Shown piece by piece: positions 1-64,000 of a stretch of DNA of 64,000 bases. The notes under the pieces are model-generated. The model saw only the letters and a program-made list of their open reading frames with translations, did not search any database and was not told the DNA's origin. The position numbers and the translations under genes were made by a program. The stretch spans positions 3,706 through 67,705 of the forward strand of contig CALYOH010000002.1 of the NCBI GenBank assembly GCA_945228905.1. The letters are read 5' to 3'. How positions within the stretch are numbered: position 1 is the stretch's first letter; each line of letters starts with the position of its first letter. The DNA is from an uncultured Bacillales bacterium. GTDB lineage: Bacteria > Bacillota_I > Bacilli_A > RF39 > UBA660.

Positions 1-647
1 GAATCAGTAACTAAAGGCATAACCATACCATAAGCTTCTTTATCTAGTTTCTTTCTAATTAATTCAATACCAGAAGTAATATTACCCCATTGATCTGAAC
101 CTGCTACTTGTAATTCACAATTATGTTCTTTAAATAAATAGTAGAAGTCCATTGCTTGTAATAACATATATGAGAATTCAGCAAAAGTAATACCAACATC
201 CATTCTAGATTTAACGTGATCTTTTGCTAACATATAGTTAACATTAAAATATTTACCATAATCTCTTAAGAAATCACAAATATTAACATCTTTAGTCCAA
301 TCCCAGTTATTAACAACATCAAAACCAAATATCTTCTTAGCTTGAGCAGTTAATCCCTTAATATTCTTTTCAACTTCCTCTTTACTAATTAAAGGTCTTT
401 CACTAGATGGTTTAGGATCTCCTATTAATCCAGTCGCACCACCTACTAATAATATTGGATGATGTCCAGCTTTAGCTAATCTTTTTGATATTAAAAATGA
501 ACTATAATGTCCAATATGCATAGAATCTGCAGTAGGATCAGTTCCAATATAAAAAGTCATTCCGCCTTTATTTAATTTATCTATTAATTCAGGACTACTA
601 ATATTTTGTACTAGTCCTCTCCATTCTAAGTCTTCAAATAATGTCAT
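1..647 (-). CDS. tyrS: Tyrosyl-tRNA synthetase, N-terminal part (gene continues beyond window start)
   Basis: My reverse-strand translation from ATG at 647 reads MTLFEDLEWRGLVQN...FYIGTDPTADSMHIGHY (class I HIGH signature)...QVAGSDQWGNITSG. ATGA start/stop overlap with the upstream CYTH gene. A T-box leader lies upstream of the operon. Confidence 0.9.
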   Translation of the reverse strand, partial: MTLFEDLEWRGLVQNISSPELIDKLNKGGMTFYIGTDPTADSMHIGHYSSFLISKRLAKAGHHPILLVGGATGLIGDPKPSSERPLISKEEVEKNIKGLTAQAKKIFGFDVVNNWDWTKDVNICDFLRDYGKYFNVNYMLAKDHVKSRMDVGITFAEFSYMLLQAMDFYYLFKEHNCELQVAGSDQWGNITSGIELIRKKLDKEAYGMVMPLVTD

Positions 648-1189
648 TTTCTTTCCTCCTCTAATTTTAAATTATAATCATTACTTAAATCATGACCATA
701 TTGTTTATATATACTATCTACATCTAATGTAGTACAATCTTCTTTTTTAAAACCTAAAGCTTCTACAGCATTATAAACATCATCTTCTGATGGCCCTTCA
801 ATCTCTAAATATGTAGGAATATGTGGCCAACTATCAATATCTACTTCTACATCATTTAATTTATATTGAATTCTTCTATTTTCTTGATATCCTTTAGCTT
901 CATATCCTAACTCTTTTAATATTAAATTGCATCTTTCAAAATCGTCCACTTCAATTTCAAGTTCTTGAGTACCATCAATTTCAGAAGACACAAGATTTTT
1001 AATAGTAAGAGTAGTTTTATCTCCATTAGTTCTTAATCTAATCCATTTACCATCAATTTTAGGTATAAAATCATAAACATATCTTCTTTGTAAATGATCC
1101 CACTCTAACTTAGCATGAGCTTTTTTTAATCTTTTCATAACATCTTCTTGATCTATTTCTAGTATTCTAACTTCATACTCAGTATGCAT
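644..1189 (-). CDS. CYTH-domain protein (class IV adenylate cyclase / triphosphatase-like)
   Basis: 181-aa ORF. The N-terminal EYEVRILEID and alternating charged beta-strand pattern are typical of CYTH/CyaB-like proteins. First gene after the T-box leader and translationally coupled to tyrS. Confidence 0.6.
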   Translation of the reverse strand: MHTEYEVRILEIDQEDVMKRLKKAHAKLEWDHLQRRYVYDFIPKIDGKWIRLRTNGDKTTLTIKNLVSSEIDGTQELEIEVDDFERCNLILKELGYEAKGYQENRRIQYKLNDVEVDIDSWPHIPTYLEIEGPSEDDVYNAVEALGFKKEDCTTLDVDSIYKQYGHDLSNDYNLKLEEERK

Positions 1190-1210
1190 AAAATCTCTCC
1201 TTTTTATAAT

Positions 1211-1407
1211 AAAAAAACGAACAAATCATCCTAAGGACGAAATGTTCGCGGTACCACCTTAATTCATGTAAAACATGCACTTATACTTTAACGCAGTTAA
1301 CGATTTTTCTCCAAGCAATGTAATTCATAAATATACTCTTCTTAATTCACACCAACCATTAAGTCTCTTTAAAGAAATATAGTTACTACTATTTTACTCA
1401 TCAACAA
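1211..1407 (-). promoter_or_regulatory. T-box leader (tyrosine-type by context) with terminator
   Basis: The reverse strand contains the AGAGA box, a GGTTGGTG distal-loop motif and the conserved T-box AAGGTGGTACCGCG. A terminator hairpin and U-run follow (GAACATTTCGTCC...GGATGATTTGTTCGTTTTTTT). Candidate Tyr specifiers UAU-A / UAC-A lie in the stem I region. Confidence 0.85.
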
Positions 1408-1464
1408 AAATTACAATAGTAATATAACATTATAAATAAAAAAAGTCAAAGATAATTGACTTTA

Positions 1465-1860
1465 TTATTTATTAATATATCCATCTCTAATAAACAGTAT
1501 ACATAAATGGAACAGCATTTTTCTCTCTTCATATGTCCAAGATAGATAATTGAAAAATATCTTTATCTAATATAGTAGCAAATCGTCCAATCTCTTCTTC
1601 TACTTTTTTTAAAGCAACATATAATAAATTATTATCACCATCAGCATAACCTCCAAGAGTAAGCCAAAAATTATATGTATTATGAAAAACCATTAATATC
1701 TTAGGTCTTTATTTGTTTAATACTAACCCACTAGAAGCAAAATGACATTTATCATTATTTCTAGTCAATACATCAGGATATATATTTAATTATTTTTCTT
1801 TTATTTGTTCCTCTTCCTTATCAAAACTTGATAATTATCAATAATATCTCTTATTTCCAT
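1465..1860 (-). pseudogene. NUDIX hydrolase pseudogene (frameshifted, several in-frame stops)
   Basis: SD (AGGAGGA) plus ATG at 1860, but the frame stops after about 19 codons. Other frames read ...HFASSGLVLNK*RPKILMVFHNTYNFWLTLGGYADGDNNLLYVALKKVEEEIGRF... (Nudix-box-like GGxxxxxExxxxAxxxExxEExG) and are again interrupted. A terminator hairpin lies at about 1440-1463. Confidence 0.55.
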
Positions 1861-1944
1861 TAAAATCCTCCTATAGAACATTATTTATTATAAATAGATA
1901 TATATTAAAAGATAATAAAAAAAGTATAAATTTATTATACTTTT

Positions 1945-2358
1945 TTATTTATCTTCTTTAGCTAATTTCTTTTGAGTTTCTTTAGAAACTTTAATAACAT
2001 TTTCTAAAACATCATTAGCAGTTTTCTTTAATACTGGAGTTCCTTTCTCAACAGCTAAGTCTACTAATTCTTGAGCTTTGGCTTTTAAAGCAGCTCCTTT
2101 TTCTTTAGCAATTTCTAATGCTTTTTCTTTGTCTAAATCTACTAATTCCATTTTAATTTCTTCAACTTTTTTATTGAATTCATTTTTAACTTCTTTAACA
2201 TCAATATTCTTAGTTTGATCAATAATATCATCTAATTTAGCTTTTAATTCTCTTCTAGTTTCTTCTCCCTTTTTAGGTGCGAATAAAACTCCTAATCCTG
2301 CTCCTACAGCAGCTCCTAAAACAAATTTTCCAAGTCCAAATTTTTTTTCTTTACTCAT
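1945..2358 (-). CDS. YtxH-like general stress protein
   Basis: MSKEKKFGLGKFVLGAAVGAGLGVLFAPKKGEETRRELK... has a Gly-zipper N-terminus followed by coiled coil, typical of the YtxH family. The start was moved to the internal ATG at 2358. Paired with the DUF948 gene as in ytxG-ytxH. Confidence 0.7.
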   Translation of the reverse strand: MSKEKKFGLGKFVLGAAVGAGLGVLFAPKKGEETRRELKAKLDDIIDQTKNIDVKEVKNEFNKKVEEIKMELVDLDKEKALEIAKEKGAALKAKAQELVDLAVEKGTPVLKKTANDVLENVIKVSKETQKKLAKEDK

Positions 2359-2644
2359 CTTCAAATTCCTCCTTTTTCTTTGTAAATTTATTAAATATTT
2401 TTGATAAAGCAGATGTAACTCCAAAAGCAACTGTATCACTTATACTAGCAATACCATCTGCAGCAGTTCTAATAATAGAGATTGCTCCATTAAAAGAATT
2501 TACTTTGTCCTCTACATTGTCTGCTATTCTATCAATTTTATCAAGTACTCTAATAAGTTTAAATGCTACTACAATTAAAACTACTAATAATATAATAGCA
2601 ACAACATATAGAACTGTTAATAAAAATGTATTAGCCATAATCAT
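2351..2644 (-). CDS. DUF948 (YtxG-like) membrane protein
   Basis: 97 aa with an N-terminal TM helix followed by a helical region (VLDKIDRIADNVEDKV...). Overlaps the ytxH-like start by 8 nt. Confidence 0.6.
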   Translation of the reverse strand: MIMANTFLLTVLYVVAIILLVVLIVVAFKLIRVLDKIDRIADNVEDKVNSFNGAISIIRTAADGIASISDTVAFGVTSALSKIFNKFTKKKEEFEDE

Positions 2645-2653
2645 ATCTCCCTT

Positions 2654-3787
2654 CTAATCATTTTCTTTATACATAGAATCAATTAGATCAAATAAATTAT
2701 CATCATCATCTAATGTTGGAGTAGCCTTAGACTCTTCTTTAACTTCATAATCTTTTTTATTATCTGTTTCTTCAGCTGTTTCTTCTATTTCTTCTTTATT
2801 TTCTTCTACGTCAGGTTCTGTCTTTGGCTCTTCTTTTTCAATTTCCTCTTTTATATCCTCTTCAATTGATTCTTCTTGTTTTTTAGGTGCTTGTTTTTCC
2901 ATACTAGCATCAACATAATCAACATTATATTCTAATCCTAAATCTTGGAAATATTCAACAGCATCTCCTACAGTTATTTCTTTAACTTCAGGTTTCTTCT
3001 CATCATTTAAATCAATTAATAGATTTTCATCTTCTTCAGTTTCTTCTTCAAATTTAGTTGTAGGAGTCTCTTCTAAGACTTCAGTTTTCTTTTCTTCTCT
3101 TCTACCATAAGCCTTATCTCTAACATCATCTACATTAATATTTACTCTACTATAACTAGATGTAAGTCTAACTTCTTTCTTTTGTACAACATCATCTTTT
3201 GTATAGTTCTTATCTAAAATACCATATATTGGAGAAATAATTGGGCTTGGTTTAAATGTAGTCTTCTCTTCTTTTCTCTCATAAGTACCATATTCATGAA
3301 CAGGCACTTTATATGTAGAATCCAGACCATAAGGTTTACTTTCTCTTTCTTTAGAAGCATTATAAGAATAAGCAGTTTCAGTTCTACTAGATATGTATTG
3401 TTCTTCTTTTTCTTTTTCTTCTTCTACTTCTCTAGCATTTATAGATCTAGTAACAGGTTCATATTCTTCTTTATCTATTACCTCTACTATTTCAGGATCA
3501 GCATCTACTTTAAAATCATTATCATCCATAAATTTAAATTCATGATGATTATCTTCTTTAATAGTCTCATCCTTAGGTCTAGATTCAAAATTATCATCTT
3601 TTAATTCTTCTTCTTCTAACTCTTCGATTTTCTCTTCTCTTTTTCCTGGTAAAACGATCTTTTTAGCAATAGGCTTATCTTCAGTTTCTACTACTTCTTT
3701 TCTTTTCTTTTCTTTTTTATCCGGTTCATCAACTTCAACGTATTCTACCTCAAAAAGAGCATTTTTTAATTTCTCAAATACACCCAT
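2654..3787 (-). CDS. Highly acidic low-complexity protein with N-terminal amphipathic helix (function unknown)
   Basis: 377-aa ORF that is very E/K/D-rich. N-terminus MGVFEKLKNALFEV and C-terminus DDDDNLFDLIDSMY. I could not recognise any catalytic motif. Confidence 0.4.
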   Translation of the reverse strand: MGVFEKLKNALFEVEYVEVDEPDKKEKKRKEVVETEDKPIAKKIVLPGKREEKIEELEEEELKDDNFESRPKDETIKEDNHHEFKFMDDNDFKVDADPEIVEVIDKEEYEPVTRSINAREVEEEKEKEEQYISSRTETAYSYNASKERESKPYGLDSTYKVPVHEYGTYERKEEKTTFKPSPIISPIYGILDKNYTKDDVVQKKEVRLTSSYSRVNINVDDVRDKAYGRREEKKTEVLEETPTTKFEEETEEDENLLIDLNDEKKPEVKEITVGDAVEYFQDLGLEYNVDYVDASMEKQAPKKQEESIEEDIKEEIEKEEPKTEPDVEENKEEIEETAEETDNKKDYEVKEESKATPTLDDDDNLFDLIDSMYKEND

Positions 3788-3803
3788 GAGTTCACCTCTT
3801 CAA

Positions 3804-4463
3804 TTAATAATCTATTTCAATTTTCTCATCTTCCAAATCTTTTTTATAAGCATCAGTTTCATTTCTTTCAACAACATCTAAATAAGACTCTTTTGAAGAA
3901 TCTGGTTTAAATAAAGAATACTCTTCTTCTTTATAATCTAATGCTTTATCTCCAATTAAACTTTCTATTACTGAATCATTAAATTTAAAAGATCTTAAAA
4001 TATAACACATATTATTAATAGATTTACTTAAATTATTCTTATCAACATAAGATTCAATCTTAACATAATTATACACAAATTGAATAAAGAACTTATTTCC
4101 ATATTGATCTATTTGAATATAACCATTTTTCTTATTATATTCAATCTTCTTAGAATAATAAGATTCATCATTAATATCATAATCATTTTCTATTTTATGA
4201 TAATAACTAATAAGATCTACATATAAGTAATATTTATTATTATATTGGTCTTTTAATAAAGCATTATAATCATCTTTACTAATAAAATTAACACCTTTTG
4301 GTAAATAATACTTATATCCATCATAATATACATTATAAAGTTTATTCTTTTTAGATAATATATAATCCATATTTGTAGGAAAATCATAATTATCTAATTT
4401 TTTAACTGCACATCCAGTTGTAAAAAGAATAACTATAGAGAGTAAAACGACTAATCTTTTCAT
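3804..4463 (-). CDS. Lipoprotein, function unknown
   Basis: N-terminus MKRLVVLLSIVILFTTGCAV carries a signal peptide with a lipobox (LFTTG|C). Confidence 0.6.
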   Translation of the reverse strand: MKRLVVLLSIVILFTTGCAVKKLDNYDFPTNMDYILSKKNKLYNVYYDGYKYYLPKGVNFISKDDYNALLKDQYNNKYYLYVDLISYYHKIENDYDINDESYYSKKIEYNKKNGYIQIDQYGNKFFIQFVYNYVKIESYVDKNNLSKSINNMCYILRSFKFNDSVIESLIGDKALDYKEEEYSLFKPDSSKESYLDVVERNETDAYKKDLEDEKIEIDY

Positions 4464-4539
4464 AATTCACCTACTCTTATTACATTATATCATTTTTTTG
4501 TCAAATGTAAAAACTTTTTACGTAAAATAAAGGACTTTA

Positions 4540-5160
4540 CTATTCTTTAATACACTCTACATAATAAATTGGCATGTCCTTAGATGAAAACCTATCTTCA
4601 TACTCTGTTGTTATATCAGGCATATTATCACTATGTAAATCTAAACTAATATCAACAAGTTTATATCCATTAGTACTAAAACTAACTAAAGAATATGTAA
4701 ATAAATCCTTATTATCAGTTCTCATAAATATATGTTTTTTTCCTTTAAAAATAAAATCATATTTCTTAAGAAATACTTCACTAGATAATCTTCTTAAATG
4801 ATGTCTTTTCTTAGGCCATGGATCAGAAAAATTTAAATAAATAGTATCTATTTCATGATCAAATAAATCATCTATATTTAAAGCATCTGCTCTTAACATA
4901 CATAAGTTATTTAATCCTTCAGGTACCTTTAATAAACCATTTGCAATAACACTATCATACTTTTCAATTCCAATATAATTAATATCCGGATTTTTAATAG
5001 CATTTCCAATAATAAATTTACCTTTTCCCATACCAATTTCTATATATATTGGATTATTATTTTTAAAGTAATCATTCCAATGTCCCTTATAATTGTCTCT
5101 TACTAAATAAGAGGAATTATTCATAATTTCTTCTTTATTTTTTACATTTCTAAGACGCAT
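4540..5160 (-). CDS. trmB: tRNA (guanine-N7)-methyltransferase
   Basis: IEIGMGKGKFI (SAM-binding G-loop) and FSDPWPKKRHHLRRL are motifs characteristic of TrmB. 206 aa. Confidence 0.85.
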   Translation of the reverse strand: MRLRNVKNKEEIMNNSSYLVRDNYKGHWNDYFKNNNPIYIEIGMGKGKFIIGNAIKNPDINYIGIEKYDSVIANGLLKVPEGLNNLCMLRADALNIDDLFDHEIDTIYLNFSDPWPKKRHHLRRLSSEVFLKKYDFIFKGKKHIFMRTDNKDLFTYSLVSFSTNGYKLVDISLDLHSDNMPDITTEYEDRFSSKDMPIYYVECIKE

Positions 5161-5247
5161 AAAATCACCTACAACATATTATACAATTTAATATGCTTTA
5201 TCACAATATATATGATATACTTATTATTAGAAAGTGAGGAAGAAGAC

Positions 5248-6561
5248 ATGTTAAAACTAAAGAATATAGAAAAAAAACAATTCGATGAATATGTAAAAAA
5301 TCATAAGACTAAATCTCATTTTCTACAATCATTATCTTGGGGAGAATTTGCTAAAGTAAAAAAGAATTTAACTCCATATTATTTAGGACTAGTTAATGAT
5401 AAAGATGAGCTTGTAGGAGCAACCTTATTACTAGAAAAGAAACTACCTATGAATTATACTTACTTTTATGCTCCAAGAGGATTTGTTATAGATTATAAGA
5501 AAAAAGAAATTGTAAGAGAAATGACTAAAAAAGTAGTCGAATTTGCTAAAGGTAAAAAAGCTATATTTGTAAAGATAGATCCAGATATAATTAAAACTTC
5601 ATTTAATTATCTAAATGAAGAAACTAAGAATCCTGATGCAGATGAAATATTTAATACATTAAAAAGTTGTGGATTTAAACATCAAGGTTTTACAAAGAAC
5701 TTTGAAACAATGCAACCAAGATATACATTTAGAATAGATTTAGATCAAAGTTTAGAAGATATAGAAGAACACTTTTCTAAAACAACTAAACAACGTATTG
5801 CTAAATCATTAAAATTAGATACAGAAGTAGTTATAGGAGATCAAAGTGATATTAAAGAATTCTATCATTTAATGACACTTACAGAAAATAGAAAGGATTT
5901 TATTTCATATAATGAAGATTACTATGAAACACTATATGAAATATTTAATGGTAATAAAAATAGTAAAGCTACTTTATTCTTAGGAAAAGTACACATAAAT
6001 AAAACTATTAAAGCATTAGAAAAAAACTTAAAAGTAATAAATAATCAAATATCTATATTACCAATAGATAACTTAAGTAAAAGTGCGAAAGCTAAATTAA
6101 CAGAATTAACTAAACAAAAATATAATATTATTAAAGAAATAGATAAGTATAATGACTATAAAAAAGAATATGGAAATGATATTACATTAAGTGCTCATAT
6201 GATAATAGAGTATGGTGATAAAGCATGGGTTTTATATGCAAGTAACCATAATATATTAAGTGAGACATATGTAAACTATAATACATATTTTGAGCATCTA
6301 AAGTATTGTAAAAATCAAGGATTAAAAATATATGATCAATTTGGTACTATAGGTGACTTATCAAAAGATAATCCAAGGTTAGGACTACATGAATTTAAAA
6401 AGAAATTCGGTGGAGACTATGTAGAATTTTTAGGAGAATGGGATTATATAACTAATCATTTTATGTACTTTATATTTACTAAACTAGTACCAATCTATAG
6501 AAAACTAGTTAGAAGAAAAAGTAAGAAAGAATTAAAAGAAGAAATAAAAAAAGAAACATAA
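5248..6561 (+). CDS. FemAB-family peptidoglycan interpeptide-bridge aminoacyltransferase
   Basis: FLQSLSWGEFAK...YAPRGFVIDY plus a central coiled-coil insertion and a C-terminal LHEFKKKFGG, which is the typical FemX/FemA/MurM architecture. Start set at ATG 5248, preceded by AGTGAGGAAG. Confidence 0.8.
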   Translation: MLKLKNIEKKQFDEYVKNHKTKSHFLQSLSWGEFAKVKKNLTPYYLGLVNDKDELVGATLLLEKKLPMNYTYFYAPRGFVIDYKKKEIVREMTKKVVEFAKGKKAIFVKIDPDIIKTSFNYLNEETKNPDADEIFNTLKSCGFKHQGFTKNFETMQPRYTFRIDLDQSLEDIEEHFSKTTKQRIAKSLKLDTEVVIGDQSDIKEFYHLMTLTENRKDFISYNEDYYETLYEIFNGNKNSKATLFLGKVHINKTIKALEKNLKVINNQISILPIDNLSKSAKAKLTELTKQKYNIIKEIDKYNDYKKEYGNDITLSAHMIIEYGDKAWVLYASNHNILSETYVNYNTYFEHLKYCKNQGLKIYDQFGTIGDLSKDNPRLGLHEFKKKFGGDYVEFLGEWDYITNHFMYFIFTKLVPIYRKLVRRKSKKELKEEIKKET

Positions 6562-6579
6562 GAACTGGTTAGATAAATT

Positions 6580-7266
6580 TCTACACGAAATAGAAAGATC
6601 TAACTATGACTACAGCGATATTTTGTTGCTGTAGTTTTTAGTTTATTTTTGATTTTTATGTTATTATTATAGTTCTAATTTGATTTATAGTTCATCAATA
6701 TTTTTTAGATAATTGTTCTTGATGAAAACTTTAAATTGACCGTTGAGTGTTTCTATCCAAGGATTATGAGTACATGTATATGGGACAGACATACTTGGAA
6801 TAAGATTCATTTCAGCGGTTTTTGTGTTATATATTCCACTTTTATACATACCACCACGATCAGAATGTAATATTACATCATCTAGTTTATAGTCACTATT
6901 ATTTAATAAATTGGAATTTGTACGTATTTCTTTTTCCAGGAAAGTGTTGATTTTTTTAATATTTCATATCCCACATTATTTTCAATTATTTCTACTTTTT
7001 CAATCCTTTTTTATTTTTAAAGCAATATTCTTCGCTTTCTTGAATATACTCTCTAATCCACTTATTAATTGTATCTGTACATTTCTTTTTGCCTAAAACT
7101 ATTCTTTCTACTTCCACTTACTTTCATTTAAGATTTCTTATCAACTAAAACAATTTTTACAGCTTTAATTTTTTCTTCTCTAGTAAAATTTCTATATTCT
7201 CTTGTATACATATCCTCCATTAATTTTAACATATAAAAAATCTACACGCTTTTTATTTCGTGTAGA
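6580..7266 (-). mobile_element. Decayed IS3-family insertion sequence (internally deleted, multiple stops) bounded by imperfect inverted repeats
   Basis: The reverse strand reads an OrfA-like MYTREYRNFTREEKIKAVKIVL... and then an integrase-core tail ...DDVILHSDRGGMYKSGIYNTKTAEMNLIPSMSVPYTCTHNPWIETLNGQFKVF... broken by stops. TCTACACGAAATAGAAAG (6580-6597) matches the reverse complement of 7249-7266 at 17 of 18 positions. Confidence 0.6.
6610..6639 (+). terminator. Rho-independent terminator after the FemAB gene
   Basis: CTACAGC-gatattttgtt-GCTGTAG followed by TTTTT. Confidence 0.6.
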
Positions 7267-7267
7267 T
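7240..7267 (-). terminator. Rho-independent terminator of the WXG/hydrolase operon
   Basis: On the minus strand ATCTACACG-aaataaaaag-CGTGTAGAT is followed by TTTTTT, 40 nt downstream of the last WXG100 gene. Confidence 0.6.
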
Positions 7268-7308
7268 TTTCTTAAAATCACTTATTAAGCTTCTTTTTAT
7301 TTTTAAAA

Positions 7309-7608
7309 TTAGTTTTGTGTAACAACATTGCTTGCTGCAGCATCTGCATCTTCGTTAGCAGCAGTTACATTGTAAATATGATTTCTCATAGTTACTACTT
7401 TATTATAGAATACTTCATAATTCTTACGAATTTCGTTATAACGTTCTCTAGCATTGTCAGCACCTGTACTACCCCAGTTAGAGCCATATAAACTATTCAT
7501 AACTCCATCAATATCATTAAAAATACCCATAATATTTTCAGCATTATTCTTTACACCATCTGCATAACTTCTTGCTCCAGCATAATCTTTTTCTTCAAAC
7601 TCGTTCAT
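7309..7608 (-). CDS. WXG100-family (EsxA/ESAT-6-like) protein
   Basis: 99 aa with a helix-turn-helix composition and a central W-x-G (SNWGSTGADNARERY). SD AAGGAGG upstream. Confidence 0.75.
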   Translation of the reverse strand: MNEFEEKDYAGARSYADGVKNNAENIMGIFNDIDGVMNSLYGSNWGSTGADNARERYNEIRKNYEVFYNKVVTMRNHIYNVTAANEDADAAASNVVTQN

Positions 7609-7622
7609 AATTAACCTCCTTA

Positions 7623-7919
7623 CTAGAATAGACGTGCGCCAGCGTTGGCGTTATCTTCTTCTGTTTTATTTAATATATTTGCAGCAGCACTAATACTTTC
7701 ACCTAAATCATTTAATAAGATTTTAAAAGCATTGAAATTATTAGCTTGTTCTTCATATGAAGCACTAAATTCATTAGCAGACATACCTTTCCATAAAGTC
7801 ATAAGACCATCAATATTAGATCTTAAACTATTTAATTCATTTTCTAGATATTCTGCATTAGCAACAGTATCTTTACCATTAGTGTTCATTGCAGCTGTGT
7901 CAGCATGTAAACCAGACAT
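7623..7919 (-). CDS. WXG100-family (EsxA-like) protein
   Basis: 98 aa with a central LWKGMSANEF (W-x-G). The start was placed at the second ATG to give proper SD spacing (AGGAGG-N8-ATG). Confidence 0.75.
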   Translation of the reverse strand: MSGLHADTAAMNTNGKDTVANAEYLENELNSLRSNIDGLMTLWKGMSANEFSASYEEQANNFNAFKILLNDLGESISAAANILNKTEEDNANAGARLF

Positions 7920-8002
7920 AATCATAACCTCCTATCTATAAAAATTATATCATAATTTGTAAAATTGCATACTCTTTACACTAAAAATTACATTGTTTTA
8001 CA

Positions 8003-8290
8003 TTATATATTTAATGCGGCTAGCTCATCATCTAAACTTTGAATTGCTTGAGCAGCACTTTTAATAAACTCACCAATCTTTTGAGCTTCTTCAGCATTAG
8101 CTTGAGCTAAAGCAACTTGAGCATCACATTGCTTTGTAAAAGAAGTCTTAGCTGATCCATCCCATGAAGCCAAATCACTTGTTACAGTTCCTGAATAATT
8201 AGATACTGCTGATTGTAAATCAGAAGCCATTGAAACCAACTTATCTCCTGCTGAAATAACTTGTTCAACATCACAAACAAACTTTGCCAT
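8003..8290 (-). CDS. WXG100-family protein, related to the N-terminal domain of the two following large proteins
   Basis: 95 aa with SWDGSAKTSF (W-x-G). The N-terminus FVCDVEQVISAGDKL aligns by eye with LFLLDCDSVTSGASSL of the 8302 and 9456 proteins. Confidence 0.75.
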   Translation of the reverse strand: MAKFVCDVEQVISAGDKLVSMASDLQSAVSNYSGTVTSDLASWDGSAKTSFTKQCDAQVALAQANAEEAQKIGEFIKSAAQAIQSLDDELAALNI

Positions 8291-8301
8291 ATTTTTACCT
8301 C

Positions 8302-9444
8302 CTATACATTAGTATCATTAGAATATTTATTAAACATTTCATCTAATATAGATTTATTACTATTTTGTTTTTGTTTTTCTCTTTCAATTATTGCTCTAAA
8401 AGGATTTCTAGAAGTATTACTATCAGTAGTTGTACTATCTGTCGTTGTTGTTGTATTTGTTTTACTATCACCTGTACTATTATTAGTATTAGTATTAGTT
8501 GTAGTATCAGTAGTAGTATTTGTATTATTTTCACTTTTAGCGTTTGGTATTTCAGTCTTAGTAGTATCTTCTAATTTAACTTTACAATTATTAGTAATTT
8601 TCTTTATATCCTTTGTCAAATCAATAGTTATATTATTCTTATTAGCAGCTTTCCATTTTTCAGAATCTATAAAGAAGTTTACAGCATTTTTAGAAGCTTC
8701 TTCATCAGTAACTTGACCAATAACACAGTCAACACTTGTTCCATCTTCTCTAGTAAATGTAATAGCATCCCCAACTTTACCAAATGATTTATCACAAGAG
8801 ATAACATATCTATTACCTAACATTGCATAGCCATCTGTGTTATATTTAAATTTTTCATGTTCAAATAATTCTTTTTCTTCATCAGTTAATTTTTCTTTAT
8901 CTACTTCTTTACAAGTTATCTTCTTAACTTCTGTCTTAATTTCAACAGAATCTTTTCCTTCAAGAATTTGTCTTAATTGTTCTAACTCATCATGAGTTAA
9001 CTCAGATAGAGCAGTTGTTCCTACAGTAGTAGTTGCTCCAGTACCTCCACCACCAGAGTAGCCGCCACCGCCGCCACCTCCTGAGTAGTAGCCACCTCCG
9101 CCACCAGAAGTTCCTCCACCACCGGAAGTTCCTCCACTAGTACTTGTTCTTTTCTGAACTTCATTTTGTTTTTCTTCATTTTTACCATATATTAACTGAT
9201 TTTGAAGAGAAGTATGTGAACTTACTACTGTAGATACAATCTTAGAAGCATTTTGTATTTTTATAGAACATGCTTCAATATTATTAGCAATTGCAGACTT
9301 TGCAGATGCAAAATCAAAACCATCTTCGCAATTTGTATCATATCCACTAACAGAACTTTCAATATTTGAAATTTCTTTAGCAACTGAATCTAATGTAGAT
9401 CCAGTTGATGTTACAGAATCACAATCTAGCATAAATAATGCCAT
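8302..9444 (-). CDS. WXG100-like N-domain / Gly-Tyr linker / unassigned beta-rich module / Thr-Asn-rich tail protein (paralog of 9456-10718 lacking the peptidase domain)
   Basis: The N-terminal about 90 aa are homologous to the 9456 protein (MALFMLDCDSVTS...GFDFASAKS). Linker GGTSGGGGTSGGGGGYYSGGGGGGGYSGGGG. Module KFKYNTDGYAMLGNRYVISCDKSFGKVGDAITFTREDGTSVDCVIGQVTD. C-terminus NTNTTTDTTTNTNTNNSTGDSKTNTTTTTDSTTTD. No signal peptide. Confidence 0.7.
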   Translation of the reverse strand: MALFMLDCDSVTSTGSTLDSVAKEISNIESSVSGYDTNCEDGFDFASAKSAIANNIEACSIKIQNASKIVSTVVSSHTSLQNQLIYGKNEEKQNEVQKRTSTSGGTSGGGGTSGGGGGYYSGGGGGGGYSGGGGTGATTTVGTTALSELTHDELEQLRQILEGKDSVEIKTEVKKITCKEVDKEKLTDEEKELFEHEKFKYNTDGYAMLGNRYVISCDKSFGKVGDAITFTREDGTSVDCVIGQVTDEEASKNAVNFFIDSEKWKAANKNNITIDLTKDIKKITNNCKVKLEDTTKTEIPNAKSENNTNTTTDTTTNTNTNNSTGDSKTNTTTTTDSTTTDSNTSRNPFRAIIEREKQKQNSNKSILDEMFNKYSNDTNV

Positions 9445-9455
9445 ATTCATTCCTC

Positions 9456-10718
9456 CTATACACTTACTGTTTTATCATTACCTTTATATCTTAAAACCCA
9501 TGTCCAATTATTTCCTGTATTTGAAACACTAATTTCATTACCAGATGAATCTCCATTAGAACCATCATAATTAGAATGAGCTCCAACGTTCTTACCATCA
9601 CCTACATACATTTCAGTATGACCATTTCTTAATAATACGTCTCCTGGTTGTAATTGAACTTTTCCAAAGTCATAACATTCAAATCCAACTTTAGTAAATG
9701 CTGCTCTCATATTACCTGTATAAGATGCTCCAGCAGCTTTAACAGGTACACCTGCAGCTTCATATGCACTTATTACCAGTGAAGAACAGTCATAATTTGG
9801 ATTGCCCCATCTTGTTTGTTGTGAATATCCATGACTATTATCATTAGCAATATTTATTGCCCAATCCATAGCAGATTGAACAGACTTATTAGAAGATCTT
9901 AATTTACCAATATTAACAATCTTTGAAATTCCTCCTGCTAAACCTAAAGTTATATTATTAGCATTATCTTTCTTCCATGTTTTTTCATCTCCAAAGAATG
10001 AAACCTTATTCTTGTCTTTAGCATCTTTAGTAATTTGACCTATAATACAATCAACTTTAGTTCCATCTTCTCTAACAAAAGTTATTCTATCTCCAACTTC
10101 TCCAAATGATTCATCACATGAAATAATATATCTATTATCAAGCATTGCATATCCATCTGAATTATATTTAAATTTTTCATCATCAAACAATTCTTGAGCT
10201 TCTTTAGTTAGCTTAGTCTTATCATATGGTATACACTCTACTTCTTTAACTTCTGTTTTTATTTCTTTAACAGTATCTATTAGTCTTAATTGAGTTGCTC
10301 CTGCTGTAGTAGTAGCTGCTGCAGTGACATAGCCACCGCCTCCGCCGCCACCAGAGTAGCCGCCGCCACCACCTGAGTAGTCGCCCCCTCCACCACCGGA
10401 AGTTCCACCTCCAGTACTTGTACTTTCTTGAGCTTTCCTTTGCTCTTCTTCTTTTTTACCATATATTAATTTATTTTGAAGACTAATATGAGAAGTAACT
10501 ACAGAATTAACTAATTTAGATGAGTTTTGTACTTTTGTGGAACAAGCCTCTAAATTAGATGCAATTATAGATTTTGCAGATGCAAAATCAAAACCATCCT
10601 CGCAACTTGTATCATATCCACTTACAGAACTCTCTACATTAGATAATTCCTTTGCAATAGCATCTAAACTACTAGCACCTGAAGTCACACTATCACAATC
10701 AAGCAAAAATAAAGCCAT
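9456..10718 (-). CDS. WXG100-like N-domain fused to an unassigned beta-rich module and a C-terminal NlpC/P60-clan (Amidase_5/CHAP-like) peptidoglycan hydrolase
   Basis: N-terminus MALFLLDCDSVTS...GFDFASAKS. Gly/Tyr linker. C-terminus SHGYSQQTRWGNPNYDCSSLV (catalytic Cys context)...GDVLLRNGHTEMYVG (His)...GAH. No signal peptide. SD AGGAGG upstream. Confidence 0.8.
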   Translation of the reverse strand: MALFLLDCDSVTSGASSLDAIAKELSNVESSVSGYDTSCEDGFDFASAKSIIASNLEACSTKVQNSSKLVNSVVTSHISLQNKLIYGKKEEEQRKAQESTSTGGGTSGGGGGDYSGGGGGYSGGGGGGGYVTAAATTTAGATQLRLIDTVKEIKTEVKEVECIPYDKTKLTKEAQELFDDEKFKYNSDGYAMLDNRYIISCDESFGEVGDRITFVREDGTKVDCIIGQITKDAKDKNKVSFFGDEKTWKKDNANNITLGLAGGISKIVNIGKLRSSNKSVQSAMDWAINIANDNSHGYSQQTRWGNPNYDCSSLVISAYEAAGVPVKAAGASYTGNMRAAFTKVGFECYDFGKVQLQPGDVLLRNGHTEMYVGDGKNVGAHSNYDGSNGDSSGNEISVSNTGNNWTWVLRYKGNDKTVSV

Positions 10719-10730
10719 ATTAATTACCTC

Positions 10731-11552
10731 CTACTTTGGATCCCATTGATCTAATCCATATTGTTCAACTAATTTTATAAGATTTTCTGTATAAGACAAA
10801 CTAGTTGCATAACCAGCTTCCCTAACCGCTTTACATGCTTCCTTATAGTCTTGAGCCTCAATTACAGCCCTATATCTATCATTTGTCAATAATACAGCGT
10901 GATCTTCAATAGAATCAGATAATGAATCATAATCTCTAAATTTTGCAGTTATTTGGACATAACTTCCATCAGCATTTTGTTCTGATGTTCTACATTCTTG
11001 TGTTTTTCCTGTCCAACTATCTCCAGCTTTAATACCAAACACATTATTTCCAATTGAATGTTTTCCCCATCCACTTTCTAGTATAGCTTGAGCTAAAGTT
11101 AATGAAGGTAAAACACCATATTTATTATAAGCTTCAACTGCACCTTCTGCTATCGAATTAATGAAGTCTAATTGATAACCAGATAAGTTTGTAGGATTTA
11201 AATAATCAGAAACAGCACCTGCTCTAATAACTTTACCATTTGTACCTTTTAATTCAAGAATAACATTTGAAGCACTTTTATCCCCTGCTTTATAAGCATT
11301 AGATACATCTATTAGATATTGATTAATAGTTGTAAAATTATCAGTCATTATAGCCATAGACTCATTCATAGCATTAAGTGCTTCTACACAACTATCTGCA
11401 CAAGGTCCCATAAATAATGTATCATTATCAATAATAGTTTTAACATCATTATACGAAACTTGAGCAGTATCAATACTTGCTTTTAATTTATTAGTTGTAG
11501 TAATAGCATCACTAAATATACCATAATCACTTACTGAATATTTTTCATTCAT
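10731..11552 (-). CDS. WXG/LXG-like helical N-domain fused to a GH73 N-acetylglucosaminidase
   Basis: The N-terminal about 100 aa (MNEKYSVSDYGIFSDAI...LFMGPCADSCVEAL...) form a helical hairpin with F-M-G at the turn. C-terminus LAQAILESGWGKHSIGNNVFGIK...GYATSLSYTENL carries the canonical GH73 motifs. No signal peptide. Confidence 0.8.
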   Translation of the reverse strand: MNEKYSVSDYGIFSDAITTTNKLKASIDTAQVSYNDVKTIIDNDTLFMGPCADSCVEALNAMNESMAIMTDNFTTINQYLIDVSNAYKAGDKSASNVILELKGTNGKVIRAGAVSDYLNPTNLSGYQLDFINSIAEGAVEAYNKYGVLPSLTLAQAILESGWGKHSIGNNVFGIKAGDSWTGKTQECRTSEQNADGSYVQITAKFRDYDSLSDSIEDHAVLLTNDRYRAVIEAQDYKEACKAVREAGYATSLSYTENLIKLVEQYGLDQWDPK

Positions 11553-11565
11553 CTAATCACACCTT

Positions 11566-12387
11566 TTAGGTATTGTATTTATTATAAATGTTACTTGCAT
11601 AACCCTCTCTTGTACTTGTATTAGCATCTGCAGATTTCTCATAAACATTATGGAATTTAGCAGCAGCTTGTGAAGCAGATGTAGCATTTTTCATATCACT
11701 AGATAAATCTGCTCCCATCTCTTGAATCATAAAATCAAGTTGCCCACCTAAACTATCTATATTTTCAGGACCTAAATAATCATATAAAGCAGCTTTTCTT
11801 GTATGATATGTCCATTGAGCAATACCAAATCCACGAGAATCATTTGCGAAATCTTCTCTAGAAATAGTACCATTCTTTATACCAGCAACATAATCAGCAT
11901 CTTCATAACCCATTCCATTTTGAACATTATCTGCTCTAAAATTAGATTCTTGTTGAAGATTACCCATTATACCAGCAGCTCCTTGTGGAGAAAAACCTTT
12001 ACTAACTAAGTAATTATAAATTTGTTCCTCATTACTGTTACCAGTTAAATTTCCACCTTCACCAACACGTAATTGAGTTCCATTAATTGATAACACTTTA
12101 TTAGCTGCAGCAGTATCACCACTTTTATATGCAGTAGCAACTTCAGCTAAATAATTACTTATAGTAGTGAAATTATCATTAATTGTACTCATTCCACTAT
12201 CTAATGAACTAACTGCTTCTACACAACTATCTGCACAAGGTCCCATAAACACTGCATCATTATCAATAATGCCTTTTACATCATTTACTGTAGTCTTTGC
12301 AGAATCAACACTGACCTTTAATTTATTAGTTGTTGATATAGCATCACTAAAAATACCATAATCACTTATTGAATAATTCTCATTCAT
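11566..12387 (-). CDS. WXG/LXG-like helical N-domain fused to a phage-tail-lysozyme-like (GNxxxES family) peptidoglycan hydrolase
   Basis: The N-terminus is paralogous to the 10731 protein (MNENYSISDYGIFSDAIS...VFMGPCADSCVEAV). C-terminus AAGIMGNLQQESNF...GFGIAQWTYHTRK...QLDFMIQEM matches the Phage_lysozyme2-type signature from memory. 1-nt TAATG overlap with the upstream gene. Confidence 0.7.
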   Translation of the reverse strand: MNENYSISDYGIFSDAISTTNKLKVSVDSAKTTVNDVKGIIDNDAVFMGPCADSCVEAVSSLDSGMSTINDNFTTISNYLAEVATAYKSGDTAAANKVLSINGTQLRVGEGGNLTGNSNEEQIYNYLVSKGFSPQGAAGIMGNLQQESNFRADNVQNGMGYEDADYVAGIKNGTISREDFANDSRGFGIAQWTYHTRKAALYDYLGPENIDSLGGQLDFMIQEMGADLSSDMKNATSASQAAAKFHNVYEKSADANTSTREGYASNIYNKYNT

Positions 12388-13256
12388 TATTTATCACCAT
12401 TATATCTAAGAACCCAAGTCCAACTATTACCTGTATTAGAAACTCCAACTTCTGAACCAGAAGAGTCTCCATCAACACCATCTTTATTTCCATGAGCTCC
12501 AACGTTTTTACCATCACCAATATACATTTCAGTGTGACCATCTCTAAGTAAAACATCTCCAGGTTGTAAATCTACACTACCAAAGTCATAACAATCAAAA
12601 CCTGTTTGAGTAAATGCACTTCTCATATTACCTGTATATGTAGCTCCATTTGTTTTTACCGGAATACCAGCTGCTTCATAAGCACTAATAACAAATGAAG
12701 AGCAGTCATAATTTGGATTACCCCATCTTGTTTGTTGTGAATATCCATGTGAATCATCTGCTGCTGTAGCCATGGCCCAATCAATAGCACCTTGTACACC
12801 CGCACTTGATCCCGCAGATTGAGTAACCTTTCCACTTGCATTAACACTTGGATTCATAGAAGAAGCCTCTAATTTAACACTAGTAACAGAACTTAAAGCC
12901 TGCTCTATTTGTCCTTTTAAATTACTAAGTTCTGATTCATACGTACTAATTTTAGATGAAAACTCACTAGTACTTTCTCCTGTAGCAGATGCAGTATTAT
13001 AATTAGATCTTGCTATATTTAAATTATCTTTTGTAGTTTTATATCGTTCATATAAGTCACATGCATTTGCAAATGAACTCATTTGCCCTTTTATTGCCCC
13101 AGAAAATTCAGAAGAAAAACTTGTAGCTTTAGATTCAAAGTTATCATGAGAATTTCCCTTCCAAGAGCTTGAAGTTTCACTAACTGCACTATCAAATTTT
13201 GATAAAGCTGAAGCAATAGAACTAGCATCAGAATTAACTGTACCACTACTAACCAT
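12387..13256 (-). CDS. WXG100/LXG-like N-domain (about 140 aa) fused to an NlpC/P60-clan (Amidase_5/CHAP-like) peptidoglycan hydrolase
   Basis: N-terminus SSWKGNSHDNFESKA (W-x-G) followed by a long helix. The C-terminal domain is highly similar to that of 9456-10718 (SHGYSQQTRWGNPNYDCSSFV...GHTEMYIG...GAH). Start set at ATG 13256 (AGGAGG-N7-ATG). No signal peptide. Confidence 0.8.
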   Translation of the reverse strand: MVSSGTVNSDASSIASALSKFDSAVSETSSSWKGNSHDNFESKATSFSSEFSGAIKGQMSSFANACDLYERYKTTKDNLNIARSNYNTASATGESTSEFSSKISTYESELSNLKGQIEQALSSVTSVKLEASSMNPSVNASGKVTQSAGSSAGVQGAIDWAMATAADDSHGYSQQTRWGNPNYDCSSFVISAYEAAGIPVKTNGATYTGNMRSAFTQTGFDCYDFGSVDLQPGDVLLRDGHTEMYIGDGKNVGAHGNKDGVDGDSSGSEVGVSNTGNSWTWVLRYNGDK

Positions 13257-13309
13257 ACACATGCCTCCTATTTTCATATACTATATAATCATTTTACCAT
13301 TTATATAAG

Positions 13310-13318
13310 ATTATAACA
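13310..13318 (-). promoter_or_regulatory. Candidate extended -10 promoter of the hydrolase/WXG operon
   Basis: The minus strand reads TGTTATAAT (TGn-TATAAT) about 50 nt upstream of the first gene. The -35 is weak. Confidence 0.35.
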
Positions 13319-13367
13319 AATTATTTTATTATATTTTTTTAATTTGACATAAAAAAGAAATAGTAAA

Positions 13368-15020
13368 CTATTTCTTCATAATTATTCTTTTAATACTATT
13401 AATTATATTTTTACCAAATACTTCATTAGTTATTCCACTAAAATGAATATAAATAAAGTATACTATTGCTCCTACTAATCCATAGAAAGCTATTATTCCT
13501 AAATTAACAATTCTAGTAGATGAACAAGTAGGAATAAATAATCCAATAACTGTAAGTACTAAAATCATTAATATAGATCCACATAATATTTCTATAATGA
13601 ATTTAACTATATTTTCAAATAATACTTTATATTTAATCTTTAATATTAAAATACAACAAATAAATGATATTAAATATCCAATTATACTAGCAGTAATAAC
13701 TCCATAATATGGAGGTAAATTAATAAGCATAAACACTCTTAATAAACTAATATTTAATAATAATTTAATTAGTACACCAATGACTAAACTAATAAATACA
13801 GCTTTATAATCTTTTAGTGTTTGTAATACAGTAACAACAGTAGTAAATAAACCAGTAAATAAACCAACAAATATATAATAACTTAATACACTTGCTCCAT
13901 ATAAACTTTCTCCATAAAATAAAGTCCAAATAGCATCAGATAAGAAACTAATTCCAAAAGAAATAGGAACAGTTAAATATAATAATATACTTAAAGCCTG
14001 AACTATTTTTCTATGTATTTGTTTTTCTTCTTTTTTAACAATACTCTCAGTTAAATTAGGTATTAAACTAACAACAACACCAGTTGATATAGAAAGAACT
14101 ATCATATTAAATTTAGCTCCCCATGTTGATAAAATACTATATACATTTTCAGCATCACTTGCACTATATTTAGCATAATCAACTAATCCTCTAACTACAG
14201 TAAACATATCAATATAATTATATAGTGACTTAAATATATCAATCATTATAAATGGAAAAGCATAAATAACTATCTTTTTTATAATTGCTTTATCACTTAT
14301 ATATGGTTCATTAACATCTCTTGCTTTAGTATCAAATTTAGATTTATTCTTAAATAATTTATCAACAAGATAAATATAAGATACTAATGCTCCTAAAGTT
14401 GCTCCAAAAAGAGCTACTCCTACAGAAGTACTTAAATCTAAATGTAAATATTTAATACTTACTAAACTACCAAATATAATAATTAAAACTCTCACTAATT
14501 GTTCTAATACTTGGGATATTGATGGAGCAGACATAAATCTATGTCCCTCAAAATATCCTCTATAAATACTAAGTACTGGTACTACTAATATTGCTGTTCC
14601 TATTACTCTAATAACTAAAGTAATATCTTCTATACTATTACCACCTACTACGTCACCCATAACAGCTTTAGCAAGTAATGGAGCAAATATAGTAATGATT
14701 ATAAATGAAATAATACCAAGTACTAACGCAATTCTTTTTCCTAAAACAAACGCTCTTTTTTTAATATTATAATATCCCAAAGTTTGATATTCAGATACTA
14801 TTTTACTAATTGCTAGAGGTATACCTGCAGAAGATAAAGACATAAAAAGCAAATAGATAGTATAAGCATATCCATATAAAGCACCGCCAGCATCACCAAT
14901 AATAGCATGAAATGGAATAACATATAATATACCCAATATCTTGGCAATAACTATACCAATAGTTGTAATAAGAGCTCCATTAACAAATGAAGTTTTTCTC
15001 ATAGTAATATCTTTCTTCAT
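13368..15020 (-). CDS. MOP-superfamily polysaccharide/lipid II flippase (MurJ/SpoVB/YtgP-like)
   Basis: 550 aa with about 14 predicted TM segments. N-terminus SFVNGALITTIGIVIAKILGILYVIPF is typical of this family. Confidence 0.7.
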   Translation of the reverse strand: MKKDITMRKTSFVNGALITTIGIVIAKILGILYVIPFHAIIGDAGGALYGYAYTIYLLFMSLSSAGIPLAISKIVSEYQTLGYYNIKKRAFVLGKRIALVLGIISFIIITIFAPLLAKAVMGDVVGGNSIEDITLVIRVIGTAILVVPVLSIYRGYFEGHRFMSAPSISQVLEQLVRVLIIIFGSLVSIKYLHLDLSTSVGVALFGATLGALVSYIYLVDKLFKNKSKFDTKARDVNEPYISDKAIIKKIVIYAFPFIMIDIFKSLYNYIDMFTVVRGLVDYAKYSASDAENVYSILSTWGAKFNMIVLSISTGVVVSLIPNLTESIVKKEEKQIHRKIVQALSILLYLTVPISFGISFLSDAIWTLFYGESLYGASVLSYYIFVGLFTGLFTTVVTVLQTLKDYKAVFISLVIGVLIKLLLNISLLRVFMLINLPPYYGVITASIIGYLISFICCILILKIKYKVLFENIVKFIIEILCGSILMILVLTVIGLFIPTCSSTRIVNLGIIAFYGLVGAIVYFIYIHFSGITNEVFGKNIINSIKRIIMKK

Positions 15021-15078
15021 ATATCCTCCATACTACTATAGTATAACAAAAAAAGTGGATATTAACATCCACTTTGTA

Positions 15079-16056
15079 TTATTTTTGTGAAGGAATTGAT
15101 TGTGGTACAATAGCATCTACATGTTTTAAATATGGTTCAAAATCAAGTTCATATATAGAATCACATATTTTAAAATAATAGAATACAGTCAAACTACTAT
15201 AATCTTTATCACATACAGCTTTTTCTAAAGCATCATGATAAGCTTTTCTTTCTTTTTTTACTATATAAACTGGTGGTAAATTTCTTTCTTTAAACATTAG
15301 ATTTAATAATGTTCTAAAAGTTCTCTTATTACCATCTCCAAATGGTTGTAATGCAATTAAATCAGCAACAGTTCTAACACAATAATCTATATAATGGAAA
15401 ATGTTGGGATCTGCTTTTGCTTCTTCATATTCTCTTACTTTATCAGGTTGTAAATAACCATTAAATATTCTACAAGCTTCAGCAGCAGATGGAACTTCTA
15501 TATTAAAGTCCCTCATTATAACCGGACCTTTTCTTAAAGAACCACCAAAACTCACACCTTCAGTTACCCTAGCCATTTCTCTTGCTTCTCTAAGTTTCTT
15601 TAAATTTCTTTCTTTTTTTGCTTCTTCATATAATCTTTCTGCTTCTGATCTTTGATCTTCAACTTCTTTTCTCTTCTTTTCATCAAGTGGTTTATATAAT
15701 AACGAATGTATATGTAATGAATTAACAAATATGTTGAAATAATCCTTATCAATATCAAAGCTAGTAATATAGTCATATGCTAGAGCTACTCCTTTTCTTT
15801 CCTCAGGAGTATCATTCTTTTCAACTAATGCTTCATTAGCAATATACTTACGTTTAAAGTTTAAAATCATATCAACATAATTAGGTCTAATCTTTCTATA
15901 ATATTGGTCAATTAATGTTTTACAAATAGATACATCATGCTCATTCTTATAAACATTTTTATGAGATTTAGAAATATTATATAGTTCAAAAGCAGTTAAT
16001 AATAAGTCTATTGTATCTTGATCAATTTCAGCATTATAAATATTATTTTCATTCAT
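15079..16056 (-). CDS. Fic/Doc-family protein with degenerate active-site motif
   Basis: The C-terminal region reads ALQPFGDGNKRTFRTLLN, which corresponds to Hx[FY]x[DN][GA]N[GK]R but has Gln in place of the catalytic His. Start set at the internal ATG after GAGGGGGG. Confidence 0.6.
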   Translation of the reverse strand: MNENNIYNAEIDQDTIDLLLTAFELYNISKSHKNVYKNEHDVSICKTLIDQYYRKIRPNYVDMILNFKRKYIANEALVEKNDTPEERKGVALAYDYITSFDIDKDYFNIFVNSLHIHSLLYKPLDEKKRKEVEDQRSEAERLYEEAKKERNLKKLREAREMARVTEGVSFGGSLRKGPVIMRDFNIEVPSAAEACRIFNGYLQPDKVREYEEAKADPNIFHYIDYCVRTVADLIALQPFGDGNKRTFRTLLNLMFKERNLPPVYIVKKERKAYHDALEKAVCDKDYSSLTVFYYFKICDSIYELDFEPYLKHVDAIVPQSIPSQK

Positions 16057-16136
16057 ACTATAACCCCCCTCATAGTTGTTGTACATTATACCATAAAATA
16101 ACCAAAAAGTCAAAAAATAAAGAGTATTTATACTCC

Positions 16137-18548
16137 TTATTTAACTACTATATTAACTATTTTTCCCTTAATAACAATTACTTTAACTATCTCTTTACCT
16201 TCAATATGTTTCTTAACATTTTCACATTCCATAGCAGCACTAGTAATTGTATCTTCATTATCCTCAATACTAATTGTTATAGTTGCTCTTACTTTACCAT
16301 TTACTTGAACAGCTATTTCTTTAGTATTTTCAATTGTTTTTTCTTCATCATATATAGGCCATTCAGATTCACATATTGGTTTTTCACCAATCATCTCATT
16401 TAATTCCTCTGTAATATGAGGAGCAATTGGATTTAATAAGATTAATAGTAATCTATAATCATCTTTAGTAATAGATTCTAATTCATCATAAGCATTTGCT
16501 AAAATCATTAAACTAGATATTACAGTATTATATCCCATATGAGTCATATCATACTCAATCTTCTTAATAGTTTTATTTTGAAGAGATTCTAATGATTCAC
16601 TATATCCTTCAGAATCATTAAGCTTATCTTTTAATCTTTCTACTTTATCTAAGAATCTCTTACATCCTCTTAATGAATCAGTACTCCATGGAGCATCCAT
16701 TTGATAATCACCCATAAACATTTCATAAGTACGTAGTGTATCTGCTCCATATTCTTTAACAATATCATCAGGGTTAATAACATTACCTTTAGATTTACTC
16801 ATCTTTTGATTATCAGGACCTAAAACCATACCATGAGATACTCTAGTCCAAATCATTTCTTTATTTGGTACTAAACCAATATTATATAAGAATTGCACCC
16901 AGAACCTTGCATATAATAAGTGTCTAGCAGTATGTTCCATTCCACCATTATACCAATCAACTCTATTCCAATATTTCAAAGCATCCATTGAAGCGAATTC
17001 CTTTTCATTATGCGGATCCATAAATCTTAAGAAATACCAAGAAGATCCAGCCCAGTTAGGCATAGTATCTGTTTCTCTCTTAGCATCTTTTCCACACTTA
17101 GGGCATTTACAATTTACCCAATCAGTAATATTTGCAAGAGGACTTTCTCCATCTTCTGTTGGTTCATATTCAGCAACATCTGGTAATAATAATGGTAAAT
17201 CTTCTTCATTCATTGGAACCCAGCCACAGTCAGGACAGTTTACCATAGGAATTGGTTCACCCCAGAATCTTTGTCTTGAGAAAATCCAATCTCTCATCTT
17301 ATAATTATTAACTCTTTTACCAAATCCTCTTTCTTCAAGCATATTAGCAATTTCTTCTCTAGCTTTATCAACAGTCATACCATCAAATTCTTCTGAATTA
17401 ATCATTTTATAATCATGACCCATATATTCAGTCTTTTCAATAGCATGTTCTGAAATATCACCGCAATCAATTACTTGAATAATCTCAAGATTATGTTCTT
17501 TAGCATATTCAAAATCTCTTTGATCATGGCTTGGTACAGCCATAACAGCTCCAGTACCATAATCACCTAAAACAAAATCTCCTAAGAATATAGGAACTTC
17601 TTTTCCATTAACCGGATTAATTGCTTTAATACCTTTAACTTCAACACCAGATTTACCTTTATTAAGTTCAGTTCTATCCATTGCTGATTTTAATGAAGTT
17701 TCTTTAATATAAGCTTCTACTTCTTCTTTATTTTCTACTCTATCCATTAATTCTTTAATAAGTTTTCCATCAGGTGCAATTACAAAGAATGTAATACCAT
17801 AAATAGTTTCAGGACAAGTAGTAAATATACTAAACTTACCTCCACCAACTATATTAACATCTACTTCTACACCTTGACTCTTACCTATCCAATTAATTTG
17901 TCCAAGTTTTACTCTATCAGCAAAATTAGTATCATCTAATCCTTTTAATAAATCCTCAGAATAATCACTCATTCTAAGCATCCATTGACTCTTTTCTTTT
18001 TGTTCTACTTGTGAACCACATCTCTCACATACTCCACCAGCAGCATCTTCATTAGAAAGAACACTCTTACACTTAGGACACCAATTTACTGGAATAGTAT
18101 CCTTATATGCCATTCCGTGTTTATAAAATTGTAAGAATTGCCATTGAGTCCATTTGTAATATTCAGGATCAGTTGTTGAAAACTCACGATCCCAATCAAA
18201 TGAGAATCCAAGTGATTTCATTTGTCCTTTAAATGTTTCAATATTTTTCTTAACTGCTTCTTTTGGATGAATATGATTTTGAATTGCATATTGTTCAGCA
18301 GGAGCTCCAAAAGCATCCCATCCCATTGGATATAAAACATTATATCCTTGCATTCTCATCATTCTAGCTAAAGCATCTTGAGCAGTATAACTACGAACAT
18401 GTCCTACATGTAGTCCTGCTCCAGATGGATAAGGAAATTCAACTAATATGTAATAGGGTTTCTTATTACCTTCCATTTTAGCTTTAAAAGATTTTTTCTC
18501 ATCCCAATAATCTTGCCATTTCTTTTCAATTTTATTTATGTTTTCCAT
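16137..18548 (-). CDS. leuS: Leucyl-tRNA synthetase
   Basis: 803 aa. PYPSGAGLHVGHVRSY (HIGH-type) and QKMSKSKGN (KMSKS). Full-length similarity to bacterial LeuS by eye. Confidence 0.95.
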   Translation of the reverse strand: MENINKIEKKWQDYWDEKKSFKAKMEGNKKPYYILVEFPYPSGAGLHVGHVRSYTAQDALARMMRMQGYNVLYPMGWDAFGAPAEQYAIQNHIHPKEAVKKNIETFKGQMKSLGFSFDWDREFSTTDPEYYKWTQWQFLQFYKHGMAYKDTIPVNWCPKCKSVLSNEDAAGGVCERCGSQVEQKEKSQWMLRMSDYSEDLLKGLDDTNFADRVKLGQINWIGKSQGVEVDVNIVGGGKFSIFTTCPETIYGITFFVIAPDGKLIKELMDRVENKEEVEAYIKETSLKSAMDRTELNKGKSGVEVKGIKAINPVNGKEVPIFLGDFVLGDYGTGAVMAVPSHDQRDFEYAKEHNLEIIQVIDCGDISEHAIEKTEYMGHDYKMINSEEFDGMTVDKAREEIANMLEERGFGKRVNNYKMRDWIFSRQRFWGEPIPMVNCPDCGWVPMNEEDLPLLLPDVAEYEPTEDGESPLANITDWVNCKCPKCGKDAKRETDTMPNWAGSSWYFLRFMDPHNEKEFASMDALKYWNRVDWYNGGMEHTARHLLYARFWVQFLYNIGLVPNKEMIWTRVSHGMVLGPDNQKMSKSKGNVINPDDIVKEYGADTLRTYEMFMGDYQMDAPWSTDSLRGCKRFLDKVERLKDKLNDSEGYSESLESLQNKTIKKIEYDMTHMGYNTVISSLMILANAYDELESITKDDYRLLLILLNPIAPHITEELNEMIGEKPICESEWPIYDEEKTIENTKEIAVQVNGKVRATITISIEDNEDTITSAAMECENVKKHIEGKEIVKVIVIKGKIVNIVVK

Positions 18549-18906
18549 TCTTAATCATTCCCTTCTTCTTATAAAATAAATAAACTAAATGATAACTTAA
18601 TAATATAATCACAATAGCAGAACCAAACCCTACTAATAACTCGAGTAATAATCCATGAACATAAGCAACTAAACTAACAACTAAGGCAATATCTATACTA
18701 GAAACAATTCCACATATTTGTAATAATTGATTATAATCAACTTTCTTTAAATTTAAATTGTATCTAGCAACTAAATATCTAATTTCAATTATTTCTTTCT
18801 TCTCCTTATTCAGTTGTCTTTTCTTCTTCTGAGGAGAAATTATAAATATCTCATAAATAATTAAAACAAATATAAAAGTCATTAATATCAATACTAATTC
18901 TTCCAT
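18532..18906 (-). CDS. Small membrane protein (2-3 TM), first cistron of the T-box-controlled leuS operon
   Basis: GGAGGA-N4-ATG at 18906 immediately follows the T-box terminator. Hydrophobic N- and C-terminal segments. Overlaps the leuS start by 17 nt. Confidence 0.5.
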   Translation of the reverse strand: MEELVLILMTFIFVLIIYEIFIISPQKKKRQLNKEKKEIIEIRYLVARYNLNLKKVDYNQLLQICGIVSSIDIALVVSLVAYVHGLLLELLVGFGSAIVIILLSYHLVYLFYKKKGMIKNGKHK

Positions 18907-18916
18907 AAATTCCTCC

Positions 18917-19112
18917 AAAAAAAATAATCCATCCCATAAGGACGAATTATTCGCGGTACCACCTTAATTTATAAGTAAACTTATACTCTTTTAATCTATA
19001 ACGGAATTACCCAATTGTTCATAAGACAAGTTCATAAAACTATACTATCTATTTTCACCAACCATAGACTCTCTATCAGTAATCATTTTACTACTACTTC
19101 TCAGTCATCACA
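18917..19112 (-). promoter_or_regulatory. T-box leader (leucine-type by context)
   Basis: The reverse strand contains AGAGAG, GGTTGGTG and AAGGTGGTACCGCGAATAATTCGTCCTTATGGGATGGATTATTTTTTTT. The candidate specifier is CUU in GAACUUG. Confidence 0.85.
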
Positions 19113-19171
19113 AAATATAAGTTTATTATAACATAAATAATAAAAAAACCAATAAAAAAAGAAATATTTAT

Positions 19172-19900
19172 CTATTTCTTTTTCTTTTCATAAACTGATA
19201 GTAAATAATCACTAGATATATTAGAAACTATTGTTTCAAAATTTCCTTCTCTTTGATTAATAATATTCATTAATTCAATAGGATTAATATATGTAACAGT
19301 ATCAGTATCATTATGATATAGTACACCATCTGGATTCATTAATAAAACTGATCTCTTATCAGTATCAAAATTCTTAAATGGACCATCTTCTAAAGACATA
19401 TCAGTAATAACTTTTAGAAGTGCTTCTTTACTAATAAATGTTCCAATTAGAAAATCAACTACACTAGTTTCACCAAAAGCATCATAATCAGCATATTTAG
19501 CTAATTCTTTTAATGCTTTTTCTCCACCTTTAATAAACATCTCAATTAAGAAATCATAATAATTTAATAATTTTAATGAAATAGTCTCATAATCAATAAG
19601 AGGCATATCTACTGAATCAAACCAATTAGAACTATCATTATCATAGAATAATAAATATGAATATTTATTAACTACATTTAAAATAGTATTCTTCTCTTCT
19701 TCATCCATTTCATCTAATAAAGGAGATTCATAAAAGTCATTTAAATCACCTTTAACTAAATGTTCAAATAAAGCATCAGTAATAATAAAGTCTCTATCAC
19801 CATCATAATCTATTTCATCTGAATACTGCATAACAATTTCATTTTTGAGATTCTCAAATCTACCAATTTGTTGTGCAAGAACTTTATCATCAACTTTCAT
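19172..19900 (-). CDS. Acidic cytoplasmic protein, function unknown
   Basis: 242-aa ORF with no recognisable motif, 8 nt downstream of the GH31 gene. Confidence 0.4.
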   Translation of the reverse strand: MKVDDKVLAQQIGRFENLKNEIVMQYSDEIDYDGDRDFIITDALFEHLVKGDLNDFYESPLLDEMDEEEKNTILNVVNKYSYLLFYDNDSSNWFDSVDMPLIDYETISLKLLNYYDFLIEMFIKGGEKALKELAKYADYDAFGETSVVDFLIGTFISKEALLKVITDMSLEDGPFKNFDTDKRSVLLMNPDGVLYHNDTDTVTYINPIELMNIINQREGNFETIVSNISSDYLLSVYEKKKK

Positions 19901-19908
19901 AAAACCTC

Positions 19909-22329
19909 CTAGAATTCACCAATATAATCTAATAATTTCAAGAATAAATTGATATGATCTTTTTCAAGCCCATTCTTTTTCAACTTTCTAATGGCAATTC
20001 TTTTCTTATCCATTGGTAAATCACCAAATATTATTTTAGCAATATCTTCTTTCATATATGTATCAATCTTTAAGTCCATTAAGATACTATCTAAGTCATC
20101 ATTAATAAGTCTAACAGCGTCAATTTCAATATCTTTTCCTTTACAGTTAATTGTTAATTGTCCTATTGTAGGTACATCATTAACTTTAACTACGAAGTCA
20201 TTACCGTCTACATAGTTTTCACTCTCTAACTTATCAGAATTAAAGTAAATAGTAACGCTATCAGCTTGTTTAGTATTTCTAAATACCATCTTATAATTAC
20301 GTTTTTCAGGAACAATTCCACTCTTACCATCAACAGATCTAATAATAACAGTATAGTTATTACGTAAATAGTTATAGTCAATTGATGTTTTAAGGAAATA
20401 TCCCTCTCTATATAATGAAGTAACTCCATCATCTTCAAATAATGTATATGTATTAGATACTCCAGGGAATATCTGAATTTCTAAATCTGTTGGAAGGCCA
20501 ACATTATTGTAATCACTCTTATTAGAAAATGGAATAATTGAACCGGCATGAGCAAATACTGGATAATCATCCTCTTTAAAGAATGAAACATACTTTTTGT
20601 TTCCAGGAAATTTCTTACCTGTAACAAAGTCATACCAAATACCATCTGGAACAAAGAATCTATGAATAGTACGGTTCATTATAGGATCCTTTGGTTCTAG
20701 TATTGGACATACTAATAATTGAGATCCAAAATAGTATTGGTTTCTATATAATTCATCATCATATACCCACATATAGTTATAATAGAATGGTTGAATTACA
20801 GGAATACCTGATTTTGTATAATTATATGCTTCAGTATATAAATATGGAATTAATCTATGTCTTAATCTTAAATATTCAGCTGCGATATTTTCAACTTTAG
20901 CATTCCAAAGCCAAGGCTCCTTCTTATAATAACGACCTCTTGCTCCATGGAATCTTAATATTGGTCCAAAAGTACTCAATTGAATATATCTAATATATAG
21001 TTCTCCGTCTTCAACTCCACCATGGTTTCCACCAACATCATGACTCCACCATGAAACACCTATGTTAGCAGCATTTAAAATAGTAAAAGGTAATGCTTTT
21101 AAAGCAGCCCAACTAATTTCAGATGAGCCACCATATAATACTGGATATCTATGTGGAGCATAAATTCCACTTCTTGCTAAAATTAAAGGTCTCTTATTAC
21201 TATTTCTACCAGAATCTAAATACATATAATGATTTAATGCCCATAATTTAGAAACATCCATATTACCTTTAGAATCATTCCAAAAGAAATCTACTCCAAA
21301 TGTTTCAAGTGGGTGTAAAAACATCTTAAATAAAACATCTATATGTTTTGGATTATAAGGATCAAATTGAATAATATTAGGACTCTCTATACCTAAATAT
21401 TGACTAGCTTGAGGATAATATTGTTCAGATGGATATATTCCATTTGTAGGATTAACAACCAATCCAACACGTATTCCTCTTCTATGAAATTCATCAATCA
21501 TTGCTTTAGGATTCTTAATAACATCAGGATTAAAAGTAAATCCTGTTTTTAAAGCATTATTATCACTAACATTTCTAATATGCCAATCATGATCAAATAA
21601 CATAACAGAAAATGGTATGTGTTTTCTTTCAAAATTTCTAATTAAGTCATGAATACTATCATCATCATAAATAGTATTTCTACTCCACCAGTTTCCTAAA
21701 GCATATCTTGGAATCATAGCAGGAGCACCAGTCATTTTAAAATAATCAAATAATACTTGTTTAAAGTCCTTATCATACATAAATACATAAATATCAATAT
21801 GATTAGGAATAGCATCTCCTAAAGTACCATCTTCCATTATTGGCTTAGCATATGAATCATCTATTGTAGAAAAACCATCTAATGAATAAAGGCCCTTCTT
21901 TAAACTATCAGGAATATTAACATCTATAGATACTAAATTTCCCTTCATATTCTTGGCTTCTACATTACCATAGAACCAATCTTTACATCTATCTCTATCT
22001 TTACTTAATAAAGTAATTTTTAAATTTCTCATAGGATCAACCTTAGTACCTGTAAATGGTTGCCCTTTAATATAACTTAAAGCAAAATATTTTGTAGTAA
22101 TCTCAACTATATTAGCATCCTGACGCACTGAAAAGTCAGGAATACCTATATTCCTTTTTCTTATAATTTGAGTTGGTCTATCTTGGAATTGTCCAGCTGC
22201 CGAATACTCAAGTCTAACAATTCTCTCGCTAATAACTGATATTCGATAGTTTGTACCCTGTACCACGCACTTCTTATCACTTTTAGCCTTTGTATAATCT
22301 ACTTCAAATTGTTTTCCAAGCGGATACAT
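19909..22329 (-). CDS. Glycoside hydrolase family 31 (alpha-glucosidase/alpha-xylosidase-like)
   Basis: GVDFFWNDS and WWSHDVGG motifs, in an approximately 800-aa beta/alpha-barrel enzyme layout. Start set at ATG 22329 (AGAAGGTG-N7). Confidence 0.7.
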   Translation of the reverse strand: MYPLGKQFEVDYTKAKSDKKCVVQGTNYRISVISERIVRLEYSAAGQFQDRPTQIIRKRNIGIPDFSVRQDANIVEITTKYFALSYIKGQPFTGTKVDPMRNLKITLLSKDRDRCKDWFYGNVEAKNMKGNLVSIDVNIPDSLKKGLYSLDGFSTIDDSYAKPIMEDGTLGDAIPNHIDIYVFMYDKDFKQVLFDYFKMTGAPAMIPRYALGNWWSRNTIYDDDSIHDLIRNFERKHIPFSVMLFDHDWHIRNVSDNNALKTGFTFNPDVIKNPKAMIDEFHRRGIRVGLVVNPTNGIYPSEQYYPQASQYLGIESPNIIQFDPYNPKHIDVLFKMFLHPLETFGVDFFWNDSKGNMDVSKLWALNHYMYLDSGRNSNKRPLILARSGIYAPHRYPVLYGGSSEISWAALKALPFTILNAANIGVSWWSHDVGGNHGGVEDGELYIRYIQLSTFGPILRFHGARGRYYKKEPWLWNAKVENIAAEYLRLRHRLIPYLYTEAYNYTKSGIPVIQPFYYNYMWVYDDELYRNQYYFGSQLLVCPILEPKDPIMNRTIHRFFVPDGIWYDFVTGKKFPGNKKYVSFFKEDDYPVFAHAGSIIPFSNKSDYNNVGLPTDLEIQIFPGVSNTYTLFEDDGVTSLYREGYFLKTSIDYNYLRNNYTVIIRSVDGKSGIVPEKRNYKMVFRNTKQADSVTIYFNSDKLESENYVDGNDFVVKVNDVPTIGQLTINCKGKDIEIDAVRLINDDLDSILMDLKIDTYMKEDIAKIIFGDLPMDKKRIAIRKLKKNGLEKDHINLFLKLLDYIGEF

Positions 22330-22412
22330 ACTACGCACCTTCTTTTTACTCTAATAACATAATAACACACTTAAGAGAATAATTAAAGAAAAAAAAAGGA
22401 TGATTTCTCATC

Positions 22413-23225
22413 CTAATTTTCATGAGTTGTTCCTGAATTACTTTGTACAGCATTTTCCACATCATTAGATGCATTATTAAATACTATAGATTTCTTTACA
22501 GTTGTAATTGCAGGTAATGATTCTTCCCAATTACCAGCTTCAAGTACTTCAACAATACCCATTAAAATATGTTTATCATCTAATGTAGTAACATAGAAAT
22601 ACTTAGTAGTTGAACTAACTTTAATTCTATAAATCAAGAATTCCTCAGTACCATTATTTCTCTTTTCAGAATTTTCTACAGTATATCCAGACTTTTCCAT
22701 TTGTTTACTTAAAATAGTCAAATCATCTGAATATTTCTTATAAGTATCATTAGTAACATTAAATGAGAATGTATAGTTAGTATTATCACTAACATATAAT
22801 TTATTAGATTCGGTTGTATATCTTAATTTACCAGGAATAGTTACAGTATAATCACTCATAGTAACTTTAGAATCTTCTATAACTATTGGATCAGATGGAA
22901 CTTGAGGAGTATCAGGTTTTTTAGTAAGTGTAATAACAATTATTATTATTGATACAACTATTATTGAAATTAAACCAATATAAATAATTAAATCCATTGG
23001 TTTTAACTTCATCTTTCTCTTTTTCTTCTTTTTCTTAGGTTTTTTCTCAACAATATCTTCTTCTATTTGAGGAATATCATCTATAACAACTTCTTCTTTT
23101 GGATCTTCATAAGTTTCTTCTGCTTGTTCTTCTTCAACCATATCTTCATCATCAATATAACTACCACAGTTTAAACAATATTTGACTCCCGGCTTTAAGT
23201 CAGCACCACAGTTTTTACAAACCAT
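22413..23225 (-). CDS. Zinc-ribbon membrane protein
   Basis: MVCKNCGADLKPGVKYCLNCG (CxxC...CxxC), then an acidic linker, a lysine patch and a TM helix, then an extracellular domain. Confidence 0.55.
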   Translation of the reverse strand: MVCKNCGADLKPGVKYCLNCGSYIDDEDMVEEEQAEETYEDPKEEVVIDDIPQIEEDIVEKKPKKKKKKRKMKLKPMDLIIYIGLISIIVVSIIIIVITLTKKPDTPQVPSDPIVIEDSKVTMSDYTVTIPGKLRYTTESNKLYVSDNTNYTFSFNVTNDTYKKYSDDLTILSKQMEKSGYTVENSEKRNNGTEEFLIYRIKVSSTTKYFYVTTLDDKHILMGIVEVLEAGNWEESLPAITTVKKSIVFNNASNDVENAVQSNSGTTHEN

Positions 23226-23237
23226 TTTATCACCTCA

Positions 23238-24377
23238 CTATTTATCTAGAAAAATAACAAAGTATTCTTCCAATGACATATTATTATGATCATGACAATA
23301 TTTTGCAATATCTTTACCCACATATCTATAATGCCATGCTTCTGCTCTAAATCCAGTAAGATTTTCATCTCTCTTACTATACCTTTGAATAAACCCATAT
23401 TTATATGCATTATCTTGCATCCATTGATATTCTTTAGAATTTGCAAATATATTAACACTCTTACTACCAACATCTAATGCTAAACCTGTTTGATGTTCAG
23501 AATATCCAGGTTTCGCAACATACTTATCAACATATTCTTGACCATAATATTTTAAATATAAGTCAGACAAATCTTGTTGATCTTGATAACTTCTATAAGC
23601 AGAATTAATTATAATTCCATATCCTTCCTTAGTAGCAGCATCACTCATCTCTTTAAAAGCATTATATGCTATTCTACTAAGAAATATTTCTTTCTCACTT
23701 GCATATTCTAAACTAGCTTCAGTTAAATCATTTGGTTCAAAATCTTCACTTAAATGTCTATGTTTATTAATCAACATATCAGTAGAAAACTCTTCAACCA
23801 ATACTGAATCAGTATAATCTTCTTTATCTAAATTAAGATTAACCGCAATTACAGTATCAATCTCATTCTCACCAGTCTCATCAGAGTATGCTTCATATCT
23901 ATCATAATTTTCTAATTTAGCATAGTCAAGAGAAAAGAACTCTTCTAAGTAATTAACCTTGTCTCTTTTTGTAAACTCAGTAACACTCTCATCAGTACCA
24001 TGACTAAGAATTAAATTAATATCTGAATTACTATATCCTTTTTTAATGAGTCTATTTATATTCTTAATAATATTATCTTGTTTTACATAATTAATTTTAA
24101 CATATCTTTTAATATATTTTTCATTAAAATGTCTACTTTCAAAAGCAACATTTAAAGTCTTATTCTCTCCATATGATAAAACTTCATCTTTCTTAAAAGA
24201 GAACAATATATTATTACTAGAAACTTCACTATAACCAATCTTCTTAAGATCATTAATTTGTTTTCTATAAAATAGGAATATTGCCAAAAAAATACAAAGC
24301 ACTATTCCAATAACTTTAAGTACCCCTGCAAACTTAGGTTTTAGTTTTATACTCTTTACCTTTTTCAAGCATACCAC
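23238..24377 (-). CDS. M15B (VanY-type) D-alanyl-D-alanine carboxypeptidase, membrane anchored
   Basis: SAYRSYQDQ...KPGYSEHQTGLALDV...EAWHYRYVG motifs. N-terminal TM helix. The start codon is uncertain (GTG 24377 or TTG 24368). Confidence 0.75.
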   Translation of the reverse strand: MVCLKKVKSIKLKPKFAGVLKVIGIVLCIFLAIFLFYRKQINDLKKIGYSEVSSNNILFSFKKDEVLSYGENKTLNVAFESRHFNEKYIKRYVKINYVKQDNIIKNINRLIKKGYSNSDINLILSHGTDESVTEFTKRDKVNYLEEFFSLDYAKLENYDRYEAYSDETGENEIDTVIAVNLNLDKEDYTDSVLVEEFSTDMLINKHRHLSEDFEPNDLTEASLEYASEKEIFLSRIAYNAFKEMSDAATKEGYGIIINSAYRSYQDQQDLSDLYLKYYGQEYVDKYVAKPGYSEHQTGLALDVGSKSVNIFANSKEYQWMQDNAYKYGFIQRYSKRDENLTGFRAEAWHYRYVGKDIAKYCHDHNNMSLEEYFVIFLDK

Positions 24378-24530
24378 CTATTATTATAGTACCACATTTC
24401 ATTGTAAAAGACTATATTTTATGATATAATCAAAAAGATTTTTAAGGACGTATTATATAAAAACAAATGAATGTTAAATTATAACAAATGAATATATAAT
24501 ACATAAATTATAATTTAAGAAAGGAATACT

Positions 24531-25469
24531 ATGAATCCATTTAAATATACTAATACAAATAAAAGATATCATACTTTAGACTATTACTATAAAAAAAGAT
24601 TTAATGAAAAAGTATTTAAAGTTAGTTTAAACGCTGGATTTACCTGTCCAAATATGGATGGAACTAAAGGTAAAGGTGGCTGCATATACTGCTCTAAAAC
24701 AGGTAGTGGTGAATTTGCAGGTAATGTAAAAGACTCTTTAGAAAAACAATTTATAGAAATAAGAGATATAATGTTAAAGAAATGGCCTAAAGCTAAATAT
24801 ATAGGTTACTTTCAGGCAAGAACAAACACTTATGCACCAGTAGATAGATTAAAAGAATTATATGAAACAATATTAAAACAAAATAATGTTATAGGATTAA
24901 ATATCGCAACACGTCCAGATTCAATATCAGATGAATGTCTAGATTATTTAGAAGAATTAAATAAAAAGACATATTTAACTATAGAGTTAGGTCTACAAAC
25001 AACAAATGAAAAAACATCTATCTTAATTAATAGATGTCATACTTTAAAATGCTTTGAAGATATGGTAAAAGAATTAAGAAAAAGAAATATAGATGTAGTT
25101 GTCCATATAATTAATGGACTACCTAACGAAACTAAAGAAGACATGTTAAATACAGTAAAATACTTAAATAAATTAGATATACAAGGAATAAAAATACATA
25201 TGTTAAGTATTATAAAAGATACTAAATTATATAAAATGTATAAAGAAAAACCATTTAAAGTACTATCTAAAGAAGAATATATTGATATAGTAATAGATCA
25301 ATTAGAATTATTAAGACCAGAAATAGTAATTCATAGAATAACAGGAGATCCTAAATTAGATGAATTAGTTGAACCAGATTGGTTAGTTAAAAAGTTTTGT
25401 GTACTAAATGATATAGATAAAGAAATGGTAAAAAGAGATTCTTATCAAGGAAAAAAACTATATGAATGA
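24531..25469 (+). CDS. TIGR01212-type radical SAM protein (YhcC-like)
   Basis: FTCPNMDGTKGKGGCIYCS cysteine cluster in a 312-aa TIM-barrel-type layout. Confidence 0.75.
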   Translation: MNPFKYTNTNKRYHTLDYYYKKRFNEKVFKVSLNAGFTCPNMDGTKGKGGCIYCSKTGSGEFAGNVKDSLEKQFIEIRDIMLKKWPKAKYIGYFQARTNTYAPVDRLKELYETILKQNNVIGLNIATRPDSISDECLDYLEELNKKTYLTIELGLQTTNEKTSILINRCHTLKCFEDMVKELRKRNIDVVVHIINGLPNETKEDMLNTVKYLNKLDIQGIKIHMLSIIKDTKLYKMYKEKPFKVLSKEEYIDIVIDQLELLRPEIVIHRITGDPKLDELVEPDWLVKKFCVLNDIDKEMVKRDSYQGKKLYE

Positions 25470-25713
25470 AATATATTACTTAATAATAATTAATATAATA
25501 GAATTTATACTTATGGGATTAGATAAACTATTCTCAATTAAAAAGATGTATAGAATACCAGAAATAGTATTACTAATAATACCATTCTTAGGAGGAAGTA
25601 TTGGAGGAATACTTGGTATGTATATATTTAGACATAAAACAAAAAAATTAAAATTTAAATTATTATTCACACTATCATTAATAGTAAATGTACTGTACAT
25701 AATAATTGATTAA
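25462..25713 (+). CDS. DUF1294 membrane protein
   Basis: MGLDKLFSIKKMYRIPE...GGSIGGILGMYIFRHKTKK is characteristic of DUF1294. Overlaps the upstream gene by 8 nt. Confidence 0.65.
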   Translation: MNEIYYLIIINIIEFILMGLDKLFSIKKMYRIPEIVLLIIPFLGGSIGGILGMYIFRHKTKKLKFKLLFTLSLIVNVLYIIID

Positions 25714-25751
25714 AAAATATAAATTTGTTAATATTATAATAGGAGAAGAAT

Positions 25752-26921
25752 ATGAAAAAAACGAAGATTATAATATTAACATTTTTTGTTTTAGGTTTAA
25801 TTAGTATATCTACTGGACTAATTATAAATCAAGATGATATGTATTATAAAAACGTCCTAAAGGAATATACCAAATTAGTAGAAACAAATACTACTTCTAT
25901 TGACAGTCTAAATAAAATGGAAAAGAAAATTAATAGAATATCTAATACAGATAATAAAACTCTATTAATAGAAGACCTAAATAATTATAAAGAATATATT
26001 AATTATAAAAAGAAAATAGATAAATACTATAAAGCAAATATCTTAAAATCTAATATTACTGATGAAGAAATAAAAGATTTAAAGAATAATTATAATAATT
26101 TGTCTAATAGATATAAAAAAGAACTTAAAAAGACTATTAATGAAATAATAAAACAAAAAAATAATATAGATAATCTAAAAAATGATTTTAATAATCTATA
26201 TGAAAATAATTTACCTAAAGAAAATATAACAAAAGAAGATATTCAAAAATTAAAAGTAAAATTAAAAAATATACCACAAAAAGATATATATAAAGAATAT
26301 ACAAATAAAATTAATAATCTAGAAAAAGTAGTAGATGAAAGAATTGAAGCATCATGGGTAAGATTACATGTACCATATATAAGTCAAAATAAAAATAATA
26401 TATTAAATGGATGTGAAGCAGCATGTATGTTAATGGCTCTTCAATATAAAGGTTATTTAAAAGATATGTCATTAAAAGATTATGTTAAATTAATGCCTCT
26501 AAGTCCTGATACAGATGCAGAAAAAGGATTTACTCATGATATTTATAGTCTAGATCCATTAACAGTTCCACATTGGATAGCACCAGAACCATTAAAGAAG
26601 TTTGGTATAGATACTTCAGGCAATCAAAATATAATTAATGGTACAGGTATGAGTATTGATGATTTAGATAGAGAATTAGATAAAGGTAATCCAGTAATAA
26701 TTTACTTAATAGCAAAATTTAATCCACCTAAAGAAGTAGTTGAAGGAGTTCCAAGAAACTTACATGTAATGTTACTGACAGGATATAATAAAATGACAGG
26801 AGAACATTATATTGTAGATCCTTGGACACATGATGATGGAAGAATTAGTTGGACAGTTTCAAAAGAAATATTAACAGAAAAATATGAATTACTATCAAAA
26901 AGAAATGTAATTGTAAGATAA
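25752..26921 (+). CDS. Membrane-anchored peptidase_C39-like (YvpB/BtrH-type) protein
   Basis: N-terminal TM helix, an N/K-rich coiled coil, then VPYISQNKNNILNGCEAACMLMAL (papain-like Cys context). Confidence 0.55.
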   Translation: MKKTKIIILTFFVLGLISISTGLIINQDDMYYKNVLKEYTKLVETNTTSIDSLNKMEKKINRISNTDNKTLLIEDLNNYKEYINYKKKIDKYYKANILKSNITDEEIKDLKNNYNNLSNRYKKELKKTINEIIKQKNNIDNLKNDFNNLYENNLPKENITKEDIQKLKVKLKNIPQKDIYKEYTNKINNLEKVVDERIEASWVRLHVPYISQNKNNILNGCEAACMLMALQYKGYLKDMSLKDYVKLMPLSPDTDAEKGFTHDIYSLDPLTVPHWIAPEPLKKFGIDTSGNQNIINGTGMSIDDLDRELDKGNPVIIYLIAKFNPPKEVVEGVPRNLHVMLLTGYNKMTGEHYIVDPWTHDDGRISWTVSKEILTEKYELLSKRNVIVR

Positions 26922-26948
26922 AAAAAAGACATTATTTGATGTCTTTTT

Positions 26949-27830
26949 CTATTTCTTTAAAGATTCTGCTACTGCAGTACCAGCTGTTACAATTCCTTGT
27001 AAATCACTTGGAACAATAATCTTAGTAGCATTACCATTAGCAACTTCTACCATTGCTTCATAACTTTTTAATTTTAATACAGCTTCATCCATTTCTGCTG
27101 ATTTTAATAATCTTAAACCTTGAGCAGTAGCTTCTTGAATTTTAACAATAGCTTCAGCTTCTCCTTCAGCAGCACGAATTTTAGCTTCTTTTTCAGCATC
27201 AGCTCTAAGAATAGTACTTTCTTTTTCACCTTCAGCAATTAAGATAGCAGCTTTTTTCTCACCCTCAGCTTTAAGAATAGCTTCACGTCTTTCACGTTCA
27301 GCTCTCATTTGTTTTTCCATAGATTCTTGAATATCTCTTGGAGGTAAAATATTTTTAACCTCTACACGGTTAACTTTAACTCCCCAAGGATCAGTTGCTT
27401 CATCAAGAATACTTCTCATTTTTGTATTAATTACATCACGTGATGTTAATGTTTCATCTAATTCAAGTTCACCAATAATATTACGTAATGTAGTTGCAGT
27501 TAAATTTTCAATTGCATTAATTGGATTCTCTACACCATATGTATATAATTTAGAATCAGTAATTTGAAAATATACAACTGTATCAATTTGCATAGTAACA
27601 TTATCTTTTGTAATAACAGGTTGTGGAGCAAAATCCTTAACAATTTCTTTTAAACTAACTACATTAGCAACTCTTTCAATAAAAGGTAATACATAATGTA
27701 ATCCTGTTTGCATAGTTCTATGATAAGCTCCTAGTCTTTCAACAACATATGCTTTTGATTGTGGAATAATTTTTATTCCTGTTGCAGCAATCACTACAAG
27801 TATTATTAATACTACTAAGCCAAATTCCAT
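26949..27830 (-). CDS. SPFH/band-7 (stomatin-like) protein
   Basis: N-terminal TM helix, an SPFH core (VVERLGAYHRT...) and a C-terminal AEGEAEA coiled coil. Paired with NfeD. Confidence 0.85.
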   Translation of the reverse strand: MEFGLVVLIILVVIAATGIKIIPQSKAYVVERLGAYHRTMQTGLHYVLPFIERVANVVSLKEIVKDFAPQPVITKDNVTMQIDTVVYFQITDSKLYTYGVENPINAIENLTATTLRNIIGELELDETLTSRDVINTKMRSILDEATDPWGVKVNRVEVKNILPPRDIQESMEKQMRAERERREAILKAEGEKKAAILIAEGEKESTILRADAEKEAKIRAAEGEAEAIVKIQEATAQGLRLLKSAEMDEAVLKLKSYEAMVEVANGNATKIIVPSDLQGIVTAGTAVAESLKK

Positions 27831-28247
27831 TTATTTCTCCTCCCTTTCTACAATGAGTTTGACTCCCTCAATATTTAATACTTTGACTTTTTCTCCAACA
27901 TCAATTACTTCTTTACTAGTAGCAGTCCAAGTATTACCAAAAACCTTTACTTCTCCATAGCTATTGTTATCTATTTTCTTAGTTACTTCACCAGTTTTAC
28001 CAATTACTCTATCTGAATTAGTTGGAGTAATATCAAAACCTTTAAATTTCTTTACTAATGGTTTTGTAATTAGTAAAGATATTATACTAACTACAATAAA
28101 TACAATAATTTGTATAACTATAGAGTCAGTAAAATAAGCAGTTAACATAGCTCCAAGAGCTCCTATTGAAAACCAAATAGAAACTAAATTAACAGTCATT
28201 AATTCTACTATTAACATAACTAGAAAAACTATAAACCATATTAACAT
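27831..28247 (-). CDS. NfeD-family membrane protein
   Basis: Three TM helices plus a C-terminal OB-like segment (GEVKVFGNTWTA). Abuts the SPFH gene. Confidence 0.8.
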   Translation of the reverse strand: MLIWFIVFLVMLIVELMTVNLVSIWFSIGALGAMLTAYFTDSIVIQIIVFIVVSIISLLITKPLVKKFKGFDITPTNSDRVIGKTGEVTKKIDNNSYGEVKVFGNTWTATSKEVIDVGEKVKVLNIEGVKLIVEREEK

Positions 28248-28379
28248 ACTCTAATCACCTCTAACTAAATTATATGTTAAATACCTGTCAATTTCAATAA
28301 AATTTATATATAACTTATTGTTTATAAAATATTAATCTTTTATAATTTAAGTAAAGATAGAATAGGAGTAGTGTGATCA

Positions 28380-29075
28380 ATGAAACTAAAACAAAAAGAA
28401 ATACAAATTCTTTCAATAACAGTTGCATGCTTTGGTTTATTAATGACAACAAGTGGTTTAATAATGAACAAAAATGATAAGCCAATTATAAAGACTAACT
28501 ATAAGTTAGATGTAGCCATTGAAAAAACAACTGCTCAAGCTAAAAAAGTAGAAATAAAATTAAAAGATATTGAAATAGATATAAATACACCATTAAGTGT
28601 AGATGTAAAAGACTATATAGAAAATATAGATCAAATAAGTAATGATGTAATTAGTAAATTAGAATTAGATACATCATTAGTAAAAGTAACAGAAGCAGGT
28701 AATTATAAATATACAATTACTTATGGAAAGAAAAAATATCTTGGAAATATAGTTATCAAAGCAAAAGAAGTAGTAACAACATTAACTGCTAAAACAATAG
28801 TAATAAAAGCAGGAAGTTCACTTCCTGGAGATACAAAAGAATATATAATGGAAACATTAAAAGATGAAGAATATAAAGAAATATATTTAAATCTAGATGA
28901 AGCTAAAAGTAAAATAAATATTCCGGGAGAATATACATACTATTTAATTTATAAAGGTTCTAGATATGATGGAAAAATAATAATAGAAAATCCAGAACCA
29001 TCAGGTATTCAAATAGTTGAAAAAGATAAAGAAACTGATGAATCAGAAACAGCAGTAATTACAAAACCACAGTAA
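28380..29075 (+). CDS. Membrane-anchored protein with two Ig-like repeats, function unknown
   Basis: N-terminal TM helix. Two segments of about 70 aa end in GNYKYTITYGKKKYLGNIVIK and GEYTYYLIYKGSRYDGKIIIE. Confidence 0.4.
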   Translation: MKLKQKEIQILSITVACFGLLMTTSGLIMNKNDKPIIKTNYKLDVAIEKTTAQAKKVEIKLKDIEIDINTPLSVDVKDYIENIDQISNDVISKLELDTSLVKVTEAGNYKYTITYGKKKYLGNIVIKAKEVVTTLTAKTIVIKAGSSLPGDTKEYIMETLKDEEYKEIYLNLDEAKSKINIPGEYTYYLIYKGSRYDGKIIIENPEPSGIQIVEKDKETDESETAVITKPQ

Positions 29076-29098
29076 AAGAAGACATAAGTCTTCTTTTT

Positions 29099-30712
29099 TT
29101 AACTTAAATTAATGATTTCTCCATCAACTACATCAATAAGTTCACAGTTTGGTTTGCGAGATAATCCTGGCATAGTCATAATATTACCTAAAAGTACAGT
29201 AATAAATCCTGCCCCATTATATAAGTTAATATCACGAACAGTTACCTCAAAGTCTTTTGGTACTCCAACTTTGTCTTTATCATCAGAGAAAGAATACTGT
29301 GTCTTAGCAATACATATTGGTAATTCAGAATATTTATTCTTATTAATTATATCAATCTTTTCTTTAGCTAAGTCACTTATAACAACTTTCTTAGCTCCAT
29401 ATATTTCTTTACATACAGTATTTATTTTATCCACAACACTGTCTTTAGTATCATATAAAGGTTTAAATTTAGATTCCTTACTATCAATAACAAGTTTAGC
29501 TAAATCTTCAGCACCTTTTCCACCATCAACATAAGCAGATGAAACACTAAATTTATAACCCTTCTCTTCACAATGTTTCTTAACTAATTCAATTTCTTCA
29601 TCAGTATCTGTATTAAATTTATTTAAACAAACAATAACATCTACACCATATTTTTTCATATTATCATAATGTTTATCTAAATTTTCAAATCCCTTAATTA
29701 AAGCTTCATCATTCTTTTCATATACATTATCCTTTGGAACTCCACCATGATACTTCATAGCTTTAATAGTTGCGACTAAAACTACAGTTTCAGGTTTTAA
29801 TCCACTAACTCTACATTTAATATCAAAGAACTTTTCAGCACCTAAATCAGAACCAAATCCAGCCTCAGTAACAACATAATCAGCATAATTTAAAGCAGTC
29901 TTTGTACTAATAATACTATTACATCCATGAGCTATATTTGCAAAAGGTCCTCCATGAATAAATGTAGGAGTATTCTCTAAAGTTTGAACTATGTTTGGTA
30001 ATATAGCATCTTTTAATAAAGCAACTAAACTACCTTCTATATTCAAATCTCTAACATAAATATATTGATTCTTACTATTAGTTCCAACAATAATGTTACC
30101 CAATCTTTTTCTTAAATCTTCTAATGAATCAGCTAAACAGAATAAAGCCATTATTTCACTAGCAGAAGTAATAGTAAATGAATCATGTCTTGTACCTAAA
30201 TCAACATCTCTAAGAACTCTATCATTAACATCTAAACATCTCTTAAATAATACATTTTGAATATCTAAACTATTTCCAAAATAAATATGATTATCTATAG
30301 CAGCACTAATTAAATTATTAGCAGAAGTAATTGCATGAAAGTCACCAGTAAAATGAAGATTAATATCTTCCATAGGAACAACTTGACTATATCCTCCACC
30401 AGTTGCTCCACCCTTCATACCAAATACAGGTCCCATAGATGGTTCTCTTAAAGATATAATAGTTTTCTTTCCTAGCTTTTTTAATGCATCTCCTAAACCA
30501 ATACTTACAGTAGTCTTACCTTCTCCCATTGGAGTTGGACTAATCGCAGTAACAAGTATAAGTTTAGAATTACTCTTTTTAGTATTAATTTTTTTAATCT
30601 TAGCCTTGTAATCTCCATATAACATTAAGTCTTCTTTTTTAATACCAATACTCTTCGCTACATCAACTATATTTTTCTTCTTACTCTTTCTTGAAATTTC
30701 TATATCAGTCAT
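29099..30712 (-). CDS. fhs: Formate-tetrahydrofolate ligase
   Basis: 537 aa. ISPTPMGEGKTT P-loop and overall Fhs-like sequence. Confidence 0.9.
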   Translation of the reverse strand: MTDIEISRKSKKKNIVDVAKSIGIKKEDLMLYGDYKAKIKKINTKKSNSKLILVTAISPTPMGEGKTTVSIGLGDALKKLGKKTIISLREPSMGPVFGMKGGATGGGYSQVVPMEDINLHFTGDFHAITSANNLISAAIDNHIYFGNSLDIQNVLFKRCLDVNDRVLRDVDLGTRHDSFTITSASEIMALFCLADSLEDLRKRLGNIIVGTNSKNQYIYVRDLNIEGSLVALLKDAILPNIVQTLENTPTFIHGGPFANIAHGCNSIISTKTALNYADYVVTEAGFGSDLGAEKFFDIKCRVSGLKPETVVLVATIKAMKYHGGVPKDNVYEKNDEALIKGFENLDKHYDNMKKYGVDVIVCLNKFNTDTDEEIELVKKHCEEKGYKFSVSSAYVDGGKGAEDLAKLVIDSKESKFKPLYDTKDSVVDKINTVCKEIYGAKKVVISDLAKEKIDIINKNKYSELPICIAKTQYSFSDDKDKVGVPKDFEVTVRDINLYNGAGFITVLLGNIMTMPGLSRKPNCELIDVVDGEIINLS

Positions 30713-30910
30713 CTAATCACCTCCCGTTTATTATATCATAAATAGAAAACTTTTTATTTAAAATACAAAAAGATCTAGGAATATAAAAAATCGTTATAGT
30801 AAAGTAATTATTTCATCTTAAAAAATCACATAATTATTAAAAAGTACGATTTGTTTTCTATAAAGGATAGTGTTAGTATCTGAACCATTAAGAAAAAAGG
30901 AGGGATTATT

Positions 30911-32320
30911 ATAAAAAGAAAATTTTTCTTAATAACACTATTATGTACAGTACTATTTAGTGTATTAAATGTACATGCAGAAACCACATCATTCTTTGAA
31001 GCAGAGTATATAAGAGGTATTTATGAAAGTAAATATATGTACTCTAACAATACTATTTATTATCAAACAGCTAGATTCTTTAGAAAGTCTGATACTCATA
31101 TGTTTGCTTATTGTATTGAACCATTCACATTCTTTAATGAAGATGCATCTTATGAATCAACAATTACTCCAAACAATTTAACTAATGAACAAAAAGATAG
31201 AATATCTAAAATAGCTCACTTTGGATTCTATTATAAGAATCATACAGATGATTATTGGTATGCAGTAACTCAAATGATGATTTGGCAAGTTGCGGATACA
31301 GTTAATGGAGAAACATACTTTACTGATAAATTAAATGGTAATAGAGTAAATATTTATCAAAATGAAATAAATGAAATTAATAACTTAGTAGATAATTATA
31401 ATACTCTACCAAATACAAATAATAAAACTTATATATTTAAAGAAGGAGAAAATATATCTATCCCCGCAGGAGATATAGTAACTAACTATAAATCAAATGA
31501 TGAAAGAGTAAAAATAGAAGGAACAAATGTAGTAATAGATGACTTAAAAGAAGGTAATTATACATTTACATTAGAAAGAAATGAAGTAAATTATAATAGA
31601 CCAACTATCTTCTATCAATCTAATAATAGTCAAAATATAATGGAATCAGGAGATTTAGATCCAATTAAATCTACATTTAATATTAAAATAATAAAAACAG
31701 AAATTAATATTAATAAAATAGATTCAGATACACAAAGTATTATTCCATCAGGAGATGCCTCTCTAGATGGAGCAATCTACACTCTATATGATAGTAATAT
31801 GAATGAAATTAAAGACCTAACTATTATAAAAAATATATCTGATATAAAAGATCTAGATTTAGGAACATACTATATAAAAGAAAAAACTCCCGGTACAGGA
31901 TATAATCTAGATAATGAAACATATAAAATAGTATTAGATGAAAATAATACTAAAGTAGAATTAACATTAGAAAACAAAGTAATAAAAAAGAATATTACTA
32001 TTAAGAAACTATATGGAGATAATAATAAAATGAATAATGAAAAAAATATAGATTTTGAATTATATAATAGTAAAAATGAATTAATAAAAACTATTTCCAC
32101 AGATGAAAATGGAGAAGTTACTATTAATCTACCATATGGTGAATATAAACTAGTTCAATTAAATTCTACTAATGGTTATCAAAAAGTAGAACCATTTATC
32201 ATCAAAGTAACAAATAATGAAGATGAAACAATAGAATTAAAAGACTATAGAATACCAGTACCAGATACACATATTAGTATATGGATATATTTAATTAGAT
32301 TATTATTACAAATATGTTAA
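30911..32320 (+). CDS. Surface adhesin with candidate thioester (TQxxIW) domain and two SpaA/CnaB-type domains; apparent non-canonical start
   Basis: In frame upstream of the first ATG (31037) lies a signal peptide KRKFFLITLLCTVLFSVLNVHA|ETT, directly after AAGGAGGG. AYCIEP and AVTQMMIWQ are a candidate Cys/Gln thioester pair. DGAIYTLYD...GTYYIKEKTPGTGY and ENGEVTINLPYGEYKLVQ are prealbumin-fold repeats. The C-terminus is PVPDTH followed by a hydrophobic tail. Confidence 0.6.
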   Translation: MKRKFFLITLLCTVLFSVLNVHAETTSFFEAEYIRGIYESKYMYSNNTIYYQTARFFRKSDTHMFAYCIEPFTFFNEDASYESTITPNNLTNEQKDRISKIAHFGFYYKNHTDDYWYAVTQMMIWQVADTVNGETYFTDKLNGNRVNIYQNEINEINNLVDNYNTLPNTNNKTYIFKEGENISIPAGDIVTNYKSNDERVKIEGTNVVIDDLKEGNYTFTLERNEVNYNRPTIFYQSNNSQNIMESGDLDPIKSTFNIKIIKTEININKIDSDTQSIIPSGDASLDGAIYTLYDSNMNEIKDLTIIKNISDIKDLDLGTYYIKEKTPGTGYNLDNETYKIVLDENNTKVELTLENKVIKKNITIKKLYGDNNKMNNEKNIDFELYNSKNELIKTISTDENGEVTINLPYGEYKLVQLNSTNGYQKVEPFIIKVTNNEDETIELKDYRIPVPDTHISIWIYLIRLLLQIC

Positions 32321-32841
32321 AGAAACTGTTAATTGTATTAGTAGTAATAATAACTATATTATTAAATTTATCAATAATAAAAATAGATAATAAAAAAGAA
32401 ATATTATCTATAGATAAACCAATATATATAAATAATAATGATCAAAGTATAGGTTATTTAAAAATAGATAAAATTAATCTAAAAGAGAAATTATATAATA
32501 CTAATAGTAAAGAAAATAATATAGAACATAATGTTACTATATTAAAAGAATCAATATTACCAGATAAAAATAATAGTATAGTTTTTTTAGCAGCTCATTC
32601 AGGTATTGGTGATATAGCATATTTCGAAGAATTAGATGAATTAAATATTAATGATGAAATAGTACTAAATATAAATAATAAAACATATACATATATAGTA
32701 AAAGATTATTGGGAAGAAAAGAAAAATGGATATATTAATATTAATAAAGAGAATAAAAATCAATTAATATTAACTACTTGTAGTCCTAATAAAGATAATT
32801 ATCAATTAGTAATAAATTGCATAGAAAAAGAGTCTAAATAG
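32314..32841 (+). CDS. Small sortase-family transpeptidase (atypical)
   Basis: N-terminal TM helix, FLAAHSG (His) and LILTTCSP (TLxTC-like Cys). The start overlaps the adhesin stop by 7 nt. Confidence 0.65.
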   Translation: MLKKLLIVLVVIITILLNLSIIKIDNKKEILSIDKPIYINNNDQSIGYLKIDKINLKEKLYNTNSKENNIEHNVTILKESILPDKNNSIVFLAAHSGIGDIAYFEELDELNINDEIVLNINNKTYTYIVKDYWEEKKNGYININKENKNQLILTTCSPNKDNYQLVINCIEKESK

Positions 32842-32845
32842 ACTC

Positions 32846-34102
32846 TTATTTTAATTTTGAAATTGCTAATTGTAATTGATTATCATTTTCAAATGTAGGA
32901 GTAGTATAATATTCCTCATTTAATTGTACTTCATAATCAGGTTTAATACCTTTTCCTTCTATAGATTTACCTTTAGAAGTTAACCATTGTTCAGTAGTAT
33001 ATTTAATACTAATACCAGAACTAAATGTCTGAGACTTTTGAACACTACCTTTTCCATAAGAATTAGTACCAACTATAATAGTATTTTTATAATTATCTTT
33101 AAAACATGAAGCTAATATTTCAGAAGCAGAAGCACTACCTCCATTTATAATAACTGCTATAGGATATTTTCTACTCTCTTTTGTAGAAGAATATATTTTA
33201 GTAGTACCAGAATTATTCTTAATCTTATATAAAACAGTCTTCTTATCAAAGAATAAACTTAAAATCTTATTAGTTTGAGCTAAATGTCCTCCAGGATTAC
33301 TTCTAACATCAATAACTAATTTATTAATATCTTTCTTTTCTAAACTTTCTAAATTAGATTTAAATTGACCATAAGTATTAGCAGCAAAATTAGTAATCCT
33401 AATATAACCAACTTTATCATTTTCTATTTCATAGTATTTACTAATTACACTTTCAATATCAATTTCTTCACGAGTAACAGTATAAGTCTTCTCTTTATCT
33501 TTTCTAAGTACTTTTACTTTAACTTTAGTACCAACTTCTCCTTTAATTAAATCAGTTAATTGATACATATTCTCTTTATTAATTTCTTTACCATCTACTC
33601 CTATAATAACATCATTTACTTTTAATCCGGCTTTAGCAGCAGGGCCCTTATCATTAACAAGAATAATAGTACATTTATCATCTTCATAACTAACAGTTAT
33701 TCCTATACCAACATAAAAACCATCTATAGACTCATTAAATGCTGAAGTAGAGCCTTCATCTAAATAATTAGTATATGGATCATCTAAAGAAGATATCATT
33801 GCTCTAATAGCGGCATTACTAAGTTTATTATCATCAATATCTTTATAATAATTATTCTTAAGAGTATTATATGTAGAAATAATTTCAGTAAGATTAGGAT
33901 CATTCTCAATATTATTACTCTTAGTATAAGTAATAATATATCCAATAATAATTCCAAATATTATAGATATAAATATAATAATTATAATTTCAAATATAGA
34001 GAACTTAGAATCACTATCTAAATCTATTTCAAAATCTTTAATATTCTTATCAATAAACTTCTTAATAGATTTCTTCTTCTCTCTATTTTTTATCTTACTC
34101 AT
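32846..34102 (-). CDS. S41-family C-terminal processing peptidase with PDZ domain
   Basis: PAAKAGLKVNDVIIGVDG (PDZ) and IINGGSASASEILA (catalytic Ser context). TM anchor. Start set at ATG 34102 after AGGAGTGG. Confidence 0.8.
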   Translation of the reverse strand: MSKIKNREKKKSIKKFIDKNIKDFEIDLDSDSKFSIFEIIIIIFISIIFGIIIGYIITYTKSNNIENDPNLTEIISTYNTLKNNYYKDIDDNKLSNAAIRAMISSLDDPYTNYLDEGSTSAFNESIDGFYVGIGITVSYEDDKCTIILVNDKGPAAKAGLKVNDVIIGVDGKEINKENMYQLTDLIKGEVGTKVKVKVLRKDKEKTYTVTREEIDIESVISKYYEIENDKVGYIRITNFAANTYGQFKSNLESLEKKDINKLVIDVRSNPGGHLAQTNKILSLFFDKKTVLYKIKNNSGTTKIYSSTKESRKYPIAVIINGGSASASEILASCFKDNYKNTIIVGTNSYGKGSVQKSQTFSSGISIKYTTEQWLTSKGKSIEGKGIKPDYEVQLNEEYYTTPTFENDNQLQLAISKLK

Positions 34103-34161
34103 ATAAACCACTCCTGTACCATTTAATTATAACATAAAAAAAGACATTTAAATGTCTTTTA

Positions 34162-34710
34162 TTAATTTAAATAATCATTAATATTATCAGTACCTTCAAT
34201 ATATTCTTCTACATTATTACCATTAAATTTAATAAGAGTTGGTCCAGATATCTTAAGTTCTGAAGCTTTAGTAGGATTTTTATTAGACTCTTCTGATACA
34301 TACATAGTATTTAGAGGATCTCCCATATCTACTACATATAAATCAAGTTTATCAGCATTTCTATAAGTATGAATAGCATCTTCTAAAGTAGTATCTTCAC
34401 CTGCATCATAATAAACAACTAAATATTCTCCATCACTAATAGAAAAACTTCTACCAGCAATAATCTTGTCAAATGAGAATACTGCTTCTTCTGTAACTGT
34501 ATTATTAGTACTTGTATCTCCTTTACTAGTTAAATATAAAGTTAATAAATAAAATGCAAGTATAAATACAACTACTCCTATAGCAACAAACACTTTACTC
34601 CAAACACCTTCAGTAAAATTAACTCCTACTTCTTCAATCTTTTCTCTTTCTTTTTTTAATCTTTCTTTTCTACTTTTACTACCATTTTGTCCTCTCTTAC
34701 CTTTTGACAT
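34162..34710 (-). CDS. Membrane-anchored protein, function unknown
   Basis: 182 aa with a basic N-terminus, one TM helix and an extracellular domain of about 120 aa. Confidence 0.4.
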   Translation of the reverse strand: MSKGKRGQNGSKSRKERLKKEREKIEEVGVNFTEGVWSKVFVAIGVVVFILAFYLLTLYLTSKGDTSTNNTVTEEAVFSFDKIIAGRSFSISDGEYLVVYYDAGEDTTLEDAIHTYRNADKLDLYVVDMGDPLNTMYVSEESNKNPTKASELKISGPTLIKFNGNNVEEYIEGTDNINDYLN

Positions 34711-34779
34711 AATATCACCTGAGAAATATTATAACACATTTCTATTAAATAAAACAAAAAAAAGAGAACTTTAGTTCTC

Positions 34780-36150
34780 TTATTTCTTAGTAATTACAAC
34801 AGTAACCTTCTTAATCTTAGATTCATAAGATAATTTCAAGTCAGTTCCAGTTACTTGTACAGGAACTTCATGAGTACCTTCTCCATAATTCTTAAGATCA
34901 ATATAAGCAGTAATATCACTCTCTTTAAGATTATCTAATGATTCACTACTTCCCTTTACTGCAACTGTAACTTGTCTATCTTCATCAGTCTTAGCTTGAA
35001 CCTTATATTGACTATCTAAGTTTCTAGTAGTAACTGAAATATTATTAAATTCTTTATAAGAAGAATTATCAACTACTACTTTAATAGTCATAGTCTTACT
35101 ACTTAATTCAGTTATACCTCTTGGTTTAGAAAGAGTAATATTAAATTCTTTATTCTTATCTAATCCTTTAACATCAATTTCTACATCTAATTGTTCAATA
35201 TCATCAACTGCTGCTTGATCACCATATACAGTAATCTTAGATATACTTGTTTCTATAGACTTAATAGATTTACCATCAGCCATCTTACCTGTAGGAACAA
35301 CTCTTACTGGTATTTCCTTACTTGGAGAAGTAATCTTAACATTAGCAGAAACAACTTTTGGTACTATTTCTACATCAACAATATTTCCATCATTATCATA
35401 AGCAACCAATGGAATATCTTTAACAGGATTATCTCCAGCTTTAGGTGTAGGTATTGTATTAACATCTAATAATGCTTTAACAGATGCAACTTTATCTAAT
35501 TTATATTGTGCACCCTTAACAATAACATCACTTCTATCAAGTTCTACATTACTAATATATAACTTAGTATCTAATTTATCTTGATGTAATAAGTCATATG
35601 TTAAACTTCTATTTTCACTAACCTTCTCATAAATAGTTACATTAACTTGAGAAGGGTCTAATTTATAATCTAATGATTTTAATCTTTGATTATATTTTAA
35701 TGTTACTTTATGAGTTCCTGGTTTTAATCCAGTTAAATCAACAGATACTCCTTTAGAAGGAGACTGTTTAGCCAAAAAGATATGTCTTCTTTGACCAATT
35801 AGTGTAATATCAACCTTTTCAGGTAATCCTTCTACCACATATAATTCTTCATTAAATACTGCAGTAACAGGTTGATCATATAATATTTCTGCATATTGAT
35901 CTATCATTACTGAAGATGATCTATCAATAAATATAAACACTAGAAATGCTAAAAGTAAACTTACTATTAATAATGTTGATTTTTTACTAGATAATCTATC
36001 TAGATTTTTCATTGAATTCTTAGCTAAATCAGATACCTTAAGAATAAGTTTAGTTATTGGAGTTATTAAAAACTTATCAAAGAATAATCCTATTCTTCTA
36101 AAAATTCTTCCTGATCCTCTACCTATCTTTTTCATATATCTCTTCCTCAA
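34780..36150 (-). CDS. cdaR: YbbR-domain protein, diadenylate cyclase regulator
   Basis: N-terminal TM helix plus four repeated beta-rich YbbR-like segments. Overlaps the 3' end of cdaA. The start is uncertain (36150 or 36135). Confidence 0.7.
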   Translation of the reverse strand: MRKRYMKKIGRGSGRIFRRIGLFFDKFLITPITKLILKVSDLAKNSMKNLDRLSSKKSTLLIVSLLLAFLVFIFIDRSSSVMIDQYAEILYDQPVTAVFNEELYVVEGLPEKVDITLIGQRRHIFLAKQSPSKGVSVDLTGLKPGTHKVTLKYNQRLKSLDYKLDPSQVNVTIYEKVSENRSLTYDLLHQDKLDTKLYISNVELDRSDVIVKGAQYKLDKVASVKALLDVNTIPTPKAGDNPVKDIPLVAYDNDGNIVDVEIVPKVVSANVKITSPSKEIPVRVVPTGKMADGKSIKSIETSISKITVYGDQAAVDDIEQLDVEIDVKGLDKNKEFNITLSKPRGITELSSKTMTIKVVVDNSSYKEFNNISVTTRNLDSQYKVQAKTDEDRQVTVAVKGSSESLDNLKESDITAYIDLKNYGEGTHEVPVQVTGTDLKLSYESKIKKVTVVITKK

Positions 36151-36961
36151 CTACTTCTTCATCTTCATCATCATCTGTATCAACATCTTGTTTAGGTTTT
36201 AACTCATCTATTAATAGCATTCTAACATCATCAAGTGTTAGGTTATATAGCATTTCTCCTTTTAAAGCAATTGAAACTCTTCCAGTCTCTTCTGAAACAA
36301 CTATACATATAGCATCAGTCTCTTCAGCAAGACCTAAAGCGGCTCTATGTCTAGTACCTAAACGTCTATTTAGTTTAGGACTACTACTTGTAGGGAAAAC
36401 AGCTCCAGCACAAGTAATTCTATCTCCTTGAATAATAACTCCACCATCATGTAATGGATTACCTTCATAGAATATAGCAATTAGTAAATCACTTGATAAA
36501 TCAGCATATAATTTCTTAGCTTTATCAATGTAATTACCTAAACTTATATCTCTTTCAATTACTATTAAAGCTCCAATTCTTTCTTTTCTTAAATAATCAA
36601 TTGCATTAATTAACTCATAAACCATATGTTCTCTTTCATCAACAGTAAGAACTTTATGTCGACCTAACAATTGATTTCTACCCAATTGTTCAAGTATAGT
36701 TCTAATTTCTGGTTGAAATATAACTATTAAAGCAATAGGTCCCCATTGAATAATATAATCAAGTAAATATCCTACAGTAACAAAATGAGCAAAATCACTA
36801 ATTATTTTAAGAACTATTATTATTAATAATCCTTTAAAAATAAGTGATAATTTAACATTATTTCTAATATTCTTAATTATAAAGTAAAAAATAAACCATA
36901 CTAATGAGATATCTACTATCTTTCTAAGTACAGTTAATATATCATTCCAAGTTATTAACAT
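36119..36961 (-). CDS. cdaA: Diadenylate cyclase
   Basis: Three N-terminal TM helices. DAC domain motifs GALIVIERD, DGGVIIQGDRI and TRHRAALG. Confidence 0.9.
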   Translation of the reverse strand: MLITWNDILTVLRKIVDISLVWFIFYFIIKNIRNNVKLSLIFKGLLIIIVLKIISDFAHFVTVGYLLDYIIQWGPIALIVIFQPEIRTILEQLGRNQLLGRHKVLTVDEREHMVYELINAIDYLRKERIGALIVIERDISLGNYIDKAKKLYADLSSDLLIAIFYEGNPLHDGGVIIQGDRITCAGAVFPTSSSPKLNRRLGTRHRAALGLAEETDAICIVVSEETGRVSIALKGEMLYNLTLDDVRMLLIDELKPKQDVDTDDDEDEEVVEEEIYEKDR

Positions 36962-37071
36962 CACATCATCTCCCAAGTTCTCTTTAATAACTGACTCTCT
37001 AACCAACCCATACCTATACTAATGATACCATTTTATAATTAATTTATCAACTTATAAAACAAAAAAAGAGC

Positions 37072-39309
37072 TTATTTTCTTCTTTTAGCTCTTTTTGATT
37101 TAGAATATATTTTTACATCTCTATTTATTGAATCAGCATCTCTAGTTTTATTCTCTTTAACTTTTTCTACTACCTCAAAATTAATAGTATGAGCTTTCTT
37201 AGAAGCATTAGATACCTTTAATTTTAATTTATCACCAATATAATAATTTGGTTGTCCATCTAAAGATACAAGAGAATAAGAATCTTGTGAATGAGTATAA
37301 TCACCTTTAAGATCTCTTACACTAACATAACCTTCTACAAGATAATCATCTAATTCTATTGATAAACCACTATTAGATACACCAACAACAGTTCCTTCAA
37401 ATTCAGTTCCAATTTCATGTTCCATATATCCAGCACTTTCCATTTTAAATACTTCCTCTTCGCAGTCATTAGCAACTCTTTCAAAATGAGAAGTTTGTGC
37501 ACAAATATCCGGTAATTTCTTTTTCCATTTAAATACATTCTTAGTAACTTCTTTTGGATTCTTATTAAATACACAATCCCATAAAATTCTTTGAACAGTT
37601 AAATCTGCATATCTTCTAACAGGAGAAGTAAAATGACAATAGTACTCTTTAGATAATCCATAGTGTCCAATATTATCAGTACTATATTTAGCCCTAGACA
37701 TACAAGAAATAGCTTTAACTGTTAAGAAATTAGATAGTGTTCCATGTCCTGAAATATGTTGAATTAATTCTTGGAATGCTTTTTTATTACCTGCAAGTTC
37801 TTCAGCATCATATTTAGTAAATGGTAAATTAACAGCTTCTAATAAATTCAAGAATCCTTGAATCTTCTCTTCATTAGGAGAAGCATGAACTCTATGTACA
37901 CAAGGAAGTCCTCTTCTAGATAATTCCTTATCTACACATTCATTAGCTGCAAGCATGAACTCTTCAATTAAGTTTTCAGCTACATCTTGAGTTCTAACTC
38001 CTAAAGCTGAAACATCACCGTCTTCATCATATTTAAGTTTTGGTTCTGGTCTATTAAATTCAGTTGCTCCATTAAGAATTCTCTTTTTTCTTAATGCAAG
38101 AGCAAGTTTATTCATATTACGTAATGTATTAGCATAAGGAGCATAATCAGGATCAACATTACCTGTCTTTAATATTTCGTTAACCTTATCATAGTTCATC
38201 TTTTTTCTAGATTTAATAACAGATGGAACTATATTATAATTAATAATTTTACCATCAGGAGAAAACTCCATCTTAACAGAAATAGTAAGTCTTTCTACTC
38301 CCTCATTTAAAGATCCAATACCATTAGATATTTTATGTGGAAACATAGGAAATACTTTTCCGCCTAAATAATAACTATTACATTTTCTAAAAGCATCTTT
38401 ATCTAGAGGAGATCCCTCTGGTATTAATGTTGCAATATCAGTAATACTTACATTTAATTCATAATTACCTTTAGAATTTACTTTTAATCCAATGGCATCA
38501 TCCATATCTTTTGTATCGATACCATCAATAGTAAATATCTCTTCATCAGTTAAATCTTCTCTACCAATTTTATCAACAGGGCGAACTTCATCTTGAATAT
38601 ATTCTAATTGTTTCATTGATTCTTCAGTAAATTCAGTATAAATTCCTGCTTTAAAAGCTTCCCAATAAATATCCTCATCAGGATCATCTTTATGACCAAA
38701 AGTTCTAACAACTTCTCCAATATAATAGTTAGGAGCAGTTTGATCAACTAAAGCAACTGCAACTTTAGCCCCTTCAATAGCATTAGTACCTAAACTAATA
38801 ACAATATTATTCTTCTTTTTATCAGCAGGTTTTAAATAGTATTGTGTTCCTTCTCTATAAACTTCTCCAGGAACATAATCTAATTTTCTTTCAAGTACTT
38901 CAATAATCTTAGCAGGTCCCTTACTCGGACAATCAGCTAAAACTATATCATCATTTATAGCACATTTATTATTTTCAGTAGTAACTTTAAACTCTTCATT
39001 TTTAACAATAAGCTTACCATCTTTATCAGTATAACTTCTTGTTACAAAAACATTTCCTCCACCATCTCTATTTCCATGGAATCTACCCACTACAAAACTA
39101 GTCTTAGAAAATAAAGTATAATTACCATTTGGCGTCTTATAAAAATTAAACTCTTTACAACCGCTTTCAAGTATTTCAATTATCTCCGCTTTCTGATCAT
39201 TAGATAATTCAGTTACATATTCAGCAAGAATCTCAATTTTTTCAAATATCTTTTCTATAGATAATGGCTTTTTTGATTTTTTTAAAACATATTCAACATA
39301 TTCTCTCAT
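37072..39309 (-). CDS. RNB-family 3'-5' exoribonuclease (RNase II/R paralog) with C-terminal S1 domain and basic tail
   Basis: IDGIDTKDMDDAI and HFTSPVRRYADL RNB motifs, an S1-like EFEGTVVGVSNSGLSIEL, and a C-terminal KSKRAKRRK. Confidence 0.8.
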   Translation of the reverse strand: MREYVEYVLKKSKKPLSIEKIFEKIEILAEYVTELSNDQKAEIIEILESGCKEFNFYKTPNGNYTLFSKTSFVVGRFHGNRDGGGNVFVTRSYTDKDGKLIVKNEEFKVTTENNKCAINDDIVLADCPSKGPAKIIEVLERKLDYVPGEVYREGTQYYLKPADKKKNNIVISLGTNAIEGAKVAVALVDQTAPNYYIGEVVRTFGHKDDPDEDIYWEAFKAGIYTEFTEESMKQLEYIQDEVRPVDKIGREDLTDEEIFTIDGIDTKDMDDAIGLKVNSKGNYELNVSITDIATLIPEGSPLDKDAFRKCNSYYLGGKVFPMFPHKISNGIGSLNEGVERLTISVKMEFSPDGKIINYNIVPSVIKSRKKMNYDKVNEILKTGNVDPDYAPYANTLRNMNKLALALRKKRILNGATEFNRPEPKLKYDEDGDVSALGVRTQDVAENLIEEFMLAANECVDKELSRRGLPCVHRVHASPNEEKIQGFLNLLEAVNLPFTKYDAEELAGNKKAFQELIQHISGHGTLSNFLTVKAISCMSRAKYSTDNIGHYGLSKEYYCHFTSPVRRYADLTVQRILWDCVFNKNPKEVTKNVFKWKKKLPDICAQTSHFERVANDCEEEVFKMESAGYMEHEIGTEFEGTVVGVSNSGLSIELDDYLVEGYVSVRDLKGDYTHSQDSYSLVSLDGQPNYYIGDKLKLKVSNASKKAHTINFEVVEKVKENKTRDADSINRDVKIYSKSKRAKRRK

Positions 39310-39378
39310 AAAGCACCCCCACAATTATTATTAAATCATAAAAATTAAAAAAATACAAAAAAATAGAGCAAATTTGCT

Positions 39379-40401
39379 CTATTGTATTCTACGTACTGAA
39401 AGTAATGATGTACCAGATCCATTTATCCAGTAATCAACATTATCTAACACAACTCCAGTACCAGAGTTAGCTGCATGAATCATCATACCATTTCCTACAT
39501 ATAATGCAGAGTGAGTAACATTACCATATCCATATCCCCAACTTAATATATCTCCAGGTTGTGCATCAGCATAACTAACACCAACACCATCATATATTTG
39601 AGTATATGAACTTCTACTTACATATTTACCCACACATGAATATACATATTGAACAAAACCACTACAGTCAAATCCATAAGGACCATTAGATCCACTAATA
39701 TATGGCATTCCAAGTAATGAATAAGCAATTGATACAACATCATTACCAACAGGATTTGCTGGAACATTATAATTAATACCATAAATATATTGTGGAGTTG
39801 GTTGAACAACTTCTAATGTAAATGTAAAAGTAGAACTGTTTCCAGATTTATCAACAGCATTAACAGAAATTTCATGATTACCTACACTATTAATATCTTC
39901 ATTGTAATTAATACTATAATAATTAACAGAATCTTCCTTTATTTCTTCACTAGAAATATTAATATCTCCATCAATTTCATCCAATACTGATTCTATATTT
40001 TCTTCAGGATTATAATTATCACCCTGAGTAATAGTCACCTTTTCTTCTTTTACTTTAATTACAGGTGCAACAGAATCTACTACAGTAATAACAATAGGAA
40101 CTTCTTTTACTACATTATCCTTTTGTACTTCAAGTATGACTTCTTGTTCACCAATTTTATTAACATCTATATCTTGTATAACAGATATAATATTACCTTC
40201 AACCTCTTCAATAAATTCTTTTACGTTGTAATTCGCACTTCCGTATTCTACAGAAGGAGTATCTTTAACTACAACTTTTATGCTTTGATAAGTATAGTAA
40301 TTATGATATACATAGCAGCTAACTAGCATAATAAATGATAACATCATCAACCCTGAGAATCTCTTTATTCTTAGCTTCGACGACCCATCAGTTGATTTCA
40401 T
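39379..40401 (-). CDS. NlpC/P60 (C40) cell-wall peptidase with Ig-like repeats
   Basis: TM/signal anchor, two repeat domains, and a C-terminal YGFDCSGFVQYVY...HSALYVG...IHA (Cys-His-His). Confidence 0.8.
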   Translation of the reverse strand: MKSTDGSSKLRIKRFSGLMMLSFIMLVSCYVYHNYYTYQSIKVVVKDTPSVEYGSANYNVKEFIEEVEGNIISVIQDIDVNKIGEQEVILEVQKDNVVKEVPIVITVVDSVAPVIKVKEEKVTITQGDNYNPEENIESVLDEIDGDINISSEEIKEDSVNYYSINYNEDINSVGNHEISVNAVDKSGNSSTFTFTLEVVQPTPQYIYGINYNVPANPVGNDVVSIAYSLLGMPYISGSNGPYGFDCSGFVQYVYSCVGKYVSRSSYTQIYDGVGVSYADAQPGDILSWGYGYGNVTHSALYVGNGMMIHAANSGTGVVLDNVDYWINGSGTSLLSVRRIQ

Positions 40402-40427
40402 AAAATTTCCTCCCACGAATGCAGTAT

Positions 40428-40457
40428 ATTATACCATACCAAGCCCTTATTTGTCAA
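40428..40457 (-). promoter_or_regulatory. Near-consensus sigma-A promoter of the C40 peptidase gene, with a palindrome over the -35
   Basis: The minus strand reads TTGACA-N18-TATAAT with TGg immediately upstream of the -10. The -35 lies inside the palindrome TGTCAAA-a-TTTGACA (40452-40466). Confidence 0.5.
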
Positions 40458-40578
40458 AATTTGACAGGGCAGGTAATTCAATATTCTATTATAATATAAA
40501 TAAAAATGCAAATCGTGATAAAATACATAGTATAAGTGATAATTTATGCATAAAACAAAAAGAGATAGTAATATCTCT

Positions 40579-41332
40579 TTTTTTTATATGATAATTTATA
40601 ATAACAAGTGCAACATTCATTTAAATAGTCATTAAATAATTCTTGTGGCGTTTTATAATTAATACATTCTTGGTCTATTATTGAGAAGTTGAAGAACATC
40701 TTGAACTTCTTTTTCATTTGCAAGTGATAAATCCATTTGTTTTAGATAAAATTCTCGTAATAGTCCATTTGAATTTTCGTTTGTTCCTTTTTGCCATGCA
40801 CAATATGAATCAGCAAAATACATGTTAGTTTGTAATTTTTCTTCAATTCTTTTCCAACCAGCAAATTCTTTTAAACAATCACATGTTATTATTTTAACTA
40901 CTTCTTTTGGCTTTTTCTTTATTGTTTTTCATAAATTAAATCTTCCTCTTGTTTCTGCTGGTCTCTTAAAGGTTCCTTTTCTTCTTAAATATTCAATAAC
41001 TAAGATGAATCCCTCTATAAATTGTGGATAATGATGGAAAGGATTTGGTTTATTTTCATCATTACTATTTGTTATTTGATCTAGTGACCAATGTAATTCT
41101 ATTTTGCTTTTTATATATTTCAATGATGTATAAGCTGCTTTGATAAGTCTATAACAATTATCTCTTCTTTCTACGTATTTATTATTAGCAACACTTGGTT
41201 AATATCTAGTTACTGAATAATTGATTGATATTTTATAAGAATTTCTTTTTAATATTCTTGAAATTGTAGAAACTTTTCTATTTGAAATTCTATTGTGTTC
41301 CACTTGTTATTATAAATTATCATATAAAAAAA
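40579..41332 (-). mobile_element. Internally deleted IS30-family element with intact terminal inverted repeats
   Basis: 40579-40610 is the exact reverse complement of 41301-41332 (TTTTTTTATATGATAATTTATAATAACAAGTG); the outer A/T runs may belong to flanking terminators. The interior reads broken IS30-type transposase pieces (LRRKGTFKRPAETRGRF..., YFADSYCAWQKGTNENSNGLLREFY...LNNRPR) without the central DDE core. Confidence 0.7.
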
Positions 41333-41347
41333 GACTTAAAAGTCTTT

Positions 41348-42127
41348 TTAAACACCCATAGTCATTGTCTCTGGTAAAGTACTTCCTCCATCAATAACAA
41401 TACCTTGAGCAGTAATATAACTTGATTCATCACTTGCTAAGAAAGCTGCAAGTTCTCCTAACTCTTCAATAGTTCCCATTCTCTTCATTGGAATAGCAAC
41501 TTCAATTCCATCAATAACAGATTGTGGATTATCTGGAGCAGATATTTTAGCCATATTATCAACCATCGGAGTACGAATATAACCAGGCATAATACAATTT
41601 ACTCTAATTCCATAAGGAACTAATTCAGCAGCCAAACTCTTAGTAAATCCTTGTAAAGCAGACTTAGTAGTTGCATAAGCAACCTCTCCACTATCAGCAA
41701 CCATTGGACCAGTAACACTAGAAAGGTTAATAATAGATCCCTTTCTATTTTTCATATATGGTAAACATGCTTTAGTAACATTCCATGTACCAATAATATT
41801 AATATCAAAATGGAAATCTCTTTCTTCATCAGTCATTTCTTCAAAAGTAACTAATTTACATACACCTGCGTTATTTACAAGTACATCTATATGTTCATAT
41901 TGATTAACAACATCTTTTACACATTCATTTATTCTTTCTTTATCTCTAATATCGACCTTATAACCAATAACATCAGGATTATTTAACTCCATTAAAGTAT
42001 TTTCAATATTATCAGAATAATCAAATATAACTACTTTTGCTCCATACTTTAAAAATACCTTTACAATACCTAAACCATTACCCATTGCTCCACCAGTTAT
42101 AATAGCAACCTTATTCATTAATTTCAT
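41348..42127 (-). CDS. Short-chain dehydrogenase/reductase (SDR) family oxidoreductase
   Basis: ITGGAMGNGLG (TGxxxGxG), NNAG and YATTKSAL (YxxxK). Confidence 0.8.
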   Translation of the reverse strand: MKLMNKVAIITGGAMGNGLGIVKVFLKYGAKVVIFDYSDNIENTLMELNNPDVIGYKVDIRDKERINECVKDVVNQYEHIDVLVNNAGVCKLVTFEEMTDEERDFHFDINIIGTWNVTKACLPYMKNRKGSIINLSSVTGPMVADSGEVAYATTKSALQGFTKSLAAELVPYGIRVNCIMPGYIRTPMVDNMAKISAPDNPQSVIDGIEVAIPMKRMGTIEELGELAAFLASDESSYITAQGIVIDGGSTLPETMTMGV

Positions 42128-42162
42128 ATAATCACCTCTATCTTCATTATATTATAAAAATC

Positions 42163-42189
42163 AAAAAAAAGAACCAAATTCGGTTCTTT
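42163..42189 (-). terminator. Rho-independent terminator 36 nt upstream of the SDR gene (end of a short leader or sRNA)
   Basis: On the minus strand AAAGAACC-gaattt-GGTTCTTT is followed by TTTTT. Confidence 0.55.
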
Positions 42190-42589
42190 AAACGTCAATA
42201 TGGTGCGATACTCGTACTTTATATGAACTGTCCCTCGTTGACATATTCAGTATATCACAAGTCTTTTGAAGCTCCTATACCAAAAATCGCTATTCGAGTG
42301 ATTCCCGATTAATTTTCGAATAATTTCTGGCTCACTACCTGACTCACTACTGATTGATTTCCGGTAAAATTTTGAATTAAAAAAGTTTTTTACTAGGTTT
42401 TTTAAGGGTTTGTAAATTTTCAAAAATTCATTTTTTATTTTTTCCTCTCAAAATATTCTATGTTGTTTTTTTAGAAAAATCACTCCCATCACTAACTACC
42501 TGTTCAATTACCGATTAATTTCCATTTCATTTCCATCAGTACTTTTTATCACTACGCCAATAAAAAAGGAGCATTTTTTACTCCATAAA

Positions 42590-43063
42590 TTACTTAATTA
42601 ATTTTTTTACATATGCTCCATCTGTTAAACAGTCATATGTTGTAATAGTTTTATCTTCTAAGAACACACCCTCATAATTAATAAAGGGCTCTGGCAAATT
42701 ATTTACATCAGCCCAAAGCAATTCATCACATTTATCTTCTTCAATTATTTTTGGAACTCCATTGTATTTTTTTATTTCAAAATAATAGTCAATATATGGT
42801 TCTAGTATTTTTCCATCTATTTCAAAAAAATTTCTCCTTAAAACAACATAGTTATTAATTATATCATTAAGATTTATTTCAATTCCCAATTCTTCTTTTG
42901 CTTCTCTAACCAAAGCATCATATTGAGTTTCTCCTTCATCTATATGTCCAGCAGGTAATGCATAATAACCTGGCCATAATTTAGATCCTTTTCTTTTTTG
43001 TAATAAAATTTTATTATCATTAATTAATATAATATGTACCGCACTTTTAAAAATTGCTTTCAT
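42590..43063 (-). CDS. NUDIX hydrolase
   Basis: Nudix box GHIDEGETQYDALVREAKEELGI. Confidence 0.85.
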   Translation of the reverse strand: MKAIFKSAVHIILINDNKILLQKRKGSKLWPGYYALPAGHIDEGETQYDALVREAKEELGIEINLNDIINNYVVLRRNFFEIDGKILEPYIDYYFEIKKYNGVPKIIEEDKCDELLWADVNNLPEPFINYEGVFLEDKTITTYDCLTDGAYVKKLIK

Positions 43064-43243
43064 TTAAACCTCCTTTGTCTCTTTTATCATACCATAAATT
43101 ATTAACTTATTTATTCTATTTTATTTCCAATTAATTTATGTTTAATTTCTGATTCGTTTATATACTTTTTTTTGATTTGTTTTTATAAGTTGTTTTTACT
43201 TTATATATCACTTACTCATTTCATCACAAAATTTAAATTAAAC

Positions 43244-43272
43244 AAAAAAATCACTTTTTTGAATCAGTGATC
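43244..43272 (-). terminator. Terminator downstream of ssrA
   Basis: On the minus strand ATCACT-gattcaaaaa-AGTGAT is followed by TTTTTTT. Confidence 0.5.
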
Positions 43273-43328
43273 TTCCTATATAAAACTTGACTTTCTAGAC
43301 TATCTAGATAGTTCAAGTGAAACTCTTA

Positions 43329-43714
43329 TGGTGGAGATGAGGAGAATCGAACTCCTGTCCGAAAATAAAGCTACATAAACGTCTACAGACATAGTTAACT
43401 AAATAATCTTATATACTATCCAAGTAGTTAACGACAAAGATAATATACCAGTCTATGAATTCTTTCTATCTTCTAGACAAAAGATAGCTATAACCCATTA
43501 AAATGATCCTCTAAATAACTTCTGGGTAAAAGTTAAGTAGAAGAGCTGGCTCTATTCTTATTATTAAAGAGCGTAAGCAACAGCTTGGCGTCCACCAAAG
43601 AAGTTTGCTACAGCATTTTTTAATTTGTTTGCATTTATTGCTTTTTGACTATTACGTAGTCACTCGACCTGCAGTCCATGCTCTGGCTATTCCCGTCGAA
43701 ACCAAATCATCCCC
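43329..43714 (-). ncRNA. ssrA: tmRNA (SsrA)
   Basis: The reverse strand starts GGGGATGATTTGGTTTCGACGGG and ends GGAGTTCGATTCTCCTCATCTCCACCA (tRNA-Ala-like acceptor/T-arm with CCA). An internal tag ORF ends ...GGT GGA CGC CAA GCT GTT GCT TAC GCT CTT TAA TAA. Sits next to smpB. Confidence 0.9.
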
Positions 43715-43724
43715 ATATGTACAC

Positions 43725-43753
43725 ATTATATCATATTTTTAATTGTTAATAAA
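43725..43753 (-). promoter_or_regulatory. Candidate ssrA promoter
   Basis: The minus strand reads TTTATT-N17-TATAAT with TGa extended -10, about 10 nt upstream of the tmRNA 5' end. Confidence 0.4.
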
Positions 43754-43821
43754 GTAGAATATGAAAATAACTTAAATTAATTTTTTTGTATAAATAAAAC
43801 ACTAATCATAATGAAAAGAAT

Positions 43822-44259
43822 TTAAAATCTCTTTAAATTCTTTTCAACTTCTCTTTTAATATCTCTTTCTTTAATAGATTCTCTCTTATCAAAAGTCTTT
43901 TTACCTTTACAAACTCCTAACAGTACTTTTAATTTACTATCTTTAAAATATAATTTAAGAGGGACTAAAGTTAATCCATTTAATTCAATAGCGTTTGCTA
44001 TCTTTTTAATTTCTTTTTTATGTAAAAGTAATTTTCTACTTCTAGTTTCTTCATGATTAAATATATTACCCTCTTTATATTGTCCAATAAACATATTTAA
44101 AAGAAAGACTTCATTATTTTTAACAATTCCATAACAATCTTTAATATTACAGTGTCCATTACGTACAGATTTAATTTCAGTACCAGTAAGAACAATACCC
44201 GCTTCATATTCTTCTTCTATAAAATAATCAAATCTTGCTCTTTTATTTAAAATTTCCAT
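43822..44259 (-). CDS. smpB: SsrA-binding protein
   Basis: NKRARFDYFIEEEYEAGIVLTGTEIKSVR, 145 aa, adjacent to ssrA. Confidence 0.9.
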   Translation of the reverse strand: MEILNKRARFDYFIEEEYEAGIVLTGTEIKSVRNGHCNIKDCYGIVKNNEVFLLNMFIGQYKEGNIFNHEETRSRKLLLHKKEIKKIANAIELNGLTLVPLKLYFKDSKLKVLLGVCKGKKTFDKRESIKERDIKREVEKNLKRF

Positions 44260-44268
44260 AACATCACC

Positions 44269-45480
44269 CTATTCGTAAGTAAGTCCCCATGTAAGATTTG
44301 GATAACATTCATTAACAACAGCTTTATATTTTTCATATAAATTCCAATGATTTGGTAATTGACTATCATCTAACTTAGGATATGGAATAATTCTAAACTC
44401 ATGACTATATCCATTATAGAATTTAGTTACAGTATAGAATAATTCTGCTTTAGGATCAACAACACTATTAGTAACAGTATCATCAACATCTACATGTTTC
44501 TTTAAAGTTACTTCCATAGCAAGTCCAGTATAGTTATCAACATCTAATTGATCACTTAAGAAATTACCTAAAGAATAAATTACAAATGTTCTACCTTCAT
44601 TTAGATATTCTACAGTTTGAATAACATGTGGATGTGCTCCTATTATTAAATCAACACCTAAATTTGACAAATGTGCTGCAATTTCATCTTGTTTATAATC
44701 TGTTTTAAATGAATACTCAGTTCCCCAATGCATTGCAACTATAACAAAATCAACTTTATCTCTAATAGCAGAAATATCAGCAGTTGCTTTTTCAGGACTA
44801 TATACATTATTTAAATAATCTTTACCATAAGGAGTTTCTAATCCATTAGTCCATATTGTATAAGAAATAAAAGCATACTTAATATTATTTACTTCATATA
44901 TTTTAGAAACACCAGCTGCTCTATCTTCATAACTATTCCATTGTCCAGAATAAGCTACATCAGGATGAGACTTCCAATAAGCAACAGAGTTTAATACTCC
45001 TTGCTCTCCCTTATCCATTGTATGATTAGTTGCTAGTGAAACCATATTAAATCCAGCATCTATAAAGGCATCTCCTACTTCTTGTGGAGAATTAAATCTT
45101 GGATAACTAGATAATCCCATTGCAGTTCCACCTAAAATAGTTTCTTGGTTATAATAAGCAAGATCATATTGAGATACAATTGGTTTTACATATTGAAGCA
45201 TTGGTTTAAAATCATATGAACCATCAGCTTGCTTAGCATCATTATATACTCCCCAATGTATTAAAGAATCTCCTACCATGAAAACCTTTGCTTCATAGTC
45301 AACCGCTTTCTTTTCTTCTTTTTTAGGTTCCACAACTTTTTTAGGTTCCTCTTTCTTTTTGGAAAAGTAATTTTTAGAAGCTACAAAATAAGCAGAAACT
45401 CCAATAACTACAAGCAATAAAATTAATACTAATATTTTTCCACCTTTTTTAAGTTTTCTTTTTACTTTTCTCTTTCTCAT
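44269..45480 (-). CDS. CapA-family (PGA_cap) metallophosphatase-like membrane-anchored protein
   Basis: TM anchor. MVGDSLIH, ATNHTMD, MHWGTEY and GAHPHV motifs. Confidence 0.75.
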   Translation of the reverse strand: MRKRKVKRKLKKGGKILVLILLLVVIGVSAYFVASKNYFSKKKEEPKKVVEPKKEEKKAVDYEAKVFMVGDSLIHWGVYNDAKQADGSYDFKPMLQYVKPIVSQYDLAYYNQETILGGTAMGLSSYPRFNSPQEVGDAFIDAGFNMVSLATNHTMDKGEQGVLNSVAYWKSHPDVAYSGQWNSYEDRAAGVSKIYEVNNIKYAFISYTIWTNGLETPYGKDYLNNVYSPEKATADISAIRDKVDFVIVAMHWGTEYSFKTDYKQDEIAAHLSNLGVDLIIGAHPHVIQTVEYLNEGRTFVIYSLGNFLSDQLDVDNYTGLAMEVTLKKHVDVDDTVTNSVVDPKAELFYTVTKFYNGYSHEFRIIPYPKLDDSQLPNHWNLYEKYKAVVNECYPNLTWGLTYE

Positions 45481-45481
45481 A

Positions 45482-47593
45482 TTAACACTCTACCTTCTTA
45501 ATAACTTGAAAATCAATAGTCTTTTCTTCTTTAGAAGCTCTTAATACTTTTACTTCTACTCTGTCACCTATTGAATATTTTACATGATTTTTCTCACCAG
45601 TCAAGGTCATTCTCTCTTCATCAAAATGATAGAAATCATCCATATCTCTAAAAGCAACTAAACCTTCTATTAAATTATCTAATTCAACGAACATACCAAA
45701 ACTTGTTACTGAAGAAATCATACCAATAAAATGTTCTCCTATATGTTTTTCCATATATTCAGCCATCTTCATATCTTCAACTTCTCTTTCACAGTCAACT
45801 GATGCTCTTTCTCTTTCAGAAGAATGTTCTGCAACATATACAAGTTTCTCTTCCCATTTTCTTATTGTTTGCATATCAATTCTTCCATCAAATAAATATG
45901 TTCTAAGTAATCTATGTACTGTTGTATCAGGATATCTTCTAATTGGAGAAGTAAAATGTGTATAACAAGAACTTGCTAAACCATAATGTCCTAAGTTTTC
46001 AGGTTTATATACAGCCTTCTGCATACTTCTAAGTAATAAACTAGATAAAATCTTATATTCTGGTTTATCCTCTAATTGGGCAAGTATCTTTTGCATAGTA
46101 GTAGGTTTTACATCTTTAATATTACCATTAACTTGATATCCTAAACTACTAACAAATCCTAAGAAACTTCTAATTCTCTCCTCTTTTGGATATTCATGAA
46201 TACGATAAATAAATGGTAAATTCATAAAATATATATGAGATGCTACACATTCATTAGCAGCAATCATAAAGTCCTCTATTAAGTTTTCACCTAAACCTCT
46301 ATCTCTTAAAACAATCTCAGTAGGAACACAATTCTCATCAACTAAGATTTTAGCTTCATCTACACCAAAATCAATATAACCTCTTTGTACTTTTGCTTTT
46401 CTAAGTATTTGAGCTAATTCTTCCATTAATCTTAATGTATCAGCATATTCTTCATATCCTTCAGGAACAATATTCTTCTCTAAAATACTATTTACCTTCT
46501 TATAAGTCATTTGTATTCTAGATTTTATAATACTTGGAAATATCTCATAATTTAATTGTTTACCATTACCATCAAATTCCATAACACATGATATTGCTAA
46601 TCTATCTACGTTAGGATTTAATGAACAAATACCATTAGATAACTCATGTGGAAGCATAGGTATAACTCTATCTACTAAATAAACACTTGTTCCTCTATCC
46701 ATAGCTTCATTATCAAGAGGACTTCCTTCTTTTACATAATAACTAACATCAGCAATATGTACACCTAACTCATAATGACCATTATGTAATCTCTTTACTG
46801 AAATAGCATCATCTATATCTTTAGTATCATCTCCATCAATAGTAAAAATCATTTCTTCTCTTAAATCTCTTCTACCTTTTAAATCCTTTTCAAGTACTTC
46901 CATAGGTATTTCAGAAACTTCTCTTTTTACATCTTCAGGAAAATCAACATTAATATTATATTTATAAACTATAGATAAAATATCAACTCCAGGATCATTA
47001 ATATGACCTATAATTTCAACAACTTCTCCCTCATATTTATCATCCTTAATTTTCTTTCCTAACTCAACGACTACTTTATGTCCATCTACGGCATTTAAAC
47101 TCTTATCTTTAGGAATCTCTATATCTAATTTAATCTTTGAATCATCTAAAGTAATATGTCCAACTTCATTCTTATCAAATTTAATTAAACCAATATATCT
47201 TTTAATTCTTCTTTCTAATATTTTAAGAACTCTTCCTTCTAATTTATCAAGATTCATCTTACTAGTAATTTCTACAAGTACTACATCATCATGAATAGCA
47301 CCATTCATATTATCTTGATCAATATATATATCATCTTCTAAGTTATCAACTTCTACAAAGCCAAAACCTTTTTTATTAGCTCTCATGATCCCTTTTCTTA
47401 GATGACTCTTATCAAGCATCATATATTTATTTTTATTAGAACGATATATTAAAGCTTCATCTTCTAATTTTCTTAATTCATCAGTTAATTCTTTAGTCTC
47501 TTCAACAGTCTTAATCTCTAAAGCATCTTGTATTTCATAAATATCTATAGCTTTATCAGAATTATTTAATAAGTTAATAATATTATCTCTCAT
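45482..47593 (-). CDS. rnr: Ribonuclease R
   Basis: TIDGDDTKDIDDAI and HFTSPIRRYPD RNB motifs, and a C-terminal S1 domain. Lies in the conserved secG-rnr-smpB-ssrA context. Start set at ATG 47593 (GAGGGTGA-N6). Confidence 0.9.
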   Translation of the reverse strand: MRDNIINLLNNSDKAIDIYEIQDALEIKTVEETKELTDELRKLEDEALIYRSNKNKYMMLDKSHLRKGIMRANKKGFGFVEVDNLEDDIYIDQDNMNGAIHDDVVLVEITSKMNLDKLEGRVLKILERRIKRYIGLIKFDKNEVGHITLDDSKIKLDIEIPKDKSLNAVDGHKVVVELGKKIKDDKYEGEVVEIIGHINDPGVDILSIVYKYNINVDFPEDVKREVSEIPMEVLEKDLKGRRDLREEMIFTIDGDDTKDIDDAISVKRLHNGHYELGVHIADVSYYVKEGSPLDNEAMDRGTSVYLVDRVIPMLPHELSNGICSLNPNVDRLAISCVMEFDGNGKQLNYEIFPSIIKSRIQMTYKKVNSILEKNIVPEGYEEYADTLRLMEELAQILRKAKVQRGYIDFGVDEAKILVDENCVPTEIVLRDRGLGENLIEDFMIAANECVASHIYFMNLPFIYRIHEYPKEERIRSFLGFVSSLGYQVNGNIKDVKPTTMQKILAQLEDKPEYKILSSLLLRSMQKAVYKPENLGHYGLASSCYTHFTSPIRRYPDTTVHRLLRTYLFDGRIDMQTIRKWEEKLVYVAEHSSERERASVDCEREVEDMKMAEYMEKHIGEHFIGMISSVTSFGMFVELDNLIEGLVAFRDMDDFYHFDEERMTLTGEKNHVKYSIGDRVEVKVLRASKEEKTIDFQVIKKVEC

Positions 47594-47673
47594 TAGTATC
47601 ACCCTCTATCTTAAATTATACATTAAAAACAAAGATATAACTAGTCTTTTACAAAATAAAAAGGACCCAAGTC

Positions 47674-47889
47674 CTAAATAAACATAGATATTAAACATAT
47701 TAAGAAGAATGCACAACCTAAAACAGCTGTAATTCTTGTAATAACAAGTTCTGATCCTCTTTCTTTTCTATTAGCAAAAAGCTCACTAGAACCACCTGAA
47801 ATAATTTGAGGTCCATTATCAGCTTTACTACTTTGTAATAAAACAATTATAATTAATAGAATTGAAATGATTAATAAAGCTATTTCCAT
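47674..47889 (-). CDS. secG: Preprotein translocase subunit SecG
   Basis: 71 aa from the internal ATG after GGAGGG. Two TM helices with LLQSSKADNG between them. Confidence 0.75.
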   Translation of the reverse strand: MEIALLIISILLIIIVLLQSSKADNGPQIISGGSSELFANRKERGSELVITRITAVLGCAFFLICLISMFI

Positions 47890-47950
47890 ATAATTAATCC
47901 CTCCATTTACAACACAAATATAATAACATATAAATAATATTTTTACAAGC

Positions 47951-47980
47951 AAAATAAAAAGTACATAAAAATGTACTTTT
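47951..47980 (-). terminator. Terminator ending the six-gene WXG-like array
   Basis: On the minus strand AAAAGTACA-ttttta-TGTACTTTT is followed by a T-rich run, immediately after the stop of the 47991 ORF. Confidence 0.55.
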
Positions 47981-47990
47981 ATTTAAATTA

Positions 47991-48299
47991 CTATTTAACC
48001 AGCCTATCTCTTTGTTCAATAACACTGGTATCTACAGTTTCATTAGCAGCTGAGATATTCTCTTTAACTGCATTAACTAAATTGTCTGTATTAACGGCTT
48101 TTCCATATACATTTGAGAGTTCACTTCTAAATTCACCAATCTTACCTGAAAGTCCTTTTAAGTAATTTAAATATTCAAAATTACTTGGAACAGTCATTGC
48201 ACAATACTCTTGTGCACTAGATAAATGTGATAATGAATCCTCAACCATAGGTTTAATTTTAGATGAAATACCATCATTAGGATAAATTAATTTACTCAT
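47991..48299 (-). CDS. Small alpha-helical T7SS-associated protein (no W-x-G)
   Basis: 102 aa with helical heptad-like composition. 1-nt overlap with the upstream WXG-like gene. Family not recognised. Confidence 0.5.
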   Translation of the reverse strand: MSKLIYPNDGISSKIKPMVEDSLSHLSSAQEYCAMTVPSNFEYLNYLKGLSGKIGEFRSELSNVYGKAVNTDNLVNAVKENISAANETVDTSVIEQRDRLVK

Positions 48300-48583
48300 T
48301 ATTCTTCTCCTTGCTTAGCTTTTGTTACAGTAGTATCTATCATATTAGCACTCTCTGTAATTGCTTTAGAAAAGGACTTAATTCCATCACCAACATTCAT
48401 TAGCTCATTCTTATCAAGTAAAACCATATTTACATAGTCTTTTGCTCTTCCACCTGTCCATTCTTTAGTATCAGGTAAATTAACAAACTTATTAAACAAT
48501 TCGGTAATCTTTCCTTGATATTCTGCTGCTAATGAGTTGATAGCTGCCGCGTGATTACGCATTTCTTCAGTATTTATCTTCAT
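48299..48583 (-). CDS. WXG100-like protein
   Basis: 94 aa with a central KEWTGGRAKDY (W-x-G). No gap to the upstream gene. Confidence 0.65.
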   Translation of the reverse strand: MKINTEEMRNHAAAINSLAAEYQGKITELFNKFVNLPDTKEWTGGRAKDYVNMVLLDKNELMNVGDGIKSFSKAITESANMIDTTVTKAKQGEE

Positions 48584-48892
48584 CTAATCAGCCCCTATCT
48601 CAGCTATTTTATTATGGCATTTAATAATAGCTCTATCCACAGCTGGAATAACCGTATTTTTTATAAAATTAGCAGTTGTAGTTATATCTTCTCTAACATT
48701 CTTTACATTTGTACATAGTGTACTATCATTATCATCTAATGAATAACATTCATTCAATGTTCCAGAAAAGTCATCTAAACTACCTTTAGATAAAGTTAAT
48801 TCACTTACAATACTAGAAAGATTAGCTTTAACAGCATTATATCTAGAAATAGCATTTCTATATGAATTAATAGCTTCCTCTTTTGTAGCCAT
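48584..48892 (-). CDS. Small alpha-helical T7SS-associated protein (no W-x-G)
   Basis: 102 aa with a predicted helix-loop-helix. Located in the WXG array. Confidence 0.5.
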   Translation of the reverse strand: MATKEEAINSYRNAISRYNAVKANLSSIVSELTLSKGSLDDFSGTLNECYSLDDNDSTLCTNVKNVREDITTTANFIKNTVIPAVDRAIIKCHNKIAEIGAD

Positions 48893-48915
48893 AACTACAC
48901 CACCCTTTTATTATA

Positions 48916-49377
48916 TTATCCGATTTCAACTTTAGAAGCTGCTGATGCAACATCTTCAGCATCACTTGAAACAGCTTCAGATAATGAAGTATCTCCTGAT
49001 TGATATTTTTCATAAGCATCATCAAGTTCAGTATTCCATTTTTCAACTAATTTAACATATGCATCTAATAATGATTTAGTAGATGTAATGAATTCAGTCA
49101 TAGCTGTACCAGCTTGTCCTTTGAATGTTTGCTCTAAATCAGCTGAAGTATCATATGTATCAACGATTTCTTGAACGTTAGAAGCATATGTATTGATTGC
49201 AGATTTTAAAGCCTCAAAGTTACTAACTCCTGCAAATCCTCCATCCCAGATGTTTGCAACGAAAGATCCGATATTGTTAGCCAATCCACTAACAGCTCCC
49301 CATGCAGCATCTAAGAATGAACTAATTCTTTGTCCTACTGTTGACTTAACGTCACCAATTATACTTTGAATTCCCAT
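48916..49377 (-). CDS. Extended WXG100-like protein with Gly/Ala/Ser-rich N-terminal extension
   Basis: 153 aa. The N-terminal 50 aa contain AAWGAVSGLANNIGSFVANIWDGGFAG, followed by a helical hairpin with FKGQAGTAM at the turn. Confidence 0.5.
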   Translation of the reverse strand: MGIQSIIGDVKSTVGQRISSFLDAAWGAVSGLANNIGSFVANIWDGGFAGVSNFEALKSAINTYASNVQEIVDTYDTSADLEQTFKGQAGTAMTEFITSTKSLLDAYVKLVEKWNTELDDAYEKYQSGDTSLSEAVSSDAEDVASAASKVEIG

Positions 49378-49389
49378 TAATTTCTCCTC

Positions 49390-49701
49390 CTATCTCTTTT
49401 CAATTAAATCTTGATCGATTTCAGCTAGTCCTGCAAGAACCTTTTGGAACTCAGCAACAAGTCCTTCATATGCTGCATCTAATCCTTTACAAATTTCATC
49501 AACATCATGCTCCATATTAGACATAAAGTTATTAGCAGATTGTCCAACCCAACATGCATGAACTTCGTCTCTTAAAGTAGCAAGATTATTACGTAGTGCA
49601 TTTTTTGCAGTTACAACACAATCGTTATGAACGTGGTTTAATGTTGAAACCATATTACTTTGATCGTATCCAATTGTAGCACCTTCGATACCTAAAGCCA
49701 T
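49390..49701 (-). CDS. WXG100-family (EsxA-like) protein
   Basis: 103 aa with a central ACWVGQSANNF (W-x-G). Confidence 0.75.
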   Translation of the reverse strand: MALGIEGATIGYDQSNMVSTLNHVHNDCVVTAKNALRNNLATLRDEVHACWVGQSANNFMSNMEHDVDEICKGLDAAYEGLVAEFQKVLAGLAEIDQDLIEKR

Positions 49702-49712
49702 TAAATCACCTC

Positions 49713-50096
49713 CTACATATTTTCAATTTTACTGGCTTTATCTTTTGTATCCTCAGTAATAGAATCAATTAAGAACGCAATAGTTCTATCACCTGTTCTA
49801 ACCTTATTAATAACTGCAATAAGGTCATCTGAATATGAAACAATATTATCTTTTACAATAGAATAATTCTTTTTAAAATCTCTATATTTTGTCATAAGAG
49901 CAGAATACTCATCAGACTCATAACAATTCTTTAGAGAATCCATTTTAGCATCAATCTTTGAAAAAATATCAGTAACATCTTCAGATATAGTGAGAATATC
50001 CATAGCTAAAGTAGATAAATCTTCTTCGTTAATAGCTAACTCAACATCTTCATCAGCAACTAATCCGATACTTTCTTGCATATTAATATCCTCCAT
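49713..50096 (-). CDS. Acidic WXG100-sized helical protein lacking W-x-G (first gene of the array)
   Basis: 127 aa with the turn region NCYESDEYSAL in place of W-x-G. SD GGATGGAGGA upstream. Confidence 0.5.
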   Translation of the reverse strand: MEDINMQESIGLVADEDVELAINEEDLSTLAMDILTISEDVTDIFSKIDAKMDSLKNCYESDEYSALMTKYRDFKKNYSIVKDNIVSYSDDLIAVINKVRTGDRTIAFLIDSITEDTKDKASKIENM

Positions 50097-50251
50097 CCTA
50101 AGAATACTATAGTAAGTAACTTATCCTTACTAATTTAATAATACAACACTTTTTTTATTTTAATCAAGTAAAACGACCATTCTTTACACTTAACAAGTAA
50201 AAAATTAAAAAAAGGACCTATTATTATGCTATTATAATAATAGGTGATTAT

Positions 50252-51664
50252 ATGATTGAATACACAGTAATAGGAAATTTTAAATATAGGGGACAAGAAT
50301 ATCAAGTAATGATTGATGATGAAAAAAGATATTACTTTTTAAAAATCCATCCAGATGGTTCAGAAAGTTATATAGATATACATGAATATATAAGATTAAT
50401 AAATGAATTTAAGTATAAAGAAGAACCACTATTAATTGAAGATAATAGAAAGAAGAAAAAAAGAAAACTAACACCAAAAATCATAATAGCAGGTATAATA
50501 TTAACTTTATCCCTTTCGTTTGTATCTATAATGAACTCTATGGCTCCTACAATGGACCTTCATAGTCATACAAGTGACTATTCTAATACTTCTTCGTACA
50601 CAGTACAAATAGAAGAACAAGATAATGATAAAGCTCAAAAAGCCATAGATGAACTATATAGATATATAGAACAAGAAAACCAAAACTTTAAAGTAGATAC
50701 AAGAGTAGATGGTTGGAACTTAATAAAAATATATGATAATAGTGAATTAGATGATGTATTGGGCTATTCAAGAGAAGAAATTACATATAATGATATTATT
50801 AATGATATAAATAATAATCCTCATATGTCACAAAAATTCAAAAATTTATATATCAAATTAGCAAACAATCTAAGAGAACAATATCCAAATATGGATTTAA
50901 GAATATGGCATTATAATCTACAAACATTAAAAATAGTAGAATTATCAGAAATGGATATGCAATTAAAAGCAATGAGTGGAACTGCATGTGCCGTATATAG
51001 ACAAGATGAAAATACTATTTATACAGTAGAAGGATATGATTATGTTCAAGGTACTTGGGATTATCAAGTAATAATGCATGAAATGGGTCATCCAATTAGA
51101 AGTTTAGTAACACATATTGGTGAAAATCAAGTAAAAGCAAGATTCCAATCTTATTCTGGACATGGAACAGTTATAGGAGAAGCATTAAATTCCCTACTTA
51201 CACTAAGATCATATGATCCAAATGAAAAAGATGTAGCATATCAATTCCAAAGTAATATGGTTGAATTAATGGTTAATGAAATGGATAACTACACATATCA
51301 AGACTTTGTTGAACATAATCTAACTTATTTTGAGCAACAATTAAATGAATACAACGGAAATAATGATGCAGTAGAAATCATAGGACTAATTGAATTACAA
51401 TATAATGATTATCATAACAAAGACTTTGAAATAGATGAAGCACAATTCCATAAAGTATATGATTATATAGCAAATATGTATTATGGAAATCATCTAAATC
51501 CAAATATGTCTGCTGAAGAAGCTATTAAAGTTAGAGATACATTTATAGATAAATTAACATTTGATGTCCCAGAAGAATACAAAGTAAGTATAGAACATTT
51601 AAATGAATACTTTGAAACATACTGTAACTCAATAGGATTACAACTAAATGGATACTCAAGATAA
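50252..51664 (+). CDS. Single-pass membrane protein with extracytoplasmic HExxH (putative zinc metallopeptidase) domain
   Basis: A cytoplasmic N-domain of about 75 aa, RKKKKRKLTPK, then the TM helix IIIAGIILTLSLSFVSIM, which predicts N-in/C-out by the positive-inside rule. VIMHEMGHP with Glu candidates downstream (IGEN, VIGEALNS). Confidence 0.55.
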   Translation: MIEYTVIGNFKYRGQEYQVMIDDEKRYYFLKIHPDGSESYIDIHEYIRLINEFKYKEEPLLIEDNRKKKKRKLTPKIIIAGIILTLSLSFVSIMNSMAPTMDLHSHTSDYSNTSSYTVQIEEQDNDKAQKAIDELYRYIEQENQNFKVDTRVDGWNLIKIYDNSELDDVLGYSREEITYNDIINDINNNPHMSQKFKNLYIKLANNLREQYPNMDLRIWHYNLQTLKIVELSEMDMQLKAMSGTACAVYRQDENTIYTVEGYDYVQGTWDYQVIMHEMGHPIRSLVTHIGENQVKARFQSYSGHGTVIGEALNSLLTLRSYDPNEKDVAYQFQSNMVELMVNEMDNYTYQDFVEHNLTYFEQQLNEYNGNNDAVEIIGLIELQYNDYHNKDFEIDEAQFHKVYDYIANMYYGNHLNPNMSAEEAIKVRDTFIDKLTFDVPEEYKVSIEHLNEYFETYCNSIGLQLNGYSR

Positions 51665-52175
51665 TTTAATTCTTAAAATAGCAACCATAGATGAATTAAA
51701 AGAAAAATGGGATTATGAAATAAAAAATCATAAAGGGAATATTCATTATCTTCAAGCAGCAAATGAAGCAATAAGAGAAACTAGACATGGTAATAGAATA
51801 ACATATATAGCTAAAATAAATAATCAAATAATAAGTGATATAACAGTAATAATAAAAGAAAAAGGTATTCTAAGTGAATCTAAATATACAGAAGATTTAA
51901 TATCAAATATAAGAGTATTCTTATGCGATATAAGAACTATAGAAGATTATCAAGGAAAAGGATACTTATCTAAACTATATAAATATGTAGAAAATGATTT
52001 AAAAGAAAAAGGATATAAAGAAATATCCCTATCATATGACACAAATAATATAAAAAATAAAATAATGTATACTAAATGGAATTATACTAATTTCATAAGA
52101 AGTGAAACAAGAACAAGTAATAATACAACATATACATATGATTATTATTATAAAAAAATAGACATTTTAAATTAA
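51648..52175 (+). CDS. GNAT-family N-acetyltransferase
   Basis: YQGKGYLSKLYKYVE (Q/RxxGxG/A acetyl-CoA motif). 175 aa. Overlaps the upstream gene by 17 nt. Confidence 0.65.
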   Translation: MDTQDNLILKIATIDELKEKWDYEIKNHKGNIHYLQAANEAIRETRHGNRITYIAKINNQIISDITVIIKEKGILSESKYTEDLISNIRVFLCDIRTIEDYQGKGYLSKLYKYVENDLKEKGYKEISLSYDTNNIKNKIMYTKWNYTNFIRSETRTSNNTTYTYDYYYKKIDILN

Positions 52176-52192
52176 ATGTCTATTTTATTTTT
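52152..52192. terminator. Bidirectional terminator between the GNAT gene and esaB
   Basis: ATAGACAT-tttaaattaa-ATGTCTAT is flanked by an A-run and a T-run. The loop contains the GNAT stop codon. Confidence 0.55.
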
Positions 52193-52445
52193 AGAAAAAA
52201 ACTAATTGAGATCCATTTCTTATATTTGTATCTCTAATTAATTTTTCATAAGGATAAACCTCAGAAGAAAATTTATTACATAAAGCAACAGTATCACTAA
52301 TAGGATATAACCCATTTGTATCTTCATTAATCATTTTATTAATTAATCTACATACATCTCCTATCGCTCTATTAATTGGTAAATATACTTCATAAGTTTT
52401 TTCTATCTCTGGAACAAGAATAGTAACTAATACTTTATATTCCAT
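52191..52445 (-). CDS. esaB: YukD/EsaB-like ubiquitin-fold T7SS protein
   Basis: 84 aa. The pattern YEVYLPINRAIGDVCRLI...IRNGSQLVFF matches the beta-grasp EsaB/YukD layout. TAATG overlap with the essC stop. Confidence 0.6.
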   Translation of the reverse strand: MEYKVLVTILVPEIEKTYEVYLPINRAIGDVCRLINKMINEDTNGLYPISDTVALCNKFSSEVYPYEKLIRDTNIRNGSQLVFF

Positions 52446-55400
52446 TAATCATCACCATCCATCATAGTCTTAATTAATGTATAAGTAGAATCCTTAATCA
52501 AGTAAGCCATACCAGCGTAATTGTACTTCTTATCTTCTTCAGATAAGTCATTTGTAACTAATACGGATTGAGATTCAATTCCAGGACCTAACCACATACC
52601 TTTAGTAGTATCCATTGTATTATACCAAGGTTGTAGTTTTAATAACTTAAACTTCTTATAATCATCTATTAAGAAGAATATATTTTGTTTACAATTAGCT
52701 ATTCCATTAAACATACTATCAGCAAATTCTTGACCAACTTTATCTAATTTACCTTTTATAGAACCAGCTCCAAGAATAATATTAATTGCTAAAGGTTGAG
52801 TATCAGTACGAGACTTAACATCTTTATCTATAGCAGCAAATATAACTCTTAAATCATCTTGGAATAATTTAATGTCAAGAATTGGTTTTTCAAATGCACC
52901 AAGAACATCGATTACTCTAACTACTGTGTTAGGAATCTTAGTTAATAAATTAGCAAGTGCATATATGAAAGGCATACTAGATTTCATATCTTTTGTAATA
53001 ATTGGATATAGTTTTGTTTCACTAATATCAAGTTTAGCAATATCTTTCTCATAGAAATTATATCCAATAGGTAAATCTTTAATAGTAGTAATATACTTAA
53101 CAAGATCTTCACTAGTAATATTATCAGGTATAGTAGCAATCTTCTTAGCTCTAGTAGTGTAATTATTATTAAGTACCTCTGCTACTTGCTTTAAATATGC
53201 TAATTCATTTTCAGGAGTAGTAATCTTAGCAGTTTGGAATTCAGCATAAGAATCATCATCATTAGTAACTTTACAAATTCCTCTTCCATATAAATTACTT
53301 GGAAGTAATCCCTTACGACAATTAGTTAAGTTTCTATATTGAGACTCATCTTGTAGATTTAATACTATTAATCTATTAAAGTATTGTAATACTCTTGGTC
53401 TAAATGTATTTTGAGCAGATGCAGTTAAGATAAATATAATTCCATATCTTGGAGCATCCCTGAATAAAGCATTTAAACTATCTACTACTTTAGCTAAGAC
53501 TTCTCCAAATACATCAAATGCATTAATAACTAAACATATTACTGGTAATACTTCACCACTATGAGTATTATAGTATTCTAAAGATCCATTGAAATCTTGG
53601 AATAATACTTTACGTTTATTTAATTCATCCATTACTAATTGAATAACTCCACCCACTCGTTCCATATCATCTTGGAAAACAACTTCTCCAACATGTGGGA
53701 ATTTAGCAAATTTACGTAATGTTTCAGCTCCAAAATCAAGAATATAATAATTTATCTCTTGAGGAGTATGTTCTGTCATACTAGAGAATAGTATTGAAGA
53801 AACCAACATTTCTTTTCCTGATCCAGGTTGTCCAACAATTGCAATATTACCATCAGCTATATTAACTGTAAGAATATCTTGTTTTTGTTCTCTTGGTTCA
53901 TCATATTCACCAATAACAGTAGTAAAATCTAACTTTTTAGGTTGGAAACCATATCTCTTCTTAACTTCTGTTAAATAAATATCTTCAGGAATGTTAGGCA
54001 ACCATAATTGTTGTTTAACAAACTTTTCTTCTTGAGAAATATTACTAATATATTTAACTATATTAAGTAACTCTTCTCCTTCACTCTCTTCATTCTTCTT
54101 CTCTTCAACATTATCAAAATAATTAATTATTTTACCAATATTATTAATATATTGAACAGATTGATCAACAGTATGCTTAACTATATCAGAAGGATAATAC
54201 TTAGCACCTGCCCATGCAGATTGACCTAAGTTATAATATTCATCATTACCTACTTCCAAATAGAAAGCTCCAGTTTGTTTTAAATAAGCTGCATCAGGCT
54301 TCTTTAATATTTCATTTGAATCAGACTTATCTTGAACTCTTAAACAAACTTTAAATCTTGAGTTTGACCAGATTTGATCATTAACAACTCCAGAAGGTTT
54401 TTGAGTTGCTAGAATCAAGTGAACTCCTAAAGAACGTCCGATACGTGATGTAGAAATTAACTGTTCCATAAATTCAGGTTGTTGTTGTTTTAACTCAGCA
54501 AACTCATCACAAATAATAAGTAAGTGACTTAGAGGTATATCAACAGCACCTTTTCTATAATATTGTTGATACTTATAGATATCCATTTGACCTTCTTTTA
54601 ATTTCTCACGTGCATCATTAAATATAGATTGACGTCTTTTTAATTCTGATTCAATAGATGCAATAGATCTATTAATAGCAGATTTATCAAGGTTTGTAAT
54701 TGTACCAGCAAGATGTGGAAGTTTAATACCTAACTCATGGTTCTCAAAACTCATGGCAAGACCTCCACCCTTATAGTCGATAAGTACAAATTGTACTTCA
54801 TCAGGACTAAAGTTAACAGCTAAAGATAAAATATAAGTAACAATCCATTCTGATTTACCCGAACCAGTAGTACCAGCTACTAATCCATGTGGACCATATA
54901 CTTTTTCATGTATATCCATCTTAAAAGCTTCACCATTTTGATCAATACCAATTGGTACACTTAATGAATTAACCGGATTATTAGATTTCCATCTTTCCAA
55001 ACTATTTAATTGTTCTACTCTACCAACATTAAACATTTCAAGGAATGATAATGATTTAGGTAACTCATATTTTCCTTTTTCTAGTAAAATAGGAGTATTT
55101 GCTAATATTAAAGCAACATTATACATATTAATTGGTGTAGTAAAATCAACTTGAAATTCATTCTTATCATCAAGTTTTAACTTATTAGTAAATAAACCAG
55201 ATTTCTCTTTATTAACACTAATAAAAGTATGGGTTTGATCAGGTAAAGTACTTAATCTATCATTTTCAATTAATAAAGTAAATCCAAGATTTCTCTTATA
55301 ATTTAATATCTTTTTAACTAATGAAGTACTTCTAATAGACTCAATACTATCAGTAAACAATATAAAGTATGGTTTATATTTCTTATAAGGTTCCTCAGTG

Positions 55401-57019
55401 CCATCTTCTTTTCTACCATCATCTTCTAATTGTTCAGATTCAGCTTCATCTCTTCTAGCATCAAATATAGAATCAATATCAGCACTCATCTCATTAAATT
55501 CTTCTATATTAGTAGCAAAATATCTATTATTATGTTGATTATCCCAGTTATGAGGAGATACTTTTAAATACTCCCATTTTTCTGCATTTTCAGGTGTTGT
55601 AAACACAATAAATTTCAAATCAGAATAAGGATGATATGCCATTATTTGTAAAAAGATATTATCAATTAATCTATCACAATAAACTTCTTCTCCTACAACA
55701 GCAGTAAGATTATTTTCAACCAATGAGAATGAATATGGAGAAGCATCAATATATTTAGAATCATCTAAAACAGTCTTTAATGACTTCATTAATTCATCTT
55801 CATCATTAACAGAAAACTTATCTTCTGGATATCTAACTTTAATCTTGGACTTAACAGTACCGTTACCTAAACATACTCTTAGGAAATCTTCATCATCAAT
55901 ATTCTTTTTCCATAAATCATTTTTTCTTTTTAAAATAACCTCATTAACAACATCAAGGTTAGGATATTCTTCATATAATAATTCTCTTTGTTGTACTTTA
56001 ATATTACTTATCTCAGTCTTTTTCTTTTCAAGATACTTTTTATACTTAATAACACGTTTAATCTTAGCTTTCTTAAATTGTTTCTTTTTATAGAATTTTA
56101 AAATAAATGGCCACATTACTGTTCCAGATACTAAAGCAAAAACAGTAATCATAGAAGTAAAGAACCTCATTCCATCTACTTCTCCTTCAGCATAACCAAT
56201 AATAGTATCTAAAACAGAAAAGATAGACATAACCATCATTGTAAGTTGTGGTCCTAAAGTTAATAATATAGGTGTCTCTTCTCTTTGCTCTTCTGGAGGT
56301 GGTTCATCTATTCTTACTTCTTCTTCCTCTCTTTCAGAAATAAATCTTGGAGATTTTGAAAAATAAGACTTTTTATCATATAAAGGTAAATCTTCTTGTC
56401 CCTTAGGAGAAATAAAATTACCTAAATTAGATACAGCAGTAGTAATAAATGAATTATTATTTAAACTTATTCCTCCAGGAGCAGTAATAATAAATTGTTG
56501 TCCTAAACATATAATTTTTAATCCAAAGCAAAAGATATAATCACCAGAATAAATTCTACTATCTCCAACAGGTTTATTATTAAGATATACTTTATTACCT
56601 TCAGTAGTTACTTTCCAATAACCCTCTTGATTAAAAGTAAGTCTAAATTCTTCAGGTCCAATATATGAATTTCTAAAGCAAACATCACAATTTGGACCAG
56701 AACCAACAATAATTTCTTGCTTATTAGCTTTTACAATATTAGTATCTTCATAATAAGCAGGTGTCGCAACTAAATATAAATAAGCCCCTTCAATAGAAAA
56801 AACAAAAATAGAATCACTTTTAAGTACAGGTTTATCAACTTCTTGATTACCCTTCATTATTCTTACTTCTTCAGCAGGTTTAATTCTCCACTCTCCGTCT
56901 ACCCCTTCAATACTCGCAAGCAACTTATTTTCAGTAAGTGGAATTGGATATACGCCCATTACTTTTGATGGTAAAAATATTTTTTTAAAAAAGTTGTTAA
57001 AAAAGACATTTACTATCAC
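52445..57019 (-). CDS. essC: Type VII secretion FtsK/SpoIIIE-family ATPase EssC
   Basis: 1524 aa. Two N-terminal FHA-like modules, two TM helices and three P-loop domains. D1 has GTTGSGKSE plus LLIICDEFAEL. D2 has GQPGSGKE, a degenerate Walker A. D3 is further degenerate. Apparent GTG start at 57019 after AGGGTGGGA. Confidence 0.9.
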   Translation of the reverse strand: MIVNVFFNNFFKKIFLPSKVMGVYPIPLTENKLLASIEGVDGEWRIKPAEEVRIMKGNQEVDKPVLKSDSIFVFSIEGAYLYLVATPAYYEDTNIVKANKQEIIVGSGPNCDVCFRNSYIGPEEFRLTFNQEGYWKVTTEGNKVYLNNKPVGDSRIYSGDYIFCFGLKIICLGQQFIITAPGGISLNNNSFITTAVSNLGNFISPKGQEDLPLYDKKSYFSKSPRFISEREEEEVRIDEPPPEEQREETPILLTLGPQLTMMVMSIFSVLDTIIGYAEGEVDGMRFFTSMITVFALVSGTVMWPFILKFYKKKQFKKAKIKRVIKYKKYLEKKKTEISNIKVQQRELLYEEYPNLDVVNEVILKRKNDLWKKNIDDEDFLRVCLGNGTVKSKIKVRYPEDKFSVNDEDELMKSLKTVLDDSKYIDASPYSFSLVENNLTAVVGEEVYCDRLIDNIFLQIMAYHPYSDLKFIVFTTPENAEKWEYLKVSPHNWDNQHNNRYFATNIEEFNEMSADIDSIFDARRDEAESEQLEDDGRKEDGTEEPYKKYKPYFILFTDSIESIRSTSLVKKILNYKRNLGFTLLIENDRLSTLPDQTHTFISVNKEKSGLFTNKLKLDDKNEFQVDFTTPINMYNVALILANTPILLEKGKYELPKSLSFLEMFNVGRVEQLNSLERWKSNNPVNSLSVPIGIDQNGEAFKMDIHEKVYGPHGLVAGTTGSGKSEWIVTYILSLAVNFSPDEVQFVLIDYKGGGLAMSFENHELGIKLPHLAGTITNLDKSAINRSIASIESELKRRQSIFNDAREKLKEGQMDIYKYQQYYRKGAVDIPLSHLLIICDEFAELKQQQPEFMEQLISTSRIGRSLGVHLILATQKPSGVVNDQIWSNSRFKVCLRVQDKSDSNEILKKPDAAYLKQTGAFYLEVGNDEYYNLGQSAWAGAKYYPSDIVKHTVDQSVQYINNIGKIINYFDNVEEKKNEESEGEELLNIVKYISNISQEEKFVKQQLWLPNIPEDIYLTEVKKRYGFQPKKLDFTTVIGEYDEPREQKQDILTVNIADGNIAIVGQPGSGKEMLVSSILFSSMTEHTPQEINYYILDFGAETLRKFAKFPHVGEVVFQDDMERVGGVIQLVMDELNKRKVLFQDFNGSLEYYNTHSGEVLPVICLVINAFDVFGEVLAKVVDSLNALFRDAPRYGIIFILTASAQNTFRPRVLQYFNRLIVLNLQDESQYRNLTNCRKGLLPSNLYGRGICKVTNDDDSYAEFQTAKITTPENELAYLKQVAEVLNNNYTTRAKKIATIPDNITSEDLVKYITTIKDLPIGYNFYEKDIAKLDISETKLYPIITKDMKSSMPFIYALANLLTKIPNTVVRVIDVLGAFEKPILDIKLFQDDLRVIFAAIDKDVKSRTDTQPLAINIILGAGSIKGKLDKVGQEFADSMFNGIANCKQNIFFLIDDYKKFKLLKLQPWYNTMDTTKGMWLGPGIESQSVLVTNDLSEEDKKYNYAGMAYLIKDSTYTLIKTMMDGDD

Positions 57020-57046
57020 AATATCCCACCCTATCTTCTATATAAT

Positions 57047-57075
57047 AGTATATTATTATTAAGATAATAAGTCAA
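57047..57075 (-). promoter_or_regulatory. Candidate sigma-A promoter of essC
   Basis: The minus strand reads TTGACT-N17-TATACT, located between the proS terminator and the essC start. Confidence 0.45.
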
Positions 57076-57076
57076 T

Positions 57077-57104
57077 TTAAAAAAGGAAGATTAAACTTCC
57101 TTTT
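57077..57104 (-). terminator. Rho-independent terminator of proS
   Basis: On the minus strand AAGGAAG-tttaat-CTTCCTT is followed by TTTT. The stop codon of proS lies in the loop. Confidence 0.55.
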
Positions 57105-58767
57105 TTAATGCTTCTATATCATATTCTTTAATATCTGAACTAGTACGTTCTTTATATTCAACAATACCTTCAGATGCCCTTTTTCCAACAACAATTCTCT
57201 TAGGTATACCAATAAGATCCATATCTTTAAATTTAAATCCAGCTCTTGCATCTCTATCATCTAAAAGAACATCATATCCTTTATTAGTTAAATAATCATA
57301 CAAGTCATTAGCTACTCTAACTTGATCTTCATCTTTTATATTAACAATAACAATACTATAATCATAAGGAGCAACTATTTCAGGGAAAATAATTCCATTA
57401 TCATCATGATTTTGTTCAACTAAAGCAGCCATTATTCTAGCAATACCAATTCCATAACTACCCATAACTACAGGTTTAAGTTCATTATTTTCATCACTAT
57501 ATAATAATCCCATAGCTTCAGAATATTTAGTTCCTAATTTAAATGTATTACCAACTTCAATACCATGTTTAAAAGTTAATTTTTCTCCACATACTGGACA
57601 AACATCATCTTCAGTAATATTTCTAATATCTGCAACCATCTCATATTTAAAATCATCAAGATTAGTATTAATAAAATGATAATCAGTCTTATTAGCTCCA
57701 ACTAAGAAGTTCTTCATACCTTCAACTTCTCTATCAATAATTACAGGTACACTTAAATCTATAGGTCCAGCAAATCCAACCGCTGCCCCAGTAACTTCTT
57801 CATCTTCCTCAAATGTAGCCATTTCCACATTTTTGGCACCAAGAAGCTTAAGAATTTTATATTCATTTACCTCTCTATCACCTCTAACCATAAATGCATA
57901 GAACTTACCATCTACTTTATAAATCATAGTTTTACAAGTATCTTTTGCCTCAATATGATAATTATTATATATATCATCTATAGTTCCACAATTTGGAGTA
58001 TGAAGTAATTCTTTCTTTTTCTTTCTATCCTTACTAATTTCAATTTCACCATTACATTCACAAATTTCATCATTAGTAGATAAACCACATTTTTCACATA
58101 ATACTAATGTATCTTCACCAATATCAGTAATAGCTTGGAACTCTTCAGATAAAAGTCCACCCATCGCACCATTAGATGCTCTAACTATTTTATAGTTTAT
58201 TCCCAATCTATCAAATATTTTCTTATAAGCATTAAACATTAAATCATAAGACTTATCTAATCCCTCTAAATCTTTATCAAAAGTATAAGCATCCTTCATT
58301 TCAAACTCTCTAGTTCTAATAAGACCATATCTACTTCTAATCTCATCTCTATATTTATTAGCCATTTGATATATACTAATTGGCATATCTTTATATGATT
58401 TAATTAAATCTCTACAAGCTTCAACAAATAACTCTTCATGTGTTGGACCTAAAACATAATGTCTTCCAGCTCTATCATCTAAATAAAACATATCATCTCC
58501 AAACACTTCTTTTCTTCCGCTTGCTACAAAGTAATCTTCCGGTAGTAATGAAGGCATTAATAATTCTTGTGAACCAATATTGTTCATTTCTTCTCTAATG
58601 ACTTTTTCAATTTTTCTAAACACTTTAAGTCCAAGCGGTAAAAACATATATATACCACTACCAACTTTTTTAATCATTCCACTTCTAACTAATAAGTTAC
58701 CACTAGTAGAATCTTCATCTTTTGCATCTTCCTTTAATGTAATAAAATAGCCTTTACTTAATCTCAT
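57091..58767 (-). CDS. proS: Prolyl-tRNA synthetase (bacterial type with editing insertion)
   Basis: MRLSKGYFITLKEDAKDEDSTSGNLLVRSGMIKK... is a typical ProRS N-terminus. 558 aa from ATG 58767. The longer ORF in the track reads through the T-box terminator. Confidence 0.9.
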   Translation of the reverse strand: MRLSKGYFITLKEDAKDEDSTSGNLLVRSGMIKKVGSGIYMFLPLGLKVFRKIEKVIREEMNNIGSQELLMPSLLPEDYFVASGRKEVFGDDMFYLDDRAGRHYVLGPTHEELFVEACRDLIKSYKDMPISIYQMANKYRDEIRSRYGLIRTREFEMKDAYTFDKDLEGLDKSYDLMFNAYKKIFDRLGINYKIVRASNGAMGGLLSEEFQAITDIGEDTLVLCEKCGLSTNDEICECNGEIEISKDRKKKKELLHTPNCGTIDDIYNNYHIEAKDTCKTMIYKVDGKFYAFMVRGDREVNEYKILKLLGAKNVEMATFEEDEEVTGAAVGFAGPIDLSVPVIIDREVEGMKNFLVGANKTDYHFINTNLDDFKYEMVADIRNITEDDVCPVCGEKLTFKHGIEVGNTFKLGTKYSEAMGLLYSDENNELKPVVMGSYGIGIARIMAALVEQNHDDNGIIFPEIVAPYDYSIVIVNIKDEDQVRVANDLYDYLTNKGYDVLLDDRDARAGFKFKDMDLIGIPKRIVVGKRASEGIVEYKERTSSDIKEYDIEALKKEV

Positions 58768-58780
58768 AATAATACCTCCT

Positions 58781-58975
58781 AAAATTAAAAGGATGATACC
58801 AAAGGAGTGCATAATGCACGGTACCATCCTTAATTTACTCTTTTTGATAACGGTGTAGACCACCGGATTACTCTCCTAAAGCGGTAGGAATCATATTAGA
58901 TTATTAATAGGTTCACACTATCCCTATCTCACTGAAATAAGAGCTAATATAATCATGTCCTCTTTCTCGGATTTC
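58781..58975 (-). promoter_or_regulatory. T-box leader (proline-type)
   Basis: The reverse strand has AGAGA-like stem I, GGTGGTC, the candidate specifier CCU-A (GAUUCCUACC), the T-box AAGGATGGTACCGTG and the terminator GGATGGTACC...GGTATCATCCTTTT. Confidence 0.8.
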
Positions 58976-59008
58976 ATATATTGTAGCATATAACAATCAT
59001 TTAATCAA

Positions 59009-60238
59009 CTATTTACTTAATTCTTCTTCTATTCTCATTAATTGATTATATTTACAAACTCTATCAGTTCTAGACATAGATCCAGTCTTAATTTGACCTA
59101 AATCAAGTCCAACAGCTAAGTCAGCAATTGTAGTATCTTCTGTTTCTCCAGATCTATGAGAAATAACAGTAGCATAACCATTGCTTCTAGCAAGTTCAAT
59201 AGTCTCTAAAGTTTCAGTAATTGTACCAATTTGATTTACTTTTAATAAAATAGCATTTCCAGCATGTTTATCAATTCCCATTTGAAGACATTTCTTATTA
59301 GTAACAAATAAATCATCACCAACTAATTGAATCTTATCTCCTAATTTTTCAGTAATCTTAGTAAATCCTTCCCAATCATTTTCATCAACTGGATCTTCAA
59401 TTGAAATAATTGGATATTTAGAAACTAATTCTTCATAGAATTCAATTAATTCATCAGTAGTTAAACTTCTATTTTCTCCAACTAAATTATATTTTCCATC
59501 TTTATAGAATTCAGAAGCAGCAACATCAATTCCCATGCAAACGTCTTTTCCTGGTTCATAACCTGCTCTTCTAATAGCTTCCATAATTAGTTCAAATCCT
59601 TCAGTATTAGATTGTAAGTCTGGAGCAAATCCACCTTCATCTCCTACACCAGTAGCAAGACCTTGTTCATTTAAAACTTTCTTTAAATTATGGAATACTT
59701 CAGCACCAACTCTAACTCTTTCATGAATAGTATCTCTTTGAGGAATAATCATAAACTCTTGGAAATCAAGTTTATTATCAGCATGAGCTCCTCCATTAAT
59801 AATATTCATCATTGGTTTAGGTAAAGTGGTTCCATTACCAATATACTTGTATAATGGTTTACCAGCATTAATAGCACTTGCTTTTAAAGCAGCCATTGAA
59901 ATGCCTAAAATAGCATTAGCTCCATATTTAGATTTAGTTTCAGTACCATCAGCCTCAATCATAGCATAATCTAATGCCTTTTGATCTTCAGCATCCATAC
60001 CAATTACTAAGTCTCTTAATGGTCCATTAACATTAGCAACAGCCTTTAATGTACCTTTTCCAAGATATCTAGACTTATCTCCATCTCTAAGTTCTAGAGC
60101 CTCTCTTTCACCAGTAGAAGCACCACTTGGAACAGCTGCTCTACCTAAAATTCCATTTTCTAGAATAACGTCTACTTCTACAGTAGGATTACCTCTAGAA
60201 TCAAGTATTTCCCTTCCTATTACATCTTTAATTTTCAT
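59009..60238 (-). CDS. eno: Enolase
   Basis: [18 protein letters not shown] and [17 protein letters not shown]. Confidence 0.95.
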
Positions 60239-60286
60239 ATAATTACCTCCTATTTCATTATATCATTTATCAAATAAAATATACTA

Positions 60287-61645
60287 TTATTGATATTTAT
60301 TTTTTAATTCTTTTACTTTATCCTTAAATTCAGTTCCTCTAACTTCACATTCTTTATATTGATCCCAACTAGCACTAGCAGGACTAAGTAAAATAATATC
60401 TCCCTTAGAAGAAACATCATAACATTTAATAAATCCATCTTTTAAATATTCAAAAGAATATGTAGGAATACCAATATTATTACCAAATTCAACTACTCTA
60501 TTACGACACTGTCCAATAGCAATAATAGCTTTAACATGTCCAATATATGGAATTAACTCATCAAAATCTTGTCCTCTTTCTAATCCACCAAGAATTATAA
60601 CAGTTGGCTTATCAAAAGAAGATAAAGCTATCTGAGTGCATTTTATATTAGTTGCTTCAGTATCATTATAAAACTTTCTACCATTAACAGTATCAACATA
60701 TTCTAGTCTATGTTCTACTCCTCTGAAGTTAGATATTACTTTAATGATAACTTCATTTGGAACATTAAACTCTTTAGCAACCATAATAGCGGCCATACAA
60801 TTTTCTACATTATGTCTTCCTGCAATAAATATTTCTTCTCTAGACATAACTTTCTCATCATAATAATAAATATCATCTCCATCTAAATAGCACCCTTTAA
60901 TTGTAGTTCTACTAGAAAAATATTTCTTAGTAGATAATATCTCTTTAGTAGAATCAATTACATCATCATTATCAATATTAAGAATTGCTATATCATTACT
61001 AGTTTGTTTCTGAAATAATTTTGTTTTTACTCTTTTGTAATTATCATAACTCTTTAAAAAATCAATATGAGCAGGACTTAAATTAGTCATAACAGCTATA
61101 TTGGGATGAAATTCACTCATATTCTCTAATTGTTGACAAGAAACTTCCATAACTAGTATATTATCCTTTTTTAATTTATCTAAAACACTACATAAAGGAT
61201 ATCCAATATTTCCTGCTAAAACAACCTTATCACCAAAGTATTCTTTTAATATATTATAAGTAATAGTTGTAGTGGTAGTCTTACCGTTAGTACCAGTAAT
61301 ACCAACTATTTTTAATTCTTTAGGTAATAATCTATAAGCCATCTCAACTTCATTTATTACTTCTATTCCAAGTTCTCTAGCTTTAAGAACATACTTATGA
61401 TCTATTGGAACTCCTGGATTTTTAATTAAAAAATCAAAACTATCATCTAATAAATCATCAGGATGAGAACCGAATACAAATTCAACACCTAAATCTTTTA
61501 ATTCTTTTATTTTATCTTGGTCTAACTTAGATTCATCTTTAGAATCATTAAGAATAACTTTATTATTTCTTTTTATTAATACTTTTGCAGCTTCATAACC
61601 ACTTCTTGCAAAACCAAGAATTAATACTTTGTTATTTTTAAACAT
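60287..61645 (-). CDS. murD: UDP-N-acetylmuramoylalanine--D-glutamate ligase
   Basis: VLILGFARSG Rossmann N-terminus and GITGTNGKTTTT P-loop. 452 aa. Confidence 0.9.
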   Translation of the reverse strand: MFKNNKVLILGFARSGYEAAKVLIKRNNKVILNDSKDESKLDQDKIKELKDLGVEFVFGSHPDDLLDDSFDFLIKNPGVPIDHKYVLKARELGIEVINEVEMAYRLLPKELKIVGITGTNGKTTTTTITYNILKEYFGDKVVLAGNIGYPLCSVLDKLKKDNILVMEVSCQQLENMSEFHPNIAVMTNLSPAHIDFLKSYDNYKRVKTKLFQKQTSNDIAILNIDNDDVIDSTKEILSTKKYFSSRTTIKGCYLDGDDIYYYDEKVMSREEIFIAGRHNVENCMAAIMVAKEFNVPNEVIIKVISNFRGVEHRLEYVDTVNGRKFYNDTEATNIKCTQIALSSFDKPTVIILGGLERGQDFDELIPYIGHVKAIIAIGQCRNRVVEFGNNIGIPTYSFEYLKDGFIKCYDVSSKGDIILLSPASASWDQYKECEVRGTEFKDKVKELKNKYQ

Positions 61646-61657
61646 ATAATCTCCTTA

Positions 61658-63097
61658 TTATTTTATAAACACATCATTATAACCTTCATATAATGATTCA
61701 TCAAATTTAAAGTTAATCTTTTTATCCTTTTCTTCATATGCTTTTAATAATATCTTCTTTAACTTATCTTCATTACCTTCATCAAAATATTCTGGAGGTA
61801 CAACAATACCATTTTCTCCATCTTTAACACCTAATTCAAAGAAAGCCTCAAGTGGAGTAACAATTACCTTAGTATTAAGTGATAATGATTCTAGTACAGA
61901 ATAAGGCATAGCTTCACTTTCACTAAGTAAAACAAAGTAATCCGCATCATTAATATAAGGTAAAGGATTGGGTACTCTACTTCTAATAATTAATCCACCC
62001 TTATTAGTATTTTCATTGACATCAGTAAATAAATTCCAAGTATATGGAATACCTAACTCATCCAACATTTTAGCCATTTTCTCTACTCTTTCAGGTCTCT
62101 TAACTTTAGCTGTTCTATGTGCAGAGCATAACATTAAATGAGGTTTTACCATATTCTCATCGATTTTAAATGGATTCCATATAGTCTCATAATTATCTGT
62201 AGGGAAATATCCTTTAGCTCTATCACTCGCAACCTTAGAAACACCCACATAATGAGAATATAAATCATCTTTAAAATGCATAGAATTTTCATAATCACTC
62301 ATACATCCATGTATAAACATATAACTTTCCCCAAGATTTATAATATTCTTAGGATAAAAGTAATTAGTATATGGTGCAGAATAACTTTCATTAATATAAT
62401 TTATAGAATTATCATACTTAAGGCAATCAAAAAACTCACTAAATAATCCTAAGGTAGTAGGATGTATCTCATCATATAATATTGTTATTTTATATTTATC
62501 AGAAAAACATCTTCCTAAATTCTTTAACCAACTAACATAACCATTAAATATACCGTTACAACCACCCGCAACATATATTAAGTTTTTAACTTTAATTTCA
62601 TCTTTAACGTCATTATAAATCCATTTATTAATAATTCTCTTAGTGTTAGGATTATGGAAATAAATAACTTTATTGATACAAGTTCTATTAGTTAAATTAT
62701 CTTTAATATAATTATTAATATTATCAAGTTCTAAATCTAATACAGGAAGAAACTTATCTCTATCAATTATAAAACTCCATATATATTCACCAACTAAAGG
62801 CATATAATTACATAATTCATATTTATTATGAAGTATTCTTACTTTAGATTTATAATCATAATTAATCTTATAATTAATAAAACAAGTATCAAAATCTTCC
62901 TTAATCTTATTAGTAATTATTTCAAAATAATCATCACTTAACTTATCATCATCTCTAACAAATAAGAAATATTTAGTTTTAAGGCCTTTAATAAGTTTAG
63001 ATAAATTTGATCCATTAGAAAAAACAAAATCAACATCTTCTCTAGATTCAGTACCTTTATTTTTTTTACCTAATACAATTATAGTTAATCTACTCAT
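61658..63097 (-). CDS. Glycosyltransferase (C-terminal GT4/GT-B-like domain)
   Basis: C-terminus LLSESEAMPYSVLESLSLNTKVIV (an ExxxxxxxE-type motif of retaining GT-B enzymes). Start set at ATG 63097. Confidence 0.55.
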   Translation of the reverse strand: MSRLTIIVLGKKNKGTESREDVDFVFSNGSNLSKLIKGLKTKYFLFVRDDDKLSDDYFEIITNKIKEDFDTCFINYKINYDYKSKVRILHNKYELCNYMPLVGEYIWSFIIDRDKFLPVLDLELDNINNYIKDNLTNRTCINKVIYFHNPNTKRIINKWIYNDVKDEIKVKNLIYVAGGCNGIFNGYVSWLKNLGRCFSDKYKITILYDEIHPTTLGLFSEFFDCLKYDNSINYINESYSAPYTNYFYPKNIINLGESYMFIHGCMSDYENSMHFKDDLYSHYVGVSKVASDRAKGYFPTDNYETIWNPFKIDENMVKPHLMLCSAHRTAKVKRPERVEKMAKMLDELGIPYTWNLFTDVNENTNKGGLIIRSRVPNPLPYINDADYFVLLSESEAMPYSVLESLSLNTKVIVTPLEAFFELGVKDGENGIVVPPEYFDEGNEDKLKKILLKAYEEKDKKINFKFDESLYEGYNDVFIK

Positions 63098-63230
63098 ATA
63101 TACTCCTATCATCATTTATTATAACATAATAATGTATAAATAAAATGTAAATATATCATAATATTTTTCTATATTGATACAATTAAAATTATTGTGATAT
63201 AATAAGTAATAGAGTAAGGAGTGGGCAAAC

Positions 63231-64000
63231 ATGAAAATAGTTAAGCTTAGTTCATCACAATTTGATAGATTTGCAAGCACGCATAAGTATAGAAATTATT
63301 TTCAATCATCAATGTATGCTAATGTTATGTCTAGATTTGGATATCAACATCAATTTATAGGAATAGTAAATGATAGTAATAAACTTATAGGTGCATCATT
63401 AATTATATATAAAGAAGTTTGGATGAAGAATAAAATTGCCTATGCTCCAAGAGGATTATTATATAGTTATGAAGATGAAAGAGAATTAGAAGAAGTAGTA
63501 GAAAAACTACAAAAAACTTTAGGCAAACAAAATTTTATGCTATTAAGAATAGATCCTTATATCCCATTAACAATAAGAGATTCTGAAGGAAATATAATGA
63601 ATTTCAATAATCAGGGAACAACAATAATAGATAATCTTAAAAGAGCAGGATTTAAATATAAAGGTAAAACATTATACTTTGAAACAGAAAAGCCAAGATG
63701 GGAAGCATTAATCTTACTTCAAAGAGATGTAAGAGAAGTATTTGCAAGATTTGATAAAAGAACAAGAAACAAGATTAGAAGAGCAAGTTCTAGTGGTATA
63801 GAAATAGAAAAAGCTTCAACTAAGAATGTTAATAAGCTATATCAATTTGTTGCTAAAAAAGATAAAAAGCCATTATCTTTCTATAAAGAAATATTTAATA
63901 GATTTGAAGATGATGTAGAAGTATATTACGCAAAAATAAATACAGAAACATTCTTAATAAATAGTAGAAGAAATTATGAAAAAGAATTAGAATATAATGA
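63231..64000 (+). CDS. FemAB-family aminoacyltransferase (second paralog, runs off window end)
   Basis: My translation from ATG 63231 reads MKIVKLSSSQFDRFASTHKYRNYFQSSMYANVMSRFGYQHQFIGIV...YAPRGLLYSY..., parallel to the 5248 gene. Confidence 0.75.
   Translation, partial: MKIVKLSSSQFDRFASTHKYRNYFQSSMYANVMSRFGYQHQFIGIVNDSNKLIGASLIIYKEVWMKNKIAYAPRGLLYSYEDERELEEVVEKLQKTLGKQNFMLLRIDPYIPLTIRDSEGNIMNFNNQGTTIIDNLKRAGFKYKGKTLYFETEKPRWEALILLQRDVREVFARFDKRTRNKIRRASSSGIEIEKASTKNVNKLYQFVAKKDKKPLSFYKEIFNRFEDDVEVYYAKINTETFLINSRRNYEKELEYN

Follow-up and report, generated by a model that had tools for sequence, protein, structure and literature searches.

The window analysed here, the whole 64,000-nucleotide stretch of DNA, contains two open reading frames on the plus strand, one encoding a protein of 470 residues (50252-51664) and the other a protein of 175 residues (51648-52175), which overlap by 17 nt and are flanked by genes of a type VII secretion system (T7SS). 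On one side, an array of six small WXG100/LXG-like genes occupies 47991-50096 of the minus strand, as indicated by weak WXG100, LXG and ESAT6_2 matches. On the other side, also on the minus strand, lie an esaB/yukD-like gene (52191-52445; 84 aa; weak YukD Pfam match, E = 0.19) and essC (52445-57019; 1524 aa), the product of which scores 944 bits against TIGR03928 (cut-off 778) and gives an FtsK_SpoIIIE match in addition to a weak FHA match. A preceding sequence-only reading had described a two-gene plus-strand unit between the WXG array and esaB/essC, and the positions of the open reading frames bear this out. The gene of the 470-residue protein, a predicted single-pass, membrane-anchored zincin with an N-in/C-out topology, is termed MP, and the label EssC1 is coined here for the type of EssC with at least 46% identity to that of the window. 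The esaB-like gene directly follows essC in all loci, and homologues of the six-gene array are found in nearly all MP-essC loci, the array co-travelling with EssC1 and MP. One small array protein weakly matches the pore-forming ESAT-6 family NF035934 (E = 4e-6), and a Pfam search reveals no recognisable toxin domain in the six proteins.

Immediately upstream of MP, ACCTATTATTAT (50216-50227) pairs perfectly with ATAATAATAGGT (50234-50245) on the plus strand, which forms the 12-bp inverted repeat that had been noted earlier as half burying the SD sequence of the gene. Folding yields a 13-bp stem closed by a loop of 4 nt, with an energy of -13 to -15 kcal/mol (z = -3.1 to -3.3 relative to shuffled sequences), the window contains the full pattern once against an expectation of 0, and the right arm covers the AGGT of the SD sequence AGGTGA (50242-50247). 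Alignment of four upstream regions reveals a TGnTAxxAT motif followed by this SD sequence (50227-50247, plus strand), which, apart from the start codon, is the only conserved block that all four share. The motif resembles an extended -10 box, is absent from the listing of a two-hexamer promoter scan, and may be a promoter element; the left arm of the hairpin lies upstream of this -10-like motif and therefore may not be transcribed. A role of the hairpin as a conserved translational regulator was rejected because the leaders of three orthologous loci (L006, L009 and L001) fold no better than shuffled sequences; the left arm is missing in two of them. The hairpin is specific to this genome and is a local extra.

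The 470-residue protein contains a single hydrophobic window (residues 77-95, mean Kyte-Doolittle value 2.2), flanked on its N-terminal side by eight Lys/Arg residues within 15 positions and on its C-terminal side by a stretch of net negative charge; 50444-50536 encodes the Lys/Arg patch (residues 65-76) together with the transmembrane (TM) helix. This positive-inside pattern is kept in 21 of 24 aligned homologues, the exceptions being two truncated members with short N-termini and one fragment without the TM helix. Hydropathy and charge are thus in agreement with the one TM helix and the N-in/C-out orientation proposed earlier. Preceding the helix, a cytoplasmic N-domain (approximately residues 1-55, 50252-50416) is predicted by AF2 to comprise four β-strands and one helix (pLDDT 73-85), and its conserved residues are Y17, D22, F29 and Y40. 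The N-domain is present in all T7SS-linked MP copies and missing from all Clostridia copies. It was also considered as a docking module specific to the T7SS, which was rejected because the domain is carried by larger zincin paralogues in genomes without essC and because 12 of the 28 genomes matched in a profile search lack essC; a word-indexed search with residues 1-100 retrieved close orthologues only.

The remainder of the protein, residues 122-470 (50615-51661), forms an extracytoplasmic zincin-like domain with a confident AF2 model (pLDDT 94.2, pTM 0.92). The motif VIMHEMGHP reported earlier is present as QVIMHEMGHP, with HEMGH at residues 276-280 (51077-51091) on a predicted helix (269-283). 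E310 (51179-51181), which is located 30 residues past H280 in an EALNS motif on a second predicted helix (306-321), is the candidate third zinc ligand, such that H276, H280 and E310 would hold the zinc ion and E277 would serve as the catalytic base. All four residues are invariant among 24 close homologues and 42 diverse representatives, down to approximately 20% identity, and Y330 is at least 90% conserved. In the model, the predicted order of the core, namely strands, the HExxH helix, a β-hairpin and the Glu helix, matches that of the zincin/gluzincin core. This strictly conserved HExxH...E signature, in addition to a detectable Pfam link to zincins, upholds the earlier description of the outside domain as gluzincin-like.

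The protein has 62 homologues, and its family comprises 289 cluster representatives at 50% identity; these approximately 290 clusters are covered by neither a Pfam nor an NCBIfam model and have no relative of solved structure. The window protein reaches no Pfam family (the best match is Reprolysin_5, E = 0.049), including PF18818, and is unmatched in PADLOC and PHROGs. It also gives no match to peptidase S8 (subtilisin), being instead an HExxH protein with an N-terminal anchor. PF18818 is matched by 15 of 42 relatives at E <= 0.1, one of which (P0084) exceeds the gathering cut-off (28.7 versus 27.5 bits), and these sequence matches indicate remote kinship, not membership. PF18818 (MPTase-PolyVal) covers peptidase domains found in the polyvalent proteins of phages and conjugative elements, for example ArdC. 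Judged from these profile matches, the 470-residue protein represents an unannotated zincin family that is remotely related to the MPTase-PolyVal zincins. An HExxH zincin core, predicted for MP, is common to both; however, PF18818 domains are cytoplasmic or injected modules of approximately 125 residues, whereas the MP core is part of a largely helical domain of 350 residues that follows a TM anchor and lies outside the cytoplasm.

The structure prediction and Foldseek search that had been suggested for the ectodomain delivered the confident model but no significant neighbour (best E = 0.06-0.08). The weak top matches, at E = 0.07-0.3 and TM approximately 0.2, are gluzincins, namely ColG/ColH (M9), M34 and PepO (M13), and a BFVD search returned only weak matches to PolyVal metallopeptidase and IrrE-like viral proteins. 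Sequence-profile searches for solved relatives produced chance matches only. Like the M9 clostridial collagenases, M34 and PepO of M13, MP carries HExxH and, by prediction, a downstream Glu on the next helix, and the spacing of 30 residues in MP is close to the 28 residues of ColG. These families differ from MP in that no sequence-profile match exists, the accessory helices are different and the fold matches are not significant.

A clear association of MP with essC emerges from its homologues. Full-length homologues are located 19-800 nt from essC in approximately 30 species, and 27 of the 28 that bear the N-domain in species genomes adjoin essC. Three gene orders are observed: convergent and after the WXG array (order A), divergent from essC (order B), and an MP-essC-esaB-WXG operon (order C). 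The pairs occur in at least four chromosomal contexts, and the MP tree requires at least four to five changes of gene order. The EssC proteins adjoining MP are 46-90% identical to that of the window, whereas other EssC proteins of the order do not exceed 42%. In a sample of 301 genomes of the order, 143-144 carry essC, and the EssC1 type is found in only seven, with MP adjacent in six of them; two further genomes contain a divergent MP 3 kb from essC. In all eight genomes with a strong full-length MP match, MP lies within 3 kb of essC, compared with a chance proximity of approximately 1% per genome by our own rough estimate (a 10-kb target in a 1.2-Mb genome), and such linkage among related genomes is not fully independent evidence. 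Same-genus genomes with the EssC2 type alone have no MP. Taken at the level of gene positions, the linkage appears to extend beyond shared gene-order ancestry, which makes the 470-residue gene a T7SS-associated gene in the operational sense.

Both plus-strand genes had been put forward as candidate T7SS accessory components. This proposal is supported for MP, which stays next to essC through rearrangements, and is not supported for the 175-residue protein, which is found only with order A. The latter is a GNAT acetyltransferase (Pfam Acetyltransf_1, 32.9 bits versus a cut-off of 20.7, E = 8e-8), and its described 17-nt overlap with the 3' end of MP is correct and recurs identically in locus L065. 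Only the sub-clade with order A carries the gene; neither the L001 lineage nor the loci of orders B and C have it, and its more distant relatives are situated in unrelated contexts. No specific NCBIfam subfamily is reached, and the nearest solved relative gives E = 0.009 only. From its distribution, the GNAT gene is a local extra and not a general accessory; it probably encodes a cytoplasmic acetyltransferase that a single sub-clade gained and whose translation is coupled to that of MP.

MP is absent from approximately 135 of the 143-144 essC-bearing genomes of the order, from the second essC locus of this genome and from one EssC1-type locus (G214/L057). By its distribution, it is not a core component that is present wherever the system is. 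Conversely, one full-length homologue (L033) is not near essC, and a split MP paralogue in this genome lies outside any T7SS locus, beside ssb and uppP on contig C98. Copies that lack the N-domain have Clostridia as hosts and branch from within T7SS-linked clades on at least three occasions, and the tree argues that they were transferred into Clostridia at least three times. Five of the eight Clostridia genomes with such copies lack essC, which suggests that the ectodomain works without any T7SS. The family occurs without T7SS in Blautia, Dorea, Ruminococcus and Oscillospiraceae, and cultured carriers of the ectodomain include Blautia luti and Dorea ammoniilytica.

T7SSb is thought to need EssA, EssB and EsaA. 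No match to these proteins (PF10140, PF10661, TIGR03929) is detected anywhere in the genome, with a positive B. subtilis control, and the 470-residue protein matches none of the three models. It had been suggested that MP could substitute for a missing structural component. As such a substitute, MP would be a non-catalytic membrane and ectodomain scaffold in place of EssB/EsaA with the zincin fold as a structural module only, and a single-pass N-in/C-out protein with a large outside domain does resemble EssB in a genome with no detectable EssA, EssB or EsaA. However, neither the predicted catalytic Glu nor any of the metal ligands varies within the family, unlike what a purely structural protein or a pseudo-enzyme would show, and the cytoplasmic part of approximately 55 residues is not a pseudokinase. 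Additionally, most essC loci of the order (approximately 135 essC genomes and the second essC locus of this genome) have neither MP nor EssA, EssB or EsaA next to essC, so no such scaffold seems required. The suggestion is thus weakened, and we consider a non-catalytic scaffold highly improbable. Alternatively, MP may be merely syntenic with essC and function in membrane signalling or as a metallopeptidase of the general surface or housekeeping kind; this would account for the T7SS-free members in Clostridia, for the paralogues of the order away from essC and the 12 essC-less N-domain genomes, and for exceptions in both directions, EssC1 without MP in G214 and MP without a nearby essC in L033. 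This explanation is unlikely, given that the adjacency outlasts the order and context changes described above with short gaps, that order C forms a single operon, and that proximity in eight of eight genomes far exceeds the chance estimate.

A protective function, in which MP degrades membrane- or wall-active exports of its own module or of competitors at the producer surface, was also weighed. Protease-like self-immunity proteins are exemplified by the nisin-resistance protease NSR and by the Abi/CPBP proteins of class II bacteriocin loci, and an immunity-like MP would be useful in, and transferable to, bacteria without a T7SS. The strict linkage to one EssC lineage and its six-gene array, one member of which weakly resembles an ESAT-6 pore former, is compatible with such a function, and the repeated transfer of the ectodomain into Clostridia, mostly without essC, is reminiscent of the spread of orphan immunity genes. 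However, MP is single-copy, well conserved and placed beside essC, whereas typical T7SS immunity genes adjoin variable toxin genes; the six small proteins show no toxin domain; and the wider family, with paralogues in essC-less genomes, suggests a more general surface function. Self-protection is therefore quite improbable as the main role of MP.

With moderate confidence, we favour MP as an outward-facing, membrane-anchored zinc metallopeptidase that acts as a subtype-specific accessory of the T7SS. It is probably a new accessory part of one lineage of stripped-down T7SS in uncultured small-genome gut bacteria. One orthologous clade of MP would represent the conserved accessory gene in small-genome gut and rumen Bacilli, within a reduced T7SSb-like module. 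Besides MP, this module comprises one lineage of EssC, an EsaB-like protein and six small WXG-like proteins, and it has no EssA, EssB or EsaA. Most probably, MP would be co-expressed with essC and anchored so that its active site faces the space next to the outer side of the membrane, where it may contact EssC. There it may cut proteins exported by the T7SS, so as to mature, release or turn them over, or it may cut proteins of the envelope where secretion takes place, and it may be a functional counterpart of MycP of T7SSa or of EssH, the wall hydrolase recruited in S. aureus.

MycP processes the substrate EspB and stabilises the T7SSa machine, and its role in mycobacteria is still debated. 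Both MycP and, by prediction, MP are membrane-anchored proteases with an active site on the outside, and both are encoded in and conserved with a T7SS locus. There is no homology between them: MycP is a subtilisin-fold (S8) protease that carries an Asp-His-Ser triad and is anchored at its C-terminus, whereas MP, a predicted HExxH zincin, has both its cytoplasmic domain and its anchor at the N-terminus, and the host system is T7SSa for the former and a reduced T7SSb-like system for the latter. The sequence-only reading had stated that no such protease is known for T7SSb, in agreement with two publications in which no dedicated protease is described for this system (PMC11217815, PMC13059805), and our literature search turned up no account of a metallopeptidase encoded at T7SSb-like loci. 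EssH is a CHAP peptidoglycan hydrolase recruited by the S. aureus T7SSb that is needed for passage of the machine and its substrates through the envelope (PMC13059805). It resembles MP as an extracytoplasmic hydrolytic enzyme (predicted for MP) tied to T7SSb; however, EssH is a Sec-secreted, unanchored cysteine peptidase/amidase that acts on peptidoglycan, whereas MP is membrane-anchored and differs in fold and catalytic class.

Ten T7SS subtypes, a-j, have been distinguished by Garrett, Higginson and Palmer (2024), none of which lists a membrane metallopeptidase, and the near-universal parts are TsxA (WXG100), TsxB (YukD-like) and TsxC (EssC) (PMC11217815). The module shares TsxA, TsxB and TsxC with T7SSb-T7SSj, and its EssC has an FHA region as in T7SSb, but it has none of the partners that accompany these parts in those subtypes, namely kinase, phosphatase, FHA, EssB, EsaA and EssA proteins; its hosts are uncultured Bacilli, which lie outside that RefSeq-based survey (PMC11217815). 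A bolder proposal, which we regard as possible but doubtful, is that the EssC1/EsaB/six-WXG/membrane-zincin module constitutes an eleventh subtype in which MP is the sole membrane partner of the ATPase, is required for secretion or maturation, and is a convergent Firmicute counterpart of MycP. Among the small-genome Bacilli of gut and rumen, a large clade appears to run essC with almost nothing else, and one of its lineages would have recruited a membrane zincin. If this zincin is needed for secretion or processing, a new T7SS subtype would be defined, a surface protease would have been recruited convergently to type VII secretion, and the module would offer a minimal system for asking what a Gram-positive bacterium needs besides EssC for export across its envelope. 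The cultured carriers of the ectodomain would make the biochemistry of the family accessible.

Two further regions of the window were compared with this locus. It had been proposed that MP could, for example, clip the Gly-rich linkers of hydrolase fusions at 8302-10718; nothing connects the two, and a link of MP to the fusions (8302-13277) was rejected because no homologue of them is present in any retrieved MP locus. A pair of plus-strand genes encoding proteins of 427 and 175 residues at 31037-32841 was considered as a paralogous unit and rejected, since it encodes a pilin-like protein and a sortase. The small WXG partners of the hydrolase fusions, w99 and w100, are similar to genes located after an EssC2-like gene in another genome (G037).

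In the window, the open reading frame of the 470-aa protein (MP; 50252-51664, plus strand) overlaps by 17 nt a 175-aa frame (51648-52175, plus strand). The pair is flanked by an array of six small genes (47991-50096, minus strand) on one side and by esaB (52191-52445, minus strand) and essC (52445-57019, minus strand; TIGR03928 score above the cut-off) on the other. The two-gene plus-strand unit that the sequence-only reading had placed between the WXG array and esaB/essC is therefore present, and its 175-aa product is the expected GNAT, with an Acetyltransf_1 match of 32.9 bits (cut-off 20.7). MP also contains the VIMHEMGHP motif ascribed to it (HEMGH, residues 276-280), and its predicted N-in/C-out topology is supported by a single hydrophobic segment (residues 77-95), with 8 K/R in 15 residues ahead of it and an acidic stretch behind it, a charge and hydropathy pattern common to the whole family. 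The essC of the window gives a weak FHA match, and the EssB, EssA and EsaA models have no match in the 1.56-Mb genome (93.6% complete; B. subtilis control positive); the T7SS locus is stripped down. A gene pair with similar ORF sizes at 31037-32841 was rejected as a relative of the MP/GNAT pair: it is an unrelated Cna-B-like pilin-type surface protein gene and then a sortase gene, with a 7-nt overlap.

Models from Pfam, NCBIfam, PHROGs and PADLOC all fail to reach MP, which nonetheless belongs to a large family of 62 clusters at 90% identity and, with E <= 0.001, 289 representatives at 50% identity. Among 24 homologues down to 29% identity, H276, E277, H280 and E310 are invariant together with a YQxQSN block and a DVP block; among 42 representatives down to approximately 20% identity, only N222, H276, E277, H280 and E310 are invariant beyond the initiator Met. 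At the sequence level, these residues are a predicted gluzincin signature, and the retention of its catalytic Glu makes MP unlike a pseudo-enzyme. PF18818 (MPTase-PolyVal, a zincin-like metallopeptidase) is matched by 15 of the 42 representatives, and one relative (P0084) exceeds its gathering cut-off with a match that covers the HExxH region. The AlphaFold2 model of the ectodomain (residues 122-470) is confident (pLDDT 94.2, pTM 0.92), and its elements follow the order of a zincin core (strands, HExxH helix, β-hairpin, Glu helix), after which comes a helical C-terminal half. Foldseek searches of this model against PDB and BFVD return no significant neighbour; the best weak matches are consistently gluzincins (clostridial collagenase peptidase domain, M34, PepO) or PolyVal/IrrE-type zincins, and a sequence-profile search for solved relatives finds none. 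The confident model and its order of elements accord with the gluzincin-like ectodomain anticipated earlier, though no significant structural neighbour backs it. The signature, the link to PF18818 and the element order together point to a new zincin family, whose predicted metal site is probable, and MP is quite probably an outward-facing zinc metallopeptidase of this family. Additionally, the TM segment ends in a lipobox-like L-x-G-C in several homologues (L001, L003, L058, L060; P0048, P0062), and the window MP has no Cys at this position; processing of the lipobox-bearing members, if it occurs, would detach the ectodomain from the cytoplasmic N-domain and leave it on a lipid anchor.

A scan of species genomes for MP homologues returned 39 loci. 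The full-length homologues that bear the N-domain ('Bacilli', 'Mycoplasmatota' and 'Erysipelotrichaceae' MAGs) all adjoin essC with the sole exception of locus L033, so that the linkage to T7SS genes proposed for the window extends to these copies in other genomes. The order is WXG array (minus), MP (plus), optional GNAT and esaB-essC (minus) in the window, L001, L006, L009 and L065 (order A); MP is divergent from essC with approximately 115-180 nt shared in 15 loci (order B), and MP-essC-esaB-WXG run in one direction with gaps of 19-134 nt in 11 loci (order C). The whole module occupies at least four chromosomal contexts: between secG/rnr and proS/eno; adjoining nusG-secE; between an M14 peptidase gene, a spermidine synthase gene and a tRNA synthetase gene; and adjoining an amidase gene and rplK/rplA. 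In L033, the flanking genes (L033:6780-7568 and 11367-12506) encode an M23 (LytM-like) peptidase and a protein with a C39/C70-like cysteine peptidase motif, which hints at a cell-wall-related context.

Among 301 genomes of the order, essC is present in 143-144 and a strong full-length MP homologue in only 8. Identity to the EssC of the window is bimodal, with seven genomes at 46% or more (the EssC1 lineage) and the rest at 42% or less, and MP adjoins essC in six of these seven. The expected co-occurrence with essC therefore holds for the EssC1 lineage but not for essC in general. The seventh EssC1 genome, G214 (G214:C3:881000-900900, locus L057), has EssC1, esaB and the small-gene array without MP; the place of MP, upstream of essC, is taken by a D-Ala-D-Ala carboxypeptidase-like gene. 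In G224 and G280, a divergent MP copy lies 3 kb from a 41%-type essC. The genome of the window carries a second essC locus (contig C14:7517-12896; EssC 39% identical), in which the only recognisable partners of essC are the EsaB-like gene and the two small genes (107 and 73 aa) that follow it; the three same-genus genomes sampled have only this EssC2 type, as orthologues of the C14 locus, and lack the MP gene. A third essC-like fragment (C138:1833-2688) is cut by the contig end and preceded by two small helical-protein genes (134 and 135 aa). The restriction of MP to few essC genomes, mostly EssC1, indicates that it is not a universal core part and, together with the six-gene array, is a signature of one T7SS lineage.

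In Lachnospiraceae and Oscillospiraceae, the homologues lie away from essC, have no N-domain and begin with a simple signal anchor; among their carriers are the cultured Blautia luti, Dorea ammoniilytica and Ruminococcus sp. AM36-2AA. On the MP tree, these Clostridia copies are nested at least three times within T7SS-linked Bacilli clades, and the L007/L008 pair (62-69% identical to the window MP) is its sister. The ectodomains of this pair (L008:10004-11173 and L007:5508-6746, Lachnospiraceae MAGs) are closer to the window MP than most T7SS-linked orthologues, with a plain signal anchor instead of the N-domain and a genome without essC, which suggests recent horizontal transfer, with mis-binning as the alternative. 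The N-domain was rejected as a T7SS-specific feature: its profile (residues 1-70) also matches zincin paralogues of approximately 700-880 aa that are not near essC, and essC is absent from 12 of the 28 genomes with a match.

MP may well be a subtype-specific accessory of a reduced T7SS. It could, less probably, be a conserved neighbour of essC that is functionally unrelated to it: five of the eight genomes with Clostridia-type copies have no essC whatsoever, which indicates that the ectodomain function needs no T7SS, and against this stand the nine gene-order changes in all that the maximum-likelihood tree of MP requires, which indicate that the MP-essC adjacency outlived repeated rearrangement. 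A protease-type immunity or defence function, also less probable, would accord with the transfer of copies to genomes without essC; against it, the N-domain-bearing copies keep their place beside essC. A structural substitute for EssB or EsaA, the least likely rival, would fit the lack of matches to these components, and MP keeps the residues of an enzyme. Among known systems, T7SSc-j have been described beyond T7SSa and T7SSb, none with a membrane metallopeptidase (Garrett, Higginson and Palmer, PMC11217815), and the known type VII envelope enzymes are the CHAP hydrolase EssH of the S. aureus T7SSb (PMC13059805) and, in T7SSa, the serine protease MycP. MP is homologous to neither and would, at most, resemble them in function. 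The finding would interest T7SS specialists, but no T7SS-linked carrier is in culture, which restricts testing.

The proposal that MP clips the Gly-rich linkers of the hydrolase fusions (8302-10718) finds no support, since the fusions at 8302-13277 have no homologue in any MP-bearing locus and their partners, the two small WXG genes that close the hydrolase operon (7309-7925), resemble at 25-30% identity (E = 1e-6 to 1e-8) genes directly after an EssC2-like essC-esaB pair in genome G037 (L055:12392-12913), a hint that the other T7SS type serves this operon. As substrates, the six small proteins that co-travel with MP would be better candidates, and a specific role of MP in processing exported T7 proteins appears rather doubtful.

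The GNAT does not hold as a general T7SS accessory component. It is kept, with the identical 17-nt overlap, where MP is at least 49% identical, a part of clade A (L006, L009, L065 and several metagenome contigs), and is absent from the L001 lineage, in which the MP gene and esaB are 30 nt apart; no order-B or order-C locus has it, and its relatives at or below 40% identity lie among unrelated genes. The GNAT is thus a sub-clade acquisition and not part of the conserved module, possibly functional within the sub-clade. In mycobacteria, ESAT-6 is acetylated at its N-terminus, which offers a precedent.

The 12-bp inverted repeat upstream of MP (50216-50227 / 50234-50245) is perfect as described and overlaps the Shine-Dalgarno sequence AGGTGA, of which it covers AGGT. 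Its folding energy is -13 to -15 kcal/mol (z about -3.2), and its pattern occurs once in the window versus 0 expected. The hairpin is not conserved: the L006 leader, closest among the orthologous ones, has no better fold than its shuffled versions, and the left arm is absent from the L009 and L001 leaders. The MP leaders instead conserve TGnTAxxAT and then AGGTGA; should this first block be an extended -10 box, which is a putative reading, the left arm would not be transcribed.

The genome of the window also contains an MP paralogue between ssb and uppP (C98:636-2201), in which one TAA stop separates a 149-aa part with the N-domain and TM segment, closed by a lipobox-like LTGCG, from a 344-aa ectodomain with HEIIGH. 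The split may reflect a pseudogene, a sequencing error or an arrangement as two genes.
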